Counted from the stretch's first letter, positions 1 through 64,000 are shown. The stretch is 64,000 nucleotides of DNA from Syncephalis fuscata S228 (GCA_025786725.1 JAHLTZ010000027.1:124001-188000); one strand, 5' to 3'. The notes: generated from the letters alone by a model not told the origin. A program made the numbers and translations.

Positions 1-42
1 CATTATTAATAATAATGATACACTTACTATGGTTATATTTAC

Positions 43-644
43 CTGGTGTAAATGGATAATGACGTGTACTGCCTCGTACAAACTCGGATGGTGGTGCTGG
101 ATCACGTTGAAATGATGTTGAGTTCTGGGCAGTTAATCCATCTTCAGTTGATGAACGGGCCTAAATAATAGTAATATATTAATGAGCAATTGTTATTAGT
201 ATATATTAAACTATGTTATTTATAATGATGTACCTCAGTATATCCAATAACACGGCCCTCAACCGGGTCACGTTCCCATATTAGATTAGCACTACGTCGA
301 CCAAGAGGTAGCTGGACAAGTTCATCGATATTCACTGGTCGTTCTATTTGACTATAATATATTGTTATTTTTACATATTAAAGATTATTATTAATAGACA
401 TGTACTTACATTTGTGCCTCTTTTAACCAGTCTCCGGTTAATGTAGGTTTAGGTAGTAGGAATTCATGTTCCAACTGTTCTAATACTGCTTGGAGTGGTG
501 TCGGTTCAGTTGCAACGAATTGCGCTGCCAAATCGTGCAATAGTTTATCTATATCATATATTATTATACATAAATATATCTACGTTTAGTCGTTCTAAAG
601 TCGGCTTAAATTCATATAGAAATACCTGGGTCGGTTTCTGTCAT
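43..644 (-). CDS. SKI2: Ski2 RNA helicase (exosome cofactor), 5' exons only; gene continues beyond the window start
   Basis: Manual splicing from ATG at 644 across 4 exons with GT-AG introns gives MTETDP-DKLLHDLAAQF...WLKEAQ-IQIERPVNIDELVQLP...WERDPVEGRVIGYTE-...GLTAQNSTSFQRDPAPPSEFVRGSTRHYPFTPG. This matches the Ski2 N-terminal NSTS..R.P....FVRG....PF.PGG signature. One apparent 1-bp deletion near 155-160. Confidence 0.8.
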
Positions 645-1139
645 TGTGAATCAGAGCAATGTTGAAGAGTTAAACAGTAAAACAATAAAGTAGTATGTAA
701 TTAATATAATTAATTAAATTTATTTTATTAAAGTTGAATTAAACAGTTAGATAAAGTAAGTGTTTGTTTAATTAAACAGTTATGTTATTAATTAACAGGC
801 TAATAAATAAAGATTATTTGAATCAACTCAAATTTATTGTTTACATTGAAATGATGAACGCGCACATCAAGCAAAATACAAAATAGACATGGACCTTCTA
901 TTACTATTTCTCTCGGATGGTCCAAGAAATGGAAATAGCAACAATAATAATAGTCATTATAGAATAAAGAAGAGAATGGAAAAGGGCCCTCCTAATTATA
1001 ATATACGTGCCCTTACTTAAATAAATGAAGAAAAATGATGGAAGAGTAATAACAAAAAGAGGAGGGAATAAGTAAGTGGTCGTAGCATAATAGTGTAAAG
1101 GATAGCCACGTTATCAATAATCTATCTGAATTGTATAAC

Positions 1140-4100
1140 TTAAATAAATTCCATTTGTCCACTAGGACTGTTAGGAGAGGTTGGCATAACAGACGATGGT
1201 ATACGTCGAATGCCTGAAGATGCTGGATTACGAATTGACCGATTACCACCAATTCTTGAAGGAGCTGTATTGGCATGGCCATTGCTGTAAATGCCACCTG
1301 GTGATCGAAGTCCTGTACCTGATTGAGGCGACAATGGCATGCCCGATAGTTCATTCGATAATCGGTGTTGATGCTGTTGATAATTGGCAGATTTACGCAA
1401 TGAAGGTGTGGAAGAGCACTGCCTTGGGGTGTGTTAGATCCAGTGGATGGCTGTCGACTGACCGATGTAGTACTGCGTCGAAGTGTACGTGGACCTGAAA
1501 GGCCTGGTGAACGAAGTCCGCCTGCACCTATACCAGTGGGCGTTGTATCCATATTTGCATTTGAAATACGTTTAGTTGATGTGGCATTAGGGCCCAAACT
1601 ATTGCTATTGGCATTCATAGAGGGACAATACCTTCTTGGGATATACGACGAATTCGGGATGGAGCATTGCTGCCGACTGATGGTTCGCGTGACATAACTA
1701 GCGAATTACGTTGACTTGATTGACCTGACATCGTTGATGAGCTGAATGATGCACCTGAGGCCCGTCTACTATGTGTACTTAGTCGACGAGTGGCCGCCGG
1801 TTCACCGGTATACTCAGCAGAAAGTCTGCGTAAAGCAGCAGTCGCTGCATTGGTTCCCGGTGCATCCGATGTGCCAGCTCGAGGACGGGCTACAGAGCGT
1901 GGTATCGTTGAAGTGTTACCCGTTGATGGTTGTCGTACATGTCGAGTAGCCATAGCTGTTGGACAGGCTCTCTTTCAACCTCAGTTGTTTTGCGTCGTAG
2001 TCCCATACTGAGTCGACTGTTACCAGGTGCGCCATCTGTCATATTGGTTGATCGACGGGCTAAATTCGATTTACCTAGAAATGAAACAACTGACCGTGAC
2101 TTGGAGGCAAGTGGATTGATGTTACCCATACTATCCATTGGATTATCAACATGTGTCGCCGGTGGTGATCTTACTTCTACACTCGTGCGTTTTGAAAGTG
2201 ATAGACTGGGTGGTCGTACTTTGCCGACACTTGCTACACGAGACAGAAGTGAACCTGATTTGGTAGGCTTAGGTGCTGCAACATTCTGTTTAAAAAAGCC
2301 AGTTACTGCTCCATCATCGTCGCTATCATCACTATCGCTTCGTTTGCCCAGTCTTAGTGGATTCAATAGTTTCTTAAATCCCATAGTACGTTTACTAGTG
2401 TTATTGTTAGTGCTACCAGGAATACCACCAGGAATCCAGTCCAACGATTCTTGTGATGAACGATTATTCTCCTTTGAAGGCGGGGAGGATATTGATTTAG
2501 TTGGTGAAATAGGCGATGAAGGTGATGGCAGATTACTTTCACGTCGACGCGTTGTATTTACTGGTGATTCAGTGTTATTGGTAGAAGCGGCAGGTCGACG
2601 TAGACTAGCCATTGAAGGTGAGGCCAGTTTTGATTCACCCATCATAGGTGAACGTGGTGCTGCCAATGAACGACGTGCTGTACCGGCACCATGCGTGTTT
2701 GGACCGGCTAGACCACCAGCTGGCATAGTACGTCTGGCCGGTGTTGTTGTTACTGGACTAGGTGGCTGTCGTACAGGTGATGTAGATCGAGAACGAGAAA
2801 GGGATGTACCAGCTGGTAATGCTAGTCGTGAAGAACGCTGCGGTGGACGCTGAGGTGATGATGGATCGCCATTGGTTGTAGATGCTGATGTACCTGAACG
2901 TGGTAATTCAGCCATTGATTTGCGTGTACGCAATGTCTTTCCGACCGGTGTTGAAGTACCAGTTGATGCTGAACTATTCGTAGATGGTTGTGGTGGCCGT
3001 ATTGATCCAATAGAACCGGATTTGGATGGTGCATGTCCACGTCGTTGTGGTAGTCCAGATGTAGGATGGCTATTACCGCCAGCATTGCTACCATTGCTAT
3101 TAGGTACACTTGGTGCAGCACGCGATGCAGCAAATAGTTCTTGTAGTGGAATGTTGCTTTAGGCGATGTATTGGCGTTGCTATCCGTTGTTGATACAGGC
3201 ATGGTAGATGCACGGGTAATTGGTGCTGGTGCACTCGATGCTTCATCGTCCGATGCATCTTGTTTAGCTGGAGAAGAAGCACGTCGATTAAGTGCTGGCC
3301 TGCCATCCGTTCCTAGCTTAGCCGTTGCTGTACCCGCTCGTTGAAGTTGACGCGATGCCGTATCCGCCAGTCTTGGTGATCGCAATGGCTTGGGACCAGT
3401 ACCTATTTTTTTATGGTCCTCGAGTGTAGGCAGGGGCGGTGCACTTGCTTTACGGGCCGAATTTAGCCAGGCATCTGTCACTAAACCGGAAGACTCTGAG
3501 TTAACGGAGAGAGAAGATAAAGAAGAGCTTGAATGGTTTAGACTGAATCCACCATGAGAGTTGGCGTTGGCAGTAGACGAAGAGCTTGTCTTTGGTCCAG
3601 ATGTGGCCAAGCCTTCCATAGAATGGAACGACGACTGCGAAGTAATCGACACTGTCTCGTCTAATTGCCAATTCATCTCTTCGGGGTCAATAAGTGAAGA
3701 AGAAGAAGAGGATGAAGCTGGAGAAAAAGTACCTTCAGGCTTCGCGGACAATGAACCAGAAGTCGCAGTTCTAAGTGGTAATGGTCTAACATTGGCGTCG
3801 TCTTTATCAGTGATTGTAGTACCAGTATTATCTTCAGTATCTTCACTTTGTTCTGTATCTGAAATAATTGGATGGCTTCGTGCCAAGGGCGAGCTTGCTG
3901 CAGCCGGTATATCTCCTTCAGATGTCTCCCGAGCTACAGCATGAAATCTTGAAGTAAGATTGATTCGTGGTAGACCGTTTTTGTGTTGTTGTTGCTATTG
4001 TTGTTGGTAGCATTGCCGCCAGATAATGAAGGGCGAACAAGACGGCGTGTTGGACTATTACGACCGCTTGTGCCCTTCGGATCGGTTACAGATTTATTCT

Positions 4101-4839
4101 TACGCAATAAATGCTGTGCCAATGCCGATGGACCATTGGTATGAAAATTCGCCTTTGTTGGCTAGAATATGGTCGATATATGCGTGTGTATATGCATGTA
4201 AATATGTATAAGTCATCAAATATGCTTATTATTTCGTAGTTAGTAGTCACTTACCGAATTCAAATCTGTAGCATTTTTCCATTGGGCTTCATTTTCAAGA
4301 TCGTAGCCTTTAAACTCAATAGTTGGACTAGTTACCAAGTCATCTGTGTCGTCCATCTGGCCGTCATTCTTTACTGCTCTACCAAGATCGCCAAGATCGG
4401 GTGTACCTCGCATTCTACTGCCTGGCCGACTAATAGACCAAACAGACGAAGGGGTCGGTGAAGGACAGCCACCAAGATGTAGGCCTAATGAATTAGAATT
4501 GCCTGGTACCAAAAGGCCTGTCTCGTCTTCCCCGTCTTGTGCCAAAAGGGATCGCGGTCGATTGGCCGACAATAGCAGTGACAAATCATCATCGCCTTCT
4601 CCTTCAGTGTCATAACACTGTCAGTGCCGTCGTTTGTGTTTAACCAGTCGATGGCACTGCTAGTTGCATCTTTGGCACTCGGTTTTGATGGTGAATACAG
4701 CCTGAATAAATGCATCGATTATTAGTATTATTTGACTGCTCTATATGCTATCGATTCAATAAACTTACCAGTCCTCGTCGTCTCCTTGCACAAGTACATC
4801 AAGGTTTCCCAGTGTCGATTGCATCGAATCGTCGGACAT
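1140..4839 (-). CDS. Large Ser/Thr/Pro/Arg-rich, probably disordered hypothetical protein (~1190 aa, 3 exons), broken by ~6 apparent 1-bp deletions
   Basis: ATG at 4839 (MSDDSMQSTLGNLDV), introns at about 4703-4768 and 4163-4255, stop at 1140. Track ORFs 4485..4715, 4240..4584, 3934..4122, 2822..3886, 1890..2933, 1615..1953 and 1140..1400 join into one S/P/T-rich protein if single bases are restored. Confidence 0.7.
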
Positions 4840-5560
4840 GACACTGTCGCGAGCCACTCGAGCAAAGCGTGAAGAACGATACATAATGAAACAATGGAGT
4901 AAAGCTACAAACGATAATGAACAGGTCTAATAATATACGACAATCTAACAAACACAGGACAGCCAGTACTGGCGCAGTAGAAAAGAGAATCCGCGACCAG
5001 CGCACACAGAAAAGAAGCTATTCTATAGAGGGCTAATAATAGAATATAGAAACGATGTAGATCTTGAATGTAACTACACGATGTTCTATTGATTAGATAA
5101 AATAAATAAATTCATTTTACTTACTTGTATATGTGTACGTGCGTCTAAAGAAAAATAATATTAATTGAATCAGATAGTAAAGGTTAGCACTGGTTGAACA
5201 ACTCTCAACCGACTTACAACAAGCGCAAAGAAATAAAAGTAAAGAGACAGCGCGAATGATGAAACTAGCGTCTCTTTTAATTGCGCCAGCTGCATACACA
5301 AACAATCGCACGTGTGTATGCACTTGTAGTCAAGCACTACAGTAGGTGCAAATGACTCTCGCAACAACAGTCGGTCCTTAAATGTGCAGATGCGTGACAG
5401 TGGCGGGGTAGGAGGGGGGCGTGACTATTCGAGTGAGTAAATGTGTGTGTGTGAGTAGGCAAGCAAATTGAGTGTGGAGACGAGTGTAAGTAAGTGTGCT
5501 ATACTGTGCTGTGCAGTATATGTTGTGTATATGCTTGAACGAGAAGAGACCAGTAAAGAA

Positions 5561-5660
5561 AACAACAACAACAACAACAACAACAGTACTAATAATAGTA
5601 GTAGTGGCAACAGTTAATTGTTTCATGCATGAATGGACAGAGAGAGAGAGGAGAGAGAGG
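5561..5660. repeat. (AAC)n and (AG)n microsatellites upstream of the S/T-rich gene
   Basis: aacaacaacaacaacaacaacaaca at 5561-5585 and agagagagaggagagagagg at about 5639-5660. Confidence 0.85.
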
Positions 5661-6854
5661 AAAAAGGTCATGCGCCACCATCTTACTCGTCCATATCCAT
5701 TTGTTCTCCTGGCCAAATATGGATTCATTGGATGATGGCCTAAATTGGATTCAAATACGACAACGTGCTTTCCTGGTCATTCATCCATGATGCTTTAGTA
5801 AAGTGGAACTGATCATGGCGATAGTAACAACGTCAATGGCAATAGTGTCAGTGCTACTGTTATACGCTTATGCTAATGCACCACTGCACTAGTATGACAC
5901 ACGCCCACACTGGTCGGGGACATAAACCGAGAAGGTAAGGCGACAAGGCGTGCGTGCACACATTCCCTTTCGTCCCTCTTTGAACAAGCAGTATAGATGG
6001 AAACGCATTTTGTTCTCCTTTGTTTGTACTCGCTGTGGCGGAGCACACGTTGTACAAACATCATGCGGTATGGCTGGCATACCGGAGAATAATAAACTAA
6101 AAGTGAAGTTCGATGAATTCAGCTGCAATGGTCAAATGCAGAAATGCATCTGGACAAATGGGATGGCCAACGCGCGTGTTGTCCACCACCTGCCCACCCA
6201 CTCAAACGTATCGAGGTTAAAAGACCGCTCATCCGCATAATTGATATGCTTATGATAGTAGTAGAAGGATAGATCTTCTGTCGCATGGCACATCGGCTTG
6301 ATGCAAAAACGAAAAGGAGCACATTTGACTGTACCAAAGACTTGGCAATCAATAGACAGCACGTAGCAATGATAAGCCGCAAGTTGCATATCATTCATGT
6401 ATCGTCATAGAAATAAACTGTAATAAAACTTACCTGATGTATTGTAATCAGACAAAAAAGATGGCTATTGACTTCTACCGTTATGTTCACCAGAATAACG
6501 AGACAATAACCTTATGGAACAGTGATAACGATATGAAAATAAGAATTCTATAAAGGTAGAACGGGGATAATAAAAGATCTTTAGACAGTGTTTTTTTTGA
6601 TTTCAGATAAAAGAAATCTGACGAATATAAACGGTCTCGATGACGTATATCAGCGTTGATGTATCGATAGACGCCTATTTAACAATACCACGATGATAGT
6701 CAAAGGTAGGTAGCGATTGAAACAGAATCAATACTAAAATGTCTTTCAGTCGTCGAGTGATGGTTATACAGCGCAGCAATAAACCAAAAAAAGAGTCGCT
6801 TTTTACAGCAAAAACAGTAGTGTGTAGTAGTGGTAATTGTAGTAGTGATAGTAA

Positions 6855-6881
6855 TAGTAGTAGTAGTAGTAGTAGTAGTAG
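6855..6881. repeat. (TAG)9 microsatellite
   Basis: Perfect tagtagtag run within a longer degenerate (G/A)TA tract. Confidence 0.9.
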
Positions 6882-9121
6882 AAGTGTTGTAACAGGGTGG
6901 TAATAATAGATGCAAGACTACAGATCGACTCGGAATATACCTGATATGGTAATAACGGATAGCGTAGTCAATGAACTGAAAGGAGTTGAAGGGGCGTAGG
7001 GCTATGCACGAAGAAGAAACTACCCTGGAGTAAAAGCTATATGAAGTGTAGATAAAGAAAAGAAAAACGCACAAGGCATGCAACGGCTGCTTGGGCCAGC
7101 GAGCGACAGACAATGTGTCGCTCAACTTGACATATGCGTGCTGCATTTGCTCTTCCACTCCATCATTGGTTGTTAAGCGGTAGGCATTGATTGGGTCCAA
7201 TTGGCCGTGTAACCTGAATTCGTGCTAAGGCGAGACTCATTTAACGGCTATGGCTGGCCTTCGACTATCACATGGCCCTGGAGTAGATGAGTGGCAGTGG
7301 TGTTCGTTCGTTGCAAAGGCACGTTGGATGCGGGTGGTCTAGTGATGAGCTTGCTACCTAATAAACGCTCACCTTAATGTTTGCTGTACTGTTGTTTGTA
7401 ATAAAGTATAGGCAAATATTTGATAAATCGATCAGGCAGCAGTGATCGATCAGTAGTGATAAGCCATACGATTATTGGCTGAGAAATAAAGGTGATGAGA
7501 ACCAATTTAGTTGTGCTGCATAATGAACGTATCACTATTAGTGGTGGTGCATAATAAAAATTGATACGAAACGGTGACTGTAATCTAGGCTAAAAATAGC
7601 TAGATAATTATGATAGTGTGGTTAAAGGATGGTGTTGATGATAATGATTAGCAAAGGCAGATAAGAAATGTTGTACAAATACTAGTTAAAATAGCTATTA
7701 TGATTGTATTTTGCTAATATTATTGTTTCAGCGCACTTTTATAAACGCCACTACTATTGCTGTAATAATGCTAGGGATCTAATTAAAAATCACATCAACA
7801 ATGCCTTCAACATCTTTACTTTGTTGGAGAGTATAGTAGTATAAAGTAAAAGAACAAAAAAGTACAAGTATTGCTAATATAGTATCTATGTATATGTACA
7901 TATCTAATAAAAAAATCGAAATCTACAAAGAATATAACTAGTGATAAATAAATAACTTTTTATTAATAAAGTATGGCTAATAGGACATAGAGTAGCATAG
8001 AAAAGACAATGATACTTGTAATTGCGGTTTAAATGGCAATGATGCCACAGGCATGTCAATATATTGGTGATTAATAAAATATATGAGTACAAGCCTATTG
8101 TTAACATGTTTATTTGGATGTGTTTGTTAATCTCCGAATACGAATTAAACATAAACATATGTATATCAGTCCAATCAAACACAATTAAAATGAATAATAT
8201 GCTTATTACTACAAGTTTGCATAGTTGAATGTGCACAACTGAATGCATATCTGTTGATAACATCATGATGCCATTGATTAGAGTGAATATACCAAAGCAT
8301 TGACTGGGTTTGATGTATAAATGAGCTAAACGACAGCTGCTAAATAGCCTTGCCCTTTACTGGATGTATACTTAAAGTGTATTGTGCTAATAACCTTAGT
8401 ACAATACTAATGCTAATGTCTTGGAAGCAACAGCTAATCTTTGCATAATAGCAATTACTTTTATAAATATTAATTTTAAATGCACCAGCGCATAACATGC
8501 AATTATTTTACATCTAATTTGCATGTAGTCCACTCACTCTCTATTAAAATTTGACTAATAGTAAACATAGCAGATGGCATGTAATTAGTGCATAATTAGT
8601 CAATATACAGTATCACTTACGGCATATTATATTAATTTAGTAGCAAATAATAAAATGTAGTCTTTCGATTATTATACAATGTCAATTACAAGCTATTAAT
8701 TGTAAGTTGGCAAATAAAACCAGCATTTAATTAGAAATTAACATGCAATAACGTCTTACCATCAAATATTACTATTATTCAACACTACTGCGTAGTTATT
8801 ATAAACGCAACATGTCACGGCGGATTAAAATTGGTTTAGCATCCACCATAGCTGTAGTAGTCACAAAAGTCACGACAATGGTGCAGACGGCGGCACTAGA
8901 AAGAGTAGACAATAGGTTGTGGTAAAATAAAGTAGATAGTAGCAAGTGTTTGGCAGAAATTAAAGTAAGATGATGATGCTACAGTTATTTGTGCATATCA
9001 TGTGGTTTAATTACTATCTTAAAAATGTTTAAATGTAGAATATTAACCATTTACACATCTGCAACAATAAATAGCTGCTTGATATTTGAATGAATTACTT
9101 AGATATTGCAACATCTTTTAT

Positions 9122-11195
9122 TCACAACATAAATGCTTTATAAAGTCCACCGCCATTTGCTTTAACTTGGCCAATAACAACATTCGATACACGATATCCT
9201 GATGAGTCTGTTTTCACATCACTTTGGACTCGTGGTAGTGTTGTCCTAGTAGCACCTAAAGTTTCATAGGCTTTGTTATTTCTAGTTTGTTTTCCAGCAA
9301 GACAAGTTGGTGGGCTGTAAGTGCGACCAGTGTGCATGTCAACAATCCAGCTTCTTCCATATTCACCATTGGTCATTGAGCATAGAGATCCAAGAAATGG
9401 AGTAAATTTTGAATAGAATGGGCAGGTGATTGAACGTAGTAAATCTCCATTCGAGCATTCAGCACATCAAATGTTTTATAATTTTGAACAACGATAAGTT
9501 TCTCGCTGTATAGCTTTGTAATAACTCTGCTATCTATAATCCGACTCCATACTATATGTCCTTGGTCAGAACTATTGATTGGCAATAGTTGGTTACAATC
9601 ATTGGCGTCAAATAGTGATTGTAAATAATTATTTGATGAAAGTTTCCCTAGTCCAAATAGCGATAGTGAAGCTTTAAATGTTGTATTACAACCAAAATCT
9701 GGTTTACATCCTAAATCAAATGCAATAATTAAACATGTACTTCTTGAATACATCTCAGTCTTGATTGTGGCGTTTGAATAATATGGAATAGTGACTCGGC
9801 CCGATAACACTGTTTCATACGGAGATTGTTTTTGTTGAAAATTAAATAGATCCCATTCAATACATAATGATTGCTGGTCATTGCCAATATTTTGCGGATT
9901 TTGAGTAGAAGCAACCATAAACGTATTTTCAGTTTTTACCGGATTGCCTATTACCTTCCACACCAATAACTGGCATTGATTACAAGATGTGAACTGAATG
10001 TTGGCATATGAATCATAATCATGCTTATATCTTGGACCTTCAGCCCATTTGTTTCTATTCAAATTCAATAAATAAAACTGATTATATGAATCTTGTATAT
10101 CCTTAGTTTGAAAAAGTATCCAATTGTTATAAATATCAACCAAGTAAGGCGTATTTGGTTCTTTCCTGCCATTGTTTCTATCTTCAAGATAAATAAAATT
10201 GGGAGGCAAATAGCCAGCATTAGACCATACTGCAATGGCTTCTCGAATGCAACTTTTTCGTTCTTCTAAATCTACAGTATTCGGAAAGACAATAGAGCGT
10301 TTTTCTAAGGCGGTAGAATTTTCAGACTCATTCTCTTTCATATGCCGTTCTTCAAGCTCATTCAACTTTACTATTATTAATGAAATTAATAAACAATTGA
10401 TGCGGCTACTAATATTAATTATGCTTATTTACCTATCGGGTCACCAACAGCCACAGGCTTTACGTCATTGTATGTGCTTATAGACATGTATGCCACAATA
10501 AATTGATTTGTTCCGTGGACAAATTCAATTAACGCTTTGCCATTGAATAAGGATGGTAATGAAGGAATAGTCAACTCTTTCCATGGTAATTCTTTGTTGC
10601 AGCGTTCATTCTTTTGGCCAGAAGCATCATGTCGAATTGACCACATTTTCGATCGATTGTTTTCTTTCACCAGCGCATACCATGGATTTACATCAACTAG
10701 ACTCAACCGAGTGTATTCATCAACCGGCAATCGACACGCTCGCTTTTTGAATCTGCCTGCCATAAAGTTACGCTCTGCCTGCCGACGCCGTTGATATGCA
10801 TAAAACCATCGAATGGCAGCAAAATCAGGGGTTGATGGTAAATTATTAATATAGGATGTATATTCGCTATTATTGTTACCAACAGTTGTAATGTTAGATG
10901 ATAATAAATGTTCTTGTTTTTTCTTATTTACACTAAACAAAGAACTTTTCGATTCTACTGTAGTACTGATGTGCCAATTATACCATGTAAACCATTCTTG
11001 TTCCCGTTGATCACCCAGTGAAAATGTCCGCTGATATTGTCGTTCCCAATAATCAGGCCTATCAACTATGGCTCGGTAAATAAGCTGGCAGCTGGCAGCA
11101 AAAAGCACTAGTTCCTGTCCTTCGATAAATCGACATAAATACAGCAAAACATCACGGTTTTTCCATAAACACCCACTATGAGTGCTTGAAATCAT
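9122..11195 (-). CDS. F-box-like domain protein (lineage-specific), 2 exons, one apparent frameshift near 9449
   Basis: N-terminal LWKNRDVLLYLCRFIEGQELVLFAASCQLIYRAI...YWERQY resembles an F-box motif and is followed by a W/Y-rich helix (RWFYAYQRRR). GT-AG intron at about 10373-10431. Restoring one A in 'CGAATGG' fuses ORFs 9373..10365 and 9122..9376. Confidence 0.6.
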
Positions 11196-12364
11196 GCTTA
11201 ACTAGAAATAATGGTGTTGAAACTGATACGTAATAGGTGAAAAGAAAAAGAAAAGGGGATGCACAAACGTGAGCTGCCTTATTCTATTTACAACATACGC
11301 TGGTTACACAGATGCATATGTCTATTAAAGTATAATGGAAATGCTATTATTTGATCTATAAATAAAATGTAGACTGAAAGCCACATAGAAACGCGATAAA
11401 ATGTTAATAAGGGCTATTAAAAGCTTTAAAATTTTAATTAATGGCTATGATTATATACATTATTATCACTGTAATTAATAGTATAATAAACTATGATGAT
11501 ACTAGGAAAATACCGTAACAATTATGAACATATGTAGATAAATAGAAATATGAGTTAAAAGGCCCTAGATATTTTCATTGATAATAGAAAGTATTCAGCT
11601 ATATGGATTTTTACGCGTAACTGAAAAATGGTACTTGGAATGTGGGGAAAAGTATGTGTTACAATCTTTAATGTGGGAGAAACTAAATAATTACATTGCT
11701 ACATTTGGTAATATCAATTAATAAAATGTAAGTGATATTACATTGTCGCGGTTTAACTATATTGGTAATTGGCTCCCACAGATTGAAGCTTCACTAATAT
11801 AAATATATATCATTTGACCCTTAATAACGATTTATAGCTTTCTAATTACTATTCTATTCATTCATAATTGCAACAATGGAATGTAATTTAGGCATAATTT
11901 TAAAACAAAAAAACACGCAAGCTGCATGCACAATTGGTACCATCATAATGCTAAACACTTTCCATGCAAGTCTATAGATGTTGCAAAATGTTTCTAAATC
12001 CATTATATTGTTTTAATAAGCTTATAATAATAATTTAAATTCTGGCTATTCTAAACCAATGCATTTATTAAATATACGACAAAAGCGATATACATTTACA
12101 TTTAGAATGCTATTCTATGTAGCTTATGTAGGCAAATATGCATTCCAAGTGTAGCACTATTTGCATACAATAACATATTTACATATAAACTACTAGCTAC
12201 CAATTATTCGATATTGTATGAAAACCAATATAAAAGACCTGTGCCACAAAGCTAGTTTGTATATGCTTGCGACTTTGCATGAAGCTATATGGATATTTAC
12301 TATATAATAATACATTCAAATCCACTGAGAATATAGCCTTGTTACTTTTATTCTGAATTTCAAC

Positions 12365-14191
12365 ATGTTATTTTCAAAATACCAACAATTGGTGTTATTG
12401 TTATTTATTTGTATATCAATACAAATCAACTATGTTCGTGCAAAAATCACTCTTTTCAATGGTACCAGCAGTTAGCATCTTATCCTTAACTGATCTATAC
12501 CTTTATCCCGAGTCTCAGCACGATTATTATGAAGGGATTGTAGTTGTCTGACACACCTATATATACAGAACCAAGCATAAAATGCTTTTTTCGCCAGTTA
12601 ATGCTTCCGACCCAGCAATTCAAAATATTATTAATAATGCATCTAAATATCCTGACTTTGCACTAGTCATAGGTTATTATTATCGTTTACTGAGTTACTG
12701 TAAACCGAAGAGCGAGTAAGTGTTTATATTATAATAGATAGACATGTGCTAACTGTATTTAGATCAATCAAGCAACAAATGGATTGATTCAGCAATCATC
12801 ACGTATGGGACTTCCACCAGTCAAACTCCTTATTCTATCCTCATATCGGCCACCACATTTTTATTTAGGTTACAATTGTGTTGCAAATTGTTTTGATAAG
12901 TTACAAAATAGATTTTCAGTATCAAGCTCAATTAGAAAAGCATTAATGAAAACATTCGATTATAATATACCATGGGAAATATCTAAAAACTATACAAACT
13001 TCCATTATACTGCTGAACAAGGTAAACGATTCAAATACTTGTTATATCAATACTAAACTGTTAGTAGAACCCAATCCATGGAATGAGATATTCTTTTCAC
13101 ACACATATATTGCCTACAAATGGACATATTTTGCCATAGTAAGTAATATAATTAAACAAGTGTATAATTCTAACTGTATTGCTACAGGTGTTGGGTGTTT
13201 TGTTGTATGCATGTATTCGTACTATAATGCTGGCAAGATTTAAGCTGTTGAAACGGAATCTGCTTTTGATCGCATTTGTTATCAGTTTTATATACTGTAT
13301 TTGTAAGTAGATTCAATCTATTTTAAAATATACAACTAATGATTATATACAGTTTTTTTAATACATCTGACTGCTCTACACAATGCATATGTATCACCAA
13401 TTCTTTTTAATGTTTACATGCTTTTATCAGGAATACCTTTTGATATAATATTTTGCATTGGTATGTTATTGTTAAGTTGGTTATATAGTATTAATATTTA
13501 ATTTTTAGGTCCATTATTGGCAAAAAACTATTTTCAAAAAAAGCATGATACCTGTTTGGCTTATTACTATTATTGATACCACAGTAAACATTTTACGAAT
13601 ATTAGGATTAAAAATGACTATAATATAATGGAATTATGATATTCAAAGCTACCAGATATGATTAGGTGTATTGTTCTACCATGGGTTACTATCGTAACAT
13701 TATGTGCACTTTGTAAGTTAGTATAAACTAAATGGTTTAGTTTAACTAAGTATATCTGATAGTGCTATGGCTTGGATTATATCTTATAAGCTTAGAAACA
13801 TCCTGATGGCATCGCAGGTTTATACAGGTAAAGTATCTATGTTTATTTCATGATTTACAATACTTACCTATCAACTAGTTGGCATGTCTTACTTTAATAG
13901 CCATTTTTACATATATACTATTTCCAATTTATTATATCAAATATTTCAAAGGTTCCCATACTTAACACCTGATGAAGTATTTAAAATAGACTTTACGCTT
14001 GATACAGCCTATATGGTGCGTGCACTTATATTCTTATCTGTTCTTGGTATAAAATGGCCGCATTCACCGAATTAACTGAACCAAAGATACGAGAACCACT
14101 TGGTGGAATGACAACTGTTGAATGTAGTACTGCTGCAGAAGGATCTCAACATACTGGCAATCGACTCGTGAATTTGCAAAAAAGCATTTAA
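12365..14191 (+). CDS. PA-like ectodomain 7TM receptor-like protein, dispersed copy with several apparent frameshifts (error-laden or pseudogene)
   Basis: Signal peptide MLFSKYQQLVLLLFICISIQINYVRA. Family motifs GLPPVKLLIL, EPNPWNEIFFSHTY, RNLLLIAF and TM7 MVRALIFLSVLGIKWP. Intron positions are shared with the paralogues at 31-42 kb. Confidence 0.7.
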
Positions 14192-15587
14192 GCGTTGAAC
14201 ATCAGCATGGATAGTCAATTGGCGCATGTCTTTAAATGTAAATAATAAATAAAGATAGTTACTGCTGTATTTAACATTTGATTATTTAGCTTGTAAAGCA
14301 ACCATTCTTGCTAGTGCTGTAATTATATAGACCAAATACATATTTAATTTAATTTTTATGTGTAAATTATAATTAATAAGCTAGTCAGATTGTCAATGGC
14401 AAAATAGGTTATTTATCACTTATTTCTAAATCTAAAAGTTAAAATAGAATACGACTAAAAACAAACTATTGTTAAATTTATTATATTTGAAACTGTAATT
14501 TAATATATTTGCAGTGAACATGATTTAGATGATTGTCATAGTCGCATCATTCGTATCAATGCCAAAACTATATTATTGCAGCTTTGAATATTGGATATTA
14601 TAAATGATGATTAAGCGATAAGAGAATAGAGAAAACGTATTGGTAGTGTAATCAAAGTAATATATTTTTAACAAAGTATATGCTAATAGAATATGGAGCT
14701 GCATTTCAGTCAAGGTACAGCTACTACAAGCTAATCGTCGCAGTAATCTTGATTGTAGCAATTCTGATAATTCAATAGGCTATTCGAGTTGAATGTTTGA
14801 TGTTTGCATTACCAAATATGGTCATTATAAATTATGTGATTTTTATACGTTTAGAAATCGTAGAAGTGGATTAGCTAGTATTTGGTATGCAGTTAGAAAA
14901 CGGATACAGAACCAGTGTGCTTTTTCCAGCAATAAAGACATTACAATTCTGAGCATCATTTTGCCTTATGCATGATCTTTACATAACAGCAATAGTTGGT
15001 ATTTGTTAAAACAACATTATCACATTAAAGAACTTGGCTTATCAAAACAAATAAATATTGTGTTTTTAATGAAATTGTTATTATTATAGTTTTAAAGCAC
15101 TATAATTGTCGTCGTAAATATTTGTTTTTTACTGTAAATAACTGAGTATTCAACTTACCTTGTATTCATATTGAATATTTATTATTGTTTCTGTCGCCTT
15201 AAATTATTTATGATGAATATTTACAATGTTTGTGCACAATACTAGCTATCTTATTGCTCATATGGCAGGTGAAATTACTAAAAAGCTGATTTCCTTGTAC
15301 AGTGCTGGCAAAATGACAACAAAATAATATCGCAACATAATAGTGCTAAACGATGCATTATTTGAGTATAGCTACACCGGAGTAATATAGTCGTGTGAAA
15401 TATTGCGCTTAATTAACTGCTAAGCAATTACTTAGTATGAAAACTGCTTTAAAGTAGCATTATATTCTCATTCTCATTTCTCTTGCCAACATACTGTCTG
15501 TAAATTGTTTTGTTTGAATCGTATCTGCTCTAGTGTTTAGTTTGATTGTGTTGCACAGCTGTCATCTATTCTACCTGAATTTTAAAT

Positions 15588-16798
15588 ATGCTAAACAATG
15601 CTCGTGTGCTTCAAGTTGGCGCTGGAAGATTATCGCAACCTTTGAATATTTTCTATGAGATTCATGGCACTGGTAGTCGTCGTGTACTTTTTATTTGTGG
15701 CAAGTATATTGTTATATATCTATGACACAGCGCACAAATATTAATGAGTCAACCAGGCCTTGGCAGCACACGTATAGCATGGCGCCCTCAAGCACTATTC
15801 CTAGCGCGGCATGATTGCCAGGCATGCATTTTTGATAATCGCGGCATGGGCGATTCAGGTGATTCTATTTATGAGACTATGACAGCTTTGTTAACCAATA
15901 CCCCAAAGATATTTCCACCCAGCCTCATACGTAACTTGCAATATCGTACAACTAGATTATGACTGCACTAATGGCAATTTAGCGTTGTAGATCTGGCCAA
16001 TGATACTGCAGAACTGCTGGACCATTTGGGATGGAAATCAAATGTCCATCTTTTTGGCGTCAGTCTAGGCGGCTATATTGCACAAGAATTGGCTAGCTTG
16101 CATCCAGCATACTTTTCAAGCTTGTGCCTGACAAGCACTTTTGCAAATCCTGGCGATCCACTAGTAAGTCATGACCACTGATATTTAATTATACCAATAC
16201 TACCACTGCTTTAATGATATTTTTGATAATTAGAACAAGCCATCGCTAAATCGCTTGAAAGAAGCAGTGGGATTGTGCTTTGACGAGTTTTTTGAAAGAA
16301 TGATTTTCCTAGTATTTCCAGAGGTAAGCAATCATGCAAGCTACTATGTTTTAATACTGTTTATTTAGAAATGGTTGAGTGAACCATCAAAAAACAAGTC
16401 AGAAATGACAAACTATGCTTTAATAAAAGCTGTACGTTGATTTTTACAATGGCAATATATATTTAATAACATTATTATTGCAATAATAGAGCCTGCCGAA
16501 ACAAAGTCCAGCCCAACAAGAAAGACTTATGGAAGGAGTCAGAGGACAATTTCACGCCGCTAGCACTGGGCGTATCACAAAAAAGCAGCTACATATAATT
16601 CGGAAAAGTAAAATCAACACACTAGTTTGTACTGGTGATGTGGATCAATTGATTCTACCTTTCAACGCTGAATATATTTCAAAAGTGACTTGTGCTCCAT
16701 TAAGAGTATTCAAAGGCTGTGGGCATGATATTAGCCTACAAGAGTTTGAACAGTATTGTCAAGCTATTCTTGAGCATATTAATGGCACTATCGATTAG
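15588..16798 (+). CDS. Alpha/beta-fold hydrolase (abhydrolase_1-like), multi-exon
   Basis: IFYEIHGTGSRRVLFICGLG, FDNRGMGDS, nucleophile elbow GVSLGG, catalytic Asp (TGDVDQLI) and His (GCGHDI). First intron appears to be GC-AG. Apparent frameshift near 16260. Confidence 0.88.
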
Positions 16799-17509
16799 TT
16801 GAATAAACTGTTTATTCCTTTGATTCCAAAGTATTAAACAGCTGTTTGACTCTCAAATTAAAATAAACAGTCAACAAGTTGTTTAATGTTAACACACCAT
16901 CCTTAAATAAAAGCAATTAACAAAATGGCGTGTTACAATTGTCAAAAGTTTGTTTTTAGTGTGCTCGTACTTTGTAGTTATGCGAACATAAGAGCATGGT
17001 ATTTTATATTATTTTACAAAAAAACAATACTTATTTTATATTAACTTTTATTTAACATAATGATTTGTATCAAATAATTATTAATATATTGCCAATCATT
17101 ATAATAGATTGCTTTAATGACTACTGTTATACAACATTCTTTATCAACACTATACATTTTTATCCTTTTGTATTATTGGCATCGCTACTACCGTTATATT
17201 TATTATTTAGTTATGAAATTATTGTCGTTGTTATTATTAGCTTTGGCACGTATCCATCGCTTATCTATCACCATGGCATAATCGGGAAATTAATTGGTTT
17301 GCGGCGCTGATGTGAAACGATGACCAGATGAGCTCTGACCGTTTTCCTGCCTCTCACCCCTTCGGTTTTCCATATTCATTTTCTTCATCTCTCTGGTGCG
17401 GATCCCTTGACCTCGTCCATTACCATTATCTTGCTTGCTGGCGTCCTCTGCTACGTTACGTCCATTACGACCTATTCTTACTATATTAGCATTTACAGGC
17501 ACAATCATT

Positions 17510-19536
17510 ATGGTAGTTAAGATTCATCAGCGTATCTACAGCGACGAGGACCCGGCCGTGGTTGATCGCGCGTTCGAGCTAGCTTGCAGTGCATTTCGAC
17601 AGGAGTTAGATGCTTACTTGGCAGCAACACCGCGTAAGCCGCGCACCAAAAAATCTCGTCGGGCTAAATCAATCACACCAACAGCAAGGCGCGGTGGATT
17701 CAAGAAGACGCGAAATGATATCAGTCACGACGAAGAAGACGACGAAAGTAATACATTTCAGTTGTCGGCTAATAATTCACCGAACACGAAAAAACGTCGG
17801 CGTCTTTTATTCACAAAAAGTGACGTGGAAATTCATGAGCCGCACCTTGTGTCACCGATTAAAGAGATGGAGTTTGGCTATCTTCCTTTATTAATTGATG
17901 AGGAAAGTTCCGAAGGTGATAATGACGATGGTGAGGGTGAGGGGGATATAAGCTCAGAGTTGAATCAAGCTGAAAATCATGGAAGTGACGCGAGTAATGA
18001 TCAAGAGAATGTTGTACCACTTGGTATGGAGATAGCAACTACTACAACAGATAGTGATTTGAAAAAGGACTTACCACGCATAATAAAGGATGAGAAAATA
18101 CCGACTTTTTCAAATTCATCAGAAGTTGTAAAACTTCTTTCAAATGAATATGGACCGTGTAAGTAATTTTTATACGCAATAATAATAATAATAATAATAA
18201 TAATGTGTTGTGTTAAATGTCATTAATAGATTTCAAGTTTTCAAATGGATTTGGCTCATTAATGGAATTTAAGCAACCTCAAGTGGATCTTATTTATCCC
18301 AATGAGCAGACCAATGAATCGTATGTAACTGTTTATTTAGTTATACAAGATTTATCTTAACGATAATTCTTAATACACACACACACTATATATACATATA
18401 CTAGATTCATCTTGTGTGGACCGGTGACGCGTGGCCGACAAGCTATGGATGACCGACAAGCATACGCACCAGTAGATGATTTTGTTCAGACTATTGAAGT
18501 ATTTTGTCGTTATGTATTTCGTTCACGATTAGCACGGCAGATTGGCGGTGAGGTAAAAAGTCCACTAATGGAACTACTTGCCGCTAGAGCCACTCACGAT
18601 GGAGATCGATTTATGACCGCGCTAAAATGGTACACCGAACTTGTACAAACATCACGTACTCATGGCCGTATTATTCGACGTCGGCCCCAAGGCGGTGAAC
18701 TACCATTGAGCTTGTTTGTCATATCACGTATCAAGTGTATAGTCGCATTGTTGCACCGCAAGTTGAATCGCTACAAAACTACAAAGGTATGTCATTTGGC
18801 CAGTTATTTATCGATTATTTAATCTATACCAATATTAATATTTGCCATAGCATTCTCCAATTTTGTTTATGGGGAAATTAATTCACCACTGATGCGAGAT
18901 ATTATACATGAGGCACGTATCTCACATGACTCCGTGTTTATTGATCTGGGCTGCGGTATTGGCAACGTTGTGCTTCATGTAGCTGCACAAACGGGATGTG
19001 AAGCCTATGGTGTTGAAATCATGAAGACACCTGCTCGACTAGCCCAGTTACAACTACGGGAATTTGAAGCACGTATGCGGTAAGTAATTTTATCATAATT
19101 ACTATGATATACCACACACATGCCTCTTACACTATTGATTAGTGGTTACGGTTTTCCTTGTGGTAAGATCCAAATGATCAACGGCGATTTCCTTGAATTG
19201 GATCAAGTAGCTCAAATACTGCAACGAGCCGATGTTGTTATGGTTAACAACTATGCATTTGATGCACAGTTAAATCAGCGACTATTACAACTATTTCTTG
19301 ATTTAAAGGAGGGCACACGGATTGTTTCACTGCGTAATTTTGTGCCACTTGATCATAAAATTACCGTTAGAAATGCGGGTAGCACCGAGAGTATTCTTAG
19401 TATTACTTCGCATACCTATCCAAGTGGTTCAGTTAGTTGGACAAATAGTGGTGGACAGTATTTTGTTCAAACAGTTGATAGAACGGCCGTACAACAATTT
19501 TGGAAAGATATGGAACGACAAACGTCAACAAATTAA
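17510..19536 (+). CDS. DOT1: Histone H3K79 methyltransferase Dot1
   Basis: VYSRIVAPQVESLQNYKAFSNFVYGE (after restoring one T near 18706), SAM motif FIDLGCGIGNVV, YGVEI, VMVNNYAF, LKEGTRIVSL and VSWT. Basic/acidic disordered N-terminus. Start codon is inferred. Confidence 0.93.
18178..18204. repeat. (AAT)9 microsatellite in a DOT1 intron
   Basis: aataataataataataataataataat. Confidence 0.85.
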
Positions 19537-20214
19537 CGAGTAATCCATTATTAATAGTTTAATCTACTGGTTAAATGGTTCTATTTTTATTATTCTACTA
19601 TAGCTGTAATCTCGCGTTTCCTATCGCCTTTTCGCTCTTTATTAATCACTAACTATGGGCTGCATTTTGACGACTTACTATCCATTCAAACCACCCACCC
19701 ACTAGTCACCGACCATTATTACTACGAAAATACTATAGCGTACCATCTGTTTGATCATTTTACTATGTATCCGTGTTTTAATTATATTAAAACTTTTATC
19801 AAAGAGTTATACCCCAAAATAGTACCATTAATAAATAAGTGATTTCAATTATAGTCATCAACAATAACGTAACTATGCTTATCCGTATCCTAGTTGTACT
19901 ACAATATTATGATGAAAGGGGAATACGCTATAGTCAGTTGTGACATGTATATAAGATGATACATATCCTTTGAGTCATCACTTAACCCGAATCAACTTGC
20001 TCTTATAAAACTTCTTTTCAATTTCCGTGTGTTTCTGCCCATAACAGACACAGTGCTTATTCCACCACTTTCTCAACTCGTCTATTACACATCCTGACTA
20101 CGGTAGTCTATTCTATTCTACTCTATTACCGTATTTGTTTTTAAAAGCTTTAAGCTTTTCCACCTATTTTTATCTTTAGTACTGTTTAGACGGTGCATTT
20201 TATTAGCTACAGCT

Positions 20215-20608
20215 ATGACTCGTATGTCTTTATTTATGTAAGCTTGCGTGACACTTATAGACTAATCTACACTATCTAGGCGGTGATCAACGTGATCGTG
20301 CTCGCGAGAAGAATCGCAAAAAGATGGAGAAAGCCGGCAAAGGCAAGAAAGAAGAATCAGGCGCCAGTTTCACCAAGCGTAAAGAATCGTAAGTAGTATG
20401 ATTGTTCTTCTAATCTAGCTTAAACAAGTACTAATCGCGTAATAATAATGATAATACAAACTAGCGACGCGGAGATTATGCGAGAAAAGCAAAAGGTAAA
20501 TAGATTAGTTTATTTAATCAAAAGATAGATTAATAGCTATGTACGTGTATCAAATAGAAAGCTCAAGAGAAACGAGAAGCAGAAGCGGCTGCAGCAGGCA
20601 AGAAATAA
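20215..20608 (+). CDS. SERF: Small EDRK-rich factor (SERF/4F5 family), 4 exons; absent from the ORF track
   Basis: Spliced product MTRGDQRDRAREKNRKKMEKAGKGKKEESGASFTKRKESDAEIMREKQKKAQEKREAEAAAAGKK* carries the 4F5 signatures MTRGxQRxxARxKN and DAEIMREKQ. Canonical GT-AG introns. Confidence 0.95.
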
Positions 20609-20661
20609 CTCATTAAAAGAAATAGTCAATTTATATCGGATACCGATTCATATTGGTATTT

Positions 20662-21635
20662 CTATTCAGATGGTTGTTGTTGCTGTTGCTGTTGCTGTTG
20701 TTTTGTCTAAATTACAATAAAGCAATTAATATTAATATGTCAATTAATAACACGGTATTTACCTGATGAATTGCTGTGTAATAACCTGCATAATACCATG
20801 CCATCACCATGTTCATTGTATCTGGATCTAAATGATTTATCAGTTACTATTAGATTAATAATAATGTCAATGTTATTGATTAGATAATACCTTGAGGAAA
20901 TGTTGGATGAGATGCTGAAGTAAATGGATTGTAATGCTAATTAGATTGATACATTAGTATTATTAAGTATTATTAGATGATGATTACTTACTGGTGGATA
21001 TTGTTCATTTGTAGAATATTCATAATAACTGGGCTGTCCCAATGGATCTGTTTCCATTTCATTAATCTTGTATTGCTATCTGGAATAGTATCAGAATTTG
21101 TTGTTACTGGATTTGTTTTACTAGGTGTATTACTATCAGATTGAGCTGTATTGGTTGTTGACGTGTTTTCTATTTGTGTTTTAGTTTGTTTGCGTTGGTA
21201 TTGGCTACTATAATATAATAAGCATTATTTATATATTAAATATCTATGAACCACTTACGGAATACGTTTAAGCTTTCTTTTTGACTTGTTTACAGTATTG
21301 TCTTGTTTATTATTGGCGTGATATGTCTAATCTCTCGTTTAATTACTACATAATAAATAATAGTCTATTAGTTACCTGATATTCATGAACTGCAGCATCC
21401 CATGCTTCAATAAGCGCGCTATCATCCCATACATCATCTTCGTTCGTATTTTCACTTGATTGGCCTGTTCGTAGTTGTCTTCACGATTATAGGATATGGG
21501 CGCGTCATTGAATAGTATTGGTTCGTTTTGGACTGCATCCAGATCTACATAGCCTGTAGGACGCACAGCTGGTTCGTAATCTACCTCATATGCTGCCTCA
21601 TAGGCATCAAGCGCTGTATTGTGGCTATCTACCAT
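20662..21635 (-). CDS. SMN1: Survival motor neuron protein homologue (snRNP assembly), 6 exons
   Basis: Gemin2-binding motif DDVWDDSALIEAWDAAVHEYQ (needs one base restored near 21455) and C-terminal YG-box TMNMVMAWYYAGYYTAIHQ, then a poly-Q tail and TAG at 20662-20664. Second apparent deletion near 21067. Confidence 0.9.
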
Positions 21636-21792
21636 AATAAAGACAATGATATACTATGATATACTCTACAAAGAAATGCGCTATGTTAAAAAAACAATAG
21701 ATTGAATTCGTTGAGAAATAAATACACTGGTGCAATCATTGTCACTATTACTCGTTGTTTTTCATTCCACCTTTCTTTAATATAACTACACG
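21636..21792. promoter_or_regulatory. Putative bidirectional promoter shared by SMN and PRP6
   Basis: Only 157 bp separate the divergent ATGs at 21635 (-) and 21793 (+). Confidence 0.6.
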
Positions 21793-24700
21793 ATGTATAG
21801 TGTGGCAAAGGACTTTATGGGCAAGGCTGCACCGCCCAACTATGTGGCAGGTCTTGGTCGCGGGTATGTTATACGTGCAAACTAGAAGTGAATTTCCGTA
21901 GACTAACCTAGCTATTGTTCCATTTAGTGCTACTGGATTCACAACGCGATCAGATATTGGTCCAGCGCGAGAACCGCCAAGGTAGGCGACATCATAACTA
22001 GCCATCTATTACTAACAAATATACAATTGGATATAGCGAGGCTGCAATGGCAGCAGCTGCGGCGCAGATGCAACAAGATAAGGAAACTGAACCAGACCAG
22101 TATCAGGATCCAGATAATGAGGTTGGCCTGTTTAGTTCAATCCCTTATGAAGAGGATGACGAAGAGGCCGACCGTATTTATGACGAGGTCGATAAAACGA
22201 TGGATGAACGGCGTCGAGTTCGACGAGAGGCACGCGAGAAGGAAGAACTATTACGTTATCGAAAAGAGCGACCAAAGATTCAACAGCAATTTGCTGATTT
22301 AAAACGAGGATTAGCCGATGTCACCGACGATGAATGGGCCAATTTACCCGAGGTGGGCGATTTAGTTGGCAAGAATCGACGGGCCCGTGCCAATCGTATG
22401 GGTGACCGTTTTACACCATTGCCTGACTCGGTTCTACTTCGAGCGAAGGAATCAAGTCAAATGACCACAATGTTAGACGAGAGTGAACAAGTAAGTTATA
22501 CTGAATACTAGATTAGAATGGATAGGATGGCTGATTAATTATCTATATAGAAATACGGCAATAGTGGACTTGCTACACCGATGGACTCTGGCACAATGAC
22601 GGATTTCATTGAAATTGGACAAGCTCGTGACAAAATGTTGGGCATGAAATTGGATCAGGTAAGATAGATTTGCATATATCTAATTGGTATTAATAATAAA
22701 ATATTAGGCATCTGATTCTGTAACAGGTCAATCGGTTATTGATCCTAAAGGCTATCTTACAAATCTAGATAGTGTAATTATTAAAAATGATGCAGAGATT
22801 GGGTAAGTAAATTAAAACGTAGAATTCAATTTGAATAGTAAATCAATATTAATTGTTTATTAGGGATATTAAAAAGGCCCGATTACTATTGAAATCGGTC
22901 ATTACTACTAATCCGAAACATGCACCAGGTAATTATTATAGATGAAGTGTATAAATATAATATTAATAGCTGCACTTGTAATTAGGCTGGATTGCTGCAA
23001 CTCGACTAGAAGAAGTGGCTGGTAAATTGGCCCAAGCACGTAATATTATTACGCAAGGTTGCGAGGAATGTCCCAAGAATGAAGATGTTTGGCTTGAAGC
23101 TGCTCGATTAAACGTAAGTGCCAGTTAGTAATTATTAGATAGATCTGATATTAATAGTGTGTGTATATTAGTCGAATGAAAATGCAAAGATTATTTTGGC
23201 CAATGCTGTTCGACAGATTCCACAATCGGTTAAGATTTGGCTACAAGCACTTCAACTAGAAAGCGATCCAGCGGCTAAGAAGCGTGTTTTACGACGAGGT
23301 AAGTGTTTACTATTAAGTAAATACAACAGCGATGATACTGATAATACTAACATTGATGATATTAATGATATTAGCATTGGAACTTATTCCAAATTCAGTT
23401 AAATTATGGAAGGCAGCAGTTTCTATGGAAGAGAATCCAGATGATGCACGTATTTTATTATCACGTGCTGTAGAACTAGTACCATTATCTGTTGAACTCT
23501 GGTTAGCGTTGGCTCGATTGGAGACATATGACAATGCTCGTAAAGTACTTAATCGTGCCCGAACAACCATTCGTACAAGTCATGAAATCTGGATTGCTGC
23601 AGCCCGACTAGAGGAGGAGAATGGAGTGACTGATCGAGTTGAAGTGATTATTTCACGTGCAGTTAGTGATCTATCAAAACTTGGCACGGTGCTTGGTCGA
23701 GAGCAGTGGTTGCAAGAAGCGGAAGCATGCGAGAGACAAGGCAGTATTGCTACTTGTCAAGCAATTGTTAAGGCTACCGTTGGGTTAGGCGTTGAAGAGG
23801 AGGATCGCAAGTCAACCTGGGTTGAAGATGCTGAAAGCTGCATAGCACGAGGTCATATACAAACGGCAAGAGCCATTTATGCTCATGCACTTAGTGTATT
23901 TCCAGCCAAGAAATCGTTATGGCGACGAGCAGCATTCCTCGAGAAGGAACATGGTACAAGGTAATGCAATAGATAGAACAAAAGACATCAATGCATGCTA
24001 ATTTATCGATATAGTCAATTGCTAGAGGAATTGTTACGACGAGCTGTACAATACTGTCCACAAGCTGAAATTCTCTGGCTTATGTTAGCTAAAGAGAAAT
24101 GGGTCTCGGTAGGATAATATTAATATTAATACTAATCATTATGTTTATAATACAATGATATAGTATTATTTATTTGTTTGTAATTAATAATTTGTATAAT
24201 GCGTTAATAGAATGATGTGGATGGTGCAAGAGCTGTACTTTCAGAAGCATTCAAAGCCAATACAAACAGCGAACAGATTTGGTTGGCAGCAATTAAACTG
24301 GAAAGTGAAAATGGCGAATACGATAGAGCCCGTGTTCTATTGGAGAAGGCGCGAGAACAAGCAAATACACAACGAGTAAGTAATCAATAAATAATCTAAT
24401 AATAACTATAATATATTTATTTGTTTGTTTGTTTATAGGTATGGATGAAATCGGTAGTACTTGAAAGACAGCATGGTCGAACAGAAGAGGCGTTGAAAAT
24501 GCTGGATGAAGCATTAAAGCGATTCCCAACCTTCGACAAGTTATGGATGATTCGTGGTCAGATATTCGAAAGTATGGGCCAGATACCAAAGGCCCGTGAA
24601 GCATTTGTTGAAGGATGTCGACAATGTCCTCGTTCAATAACATTATGGATATTATCGGCTCGTTTAGAAGAACAGGCAGGTGTATTAATTAAAGCGCGTG

Positions 24701-25344
24701 CTTTATTGGAACGTGCACGTTTACGCAATCCCAAAGAGCCAGCACTTTGGCGTGAGTCTGTAGCGATTGAACGTCGTGCTGGCAATACAGCTGTGGCCAA
24801 GGCATTATTGGCAAAAGGTAATTAACAACGGTAGCAAGTTTATCTTTTATTAATTATTTTATTTGCAAAATCAGCCTTGCAAGAGTGTCCAAATGCTGGT
24901 ATGCTATGGTCAGATATGATATTTATGGAGCCACGGCCTATGCGTAAATCAAAGTCAGTCGATGCACTTAAGAAATGCGACAATGATCCTGTGGTGATTA
25001 TTGCAGTAGCCCGATTGTTTTGGGCTGAACGCAAGCTGGACAAGGCGCGTACTTGGTTTAGTCGTGCATGCAAACTTGATCCAGATAATGGCGATGCTTG
25101 GGCCTGGTGGTTCAAGTTTGAATGCCAGCAAGGCACGCAGGTAAGTGGCCATGAATACAATTACAGTGGAAATAGCATATACTAACGACGACTATGATAG
25201 GAACAACGTGAAGAGGTACAACAACGATGTTTAGCAGCCGAGCCACGTCACGGTGATCATTGGCAACCAATTGCTAAAGATATACGTAACGTTGGTAAAC
25301 GTAGCGGAGATCTATTGCCATTAGTAGCAGCTGAATTGGAATAG
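21793..25344 (+). CDS. PRP6: Pre-mRNA splicing factor Prp6 (U4/U6.U5 tri-snRNP, HAT/TPR repeats), ~14 exons
   Basis: N-terminal [71 protein letters not shown], multiple HAT repeats and C-terminal [10 protein letters not shown]...AEPRHG. Confidence 0.98.
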
Positions 25345-25431
25345 TTAGTTATTGTTGATAATACAAATAAAATAGACTAGAGTTATAGGCATCATAATAG
25401 AACCATTTATTGTTATTGAGCACAAATCAAA

Positions 25432-25793
25432 TTATTTGTTGCGAAGTTCCTCGACAAAGTCAATATACTTTTGCTGGGCTGCTTCCTTTGAAATGCCCTT
25501 GTTTTCGGTCCAAGCATCCCACTTGTACTTGGCTGGGTCGAGAGGATTCCAGCTTGATGGGCGGTCGGCTATTAATAGCAAATATAGAATAAAACAATGA
25601 TAGTTAGATATTTATGTATACTTAAGAATAAATCAGTATAACTGAGTATGCACTTACTGGTGTTGTCGCCCACGGTAGCCTGCTTGAAGAGACCGTACAG
25701 CTTTAGCTTGGTTTCGTCGGCGTTGGCCGAAGTAAAAGTAGTTACATCCTTAGCAGCTTGGATGAAAGCGGCATTTCCAGTAGCTTCAGCCAT
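25432..25793 (-). CDS. ACB1: Acyl-CoA-binding protein (ACBP), 2 coding exons
   Basis: Exons 25658-25793 and 25432-25568 give ...[62 protein letters not shown]. A probable 5'UTR intron lies at about 25821-25880. Confidence 0.95.
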
Positions 25794-28443
25794 AGTTGAT
25801 AGATGTCAAGATTGGAAATACTAATCAAAGTAAGTAAGCAAGTAAGTAAAAGAGAATAGACTAAGTTAAGTAGTACTTACACAGTAACCGTGGTGGTAAT
25901 GACAGTAGTGACAATAGTAGAAAAAGAGAACAAGAAGTTGGTTGGTTATAAAAGTAGTGAGTGGTAACCGGCAAGTTTTTTAAATACATCCGATGCAGGC
26001 TGGCTTCTAATCACGCAACACGTCATTCCGATGACATCTGATGCTGATTTTTTTGGCTAAATTCTACTTTGGGGGCATAAAGCAAGATTCATTCCAATCA
26101 AATTGTATTGTTATACAAACCACAATTATATTGCTTCCTATTAAAATGTTGCTGTTAATAAATTGATTTATTTAAAGGATGTAAAATACTGTTTGATTTC
26201 TTTAGAGCATTTGAGGCTGATCATTGTTGTTGCTAGCCATGTGTATAAAAATTACTCGAATATTAATAGAAGCCATACAGTTGCGATTATATGTCATTCC
26301 GCATTTGTTGTTATTGTTGCATTAATATATACATGCTATGTACCATTTCATTTTTAGCTTTTAAAATTTAATACTTGTTAATTGAGTTGAGATTTATTAA
26401 TAATAGAGCTAGAACAAAAATAAAATTAATATTAGATAGAGGAAGGCTAGGTGAGTATAGAATGGTATATATAATGCTAAATGTACGGTAAGAAAGTACA
26501 TAAGATGATGTTAAAGCTATAGTGCATATAACATAGTGAGGGTAATGAGTGAAGTGTGTTGGTGTATATAAACAATAAAATGTGTTTAATATGAATAGAA
26601 TGGAAATAATATAGGCGAATAGAGGGTATATGTGTACTGAATATATGCATACTGGATAATAAATCTATGATGATGAGTATTTGATAATTGATGTCATTCG
26701 CCGCCCATCATCATGTTCAATAGAAAGAATGCTATCAAATAGAGTCATTTGATCACCAAATCATATTAGATTATTGATAAATTGTTTAATAATTGCAAAA
26801 AAAAATATTTCTTTATTTAATTAATAAATGATATAATATATTTAATATGCTGATAAAAGCTATGAATGAATGTCGCCGTACATATAAAGACTATGAATAA
26901 ACTGAAGTGCTGACGAGGGAAATGTTTAAATAGTAGAATAAAATATAAAAAGTGATTAGCAAAAAGATAGTATATAGTTATTACAGTCATCGTATTAGCA
27001 GCTGTAAATATACAACAGTAGTAATGGCTTTACTGCTAATATGATTGCTGAACAATTCGTAGTGTCAGTACATAGATGCAGCTTATTAATGTGAGACTAA
27101 ACAAACATATATTAGCACGACATGTAATTTTGATTCATAGCAAATCAAGCCAATTAGTATTTTTGCAATATATATATGGAGCGTAGAAAAGCATTAATGA
27201 ATAAATATCGTAAAGTGTAAATGAAAAAAAAGAAAGTATGATGACATAGATTGTAAATTGTGCAATTAACAGAGTATATTTATAAAGACGTGGAACATAA
27301 ATATTAATGCAAAACAACAAACAGAATACGAATACTAAAAACAATTAATTCAAAGTGATATATAATATAGACATATTGATAGTAAAGTAGCGAGTGCAGT
27401 AAAGATAAATGTCAGTTGAAATTAAATGCCAATACTATAGGACAAACAAAGTGATTAGTATGATAGGAATGATAAATAACAAAATAGCAATCAATTGCGT
27501 AAATCAAAATATAGCTATAGAATATGCCAGCTATAAACCAATGAGTACGATAAAAAGAATAAATGACAAGCAATGAAGGTAGACATAGTTATAGAACAAT
27601 ATTATCAGTAAAGCAATGGTAACGTTAACAAAAAAGCACTCTAAATATATTGTTATTTAAAATTACTATTACACAGTGCTTCTAACATGTGTAAAATGTG
27701 ACATAATACACTCAGAAAGACAAAGCAATAAGTTACTAGTTATATAAATAAATGAAATGAAATTATTTTAACAGGCTTGAATTTATTACAATTGTGCACA
27801 CATACTATTTGTTTTTTTAAAGATAATTTACAATTTGTTTACATCCAAATTTATTCATTATGTTACAATGCAGTTAAAGTGAATTTTGAGCCCATATTCT
27901 TATTCTTAAAAGACAACTCTATTTATTTAATTCTTGTTAATCAATAGTTATTAGCTATTAATTGATATGATTAGCAAATCATGGGGTGTGAAAGTGGTCG
28001 ATCTTGCCTCCCATCCATTGATCTATTAATAATTATCACTATAATAATGGCAATAGCAATAATCATACCAAGAATTGCTTATCTTTTCTTCTAACGCCTA
28101 GCCTATCAACCTGTTTCACTAAAAAGCGCTTCAACTACTGTGTTAATAGTCTATGTACTATTCATTAGTTTCACGCTCACACCTGTTTTGCAGTATTGCC
28201 CTGCACTTCTTTTTCCCTTAATCTTTATTTTCTTTATATTGCAGTGCACCTGCCAGTACTCATCTTAAGACTTGTCTTTCCATTGCTTTATAGCACTTTC
28301 TTTTTTCATTAAAGCGATCTGCAGGATTGGTCGCCACGTGAGCTAGCCGTCGAGTGACTTGCCAATTTGATTGTCATTGCTTCTTCTTCTTCTTCCTCTA
28401 CTACCACTACTACCGCTACGCCTATTGCTTTGAATAGATTACT

Positions 28444-30493
28444 ATGTCATTGCGTCCTTCGTCTTCAATGGGTGGTGGGGGTGGGGGTGGACTTCGGCCG
28501 TTGCCAGCAATCCGAACTCGAGATATGGAGCGCTCTTTGCGTAAAGCAACACGTAGTCAACCACAGCCGATAAAACAGAAGCATCTTGATGGTAAGCAGA
28601 GGTTTTAATAGTAATTTAATAGTTTATTAATACGCATATCTGTCTTTAGTATTGGTAGCAGCCAGTTGGTCTCATGAAATTGCAATGTCAGATTGTTTTT
28701 CATTGCTTAATCAACGAATCCGTGAAGGTAACTCAATGGTATGTATTAATAGAGCAACATTAGTTTCTATACAATTATTTTATTTACTGATTTTGATTGG
28801 TATAGACGATCTTTAAATCACTCGTTGTGATCCATGTATTGATGCGCGACGGCAGTTCTGATCGTGTTATGGGCTACTTGGTAACAATGCCCACCTTGCT
28901 GAGCCTTGAGTATATGCGGGATCGCTCAAGTAAGTGTATGCATGCATAAGCATACCTTATCGTGCGCCAATCCTATCGACTGAATATGCTTAATCATTAA
29001 CTATTATTATGGTTTTTATTAATATAGATGGTATAACGGAACATATTCGCACGTATGCTGCTTATTTAGAAGATAAGGTGACGGTATATCGAGATCTGAA
29101 GATTGATTTTGTACGCGCATATGCTGGCACTTTTGCACGTGCCTCAGATCCTCGAGCTCGCTCTCGTATTGGCAATGCGGGAAATAGTCAGCCGCCCAGT
29201 ATTGGTCGGCTACGCCGATTGCCGATTGAAAAAGGATTACTAAAGGAGGTGGCGACAGTGCAGCGTTTAATAGGTGGATTACTAAAATGCCGTGTAAGTA
29301 TTGGCGAATTAATATATAATAATAATAATAATAACGAGTAATTAATCAATGGTTATTTAGTTCCACATGGACGAACTTGATAATTCAGTAGCATTAGATG
29401 CGTTTCGTTTACTTATTCGTGATTTACTGCGACTATTTCAAGCAGTCAATGAAGGTGTTATCAATATTCTGGAGCATTATTTTGAAATGGAATACGAACA
29501 AGCATCGCAGGCACTTTCGGTATATAAAGACTTTGCGCGACAAACTGAAAGTGTTGTAGACTATTTAGAGATGGCGCGCAAAATGGCATATGCAGTGCAG
29601 ATCAATATTCCTAAAATGAAGCATGTAAGTAGTAATATAATAGAAGGAAAAAAGTAATTTATGTGGCTGTTTTTACTATCATATAGCCGCCCATCTCTTT
29701 GGTAGATGCATTGGAAGACTATTTGAAAAGTATCTCATCCTCGATTGGTACACAGTCACAAACAACAAAGCCAGCGTTGATTCATGCACAAACACTTTCA
29801 TCGCAGATGCCAGGTAATTACACATAAATTATAGAGTTTATACACAAATATATGCTAATCTTACTTTAATTAGTGAGCACTGCACCACCTACAAGAGCCA
29901 CTACAATTTCTGTGTCTAAACCTGCATTGGCACTACAGCCATGGTCTGGAGCGACTAATAATCATCCAGCTCATGAATTGTATGCGCCTCGTGCTCCGCC
30001 GCCAAACGCACCACCAGAGATTATGGACTTTTTTGCAAGTATTGAAGAAGAGCAACGATTTTTGGACCAACACCCGGCTCTTGTCGAGTCGGCCGTCGCT
30101 AATACCGGTAATAATCCATTCCATGGCCAGACACCGATTGCCTATCAGCCGTATAATCCTTTCCGACAATCGCTTATGCTTACCCATGGTCAATCGGCCG
30201 TGGATCTTCCATCGCTTAATCCGTTTGGACAGCGGCCACCGTCAACGATACCGACGTTTACCGGCCAGTTAAATGGGCTTGATTTGGCAGTCGTACAATC
30301 AAACAATACAGCATCAAATGGTGGTCACTTAGCAGTGCCATCAGCCAATTTTAATCCATTTGGACAACCAGCGCCCGATAACAATAATCACTATACTTCG
30401 AGCAACTATGCATCGTCGTCAATCTATACTGCAGCTTCGTCAACATCGACGTCGCTGGAGAATTCGTCATGGGCATTGGCACCCTATATGTAA
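28444..30493 (+). CDS. ANTH-domain clathrin assembly protein (AP180/Yap180 family)
   Basis: RKATRSQPQPIKQKHL, FKSLVVIHVLMRDG, IRTYAAYLEDKV, LIRDLLRLFQAVNEGVINILEHYFEM. C-terminal low-complexity region has DFF and four NPF motifs. Confidence 0.92.
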
Positions 30494-31081
30494 CAATGCA
30501 ACGGATATGTAAGCGAGAAAATAAGCAAAACAACGTAAAAAATAGTTTATATTACTTTATTTCGTAATAAGGTTATTATAGGTGTAATTGTGGCTGAGTC
30601 AACCGTCGGTATAGGAGACCATTTTAAAACAAATAAATAAAAATAGAATTAACATTTATTATTATTTTAAAATGAGCAATGTCTTTATTATTAAATGATG
30701 TTTTGTTTACCAATGATACTAGAAATGTAGTGGCAAATTAAAGCTTAAAATATCTGTTTTTGCATATTGCCGTGTTTTTGTTAATACCAAATAAAATATT
30801 TTATTTATATGCTCAATCAAATAACAATTGTGTGTGTAAACATCGTAGTAATACACGTCAATAGTATAGTTGAAGGCATTCATTTGCAGATAGTCCTTTA
30901 TCAAAATAAAAAAATAATATTTTAGCCATGATGCAATAATTATAACAACATATGAAACAATATAATGAGTAATGGTAGTGAACTTGTTTAATGCGAAACT
31001 AAGCCGGTATGTTTTGGTTAAATATTTGCTGAAGTAACAAGTATTTAGTTATTATAAGTGAACAATTGGTTTCGCTCTATT

Positions 31082-33061
31082 TTATCGTGTGTTTATCTGG
31101 CTAGCTTGACTATAGCCATTATTGTTTAAGCCATGAGTATTGGACGACCTACAGATGGTAAATTGTCGTGTTTCGACACCATTTTGCATAGATTGCATCG
31201 AGTTGTCGGACGGTGCAGGAGTGGCAATCATCTCATCGGAACGAACTTCGTCAGCAGGGAATATACGCTTAACAAACTTGAAAGTATCAGGATCTTCTTC
31301 TGAAGTGGAACTACCACGGCTGGGAATACCGACAACGAGCAGCAATGTATATGATCTTAGAACAAAAGCAGTACACCTCGTAAGCGACCAGGCGGCGACG
31401 ACATTGGGGCCAGCCACCTCTGAGTCCAATGCAGCAAGAACGTTGCAAACAGACTGTATTAAGAATCCTAATGCACAAGTTATAGAGATGCGGAATAGCT
31501 ATTATTAGATTGCTTAATTAGTACGAGATTAGCAATCATTAAACAATATCGACTTACCTTACGCAGTGCTCGAAGCGTGCCTTTATTGCCGATCCACTTT
31601 AATGTATGACGTTTAAAAGTAATTGCTAATTAATGTATAGTAGACATAGTTGATCAATTAAAATGCGATGCATAGTATGATAGACTTACCATTATAAATG
31701 AATATGATAACAGCTATGAACTGAATGAGAGGCATGGCATAACTAAGGGTAATATCCATATTTGCATTTGTATCACCGATTGGCATGAACGTGACACTCA
31801 GTTTCATAATGCTCAATAAAAGTTGAATGCCAAAACAGATAGAAATACCAAATCTAAATGGAAAACGCCGATTTTTCTCTACGGCCCGGATAATAGGATA
31901 CCTAGTATATAGTAATAGCAGGGAAATGCCATTAGATTCAGCTTATTATGGCACGTATTCAACTCACCAAGCTAACAGCAATAGGTAGAAGGTAATGCAG
32001 TATAGTATAGAGCTTATATGAAAAAGCACATAGGCTTTCATTGCAACAATCCGCATGTGAATTGCTATAGTTGTTACTAATAGGCAATGATTTAGAATGC
32101 TATAGTTTAGCAATAGTGTTCGTAATAGTGCACTTACAAATAGATGAAACTAAACTGAATAGAAAAATAATGTTACGTTGTTCCCAGATAAAATCACCAT
32201 TAAAGATCAACATTAACAGGCGATAAAAGCCGTAGAATAATAATGCTACGTTAAGAATAGTAAATAATATGATTGCTGCACGGTAGTCGTAGGATAGAAA
32301 ATACTCATTCCATGGGCCAGGTTCTATTTAAATAGTATTGATTAACAAATGTTAGTAAACTGTTTTGCAAAAAATATTTCAAGTATATGCCAACCTTGGA
32401 TTAAAGTCGCCTTGAAAAAGTCTGGGTTCTTATCAAACGCATTTGCAAAATCTTCGTAGTATCGCTTTTCCAATAGAGCAGTTGGAATGGGCGGCTGACT
32501 GTCGGGTATAGAGGATTTATGTGACGTATAAATTAAAGTAAATGGACCGCCTTCTATACCCCGATAGTTATCGCGAATCAAGTAAAGAAACGCTTTAATT
32601 GGCGGGTAGCCATACTGCTGACGGAGCACCCGACTATAGGCAAGCACTTCGAGGGCAATCTAGAATATAGAAAAAGTAAAAGTGTTACTAACTGGTGACA
32701 GGTTTTATTAGCAAGCACTACTTACCTGAGTGACCGTTTCGCATTTGCTCTCTCTTCCATCAATTTCGTCGAGTGCCACGATCATTTGATTAAACGTTAA
32801 AGAGCCGTCGGCAGCAATGGGATTACGAAATACTTTTGTTTTATTGGTTGGTATTAATTTGCACGGCTCCTCGGTCGAAAATGTTGGATTGACCACAATG
32901 CCGGTCACTTCATAATGACCATAATCATTTTCGAATGAGTCAAAAGTTGGATATGTGACAGTCTTATTGTTCATTGTAAATGTTACCGAAGCGTTGGACC
33001 ATTGTGCAACGTTTAAAATAATAAACATGCCAATAATGCGTTTGATAGATAGAGAAAACAT
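31082..33061 (-). CDS. PA-like ectodomain 7TM receptor-like protein, cluster copy A (7 exons)
   Basis: Signal peptide, then YPTFDSF, SKCETVTQ, GYPPIKAFLYL, GGPFT..Y, IPTALL and EPGPWNEYFLS. Seven hydrophobic segments end with VLRSYTLLLVVGIP, followed by an S/T/acidic tail. Confidence 0.82.
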
Positions 33062-33808
33062 TATTGAGGCTATCGGCAATACGATTGCAAATGTCAATGC
33101 AGATTAATAAGTACTATAAACGAGCGAAATAAAGAAATGCGAAAGCTAACAGCCTACAAAAATGAATAAATAAACAAATGAACGGATAGACTGTTTGCTT
33201 ATTGCTCATGCAAATAAGTTGCTGTGGTGGCGGTAGTGGAAGTAGTATTAGTGGAAGCAGCAACAGGAGGAGTAGCTTGACAATGCTATGCACAAGAACC
33301 AGCGAGTGCAAATGAGATAGACGGAAAGAATATAGGTAGAAAGTAGTTAAAAACAGGAGCGTATTATAGAAACGATGTATAGTGTTGCCACATGTTATAT
33401 ATTCAATACATTATTGCAATGGAGTGCTAAAACACAAACAGGTTTTGTTACAAGAATGTCAAGTTTATTCGATGTTGTTTGAGCTGTGCATGATTTAGGC
33501 CATAGTCGGGTGATTTGTTCCTTGACAATCGAGAATAAATAAAACATGTGACCATACACATCCCTAACATGCTGTTTTTTACAACTCGTATAAATGTTTA
33601 TTATAGCCAAATCTGGCATGATAATGACAGAAATAGTAATAAGGGGAAGTTATGAATCAGGAATAAGTATAGCTGCTAGTCTTTCGGGCATCGTTTGTAC
33701 ATCATCCAAATTGTGTTAAAATATCAAATTTGCCATTAAATTATGGTGATAGTAATTATATAAACAGCAAATCTGTGCCTTCTCTATTAATCATTCAATA
33801 TAAACTAT

Positions 33809-35831
33809 TTATCTACTGAATTTGCGATTGTGCGGCCCAGGTACGATTATTTCGTTATCGGACTGATCGCTGTATAGAGTGGCATCGCTACTCGAACCAT
33901 TCTCGTCCGTCTCGATTATCTTGGACATAGATTTTGGTATGTGCGCTTCTTTCATGGACGGCAAATCGGACTTGGCTATGTTAAGATTGTTTGTGACCTC
34001 GTATGGATCATACGACAATTCGGATGATGCATCAGTTCGGCTAAGTCCAAAGCGGCGGGCCAGTCGTCGAATAGGCGTGAAACGGGACGAGAAGTTGCTA
34101 GTGAGCGGCAGGCTATCATCTGGGTTTGCGGCACGCTTTGATGGCATACGTACGCCAAAGATGAATAGCAAAGCGACAGAACGTAGTGTATAGCCAACAA
34201 AAGCAAGTACTTGCATGGTAATTACGTTGCTTGGTGTCGTGCTTCTATAGGACCCGAGGACAATGAAATTGGCAGCCGACAGCATCAAAACGCCTGCAAA
34301 TCCTACAGCGCCAATATAGCTCAGTTTGATAAGAGCACTGTAGGTTTTGCCATTGATGCGGTGCTTCCGACCTGTAATGCAAAACACTACGGTAAAGTAT
34401 ACGAAGATAAGTGCGTTGATCAATTGCAGAGCAGGTCCACCGTATAATGCAATTGGAAGTATTTTCATACGGGTTTCCGTATCAATAAACAGTAATGCAT
34501 CGACAACTTGGATGATATAGCATCCGACGAGTAATCCGCCGGATAGGCAAATGATGATACGCTGTGGGCGTACACAGCGTCCTGGGTGAATGGCAGCAAA
34601 AAGCCAATTCCTAAATATAGATTTACATTGTTAGCAAAAGTGTGTAATTGTAAGCATAGCAAGTATTACCATGTGTAAAGTAGCAGGTAAAATGCTATTG
34701 TAAACATAATTGTGCTAAATTGCCCAAGCAATATTGTAGTTTGTCGGCGCATTTGCATCGGCATTGAGACGATAAGCACTAGTGATGATTAGAATAAATA
34801 ATGCAATAATTAGTGAAAAGGTAATTATTTAAGCGAATCAGGTACTTACAAAGGGCAGAAATGGCACTGATTAAAAAGATCAGATTTCGGCGTTCAAATT
34901 TGAGTTGTTTAGCGACAATCAACTTGCCCACAGCAACTAGGCCGTAAAAGACAAAGCCGGCATTCTTTATGGTAGTTATAATAGACATAGTCAGCACAAA
35001 AGACCATAGTAATATGTTCACTGTACTTACCAAACCAACCAACACGTAGACAAATGCATAATACGTAGGAGAGGTAAATAAGGTGTTCCATGTTCCTGGC
35101 TCTATTAAAGCGTGGTAAGTATCAAAAAATGACAAATTTACAAATTAAAACTTACCGTATTTTATATCAGCAATAACTTTGTAACCATTGCCTTTGGCCT
35201 GTTGTTTTATAAAATCAACCGAGTTTTCAGGCATCAAAAGCGCTACTGGCATAGCTGGTGTCCCATCAGGAGTACCAATGGTTTTTGCTTGGTATGCTTC
35301 GCTATTTGGGCCACCACGAAGATTAACAGCTGGACGACCTTGCCATTCCTCTAACAAATAAAGAATCATTGCAATGCGTGGATAGCCAAGTTTCTCCAGT
35401 GTGCTGCTGAATGAGACCATATTGCTGGCCACCTAAATACACAATACATTCTATTTAATACTATTATTGGTAATAGCTTACAACAGGCTTACCTGAGCTA
35501 TTGTCTGACAGCCAGCTTGATAGAAATCTAGCTCTCTGATTACGGCAATTGTAGATGTTGCATTATTGACGCCGATAATTATTGCCGGCTGGATATTGCC
35601 TATGTTTATAGTGCATGGATCACCGTATTTAGCGATGCTGACGGGAACTGCTATACCCGTCTCACGATATTGTAACTGGCCTCCGGAGGCCTGGAAATAA
35701 TCGAAGGTGGGATATGTCACCACTATAGGGCTGGCAGTTGGATTGTTTGGCTTGGGTGGAATCGTAAAAGTAACATGAGCAGTTGTATAATGGCTTATGG
35801 CCAGTACGGCCAATGCAAGAAAACGCAGCAT
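33809..35831 (-). CDS. PA-like ectodomain 7TM receptor-like protein, cluster copy B
   Basis: Signal peptide MLRFLALAVLAISHYTTA, then YPTFDYF, AGCQTIAQV, GYPRIAMILYL, GGPNSEAY, MPVALL, EPGTWNTLFTS, RRNLIFL, FYLLLYTW and TLRSVALLFIFGVRMP, with an S/D-rich tail. Confidence 0.82.
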
Positions 35832-36988
35832 ACCTGACAATACAAAGGTTCAAGAAACTAGAATACTGTAGAAGCGGACCGGCCGCAAACAAGACAAGCG
35901 TTAAGTAGTTTAGGGATCAAAGACAAAGAATGAGCTAACAGAGCAAGTGAAAGAAAATAAGGCGCCAGCCAGTGGCAAATAAAAAGAAGCAAAAACGGGC
36001 GAGTCCTGCTCGCGGCGAGTCGTGATAATTTAATCAAAAGGCTGCCTTCAACCAAGCCTAGCCGGTTAGCAATGCCAATGGTATTGTTTTAGATAGAGGA
36101 GGGGTAAAGAGAAAGCAGGGGGATGATACGTAATCGATAGCCATGCATATCACTAAGCGGGATTACAAGTCGCAGTTTTGTTTCATTCACAAATATGATG
36201 GATTGAAGGACTGAGGTTGAAACAAAAAATATAAAGCAGCGCCATAAATAGACATTCAAGCTCAATTTGTCGATGATTTATAATAACGCATTCCACGTAG
36301 AAAGTCGAATAGTGACCACCAATCCATTGAAACACAGCGTGCTACTGGATCAATTATAAGCCGACTTTTATTTACACCTATGATTGGAACTATTATTTGA
36401 AATAAAAAGCTGTTGGATCACGGTTGTTTGGTCACAGTCATAGCATTATCAAACGATTGTTTGTAAACCAATTGGTATATTACTATACACCGTATGAGTG
36501 CGAGTTGGCAATAGCACGTACAAGTATGTTTGATTTGTTTGTTTAAACAACAATATACCGGTAGCACAAGGCGGTAAAGTTTACCGTTTGCAGCACATAT
36601 ACTGGTTTGTTTTTGGTAATTACTATAGATTATTCTGCTGTACCACCCACAAAGTTGATCTACATGCAGCATGCTATAACTTAGTGCACTGTCATTTTTC
36701 GTCATAGTTCATTACTGCACTGGCGATTAGGCTTTTAGTCAAATAGTTAGCAGCACATAAGGGTAATGGGGCTATTGCTACGATGTACACGAGTTCTCCG
36801 TAAAAATAAGTACTAATAATTTGAAACACTAGCCAGTAAACGTCTTATCACTATTTTCAAACTACAGGCAATCTTTTTGTTTCAAAGTCTTTGCTCCTTC
36901 AGCATGCGTCGATTGTTTCACTTGTGACCAAATAAAACAATAACAAGGCCTATTATGTGCCTGAATTTTAAGGATGAATAATCATTAT

Positions 36989-38980
36989 TTATGGAGAATC
37001 AATACGACAATTGAATAATTGCTGCCATGTAGTAGTTTGTTTGGCCGCATTTTCGATTTCAACATCGAATCGTGGCTTCTCCACCACAGAATCCACATCT
37101 GATGCGGTGTCAGTTCCTTTTGACATGACCGATTTGCGCGACAAGGCCAGTTTATCCAACGAAATAGGATCACCAAGACCCATGAACGGCACGGCCCCGA
37201 GACAACGTAACATTCCACTAACGACCAAAAACGTAAAGGCGGCCATGTGTCCATGTGCGTCATAGTTGGCTTGGTGACTCAAAAATAGCGAGGCAAAGAC
37301 GGCCTGGGCAATCATGTATAGAAATCCGGGCAGTGCAAGGCGTGCAATCTACAGTTAGTTGACGTTAATATTCATCGGATTAAGTAGGTGGTTACTCTTG
37401 CCTTATTAAACCGTTTATACCGGATATTGGCCACCATGTCCGCCGTGCCTTGGAGTTCCTTATTGGCCATGCCTAATGATTAAATTTAGAAACATAAGTA
37501 TAGATGATTGTGGTGATTGTTACCTATTACAATAAGTATAATAGCTATTATGACGTAAAGACATAACAATGCAACGCGACCACCTGAGGCAATTCGCATG
37601 GCCTCTGCATGAGTATTATTGTTTGATGTACTCATATCCACTATTTGAGCAATAAAACAGAAAACTTCAATTGCAAGTGCTGCTTGACAAGTAAAGAAAA
37701 GACAGCTTATTGAGGTGTTCGTTTTTTTTGTCATTTCTCTTGCTGTTCGGTGCCTATTGTTAACTGTTGATTAGCGTAATGAAGCCTGACAAGGTATACA
37801 TACCATAGCATTAGTTGAAGATAGAAAGATATACCATAAATTAATCCATCCACGAGCCGTAGCAAATATGTTGTAGCGGTAACGGTGCGTAGTGGAAGCA
37901 TGATAGAAAAGCCTAAAATTAACATTAGTGGACTGATTAAATACATCTACACGGTAATATTACATATACATGCTACAATGGCCAAGATTTGTGAAAGCTG
38001 TAATGGCTGGACCGAGTAGTTTGCCGCGGAAGATTGCTTCATAAAACGGGCTGCACTTATTAGAGTTAAAACAGAACTCTACATAAGCAATATATATCAA
38101 AAACACGAATAAATCAATGTATATCTTGCACTTACAAAAACACAGGCTACATATCTAAATGTAACAAAGTCTTGATTGAGAAAAATAGTATTCCATTTAC
38201 CCATTTCTAATCATGACAGTATAAGTAAATAAATCATACACAGGGAATATCTGCTTTACCTTTGACAACGTCCACAACAATTGGAACTTGTGCTTGTTTT
38301 AATCTTGCATATATATTATCTGAAGCAAAAGTGGGTACCAATGCTGTTTGAAATTCAGGACTAGTGTCATCATCTATTAAATGTAGTGATGAATAGGGAT
38401 CGGAATATGGACCACTAAAGTCCCCGGTAATGCCTTCTTCCTTTGTGGTAAATATTAGAACAATTTTTGCCTCTGGATAGTTGGTTATTTCAAGTCCGTT
38501 GGCATAGGCAGCCGCAGCATTGGCCACCTTAATAATATTTGTAATTAGCTATGTCATTAAATAATATTTAAATGTTACACGCATCGTGCCAATTACCTGA
38601 GCGTAGGTGGTACACTGTGCTGCTGCAGCCGCGTCCCAGCTAATGCCAATAATACTTGTATGGTACTGGTCTTTGACATCATTTTCTATGATGTGACTGT
38701 CGCCTGTACGATTAAACGCGAGTGTGCAGCTTCTACTATTAGCAGATGCTCGGAATTGCGGAAGCAAGAGTAACCCAGTATAATTGTAGTCGGGTGTAGT
38801 TATTTCGAAATAATCTTGAGTAGGTAAAGCAGGAATGTTAAGTAGGCTTTTGTCGGCCACGATATTACTATCGTGCACTAAATTCATTCGAGCAAAGACA
38901 CCAACGGCTAATGCACCAATAATTAATCCAGTACGAGCAAAAGCACCGCCTGCAGCGCTTAGTAACAAGAAAGATCGCAT
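36989..38980 (-). CDS. PA-like ectodomain 7TM receptor-like protein, cluster copy C
   Basis: Hydrophobic N-terminus, then LPTQDYF, AQCTTYAQV, NYPEAKIVLIF, SGPYSDPY, FQTALV, EMGKWNTIFLN, FYLQLMLW and MLRCLGAVPFMGLGDP. Confidence 0.8.
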
Positions 38981-40414
38981 TGTTTGGTTTGGGAGGTAAT
39001 TAAAAGGTAGAGCTGCTGCTTAGAAAGTTTAGAAACGTTTTGATTATTGTAATATAATGTATTGGTGTGCTAAGTCAGTTAGACAATAAGGATTAATGTA
39101 GAGTGCAGGATCTATATAATAAAATACTTGCAGGCTGTTGGTAGATAATGAAAGAGATAAAAATTGCGAATAGAAGTAAAAGCAAACATTAGCCTGCCAA
39201 TGTCTCTGGACGAATTTATGAATTACTTTGAATGGCAGTAGACAAGGAAGCGATCAAGTATAGCAATCCATTAACCAAGTTAAGTAATTAATCCGACGGA
39301 CTTTTGGCTATTTCTCATTCAATTGGCAAATATCGGAATTTCTAATATTGGAATACAAAAGGAACATTCTATATTGTATATGGATAGGTAAACGGGAGTA
39401 TATTCATTAGAGTAGTAATTTATTGTCAAATTATCAAATATGACATCATTGTAAAAGTGGCCGAATTACTAGCAAGTGGTTTAGTAATTGGTTACAATTA
39501 AGCTTGTGTACGCCCTATAAAGATACAAAGTTCGTCGTTGTAATTTATGTGGCCACAGTGTGCTGATCAGTAAAACTATAGCTATGTAAAAATAATTTTG
39601 TTTATTATTCTACTTAGCAGCCATTTTACGTAATAAAAGTACTCGTGAATTAATTTTATAAATTATCGGCTTTACGTATGCTATCAGCAAATAGAATCTT
39701 AACTAGTCGTTTTTGTGTCAATTACCATCGAGTCATGCGTGTGCATGGCATGCTGTGACGAATCCCGTTTGTGTGGAATTGCTGTATTATAACGAGTAAA
39801 CATCCTTGCAAATCCTGTTATAATCCATAATAGCCTGCCTTTGTTTAGCAATGCTTGCAGATTCAACTTTTGCACCGCGTGCATCATACAACCAGCATTT
39901 ATCCGCATATAGCACTGCTCGGTAAACCCGAAAACTTGAATGCACGCTTCTTGCCTTTACTTCTACTGTTGCACTTTCGTTCAAGTATTTACTATCTATT
40001 ACACGCAACAGTCCCTTAACACCCTCATTCGCCGCTTTCATATTTGTTGTGTCTGACTTGCTATTGTTTACAATATACACGTAAATACATATCTATTCTA
40101 CCTACAAAGTTCTAGAAGCACTTGTAGGATTAAATATCGCTGTTGCTTTTATTCTTAGATGTCTATATATTTATTTACTCAGTCACACAAGTAATTATAC
40201 CATTTGTAACGCAGTGCCCCTACCAATCATTCCAAGACTAAAAGGACTGCGCACTTTGTCAAATACGATTGCTGGTAAACGCGCTTTTGATACGTGAACA
40301 AGAGCAGAAAATATCTGAATTTTTACGGTTATCCGTGGTGAGCACGCCACATCAGGCCGAATGTCAGCATTGTGTTGGATGCTGGCAGCAGGGTGCTCAG
40401 CTTTTAGTCGTTTA

Positions 40415-42466
40415 ATGATTTCTTTGTTTCTGACCACGCTCGTGCTATTCTTGGCATGGCCGTCGACGCTTGTGTCCGCGTATATTGTGTTTGGCGACAC
40501 CAATACCAATGTTAGCGTGCCAACTGTAGATTATTTCCAGCAATCCGTCAAACATTATGACCGGTATGGCCCAATGATTCTGCCATCATTCGACCAAAAT
40601 GCCTCTTGTACTTTTAAATCGCCAGCGCCCAATCCATTGGTGGCCAATACATTGGCTCGATCGGGTTTTAGCACAGTACTAGCGGTCAATTGGACTGATG
40701 CTGCAAATTCGGGCTGTAATAATTATGGGCAGGTAAATACACATGATTAGTAATTAAATTGCGTTTATGTAAACAATGTTCTTAATTTAGGTCATAAATG
40801 CGTTGGAGAGTATAGAAAATGCAATGCAGCAATCTGGATTCCCAGTTCCATTTATTATATTATTGATGGTACCAGTTTATTTCCCCGGCCCTTTTGGCGG
40901 TCCTCTCACCGATAAATACTTGTCACACAGTGCCCATACAGGCAACGAGTTTCCGCGTACAGATGTGGCCATCATGAATATTAAGGACTATTCAAATTTT
41001 ATTAATAATAAGGATAACGCTGCGTCAACGCAGTATGTACGCATTGTCCAAGGTAGATTACTAATTATAAGCAATAGTAACAATGGTAATAATACACTAA
41101 ATCTTTTATGTAGAACAAGGAGTATGGAATAGAGTGTTTCTCTCCAATGGCTATGTTGGTATTACATGGACACTGTTTGCCATTGTAAGTGTCCAATAAC
41201 AACAATGATAGCAGCAGCTGTTTAGTATCCATATTTATATTATAACAAAATAATTTAGAACACCGTCATCATTCTCTACGGGCTTTATACGCTAGTGATG
41301 ACCCTTGCTACACGCACTTTTGCCGCGGATATTCGCAATGTTGTATTTTTACTTGGTATTTTTGCAGTGATTGGTAAGTATTTTTAATATACAACATAGT
41401 AGTTTTTAATCATTGTTGACTAGCAAATGCAACATCCATTCCACTTAAAAACGCTAGCTACATGAGAGTTGTATTTGAGCAAATATCCAGTTTTTTATCA
41501 AGTATCGCTTTCTATATGTTACTTTATTTATGGTAAGAAGCAACAATGAAGTTTATATCGATGTATCAATATTCATTACTTTTTACCACAGGAGTTCTTT
41601 ATTGTCGCAAATTAAACAGGATCGTAGTATGTATCCACTTCGATGCTTTCTATTTTTCGGTGCATCCGTGGCAACCTGGACAATAGCTATAAATCTTATT
41701 TGGCTAAATCACTGGGATACCAGCAGTATCGATTCACTTATTGATGTCAACTTCTACTTGATACCAATAACACAACTAATGGTTGCAGTTCTATTTTGCA
41801 TTGTCGGTAGGTTAAAATAGAAACATTGCTGAGCAGCTGGTAATTTTAAGCAGGGTACCGTTTCCGGTCTCGTCGTAATCAATGCCGTATGTCCAGTGAC
41901 ACTCAGCGCGCGCTTACAAAGGTAAATACACGTAAACAATATACAAACTTTAATTAGTAATACCATTTTATTGCGATTAGTTGGCATGGCTAAGCGTCAC
42001 TGGATTTGCAACATTTCTATTGCAAGCTATCTCTAATTTGGTGTCATCCCAGACCAGTTACGCAACCAACGTTTCAGCAGTAGCGGTTGTGTATAATTTT
42101 CTCACGATAGCGTGCACCATTCGTATCATGGCTATTATATTAGTTTTAGGCGTACGTGTACCAAAACATCTTCGCAATACCGGCGGCACTTCAGGCATTG
42201 TTAGCTCCACTGGTGAACTACCTAATACCGGCAGTTTTATAGAAGCTGAACAGAAAAGATTGGGCGTAGAGACACTGGAGGCTAAAATGTTTTTTATTCA
42301 AACTTATTCCCCTACCTATTCTCCAAATTACTATCATCACAATGAGGTACGTATGCTAGCATCACTTTGTTTTAAATATATTAATTGGCTGATTGTAATC
42401 TAGGCGCAACGATTCTCTATCCAATTGACGCCCGATCCATTGGATAATACATATCGAGTTACATGA
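40415..42466 (+). CDS. PA-like ectodomain 7TM receptor-like protein, cluster copy D (divergently oriented)
   Basis: Signal peptide MISLFLTTLVLFLAWPSTLVSA (alternative ATG at 40361), then VPTVDYF, SGCNNYGQV, GFPVPFIILL, GGPLTDKY, TDVAIM, EQGVWNRVFLS, IRNVVFL, FYMLLYLW and TIRIMAIILVLGVRVP. Confidence 0.82.
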
Positions 42467-42741
42467 TTGCGACCATAATAACATTAACACCGACTCTAAA
42501 GTTTAATTGAACAAATAGTCTAATATAATAAAACAAATTTATTTAGCTTAGATTGGCGTTGGTTACATTTTTTTTAACATCAATAATAAATAAAACACGA
42601 ATGATATCGAGTTAGACGGACAATATCCACATTGGATCATATTACAGCATAACAGTTCTATTAACTAGTTAGAGTGTTTTAAATCAATATGGTCTAGTTT
42701 AGTCATTTGTCGTTTATTTTAGCAATAAACGCTGCGATGCA

Positions 42742-44457
42742 TTAAGCAATGAGATGGCGCCGTCTATAGTAAATAATTACACTGAGAATAGCTCCAATAA
42801 TACATGCAACTGTTGCAACGTAGAACCCATCGCGATAACATAAACGTCCGGTACACCCATTGGGATGTTCTTTTCGTGCATCAAATATAGCGCCAAACAT
42901 AGCACCAAATAGCTGGCTGCCCAGTGCAATAGCCCAACCCAACAAGCCACTACCATTGTATGCATTAGTGATTTGCTTGGTAATAGTTTTTAATCATCTA
43001 TACACTTACACGTTGCGCCCGCAATGCTCGGTGCCCCAATAGTCGCTGACAACAACCGAAATAACGGTGAATATAGCGCCAGATGCTATTCCAGAAAAGC
43101 CGGTTGCCCAATAGAGCCACGCAATTGAATTGATCTGAGACAGTGCCAAAAGAGCACTTGATTGAATTAATGCTGCTACGATAAAAAAGTATACTCGGTC
43201 CATGTTAAGATGCTCTTTGCACCAGTCCGAGATATAGCCAACGCTCAGTCCGGCAATACAGCTGGCAACGCTGTCTATCATCATACTTTTATTTAAAACA
43301 AGTTGTATATAGTTTGCATTGTTGTTAGCGGGCCACTTTTCTCGTTCTCCCATCGAGCCAATCCATAGCTGTTCAATTACATGGCCTAGATTGTTGACGA
43401 ACATTAAATCAGTACCAACAACCAAACAGATAGCCATCCAGAAAAACCAAAAATCCAAATCACATAACAGTTCAACTAGAGAAGAACTAGATGATGTGTG
43501 TGAGCCTATCAGATCTTCACTTTGTATTAACTCATTGTCATGGCTTAAATAGTCGTCATAATCATGCTCATGCGACGCAATTAATGGTGCTTTTTCGGAC
43601 AGGTGTGTTTCTGAATTACTTTCATTTTCAAAATTTCTAACTTTGCTGTTGTTTGTGTGCGAATATGAAGTAATTGTATCTTCATCAGATTGTTTTTTTA
43701 CTATTGAACTGCAACCAGATGGCGTTCTTCCGCCTTCTGACTGGCTGTCAGCAATTAGCTCCTCCTCTAAAATGTCATCAGCACCCGGTAGCCAGCGTAG
43801 TCCAGGCACAAGTACCAGTGGGACAAGCGTGGTAAGAAGACCGGTAGTTATTAAAAACCGATAGATATCGTTATGCACATCAGCCGTCCCGGCAAACCAC
43901 TGGCTGTTGATCCACGAGTAAAAGAGACCAGAGAGGCAGAAAAACATGTAAAGAAGGCCAAGCATCGTGCCACGTACGCGAGAAGGGAAATTGCGTGCAA
44001 TAGTCGAAAATGCCGCCTCTTCAACGGCAGCTGACCCGGCCCCCATCATAAAAAGAAACATTATTGTTAAAATATAAGTTTCTTGAAAATTTCCGTTGTA
44101 TAGTGTTATTAATCCATAGAAACTAGAGGCAAATAGTCCAATTCCTAATAAACAAATACTGTAACCAGCAAGTGTTTCGTTTTTTAACTAAACTCTAGTT
44201 AACTGGCTATCGTATACTTACCCTTGCGGCCCCTTTCGATCGATAATATCACCCATGATAGGCTCCATAAGGAAAAGGCCAACATTGCTCATAGCTGCTG
44301 CTACATTAGATTGTAATTTCGTATAGCCAAACTCATTGCTTAAAGGAGGACCGAAGATAGGATATATGTACACTACGTCGGAAACAAGAGCGCATATGAT
44401 GGCACACAAGACCGAGTACAGCAATGCAGGTTGTTCTATAAGCATGCGTACAATCAT
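42742..44457 (-). CDS. MFS transporter, Mch1/nodulin-like family (3 exons)
   Basis: About 12 TM segments: YIYPIFGPPL..GYT..QSN, PIMGDIIDRKGP, NFPSRVRGTMLG, DFWFF..GTDLMFVNNLG, WGTEHCGRNWG and CTGRLCYRDGF. Confidence 0.88.
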
Positions 44458-45750
44458 TGCTGTTGTAAACTGATAATAAGTGGAATAAAGTGAAAGAGAA
44501 ACAAAAATCGAACTTGAACTGCGTGTACACTTAGGAACAACGCGTAATTGGTGTTTCACTAAAAGGACTGTTTAATTAACCTGAAGGACAAAAAGGTCCA
44601 TAACTCGAATATTAAACCGTCAATCAGCTTTTAATACTGAGAAGTGTTATTTGTTGAAGCAGTGCTATATCGATTTTGATTAAATTAATTAAAGTTTTAA
44701 TTGATCTGCACAATTTTCAATATCCAATATTAGTGTTAATAAATGCTAAATAGTATTGCATGTTACTTTAAAATATTATTAAAATAGCCATTTGGTACTC
44801 AAATCATACTATAATAATTAATAAATTAAATTGTATAATAATGTAGTTTATTCAACTTAATTAACAAGGACTAAAATTAAAACTAAAAATAAAATAATAC
44901 ATAATATGTATATATTAATGCAATAACAATAAATGCGGAATGACATGCAATTGCAATTATGTGGTTTCTATTAACATTTGATTAATCTTTCTAAACATGG
45001 CCAACAACAACAATAATCAGTCTCAAATGTTTCAAAGAAATCAAATAGTATGTTACATCCTTCATTTAAATCAATTTATTAACAATATTTTAATAGGAAG
45101 CAGTATAATATGTTACGTATAGCAGCGCAACTTCAATTGAAACAAATTTTGTTTTGAAGACTCAGAATGCGGGAGTCAAAATAAATGTTAGCCAAAAATA
45201 GATCACACGAAAAAGGTCAGGTACTATGGTGTCTACAAGGCAAGACAAGGCCATGACTGGAAGTGTATTCATGCCATATTACATCACTGGCAACATCTTT
45301 ATGCCGCGCTGAATGACTAGTCTAATTTTAATTGCACTGGCAATGCTTACATTGCTTCCCTGTATAACATACTATGATATCGCGCTATTGTTGGTAATTT
45401 TTCTTTTTCAAAAAATGCTTTAAGCCTGTGCTGTGCTGTACTATGCTATGTTTTAATCTATAAAATATGCATAAACTAGTTTTTGCATAACGGATTTGTG
45501 GATATTCGTCAATGCCGACCGACCAACAAACAGCCGGTATAAATGTATTTCTATACATATTGATTGCAGATACTAACTTGTGAACTTTTGTAAACAGGTT
45601 TTCGCCTATTGAACATTGGAACATGGCCTATATGTAAACTAGGTATTTAAACCCAATTTTTAAGCGCTAGTGCCTTGATTTCCTTACCAACTTACTATTC
45701 AACATTATCGCGCCCACCTACAAGTAACATAACCGTTTTTTATTGCAAAA

Positions 45751-46967
45751 ATGACTATGACAATCCCAGGAGCTGTTCAAAGAACTTGCCAGGTAGCTGC
45801 CGATCGTGCTAGTCGTCCATTGAAGATTGTTTACGAACTCCATGGAGCTGGAGAGGAGCATGTCATGTTTGTTGGGGGTATAATAGAAATTATTACCATC
45901 AAGCAAAAGTCAAGTGCCTGACTGTTGTTCTAAATCTATTATAGGTCTAGGCGATACCCGCCATCTATGGCTCCCTCAAGTAGCATTCCTTGTGCAGCAT
46001 GGATATCAAGTGTGCGTATTCGACAACCGTGGCGCAGGCGACTCTGGTAATTTGCTTAATTTGGCATTTTTATTATTTTACTAACCAACAATTGTAGATA
46101 CACCTGATGAGCTGTACACGTAAGCGTTTCATTGGTAAATAACTATGTACAGTTGATTAATACCGAACTAGTATTTCCGAAATGGCGAAAGATACCGTTG
46201 AGCTGCTTAATCACATTGGATGGACTTCGAATGTGCATCTTATTGGTGGCAGTATGGGTGGTGTTATCTCGCAAGAATTGGCCAGTGAATTTCCCAAATA
46301 TTTTTCAACAGTCTGTTTTGCATGCACATTTAGCAATCCGGATGATCCAAAAGTGCGTGCTATTACCGTATATAATCGATGATACTGACGTTTTATTTAG
46401 AATCAAGTTGTATTTAATTCTTTAAGATCTGACTTGCCAATTGAGCCAAATCAGCGGCAGGAGCATTTGTACAGTATAATCTTTCCGCAAGTAAGTTGTT
46501 TTAAACTGATACTAATGTCTTTTTAACATTTGCCTATTAGGAATGGCTGGATGCACCATCAAATTACGATCCAACAAAAACAAATCATGAATTTCTACGT
46601 GCAGTATGTATAATTAATTGCTAATTAAATATAAACTAATATTAGAATTTACTATTGTAGGTGGCGCCAAAAGTCACCCGGCTAATTACGAAAAACAAAA
46701 CAAAGGATTTATGGGTCAGATTGTTGCCGCATCAGCGCGTTGTATAACCGACGAGAAACTGCTTAAAATACAAAAAAGTGACTACCGAGTAATGGTTATG
46801 GTAGGCGATAAGGATACGCTTATTCAGCCATTCAACTCGGAGTATCTTGCTGAAAAAACTCAAGCGTCGCTCAAGGTGTTTGAAGGGTTGGGCATGCCAT
46901 GAATGTTCAAGCGCCAGAAAAATATAGTCAAACCATTTTGGAATTTATTCGTGGGTCTTCTGTTTAA
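45751..46967 (+). CDS. Alpha/beta-fold hydrolase, paralogue of 15588..16798
   Basis: IVYELHGAGEEHVMFVGGLG, FDNRGAGDS, GGSMGG, VGDKDTLI and GLGHAM (after restoring one G near 46891). Same intron positions as the paralogue. Confidence 0.88.
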
Positions 46968-47502
46968 TTTTCATTTAAATTCAATAAACTTGGTTTCATT
47001 TAAAATGTATTTTTAAAAATAAATATACCTAATAAAATCAGCTATAGTTTCTCATTCTAATCTAGCTGATTTAGTGATGGATAAGAGGAAAATAGCATAT
47101 GCTTATGTTTGATTATTATTCTGGCTAAATTGAAATTAATATGTTACCATATTTAGTAATACAATTATTTGGCTTTCCCACGGCTTTGTACCTTAAATAA
47201 ATATTTTTATTGTATTTCTAAAATCATTTTCTGCTTACATATAAATAAATAAACAGCTGATTAAAATTTCTACATAAAATACAAAATAACAAGCCATTGT
47301 AGTTCTATTGTACACATATTTATATGTTTTATGGCTGTTACTTTTATGATATTAAAGCATTATGCTTCATTGCAGTTACTGTTGTTATTATTTCAATAAA
47401 ATTAAAAATGTATACTAATCTGGCAAACAAGTGTAATTAAATTAACGTGAAACTGTATAAATAATTGTGAATTTAATTTATTTCTCAGTTGTACTTGATG
47501 GT

Positions 47503-50141
47503 TTAGCGTTTGATAATCATTGTAGGCGATTGCCAAACATCATAGTCTTTCCCATTGTTAGGATTGCCAAAAATACGCAATGCACTTATTTTGATGTAGT
47601 AGCGACCATTGGGCGCACTGAGGGTCAATCGAGGCCTATTTGGAGCATTTATAGTATAGCTACCAACCCAACTATTCTTATAAGACTCGTTATCCTTTGT
47701 AAGGTCGTTGCGGCCCAGATGTTCGGTTAGAAATCCAGGAACCGTACCCATGTATTTGTTTGTGTCGGCGTTGTAAAGATATACTCCTGCTTGAATTGAA
47801 GGCATTTCAAGACGGAAGGTCAATTCGGGATAATCGTTGTTTGCCATCGTATAAATAACGGGTTCACGTGCCTGACGAACATTAACATTTGTGGCTACAC
47901 TGATAAGACTTGGTAGCTGTTCGGTTACTTTCATGACATGCAAATCACGCATACGTCCTTTGATGCCCAAGTACGGCACAACGGCTTTGTGTATACTGGC
48001 ATCCTTTACTGGCGAGCCATTTGGACCGGATACTGGCGTAATCTCGATAAATCCAGAGTAGATCCAGTATTCGCCGGAGGGTAAGCTAGGTGGCTCAATG
48101 AATTGAACGTTGACCTGTGCCGACCCGCCAGCCTTTACATACACTTTGGGAGTGCTTATAGTCACCTGAGCTGCCGCATCTTTTTGTTCTGGCTTGTTCG
48201 GTACTACTCCATCGGCTCCAATGCCTCGTACAGACATAGCAGGAAGATGGGCAATGGCAAAGACTCGATCTTCTGGGTTATCATTAAAAATGGTGATTTT
48301 ACGCGTGCAAGCGCCATTTTTCATGCCAAACTCTGTGTCGTTCAGAGCAATACGTCCAGGCGCCACATTGGTTGTTCCGTAGATCATGCGCTCAACGTTA
48401 ATAAGACCAGCACCTTGTTTTGCCACAGACGTGTAGCGACCCGGAACATTGGGATCAGAAATTGGCTGAGCTGTATTCTGGAATGCCTGGCGATAGCTTG
48501 TGACCGAATAGTCGCGACGACCTTTAGCTTGAAGACCAAGTGCTACCGCACCAACAACATATGGTGTAGCCATAGATGTACCGCTCATTACTGTGTAGGA
48601 ACCCATTGTCAAAGGATAGGTTGAAAAGATGTTGCCACCTGGTGCGGCTACGTCAGGCTTAATATCAAGGTCCGGACTTGGGCCCCATGACGAAAACTCC
48701 GAGATTTGACCACCCGTCTCGTTGGGTGTCGGCTCAATAGATGGGTTGAAGTTTGCACGCACGCCATGTTGGTACTCTTGTGTAGCAAGAATTTTCCAAA
48801 TGCTTTGGCCATCTTTTTCAGAAATGAAAATGACCGGAATGGCCGTTGCTTTAGGATCATTTTGATGAACACTCGCCATGCTCGACAATTCGCCACCATA
48901 AACAATAATGGCGGTCACGCCAGCACTGCGTGCAACACTGACCTTTTGCGCGATTGTGCAACCAGTTTGAGAAATTAAACTAATGGTGCCGTGGCTATTT
49001 TGTGGCACAAATTTACATCCGGAGTTATCAATACCGGCCGGTACTGATAGGATATTTACATTGGTAAAATTAAATATCGACCCACTAGCCAGAGTCACAT
49101 AGGAATATAGTGGCCTCTGTTTGGTTTGTAGTTCAAAGACAGTAGGTACAAGTGCTACATTATCAACTGAGGCAATTGACAGTGCCAATGGAGCGATAGC
49201 AGGTGCAGACGATTGCCATACACCTTGCCTGCCAACATTGCCCATAGCCGCAACTACAACTACACCACGAGCGGCAAGTCGTTCAGCTGTAGATGCTCGA
49301 GGATTATCTTCCCAGGTATTGCCTGTGTAGATTGACAGGTTAATAACATCCATACGATCGATAAGAGCACGCTCCATCGCGGCAATTAGCACATCGCCTT
49401 CAAGTGCACTATTACAACCGGAAATACGATAAGCACCAAAGGTCACTTGCGGAGCAACACCAACCAGACCGGCCTCGTTAGCGCCAATGATACCGGCAAT
49501 ATGAGTACCGTGTCCACCACAAGTGTCGCGAGGATCTGCGTCTGGCACCATTGGTGAGCCGTTGCCTTGGTAGTCATCGCCAACGAAATCCCATCCATAG
49601 GCTACGCGGCACTTTGGTCCAAAACATCCACCCAATGCCGGATGCAAATAGTCGATGCCAGTATCGATAATGCCCACTTTGATGCCTTTACCGCTGAGAC
49701 CGTAAAGCTTGTGCACACGATCTACGCCGGTCATAGCGTGTGTGAATGGCTTAGAGTTGGAGGTGCCGGAATCACCTGTAACCTGACCGGCAACAGTGGC
49801 ACTTGCCATCAACCAGACATGCTTCACTTGCTTGATGCCCCAAATAGCATCGATGTCTCGATTCTCGACACGCATACTAATGCCATTGATGGCCACCTGA
49901 TAGACCAATCGCACTTCATAGTAAATTTCAAGCTATTGATGTTTTGTTGGAATGCTTTTTGCTCTTGAATGACTTCTTTTGTACCAGGCTCTTCATGCAT
50001 CTCCACAATCACCGTACTGATCGGCTCGCCCTTGGTGAATCCTTTCAGCGCAGGTAATAAATTATTGACGGGCTGACTACACACGGCAGATACAAATATT
50101 GCCAGTAGCGAAAACGTTTTCAGTATGGTATGGACACGCAT
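47503..50141 (-). CDS. Secreted subtilisin-like serine protease (S8, Vpr/C5a-peptidase-like with PA insert and Fn3-like C-terminal domain), intronless
   Basis: Signal peptide MRVHTILKTFSLLAIFVSAVCS, triad IIDTGID / HGTHIAG / SGTSMATP, FSSWGP..DIKPDVAAPGGNI and QGAGLIN. PA insert GCTIAQKV..ARSAGVTAIIVY..IPVIFIS. One apparent 1-bp deletion near 49927. Confidence 0.95.
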
Positions 50142-51185
50142 GTTTGCTGTTGTTGCTCGGCAAACGATAACGCTAGATAGTGCTAATAGCAATAAGAATT
50201 GTAGAAAATACAACGATATTATCCACCAGGGATATATTGAAACAGAATAAACAGTAATAGCGTTCACTGGCCGGCAAATGAACAAAAGACGAAGAGTTGT
50301 TGTTGATTATAGTTTGATACTGCGCTACGGATGTGTGGCCCTATTTAACATCGTACTAATGTACACCAAGGTGACATTTAAAATGTGACCTGGCATGCTG
50401 GACATTCTCGTGTAACCGGTTATCAAAATCATATGGCGTCGCTGAATTGGCGTTGTGTGTACCCACGCTGAAACAGCATTGCATGTGCAGCTTCTTTACT
50501 CCTTTATACATGACTTTGTTATCATGCGGTCGTTGTTGCACGAACATTACAATCACATTTGAATAAAATGTATTAATCGCATGATATGCTGTATATCATG
50601 TAGTGCTATTATACAATTTGTTTTATTTAAACAGTTTTATTAACCATTTAGTGTGATTTAAAGGCCAAATGATTATATCTGATGACATTTGCGTAATTGA
50701 ACATAAGAATGGTGGGTGATGAGTGACATTAGTCATTATAGTCTATATATTAATATCTAAACAAATTACCCTGTTTTATAAATTGTCAATTATCAATAAG
50801 TCTTACTAATTTCATTCATGATTAAATTGCCATAAAATAGATACATCCAGCGAAATAAATAAACTTAATTTATTTACATAGCAAGTGAATGGTTTGATGT
50901 TGTGTGCAAATTTACTATACTTGCGTTTATTTAGCAAACATATCAATGACATTAGCAGTTTTTATATAATCTAAAATATTTTGCTGGACAATCTAAAATG
51001 GTACTTACTACATGCCATTATTCTTTTATAGAACCATGCTATTTGAATTTGAAAGTAGCTGTCAAGTATTTATTCAAAACACTTTCGTCCCATATACAAC
51101 ATCTTATTTTTTATTTATTTTTATCAATTTTTTTTCATAAAACTAAATTATACAATTATTTTTGATATATCAGTTAATTATAACT

Positions 51186-51441
51186 ATGATAGCAAGACAA
51201 GCACAACAACTGGCAATATTTACACTGTTACTATTTTGCTCAACATAACACTTTACCGTAGACAGTGTCAAAATAAATGAAAATGATTTTAACACAAAAC
51301 CTTACGCCAACCGTCCCTACATTAGCTCTAGAATCACCAGCAAACAAGTTTATGTAACACCTTATTATGTGTTCACCGGTGTTAAAACACTTCATGCCAA
51401 GGGTATCAAAGGAAGAGGCGTAAAACTTGGAATCATTGATA
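51186..51441 (+). pseudogene. Truncated secreted S8 subtilase 5' fragment
   Basis: MIARQAQQLAIFTLLLFCST*...FTGVKTLHAKGIKGRGVKLGIID mirrors MTGVDRVHKLYGLSGKGIKVGIID of the neighbouring S8. It has an in-frame TAA and no further exons before the Fanzor element. Confidence 0.75.
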
Positions 51442-51486
51442 GTAAATTAATTTAAACACTAGTTGTAATTATAAAATATAATTGTT

Positions 51487-53205
51487 ATACGGTCCTTTCC
51501 ACTATCAGAAGTCAGTATTTACCTGTAAATGTTCTGTGTTGATATGCCACTATATAGAGAACACTATATAAAAAATATTCATTGCTATCAAATAAATAAA
51601 ATAACTTTTTACAAAATAATACCTGATGTTCACGACTCAAATATAAACTTTCCCTGACCGCTCTGACCTTTTTCCTAATTTAATATAACATGCACAGTAT
51701 TACAAAAACTGCACAGGTATGCTGTCGCTATGTTTTAATATTGTGACGATTACGAGAGATTTTGTAATGAAACATGTCTGACATATATATACATAGTTTA
51801 CCATTACATTATTAGCCTTTATAATAAGCGTCGATTAATGCAATATTCAATAAACGATATGTTTTCCTGTCCAGAATTCATCCCCGCCTTATTTCGTAAA
51901 AAAATCTTTATTAAATATCACCCGTATTAACTAAACACCAATTACAGCAGATATTTACATTATAATGATTGTACACTTTCATAACACAATCAATATTATT
52001 TAATTTTAAATTTTATTCCTTATTTTACATTAACATGCATGTTTAAGTAACCTTTATGGTCTTTTTGTATCTACTGGCTACATCTAGGATCAATTCAAAC
52101 AGATGGTGCTGGTGTTTCTATATTGATGCAAAACAATGGTACCAGAAACGGATTCAAACCTGGCTATAATTCAAAAGGAATTAAAAAAAGACAGATATGA
52201 TATTTGTTTTAATACATTAACGACATGACAAAAATAATCTAAAATCAACTGCTAACAAGTGTTTATTACTTGATACCGAAAGAAAAGACTTGATGTATTG
52301 TGTGCATGAATCCAGCACCATTCAAGAGCCAATGATTTACAGATATACTTCAAATCAAAGACATTTTGATACCGAAGACAAGAAGTATTGCAAAATCAGA
52401 TTGGGATTGAAAGCAAAATATCCCGATGTTCAAAGAAAAGAATATTTATTCCCTCAATGTCAAACCAGATCTGCTAATTTATCTAATTTTGAAGAATACT
52501 TCGCCGTCCATGCTGTTGCCAGCCAACATCTTGCACTATATTACGTCTATCAGACAAATATAGATCCTATTAAACAAAATTGGTTGTTTAGAAAACTAAA
52601 GCTATTTTTGTACATTAGACGACAGAAAGCTGACCAAAAGCTTGTCAATAAGATTAAATCCAAGTTTGATAGTGATGTTACTTTGGTATTTGGTGACTGG
52701 TCTGCAAGTCATGTAAATTTTAAAAATCTATTTGAGGCGCTGGCTTGAAGTGTATACTTTAAAATAGTGGTTTTAACGTGCTCTAATTGATGAGTATAGC
52801 AGCTCTAAACCCGTTCCACTTGTCAAGCTCGAAGTTTAGAGACATTCGAAATAATCGACAATCCACGTCCGTATCAGCGTCGCAATAATCCAAAAGTAAA
52901 GTGTCATGGACTTCTAAGGTACTATAGTTTATAGACTGAATACAAATAAATATTTTATTCTAACATCCAGATTGTTTGTAGGCGCACAAACTAAAATTGT
53001 AAGAAAGCTCATGAAACTTTCATGGGTGCAAGATTGTGGAATTGTGGCTTGGCTGATGCTTTGAATTTCAAACATATTCTTGATAGTCTACGATTGAGCG
53101 GTGTTATACCGGATTGGTTTCAAAGAAGCTAATATTCCTTGGAGTTTATTGACTAGATAATATGTTAATTATTATGATCATTTTTAATGACGGTTACTGA
53201 TAATT
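51487..53205 (+). mobile_element. Non-autonomous, internally deleted transposon carrying the Fanzor relic (boundaries approximate)
   Basis: Begins just after the truncated S8 exon. Weak inverted match of tatcag..gtca (51503-51514) to tgac..ctgata (53188-53202). No transposase visible. Confidence 0.45.
52081..53132 (+). pseudogene. Decayed Fanzor1-type (eukaryotic TnpB-like RuvC) nuclease gene with one spliceosomal intron
   Basis: Ordered motifs: GSIQTDGAGVSIL; KCLLLDTERKDLMYCVHE (RuvC-I); YRYTSNQR; FRKLKL..YIRRQKAD; LVFGDWS; IDEYSSSK (RuvC-II); ..TC; NPRPY; CHGLLR / intron 52919-52981 / xTN*NC; RLWNCGLADALNF (RuvC-III, normally WNRD..AALN); IPDWFQR*. Several stops and frameshifts. Confidence 0.85.
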
Positions 53206-53309
53206 ATAATTAACTATTGTATTTAACATAGTGTATTTTCTGTACACCTCGTGTCATGCGTTAAGTTAAATAAAATGCATTTCTAAAATATTATTTTATT
53301 ATTGCATGC

Positions 53310-55394
53310 TTATGTTTCATCAGCTAAACGTCGGCGCATCAGCCAAATCAGATTTGGCATATTAATCCGCAATGGTAGGAGACGATTAAAACTATCACGC
53401 TGACGCATAAATATAATTATATCTTGCATATATTCCCGGGGTCGTTTTATGCCTATACCTGCAAGACCGCGTATTGAAGCAAACTCCTTAAATGCTTTTT
53501 GATGGAAATCTGGTGCTTCTGTCACTAGATGGGTGTACTTTTCGTAGTCCTCTGGTAATGTGTGTGATTCATTACGAGAATATCTACAAACTATCTTAGT
53601 ACTAGCGTTGCTATTTTGTACACATCACTACATACCTCCAATCCATTCGTTGTTGACTAAATCCGCTACCGCCGGTCATATGAGTCAAGACATCCATATG
53701 CATGTATACTGCTGATGATAAGTAAGAGTAATGGATAAAAAATACAAATAATACTTGCCATTTGTTTTATTGACTTCCATTCTATGTAATTTGGCCACAG
53801 CATACCACCAGGGTAGTTAAGACTCGATATATACAGCATGCCTGCTGTGCTATCAATGCAGCAAAAAGACAGACAACTACTGTACCGCACAATACACGAT
53901 ATTTCAAATGCTTCCATCGATTGTTAAATCTATTTGAATACTAGATAAATATTGTTTCTTATATTATAAATAACTTACAAACGTGCAAAGCCTACCGCTG
54001 CTGCAAGATTAACTATTGGCGTGATGTACATAACAAATCGCCACTCTTTGTGTCCAAGACCAGAGTAAAGGCAAACAAATATAAGCATAGGCCATAGATA
54101 GCGTCTTAGGCCAATAGATGACCAAGCTCCGTAGGCAACGAGCGGCAAAGCAACATGTAGAATACGAGGAATAAGCGTGGTAAAATATGCATGCCACGGC
54201 GATACCTAATAAACGTTAGTAGTCAACAAATAGCTATTAGAGTAACTTACGCCCCATTCAGAACTGCGCAAATCAATAGCATTAAACCAGAATACATCAA
54301 ACTCGGGCCATTTAGGAAACTTTTGCCAAAAGTATGAATCAATAACAACGGTGGTTGCTGATTAAAAATAATTAATTTCTATCATTACTGCGTATCGTTT
54401 ACTTACGAATTGCGTATAGTCCAGCCCATAGCCCGGATTGAACGGCCTTCAAAAATTGTAGTCGGCCACTGAATAGCTCAAACAAGGCCCATGGAACAAA
54501 CAAAGCGGCAAGCTCAGAGCGAAATAGCAGCCCTGCTACAAGAATAATACGTAACGCAGTGTAGATGCTATTTGGCCGTCCATTGGCGCCTTCAATCCAG
54601 TAGGCAAACGCCACCGTAACTAGTATTATACAATGAATATAATTTACCAACCAGTTAACTAATGCTACTCTTACCCATACTAAATGCAAATGTATTAGGA
54701 ATTGTACGACCAGCCCAAAATATAAGATGAAATTGCACAGCACAGATCAAAGCAAAAGCTATTGCTGTAGTATTTCCATATATTTTTTGCACAGTAAATC
54801 TAAAGCGGCTCAACGATAATATAGTTATCGCTGCTAATGCACAGCGTGCTAATTAATATATTTATATCATGATTAGTCTATAGTAGTAATATTTATCAAT
54901 TCCATCAATGACTCACCGATAATAAGAAAATAAACCTTTGGTACGACCGGATTAATCGAATGCCAAATAAGCTGCACAGGCTTGACAATAATATATAGCA
55001 CAATTGGCCCGATAAAGGTACGAGGTACTGGGCCAGGATAAGCTGTATGATTATACTATAAATAACAATACTCAGTAACTAAAGCCATACCGATTCCTTT
55101 GTGTACATTTACCTCATCTAAGTGAGTCCAGCCATAGTATAATAGGTCGTGTACAGCCTCGACGTTAAATTGCTCTTCTACTTTGGTAAATGGTGCAACA
55201 ACAACGTGGAAGCTTGCCAGAACAAATAATAAAAGGTCGAGCCAGTCAGGCGACCAGCTTGCACCCTGTCGCCAATACTCTGGCGTAAACACTCTATTGG
55301 CCTCGTTCTTCTGTGTCTTCAGCTTGTGTGGTCGCGATTTCATTTGTATTCGCTGTTGGTGTTGCTGACTAGGTGCATGATGAGGCGTTTGCAT
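53310..55394 (-). CDS. ALG12: Dol-P-Man alpha-1,6-mannosyltransferase Alg12 (GT22)
   Basis: APFTKVEEQFNVEAVHDLL, YPGPVPRTFIGP, QFHLIFWAGRTIPNTFA, FRSEL, IDSYFWQ..WPE, LGHKEWRFVMY and SSLNYPGG across about 7 exons. Confidence 0.93.
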
Positions 55395-55835
55395 TGTATA
55401 ATAAAACTTGGTATACTAAAAGAGAATAATAGGTTGGCCAAGAGGCGGTTCTTAATAGTATCGACACGTTTCAAATGACAGTTCTGTTAACCAGCAATAT
55501 TGTCTTATTTGTCAAATTAATATAGATGTAATAGAATAGTGTATTAAATGTCATGGCCAATTAGAAAATATATTAATTATATTAATTAACTTGTAAATAA
55601 TTCGTTATTTGTATTCATATTTAAATAATAATAATAATGCATTTTATTGCTTAGATACTTCACGTATAATACATCGTATTGAGGTATACTGTCACATAAT
55701 TAGACGCAAATAGAATCGCAAATTATACATGACAGCACCTTTCAAAAATGTCACTTTAGATAATACAGCTGCGTCACCAACATCGTGGAATTATTGGCGG
55801 CAAATAAAAAAATAGTCTTAATTTTAGCAAATAAT

Positions 55836-57634
55836 CTATTCCAACGAGTTTTCTGACTTCACATCATCTACTGCGATAGGCTCAGCAGTGCTTTCTGCGC
55901 TTAGACGCTCTTCGAGTCGTTGTATTCGCGTGAGCAAAGCTTTGATGACGGCTGCTGCATCATTTTCGGTATTATTAGCACCGCCAAGCAGTGTGGCCAG
56001 TGTATTGGATACACGTTCTTGCACAAGTGCTTCAAGACCGCCAGCCTGATCCACTTGCTCAGCCAATACTTCTAAACGTTGTTGGCGTGGAGAAGATTCA
56101 ACTGAGCGCGATGGCGACTCAAAAGCACGCTCATACATCGTTTCCATCATCGACATAAAGCGACGACGTCCTTCTTCCGACTCAACACGATGGTCAAGCA
56201 TTGGTACATCGTATGCCACCGGTCCAGAAGGTGCAACTTCAGCATGTGCTACAAGCTGTGGATTTAATGATCCGCGGCGTGGATGTGTTTCTGTACGTGG
56301 CGATGAAGCCACCTGCATGACAGCAACCATACCGCCATCGGCAGGCGGTACTGTGGCACTCATGGGTGGTCTGCGGTAGCGAGAGGCCTCTGGACCCACC
56401 GGTGTACGTGGAGTTAGCTTTGCCTTGGGAGGAAGCGGGCCAGCTGCTGTGCGCATGGCAACTACAGATGAGCGTAGACCGGTATTTGCATAGGACGTCG
56501 TTGTGGGACCGGCTGAAGCAACAGTAACTGGAATACTGACCAATTCACCGCCAGTACCTGGTGGTCGTGGACTTACAAGAATGCTTTGGCCTTCGGCATA
56601 GGCTGGTGCATGCACAGTCAAGTTAAGACGGTTACGACCGGATATGCCACTGCTAGGCAATGGATTGCGGAAACTAGCTTGTTGTGGCGATTGAAGTGCA
56701 TAGTTTGGATTACCATGAACAGGTCCAGATGAGGCCATTATAATTGTACCATTAGACACGTTTGGCATAGAGTTTGGCGTATGTGGTGGATGATGATGAA
56801 TGATTTGACCGTGCTGCTGTGGGTGTGCGTGCGGATGATGCATGTGCGACACAGGATGAGGATGTGAATGAGGCTGATGCATCGGATGGTTTGGATAGCC
56901 TCCGTTAGGATGATGTGGTGTATGTGGATGCGGATGGCCACGCGAATGAGAGCTGGCCATAACTGTTGATGTAGTATGGCTGCTACGAGAAAAATGAATA
57001 GGAGCGGCTGTAGCAATAGTACCCGGTGTTTGAGGGAATACCGATGAGGTAGTTGACGATGGGTAGTTGTAGGGTAAACGAGTCCTTTTAACATACGGAG
57101 CCATATCGTGACTTGGCTTGTGCGTTGTTTCAGCACTTGTTGAAGGCGGTGGATTTTCGGTAGGTGAGGCGTGTCGGGAATTAGATCTAGGCGGAGTTGG
57201 ACGTAAGCTATATTACAATCAATCAACCAATCAATCAATTAATTAATAATGAGAAATATCCGCATATTAATTTAATAATAAAAAGCGACTTACCCAGCAT
57301 CGTGACCTTTGTTTGATTTGGACGCACCTTCTGCAAGCATACCATTTACAGACATACGCCCAACAGTTGGTGCAGGTGGCGACGCGGTTTTTGAATAAGA
57401 CGATGGAGATCGCTCATGCAATGGAATATCTTCCGCGTCATTATTATCCGAAGCGGATGATGCCTTTCCTGGCGAGTTGGGCGAGCTTAGCCCATTGCTT
57501 GGCGGCATGGCCACATTGCTATCGGAAAGGCGCTTACGCTTTAATAGCGGAATATTATCGCCTTCATTAGATGGTTGCGGACTATGCGAAGTAGCATGTG
57601 GTTGGGTCATTCTGAATGCAACTAGAGTAGACAT
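55836..57634 (-). CDS. Hypothetical, probably nuclear low-complexity protein (His/Pro-rich tract, C-terminal coiled coil), 2 exons
   Basis: ATG at 57634 with NLS-like LKRKRLS. A GT-AG intron at about 57208-57293 joins the first exon to ORF 55836..57104. HPHPH repeats and C-terminal LLTRIQRLEERL. Confidence 0.72.
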
Positions 57635-59831
57635 GAAGAAATCAAAACAATTAGTTTAGATGGAATGAGAAACTAATAATCAAAAAAAGTACGTCCGGCG
57701 TACGATCACACGCGCGTAAGTAGCGATAAACGGTAGAACAAAGAAGTTGAATAAGGTAAATACTATACGGCATGCACGGCACGTCAAGCGTAATAGTATT
57801 CAATGATTAAATCAAGCAACAATGCAAGTCGAATTAAAAGAGCAGAAATAGGACAATGAATCAAATCAAGCGCTGTTTAACTGTATATAAGCTATTCAAG
57901 CAAGCCGGTGTAGTGATTTAAAATCGCCTCCCTGGTACACATGTTACAAGAAGACGCCCGATTAAAAATAGAAATTAACGGGGTAGATTGATACAGTGTC
58001 TGGCACATGTACCAATGTATTATGCGAAGTAGCCAAGTCAACTGCAAGCAGTCAATGACAGGGAAGAAAGAAAGAAGCATCGGGCAGCTAGATAAAGACA
58101 GAGAAAAAGGCGAGCCGTTTCAGCAATAGCCTATCAACCGCCGTCAATAATAAAATACAGACTAGCCCCTTTTCATTTCATGAATAGCCATAAAGTAAAA
58201 AGGTGAACAATGAAATTCAAAGGAATAGGATGCAGAATAACAAATTGATAACAATTAAACGATCGAATTTATCTTTGTTATTCGCTATTCGTATTGTGAT
58301 TGTTCTTTTAAGGCTGATAATAAATATTAATTGATTAATAATTAATAGCTATCCTTATTACCAACAATAGCAACATTACAATGATTACTATTATCCACAA
58401 TTATATAAATCATCATTATTTTTAGACTATATAGTGTAGTACATTGCAGTACAATTCTGTTGTGCCTATGTGGTATTTAAATGTACGTGCGCCTAACAAT
58501 ATCATTGATCGAATAGTACGTCGCATCGGCATTAACACAAAGGAGATTATTGTTTCAAAACGAACAACAACAAATATTCAAATACAAAACACCCAGTTAG
58601 TGTCACGTTACTTACCAATACCAAATGTATTTTCTATTGAGCGTCACGTCAACTTATTAACTATACTATGACTATTGTGTATCAAATCGATAGAGGGAAA
58701 GAGAGAGAGAAATAGCGATGTAGTATTTGTAGGCCTATGTTACTGGACGAAGCGACAAAGCGCAAGAATTAGCAATTACAGTGCTTGATCTCTTAAGCAG
58801 TATGAAACGAAAAGAATGCAGAGTTTCAGAAAGTAATAAGAGTTAAGAGTTGTAGGATAATATCCAACGAGATTGAGCAAAGAAGTAGGCGTGTACAACA
58901 ACGTAGACAATAGTATTTTCAAACTATAAGAGGGATGAGCAGCGAAAAAAAACATCTAAGTCGTTGTAGAAAATGCATATCATTTTAACCAACCAAATGG
59001 CTGCCCGTCGCAGCCCGCATGCCACTTTTCTTTCTAACACCTCTTTTTTCTCTCTCTAAACGCCATCCAATTCCCGTGTCATTAATCTATTGTCTTTCCA
59101 GGAAGACGAAATGCTGAAGGGGAAAACATGAAACGTTAGTGTAACCGCTTCATTCTTAGTCTCATGCTCCGCATCACTATCGTTTTACCATTGCGCCTCC
59201 CTTCAATGTGTTGTGTCGTGTGAAGGTGGCCTGAATCGGAACACGCGGCTGCCTAATGCGTTCCAAGTTCCGACATTGGACCTGTGGCTCCGTCTGCAGC
59301 TGCCATAATAAGTACGAGTGAAAACAAGTTACCGCTATAGGTGATCCTGTCTGCCACCAACACGATAGGCTGCTGTGTCAAGGGCTGAGTTATTGCTTAA
59401 TGAATAAAGCGGAGCTACTACCGTTAATAGCACAGTCAAATAAAAGTGGGAAATCATGTTTAGCAGCGCCGCTTTTAGCGGTTCTATTTTTGTAATTATC
59501 TATAGACGTCAATAAACTAGCAGTACTATGGCCAATTGGGTAGTTTTGCCAGTTCCGATTATCTGTGCAAAAGATGAGTCGTGAAACGTAGAGTACAGTT
59601 TAGATACTATTTGCATTATAGTCTGGTGTTTAGATTGTATATACGCCTTGTTTAGGTCCTGATGATTGGTACTTGTTGGCTGGTTTGTCCGTCTTGGACG
59701 CGAATATCACTTGCATGATTTGAAACACGCGCACGTGAACACAGCAGATACAGTTCGCTATTGGATCAGCAACTTTGTTGACCAAGGCCATTGGTCCTTT
59801 ACAAGTAAGTGATGTGCAACTGGATTATGTC

Positions 59832-59859
59832 GACTGACTGACTGACTGACTGACTGACT
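59832..59859. repeat. (GACT)7 tetranucleotide microsatellite
   Basis: gactgactgactgactgactgactgact. Confidence 0.92.
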
Positions 59860-60789
59860 AACTGGCTGCTAATGTTGCGGTCAGTCTATGCTTGTTTATA
59901 ATCCGGTAACTGCAACATCCATGATGCGCTATTATTTCAATGAGCACATGGAGTATGGCATGCTGTAATATTGTCCTAACAAGACTTGCTATTCAATTAT
60001 ATACTTTGCTACAAATGTTGGTTATTTGCTATTATAGTACAATTACAGATTTCATCAAGATTTAATTATAATAATAGAAATAAAAATAATAAAAATAGTA
60101 ATAGTAGCAATAGCAAGCGATAATAATAATATTTTACTAATAGCAATAATAAATAATGCTGGAATTTAAAATCATTGCTTGATAATATTTTCATTAGATG
60201 TTCAATCAACCAATAATAATTACACATCATTTATCAATCCATTTAAAGATACTTATCAAATGACTAGCATATGATCCATCACAGCAATTAAGAATAATAG
60301 TAAGTATTTTTAATAAAATAGATTTATTACAGCATATAATCCAATGTTACAGTTATGCTCTTATGATATTGTAACTAAGAAATGCATTATTCGTTTTAGT
60401 TCCATCTTACTGATATTTAATATTATACAAGCCATTCAGTTTATTAGCAAAACAGCATTAAACAATCAATATCATGTATTCTGAGTGTTAAAATAAGTTC
60501 CAGTAAACATCAAACTAACAATATATGATACTGCCAGGATAAAATACTACTTGATCATTTAAGCGACGTTTTTAAAAATCAAAACTGTAGCAATACAATA
60601 AAAGGAATATAAATAGTTATGTCAAAGTTATAGTGCATATAACTTAATGGGTGGAGTAAGCAAGGTGTGCTGGAACGTATAAACAGCGGAATGTGTCTAG
60701 TATGTCGTAAAATATTATAAATAAATAAATAATATATGCATATTGAATAATAAATCTATAATGAAGGGTATTTTAAACTTTATTATTAT

Positions 60790-61186
60790 TCAGCATTCAA
60801 CATTTTGTTCAATAAATTGAGTGTTATTAAAATAGTCATTTGACCTTCAAATACAATAAATTATTAATAGATTTTAGCAAATAATATTAGTTATGAAGCA
60901 GTATATTTTTTAACGTTATAAAACACGGCGATAAATAGCCAATTGTCGCATCTATGCATTAATATAGCAGCACGGTGCTGTTATAGTTGCAATTAACATA
61001 GTACCGACCATAGACTGAATTGAATTGCACCTATGGACGGTACTGTGTGCTAAGCATTGGCATTAGTGTTAAGCATAACTATTGCTGCTAGCGTGTTAAT
61101 AGTTTAGTACTATTTTGAGTCAAATGACTATTTTTAATAGCATTTGCATAATTAAACTAGACATTCAATTTATTAAATATGCTGAT
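60790..61186. mobile_element. MITE-like/foldback element with long degenerate inverted arms
   Basis: aaaatagtcatttgac (60829-60844) is the exact reverse complement of gtcaaatgactatttt (61119-61134). Imperfect pairing extends inward (tagttatg/cataacta) and outward (aataaattga/tcaatttatt, tcagcat/atgctga). No ORF. Confidence 0.6.
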
Positions 61187-62166
61187 GATGATGCTGATGA
61201 TGATGATGATGGTAGTGATTTATATTGGTAATTAAGCTAGAGGCAAATGGGCAACAGTTATGAATTATAGAATAATAATTTTTGCAAAAAACATTAACCA
61301 AAAATGTAATTTATGTTTAATTTGGTAACGAAAAAGTAATATTAAGGTAAATTTTGATATAAAGTAAATTTAAAGCGCTCTATAGTGCTAAAACAAGTAT
61401 AATAAAAAGCAAATATGCAGAAATACCAATGCATAGTGGTGACTTATGCTATACATATAGCATAAAATAGTATGTTATTAGGCCATTTACTGCATTTTAC
61501 GTTAATTTACAAACCATTGACATAAATTAATGGCTGATAGCATTATACATGATTGTAATACAGATGAGGTAAATGCATGAATAATTTTTTGTCTCCATCT
61601 TTAATTGCTGCATTGTAATATAGTATTAAAATGTAAACTAGTACCTACTTGGATATAAGTTGCATGCTCATAGTTGTCTTATGTTTACGCTAAAACATGC
61701 TTATTATATATCTGTATGCAAACTATTATGGCTATACACGTGGAATTGATCGTTAATTGAGATCAACATAAAACATTTTATGTTGATAAATTACTTTTTA
61801 TTTTAGTTAAGCAATCGCGTTATGCAATATTTAACAATAGTTTAAATCTAAAGCAATAAACACTAATGCTACAAGCTTATACTAATATATCGGAATTTCT
61901 ATGTTGTATCGTATTTAATAACTGTCTATATTAAAATAAGCAATAATCATGCTTTAAATGTACTATTTTGTATCTACTTCAATAAACTATTTTATCTAAG
62001 CCAATGCTAACTGAACCGCAATCAATCATTATTCAGCTGACTATATATTTTATAACAATCAGCAATTGTTTTTAAAATGCCATAAAATTCAACGTTTTAT
62101 CTTTTTTTATATTTGTATCACTAGATTACTTGTCTCAAATTCTACTTTGGGCAATATATATAGACA

Positions 62167-63293
62167 AAGAAACGCTACTTTAATATAATCAAAACTAGTA
62201 TTTTTACTATTGCTGCTGCTTGTGTAGTCACGACGTTGTCTAATATACCAACAATTAGTGCCATGAGGGGTGAGCTTGGAAGTAAGTCACATACTAAAAT
62301 TATTACTAGAACTAATACAGGTACGCACTTGACAGGTAATGTCGAACGGAGCTGGTAGACCATATTTAGATGATTGAGCAAGCGGAAGTAACATGGGTTG
62401 ATGGCAAAAGTTGGGTGGAGTACTGCAGTTTCAAAATAAGCTTTAGTTATACACAATGGAAATGAGTCAGCGCTTTTATTAAATGTGTAGCTAGTAGAAG
62501 TGCAGGTATAGACGAGGCTGTAGCCTTTGATGTAAGCATGCAATTGGTGCAGACATGATGTTTTACTTACATAATGGTTAGATTTGTATGGACTTGAAGA
62601 TAACGAAAAATACAATAAATATTTTATCAAGTAATGCAGGGTAAGTATTTATTGCATTTGAATAACAAAATATTAATTGTTATAGTTGAATGTAGGCATA
62701 TTATATTTACATCATGCTGATATTATACATACCGACATAATTGCCAAAAGCAAGTTGTAAAATGTTTGAAAATGGTACATTAGCTAGTTGGCTTTGATAT
62801 TATCGTTAGTGTCGATTCTAAAACCAGAAAGGTACGGGCAACCGTTGTCGGCTACGATTGTCTCGAATTTTTGTACAGTAGCGTAAAGTACGCTTTAAAA
62901 TTAGCACTAGACACAACTCTTGATAAGATCACTCTTGAAATGGACTTACGCTATTGTAACGATGCTAATAATACTTTTGGTAAAACGATTTACCTTGTGA
63001 TTCCAGGATTATTCTATGATGGCGATTCTTTCACTGCAAATAGAACGTCGTTTATTGCGCTATACTACAACTTGAATGCAGTATTAAAAGATCAACCAAT
63101 TCAACCCAATAATTACTATATAGATGAGGAGTACAGGGCGCCACAATATTCTGCCAATAAGGATAAATCATATGTAGAAGCACTACTACCTCTCGCAGAA
63201 ATTGCAATAAATTTATACGAACGTTCTTATCCAATCTGCGCAATTCCGAATAAGATTTTAAATTTAGTGGAGCTACTAGCGCTTAAAAAATAA
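62167..63293 (+). pseudogene. Degenerate secreted protein-kinase-like gene
   Basis: Signal-peptide-like (K)KRYFNIIKTSIFTIAAACVVTTLSNIPTISA with AAG in place of ATG. AFIKC (beta3 Lys), GIDEAVAF (alphaC Glu), VGILYLHHADIIHTDI (catalytic loop), ATVVGYD (DFG region) and EYRAPQ (APE region). In-frame TAG/TGA stops. Confidence 0.6.
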
Positions 63294-64000
63294 ATTTACT
63301 AATCAATGACACATACAAAATTGCTTGTGGTCCTTTTTAGTTTCGCTCTAAACGTTTTTTTTTCTTCAATTGACGAAATTAGTTACATACTATTGAATAA
63401 AGCACTTTTTATGGCGCATTAATTTTTTTCATATTGTATAGTTCAGTAAAATGCAGCGACATTTTTAATATCATTTTAACCATCACCTTTTATGCTTCTC
63501 TGGTTTGTCAGCAATATTCTTGTTTACCCACTTTAGATTGCAACAATTATACTAAATAAACAACCAGCATATAAATCAGCATATGCACTACCAATAAGCA
63601 CCATTCTATACCCGATTGTCGATTATCTTGTCTAAATTTAAAATTGTATATTGCTTAAGTGCACTGTCACATTTAACATATTGTATTTGACGATAAATGA
63701 CGATAACAATAGTAAATTTGGATTTATTTATGATAATTAACATTGTAACATATATCAAATCAACAATAATGTATGATAATTATTTGTAAGCGTTTATTGC
63801 AAAATTGAAATGCTTATTGCTGATATTTAGCATATCGACATGATCTTCTCACAGCTCTGATGTACCATTGGTTATACTTATTGTTGTGGGTGTTTTTTCC
63901 GTAATGTTAGGTTTTTGGCAATTAAATAGCGATCTCCATGCTTGTTTTATACTGCCATTGTTGGGTATCATAATATACCAAAGAGGTAGGCCGAAAAACA

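Follow-up and report, generated by a model that had tools for sequence, protein, structure and literature searches.

The 64,000-nucleotide stretch of the Syncephalis fuscata S228 genome analysed here (GenBank: JAHLTZ010000027.1:124001-188000; hereinafter the window) contains, at 31.1-42.4 kb, a cluster of four adjacent paralogous genes that probably code for members of a large, hitherto undescribed, Zoopagales-expanded family of membrane glycoprotein-type receptor candidates. Models of family members point to a PA-type outer domain joined to a GPCR-like bundle of seven transmembrane (TM) helices, and because both would be present in one protein, we consider these proteins, hereinafter the PA-7TM family, candidate host- or nutrient-sensing receptors. 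This combination was found neither in full-text literature searches nor in a recently published survey, whose 14 recognised fungal GPCR classes include none with a PA domain or a GPR137-like core (PMC12842992); the survey thus agrees with the original prediction that no characterised fungal GPCR class has such an architecture.

Gene models and transcription of the cluster

The four genes of this mycoparasitic member of the Zoopagales are intron-rich and very diverged, with g1-g3 on the minus strand and g4 on the plus strand. A family profile constructed from nine full-length database homologues (A1) matched g1 (31071..33346 by RNA contig extent; CDS 33061..31082) colinearly over positions 7-449 and g2 (33585..35880; CDS 35831..33809) over positions 8-471, and recovered g4 (40361..~42403; about 8 exons, divergent to g3, 3′ end approximate) as eight colinear pieces covering positions 8-469. 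In g3 (36989..38980), where hydrophobic open segments are seen in the sequence, the ectodomain and TM1-TM3 are clear, and significant matches are confined to profile positions 35-308; the half with TM4-TM7 is very diverged, its exon limits are approximate, and its match at positions 283-420 is colinear but weak (E 0.4-0.8). Matches of paralogue exons to one another and to the profile have E values of 1e-10 to 1e-39, a likeness that is not due to chance. The mapping bears out the earlier description of four adjacent, highly diverged paralogues. A fifth copy had been placed at 12.4 kb; there (g5, 12365..14072, plus strand, in a stretch of 29% G+C) profile A1 retrieved a juxtamembrane/TM1 piece (13013-13153, E 1.5e-8) and a TM6-7 piece (13902-14066, E 0.007) as the only significant matches, with no ectodomain detected. 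We take g5 to be a very diverged or decaying member of the family, and both g3 and g5 may be non-functional.

Both g1 and g2 are transcribed and spliced. In a public sequencing run (X1), an RNA contig of 1911 nt spans 31071-33346 and skips 6 GT..AG introns in g1, leaving 7 coding exons (33061-32726, 32659-32395, 32323-32138, 32076-31966, 31899-31690, 31625-31558, and 31498-31082, each limit about ±2 nt). Another of 1779 nt skips 5 GT..AG introns in g2, leaving 6 coding exons (35831-35493, 35432-35156, 35101-35031, 34964-34850, 34778-34670, and 34609-33809, likewise about ±2 nt). All 11 skipped introns read CT..AC on the plus strand and GT..AG on the gene strand, confirming the splice sites predicted earlier for these two genes; even the 66-nt g2 intron at 34965-35030, which is in frame and stop-free, is spliced out in the RNA contig.

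The window also holds, as genomic context and not as a family member, an intronless S8 subtilase gene (47503..49914, minus strand), whose product contains an Fn3-like domain and a genuine PA insert (Pfam: Peptidase_S8, 2e-47; PA, 7e-12, residues 293-372; fn3_5, 1e-6). Secreted PA-subtilases often adjoin PA-7TM genes.

The ectodomain is predicted to adopt a PA fold

We modelled the ectodomain with AF2 on an intronless paralogue encoded in this genome, and not on the window genes themselves (pLDDT 82.8). Foldseek searches with this model gave 51 matches at E≤1e-3, of which the 50 listed all bear PA domains, the best being ZNRF3 (8e-6) and GRAIL (1e-5). In VIA-align comparisons the best 18 matches were likewise all PA-bearing (Z 10.8 to 5.7, 115-143 residues aligned), and unrelated folds began only at Z 5.0. 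These comparisons point to a PA fold over the whole of the family ectodomain, which measures about 170-180 aa. At the sequence level, the Pfam PA model (PF02225, cut-off 23.9 bits) matched neither the exons, nor at least 10 full-length homologues, nor the intronless paralogue at E≤1, and none of the 36 places that it matched in the genome lies in a family member. The original prediction of a PA-like ectodomain had been drawn from a likeness to the PA insert of the window's S8 protease; the fold is upheld by both structural searches, whereas the sequence likeness is not, as hhalign of the family against that insert was not significant (probability 0.85%, E 0.065). The two domains therefore have a common fold without a detectable sequence relationship.

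The family alignments contain the motif set recognized earlier, namely PT-x-D-[YF], two cysteines, GC-x-T-x-x-Q (with a variable residue preceding the glycine), G-[YF]-P, GGP-x4-Y, and P-x-A-L in the ectodomain, and E-x-G-x-W-N, R-N..F, AFY-x-LLL-W, and GVR-x-P in the juxtamembrane and TM segments. Exactly 2 cysteines, together with 1-3 N-glycosylation sequons, are present in most ectodomains.

The best structural counterparts of the ectodomain, the PA-TM-RING E3 ligases ZNRF3/RNF43 and GRAIL (Foldseek E 8e-6 to 1e-5; VIA-align Z 10.0-10.8 over 128-137 residues), likewise have an N-terminal PA domain after the signal peptide and directly before the membrane anchor. In these ligases it is an extracellular protein-binding module, and by analogy it might play the same role in the PA-7TM family; however, in the ligases a single TM helix is combined with a cytosolic RING finger, in place of seven helices without a RING, and sequence similarity between the two groups is undetectable. 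The PA fold of plant VSR1, whose lumenal PA domain binds short peptide determinants of cargo, also matches (Z 10.4), although VSR differs from the PA-7TM family in its TRX-like and EGF repeats and in having only one TM helix.

A GPCR-like seven-helix bundle

An AlphaFold model of a full-length orthologue from outside the window (pLDDT 81, pTM 0.79) shows an α/β ectodomain and 7 helices, with the invariant juxtamembrane E-x-G-x-W-N motif leading into the bundle. Searches with the bundle ranked GPCRs at the top in both Foldseek (E 3e-3) and VIA-align (Z 17.3 over 247 residues), with microbial rhodopsins at Z 14.9; values of Z 15-17 exceed the background for helical bundles by a modest margin only, and the models derive from shallow alignments of 18-24 rows. 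Class A GPCRs such as GPR35, PAR1, and P2Y1 (Z 16-17, rmsd 4.4-4.7, about 225-250 residues) have in common with the family an N-out topology and a phosphorylatable tail; in contrast, the family is without the DRY and NPxxY motifs and GPCR Pfam matches, and identity is 5-10%. Lysine and arginine make up 115 of 618 residues predicted inside versus 40 of 679 outside, a density 3.2 times higher on the cytosolic side, and this positive-inside bias fits an N-out, C-in topology. The signal peptide, the 2 cysteines, and the glycosylation sequons all lie on the N-terminal side, and the disordered, Ser- and Thr-rich tail on the predicted cytosolic side. Models and charge bias thus agree on seven TM helices, an outside N-terminus, and a GPCR-like bundle, as might be expected of a GPCR, and they support the architecture proposed at the outset (signal peptide, PA-like ectodomain, N-out 7TM region, S/T-rich tail). 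The ESM Atlas holds a cluster of 55 hypothetical proteins with the same two-domain shape (TM 0.63 over 410 residues).

Sequence searches placed the family in none of the known classes. GPCR Pfam models (7tm_1/2/3, Frizzled, Dicty_CAR, STE2/3, Git3, and others) gave no match at E≤1 or E≤10, the family profile found no PDB sequence at E≤10, and no Pfam family, including PA, THH1/TOM1, GOST/Lung-7TM, and PalH, reached threshold; nor was any known transporter or enzyme family matched in Pfam, where such a match had been named as one that would overturn the receptor reading. The nearest approach was that of THH1 (PF06454), which matched the 7TM part of one Thamnocephalis homologue (P0002) colinearly over model positions 15-257 of 273 (14.3 bits, E 0.027); its cut-off of 25 bits was reached by no member, P0002 was the single match in about 15 members scanned, and PF06454 found nothing in the whole genome. 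Among language-model (ESM) features, the named clusters nearest to the 7TM part are GPR137_N and THH1/TOM1 (0.87). The resemblance to TOM1/THH1/GPR137 suggested originally is hence a weak lead, visible in the ESM features and below the Pfam threshold; the GPR137 and THH1-TOM1-TOM3 proteins have a similar aromatic- and Leu-rich TM3 motif, but, unlike the PA-7TM family, no ectodomain.

Three further assignments were rejected. The GOST/Lung-7TM model (PF06814; fungal class 10) matched one unrelated gene of the genome (contig C361) and no PA-7TM locus, and two homologues auto-named GOST/Lung-7TM by UniRef (P0013 and P0019) gave no match to it at E≤10, the predicted ectodomain fold being PA and not a β-sandwich. 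PalH/Rim21 (PF08733, cut-off 34.1 bits) gave 22.1 bits with P0016, 10 bits with P0002, and nothing with other members. SPPL2a/b represent the only well-known architecture of signal peptide, PA domain, and polytopic membrane core, but have nine TM helices with the YD/GxGD aspartyl-protease motifs, whereas the PA-7TM model has seven GPCR-like helices and the family lacks such motifs; Peptidase_A22B was absent from the Pfam results and the Atlas shape match to SPPL2 was weak (TM 0.36).

Family size, range, and conservation

The family profile gave 93 exon-level matches in the 29-Mb genome, with the TM1-2 segment marking at least 46 separate loci. Among 1.84 billion database proteins only 17 representatives matched; every named relative is a hypothetical protein of Zoopagales, and all named members come from haustorial mycoparasites. 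The family is expanded in Zoopagales and possibly restricted to this order. In Thamnocephalis all four genes of the cluster have counterparts in 1:1 synteny, with order and orientation kept; in Piptocephalis the synteny is partial. The Thamnocephalis orthologues are, for g1, a 423-aa gene (L002 12922-14620); for g2, P0002; for g3, a 548-aa gene (L002 6440-8614); and for g4, P0014 (45-63% identical, in the same position and orientation). Between receptor orthologues identity is 29-63%, as against 68-87% for flanking genes; between paralogues it is 21% for the ectodomain and 24% for the 7TM part. As the 1:1 orthologues, their order, and their orientation are kept in another genus, we conclude that the duplicates of the cluster are old and retained. 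Elsewhere in the S. fuscata genome, the only two G-alpha genes to exceed the Pfam cut-off are interspersed with four PA-7TM genes on one contig (C306), within 3-7 kb of family members; this linkage is a hint of signalling, circumstantial as regards G-protein coupling.

Functional interpretation

We infer a receptor function along the following lines. After removal of a cleavable signal peptide, an extracytoplasmic PA domain would bind its ligand (a peptide, the terminus of a protein, or a glycoprotein) either extracellularly or within a lumen, the class of ligand being suggested by the PA domains of ZNRF3/RNF43, GRAIL, and the plant vacuolar sorting receptors. Binding might be relayed through the conserved W-N juxtamembrane stalk to the seven-helix bundle, whose cytosolic loops and tail could engage a transducer; G proteins, arrestin-like adaptors, and the endocytic machinery are all conceivable in this role.

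A possible though doubtful alternative is that the proteins reside in endolysosomal or vacuolar membranes and act there as nutrient-sensing scaffolds or as lumenal receptors that sort cargo, rather than as GPCRs of the cell surface, with a lumen-facing PA domain binding cargo or degradation products (cf. VSR1, RNF13/RNF167, and SPPL2) and a bundle like that of GPR137B or TOM1. GPR137 and THH1/TOM1 are endolysosomal or vacuolar/tonoplast proteins with no known G-protein coupling, and the ESM neighbourhood and the sub-threshold, colinear THH1 match of P0002 lean toward them; VSR1 is among the best structural matches of the PA domain, VSR and SPPL2A are among the Atlas shape matches, and an extracytoplasmic N-terminus fits a lumenal orientation equally well. 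Conversely, the THH1 signal is limited to that one homologue and never attains the cut-off, PF06454 is silent in the genome, sorting or scaffold proteins with a housekeeping role would not usually number 46 or more diverged copies, G-alpha genes are linked to the family, and the ligand receptors that match its PA domain best (ZNRF3, RNF43, and GRAIL) are those of the cell surface or of endosomes.

The original prediction also raised a non-self-recognition repertoire. A fast-evolving set for non-self or host-range recognition, under diversifying selection and with rapid birth and death of copies, would accord with the large family, the very low paralogue identity, orthologues that are less conserved than their flanking genes, and the haustorial mycoparasites from which all named members come; yet the four genes have 1:1 orthologues in Thamnocephalis and so fit rapid turnover poorly, and the ectodomain has diverged only slightly more than the helix bundle, which makes this reading unlikely. 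We regard it as very improbable that the proteins are transporters, channels, or membrane enzymes and only look like receptors: channels and pumps also have seven-helix bundles, as the microbial rhodopsin matches illustrate, and one database source labels a homologue (P0007) an ABC-type transporter, but that label lacks Pfam support, no transporter or enzyme Pfam family matched at E≤1, the conserved positions include no retinal-lysine-type or catalytic motif, and GPCRs are the top structural matches.

The means by which Syncephalis and other obligate haustorial mycoparasites locate and recognise hosts among the Mucorales are unknown, and early-diverging fungi, as far as is known, lack most receptor classes studied in Dikarya. 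The number of loci, transcription, cross-genus synteny, the predicted PA fold with a GPCR-like bundle, and the interleaving with G-alpha genes, taken together, make the PA-7TM receptor candidates a concrete, testable candidate for a mycoparasite host-sensing system, and the family adds PA + 7TM, a domain combination absent from the literature and the survey searched. More speculatively, and with a rather low likelihood, it could constitute a new fungal GPCR class and the main chemosensory repertoire of zoopagalean mycoparasites, its PA ectodomains sensing host-derived peptides or protein termini, perhaps freed by the adjoining PA-subtilases, and signalling through the G-alpha subunits whose genes lie within one of its clusters to host recognition and haustorium formation. 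Should the proteins instead turn out to be located in endolysosomes, they would connect lumenal binding of the PA type with GPR137/TOM1-like proteins, for which no ligands are known. Among fungal receptors, the Pth11 class (CFEM + 7TM), one of those listed in the survey (PMC12842992), is comparable both in the joining of an extracellular domain to a 7TM core and in its expansion within a parasitic lineage.

The PA-7TM gene cluster and its transcripts

The window (G+C ~37%) consists of eukaryotic DNA with short GT-AG introns. Between 31.1 and 42.4 kb the exons of four genes match one another at 30–35% identity and, in colinear order, a profile built on nine full-length homologues from databases, confirming the originally predicted cluster of four adjacent, diverged paralogues of a family combining a signal peptide, a PA-like ectodomain, a seven-helix membrane part and an S/T-rich tail (hereinafter PA-7TM). 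The whole family profile is covered by g1 (33061..31082, minus strand), g2 (35831..33809, minus strand) and g4 (40361..~42403, plus strand); g3 (38980..36989, minus strand) is clear up to TM3, with weak though colinear similarity across TM4–TM7. The diverged copy g5, at 12.4–14.1 kb, gives significant scores for its juxtamembrane/TM1 and TM6–7 pieces only. Searches with the window genes took each exon separately, and full-length work relied on database orthologues (e.g., P0002, the Thamnocephalis orthologue of g2) and, from within S. fuscata, on an intronless paralogue (L001:989-3232:-; contig C179, 748 aa). All the motifs originally listed for these genes are visible in the family alignments, the most conserved positions being a juxtamembrane Trp-Asn, the Arg starting TM2, an aromatic-Leu-Trp in TM3, a Tyr before TM5, and several Phe/Leu in TM5–6.

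The public RNA run X1 contains this stretch in Logan contigs at least 99% identical to the window. In the comparison, which covered g1 and g2, these contigs skip six introns of g1 and five of g2, all CT..AC on the plus strand and hence GT..AG on the gene strand. Since introns are skipped and adapter sequence stands at contig ends, X1 is cDNA and shows transcription and splicing of both genes, in agreement with the splicing first proposed for them. One of the g2 introns (34965–35030, minus strand; GTAAGT...AG), lying within TM1, spans 66 nt in frame and contains no stop; it had been inferred beforehand because homologues have a 45-residue spacing from the invariant Trp to the invariant Arg, and it is spliced out in the RNA contigs. 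Left unspliced, it would read as 22 extra hydrophobic residues in TM1, and an ORF-based gene call would retain the 66 nt. With k-mer depths in X1 of ~1136 for the g2 contig (33585–35880) versus ~41 for the g1 contig (31071–33346), g2 may be among the more abundant transcripts of the sample, contig depth being a poor measure of expression.

Exon structure varies across the family. There are 6–8 exons, with intron positions that differ in part, in the window genes and the orthologous Thamnocephalis genes; the S. fuscata paralogue on C179 and the two Piptocephalis members of the syntenic locus (L009:7486-8814:- and L009:10070-11407:+) are intronless. This shows that intron gain or loss, or retroposition, occurred within the family.

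Predicted fold of the ectodomain

We modeled the ectodomain alone from the same-genome paralogue with AlphaFold2 (18-row alignment; pLDDT 82.8, pTM 0.80). Foldseek returned 51 matches to this model at E≤1e-3, and all 50 among the matches listed bear PA domains, including ZNRF3 (8e-6), GRAIL (1e-5), RNF43, VSR1, the aminopeptidase PaAP and the transferrin receptor. With VIA-align, the best 18 matches are likewise all PA-bearing (Z 10.8 down to 5.7, with 115–143 residues aligned), among them ZNRF3 (10.8), VSR1 (10.4), GRAIL (10.3) and the insert of the subtilase SBT3 (9.3), and unrelated folds appear from Z 5.0. The predicted structure thus provides good support for a PA fold, as originally proposed. 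By sequence, the ectodomain is not a member of Pfam PA, and Pfam scans of ten single exons gave no match. The PA-like character had been argued from a likeness to the PA insert of the S8 protease in this window; hhalign profile comparison of the two is not significant, and the motif-by-motif likeness is therefore not evidence of homology.

The membrane part: topology and kinship

The AlphaFold2 model of P0002 (residues 45–535, 24-row alignment; pLDDT 81, pTM 0.79) has an α/β ectodomain followed by seven long helices. When the membrane part was compared with Foldseek, GPCRs made up the best 24 of the 50 matches listed, ahead of the first bacteriorhodopsin at rank 25 (best E 3e-3; TM-score by target ~0.5). 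Exhaustive VIA-align comparison placed GPR35 at Z 17.3 (247 residues, rmsd 4.4) and dozens of GPCRs at Z 15–17, and microbial rhodopsins reach Z 14.9. The modeled membrane part accordingly shows a GPCR/rhodopsin-like bundle, which upholds the GPCR-like reading of the seven helices, the structure matches being unable to assign a class. The DRY and NPxxY motifs are absent from the family, and the family profile matched no PDB sequence at E≤10.

An N-out, C-in topology fits the distribution of basic residues, with Lys and Arg making up, over ten members, 115 of 618 residues in predicted cytosolic loop regions versus 40 of 679 in those predicted to lie outside. In most ectodomains the cysteines number exactly two and the N-x-S/T sequons 1–3, and hydrophobic signal-like segments are evident at the N-termini; both features also fit the N-out orientation that had been predicted.

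As to the kinship of the seven-helix core, neither a GPCR family nor any other reaches threshold in Pfam. The original prediction had noted a loose likeness to TOM1/THH1/GPR137-type proteins, for which two weak signals agree: PF06454 (THH1/TOM1) aligns colinearly to the membrane part of P0002, and the nearest named ESM Atlas clusters for this part are GPR137_N and THH1/TOM1 (0.87), followed by PRRT3 and TPRA1. However, the PF06454 score of 14.3 bits lies below the cut-off of 25, and the same profile finds no match in the S. fuscata genome; we treat kinship with GPR137/THH1-TOM1 as a lead. GOST/Lung-7TM membership was rejected, as PF06814 matches a single unrelated gene in the genome, and membership of PalH was rejected on Pfam scans. 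SPPL2 combines a PA domain with a polytopic core, but is itself a nine-helix protease, and membership in it was rejected on ESM Atlas shape comparison.

In architecture the PA-7TM family comes nearest to SPPL2 and to two further groups: the PA-TM-RING ligases and VSR carry an N-terminal PA module of the same kind, but with one helix, and GPCRs that have large ectodomains share its general plan. Of the 14 classes and three mammalian-type families listed in a 2025 survey of GPCRs in fungi (PMC12842992), none has a GPR137-like core or a PA domain. Our literature searches, in full text for a PA plus 7TM architecture and also for zoopagalean receptors, recovered nothing relevant. We therefore rate PA plus 7TM as an undescribed domain combination within the seven-helix receptors with a ligand-binding ectodomain; the PA-7TM proteins are already public, deposited as hypothetical proteins. 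The evidence supports the architecture, the PA fold, the GPCR-like bundle and the N-out topology.

Distribution and evolution of the family

A phmmer search with the TM3–TM7 piece of g2 against 1.84 billion representatives recovered just 17 proteins at E≤1e-3, and the relatives with organism names are all hypothetical proteins from Thamnocephalis, Piptocephalis or Syncephalis. A word-indexed homologue search returned almost only the query, its candidate list probably being filled by hydrophobic or low-complexity words. Syncephalis lives on Mucorales as an obligate haustorial mycoparasite. The S. fuscata assembly yields at least 93 exon-level profile matches on more than 25 contigs, and at least 46 distinct loci at juxtamembrane/TM1–2, the most conserved segment (hand count; 84 of 205 candidates scored). 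Family matches at C138:10599-14501 and C307:154453-159018 score identically piece by piece, which suggests that the two regions are either haplotigs of a single locus or copies from a very recent segmental duplication.

One ESM Atlas cluster, of 95 members, belongs to Zoopagomycota. Others, unnamed and of 55–67 members, mostly Endomyxa-labelled or unlabelled, come close in features (0.94–0.95) and in shape (TM 0.63 over 410 residues); in one of these, 10% of members carry Pfam PA. These unnamed look-alikes are candidate relatives outside the fungi. Three database proteins bear names that lack Pfam support: 'Lung seven transmembrane receptor-domain-containing', assigned automatically in UniRef to P0013 and P0019, and 'ABC-type multidrug transport system...', given in JGI/IMG to P0007. 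Neither family is found by Pfam in the former two at E≤10 or in the latter at E≤1, and the names look like annotation errors.

Contig KZ992517.1 of Thamnocephalis sphaerospora, when read in reverse, is colinear with the cluster and has the same gene order and relative orientation: g1 corresponds to a 423-aa gene, g2 to P0002, g3 to a 548-aa gene and g4 to P0014. The flanking block of PRP6-like, ACBP and ANTH-domain genes (window 22077–30325) recurs in the syntenic loci of Thamnocephalis (L002 22192–15669) and Piptocephalis (L009 1–5917), its order being kept in all three genera; in Piptocephalis tieghemiana, two intronless family members in divergent orientation come after it. In view of this synteny, the duplications that built the cluster are old and the copies have been retained. 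Between Syncephalis and Thamnocephalis, orthologous receptor exons share 29–63% amino-acid identity versus 68–87% for the flanking genes, and mean identity among paralogues is 21% in the ectodomain and 24% in the 7TM part. The family is thus fast-evolving, yet without quick turnover at the cluster locus.

Gene neighborhoods in S. fuscata

The ligand, location and transducer of the PA-7TM proteins are matters that we infer. The S. fuscata genome has only two G-alpha genes above the Pfam cut-off, both on contig C306 (469.5–470.5 kb and 484.6–486.0 kb). Interleaved with and following them, within C306:469482-495199 (loci L003, L006, L004 and L007), are four family members, at 476.0–477.7 kb on the plus strand and at ~488.5–490.3, 491.0–492.7 and ~493.5–495.2 kb on the minus strand. 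Counting the G-alpha pair as one linked event, and with ~3% of the genome at such a short distance from a family member, we estimate roughly p=0.03–0.05, a suggestive linkage and not proof. In Thamnocephalis, Piptocephalis and S. plumigaleata, the members examined had neither G-alpha nor protease neighbors, and the G-alpha linkage is so far confined to S. fuscata.

On five contigs (C190, which carries the window, C79, C179, C113 and C279), PA-bearing genes lie no more than 15 kb from family loci, against ~1.2 such co-locations expected by chance (Poisson p~0.008, resting on a rough expectation). The two that we checked, at window 47503–49914 (minus strand) and L005:6038-6880 (C279:252038-252880), proved to be S8 subtilases carrying a PA insert. 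Such genes may lie near the family loci because both share a genome compartment, or because a secreted protease and a receptor are functionally linked.
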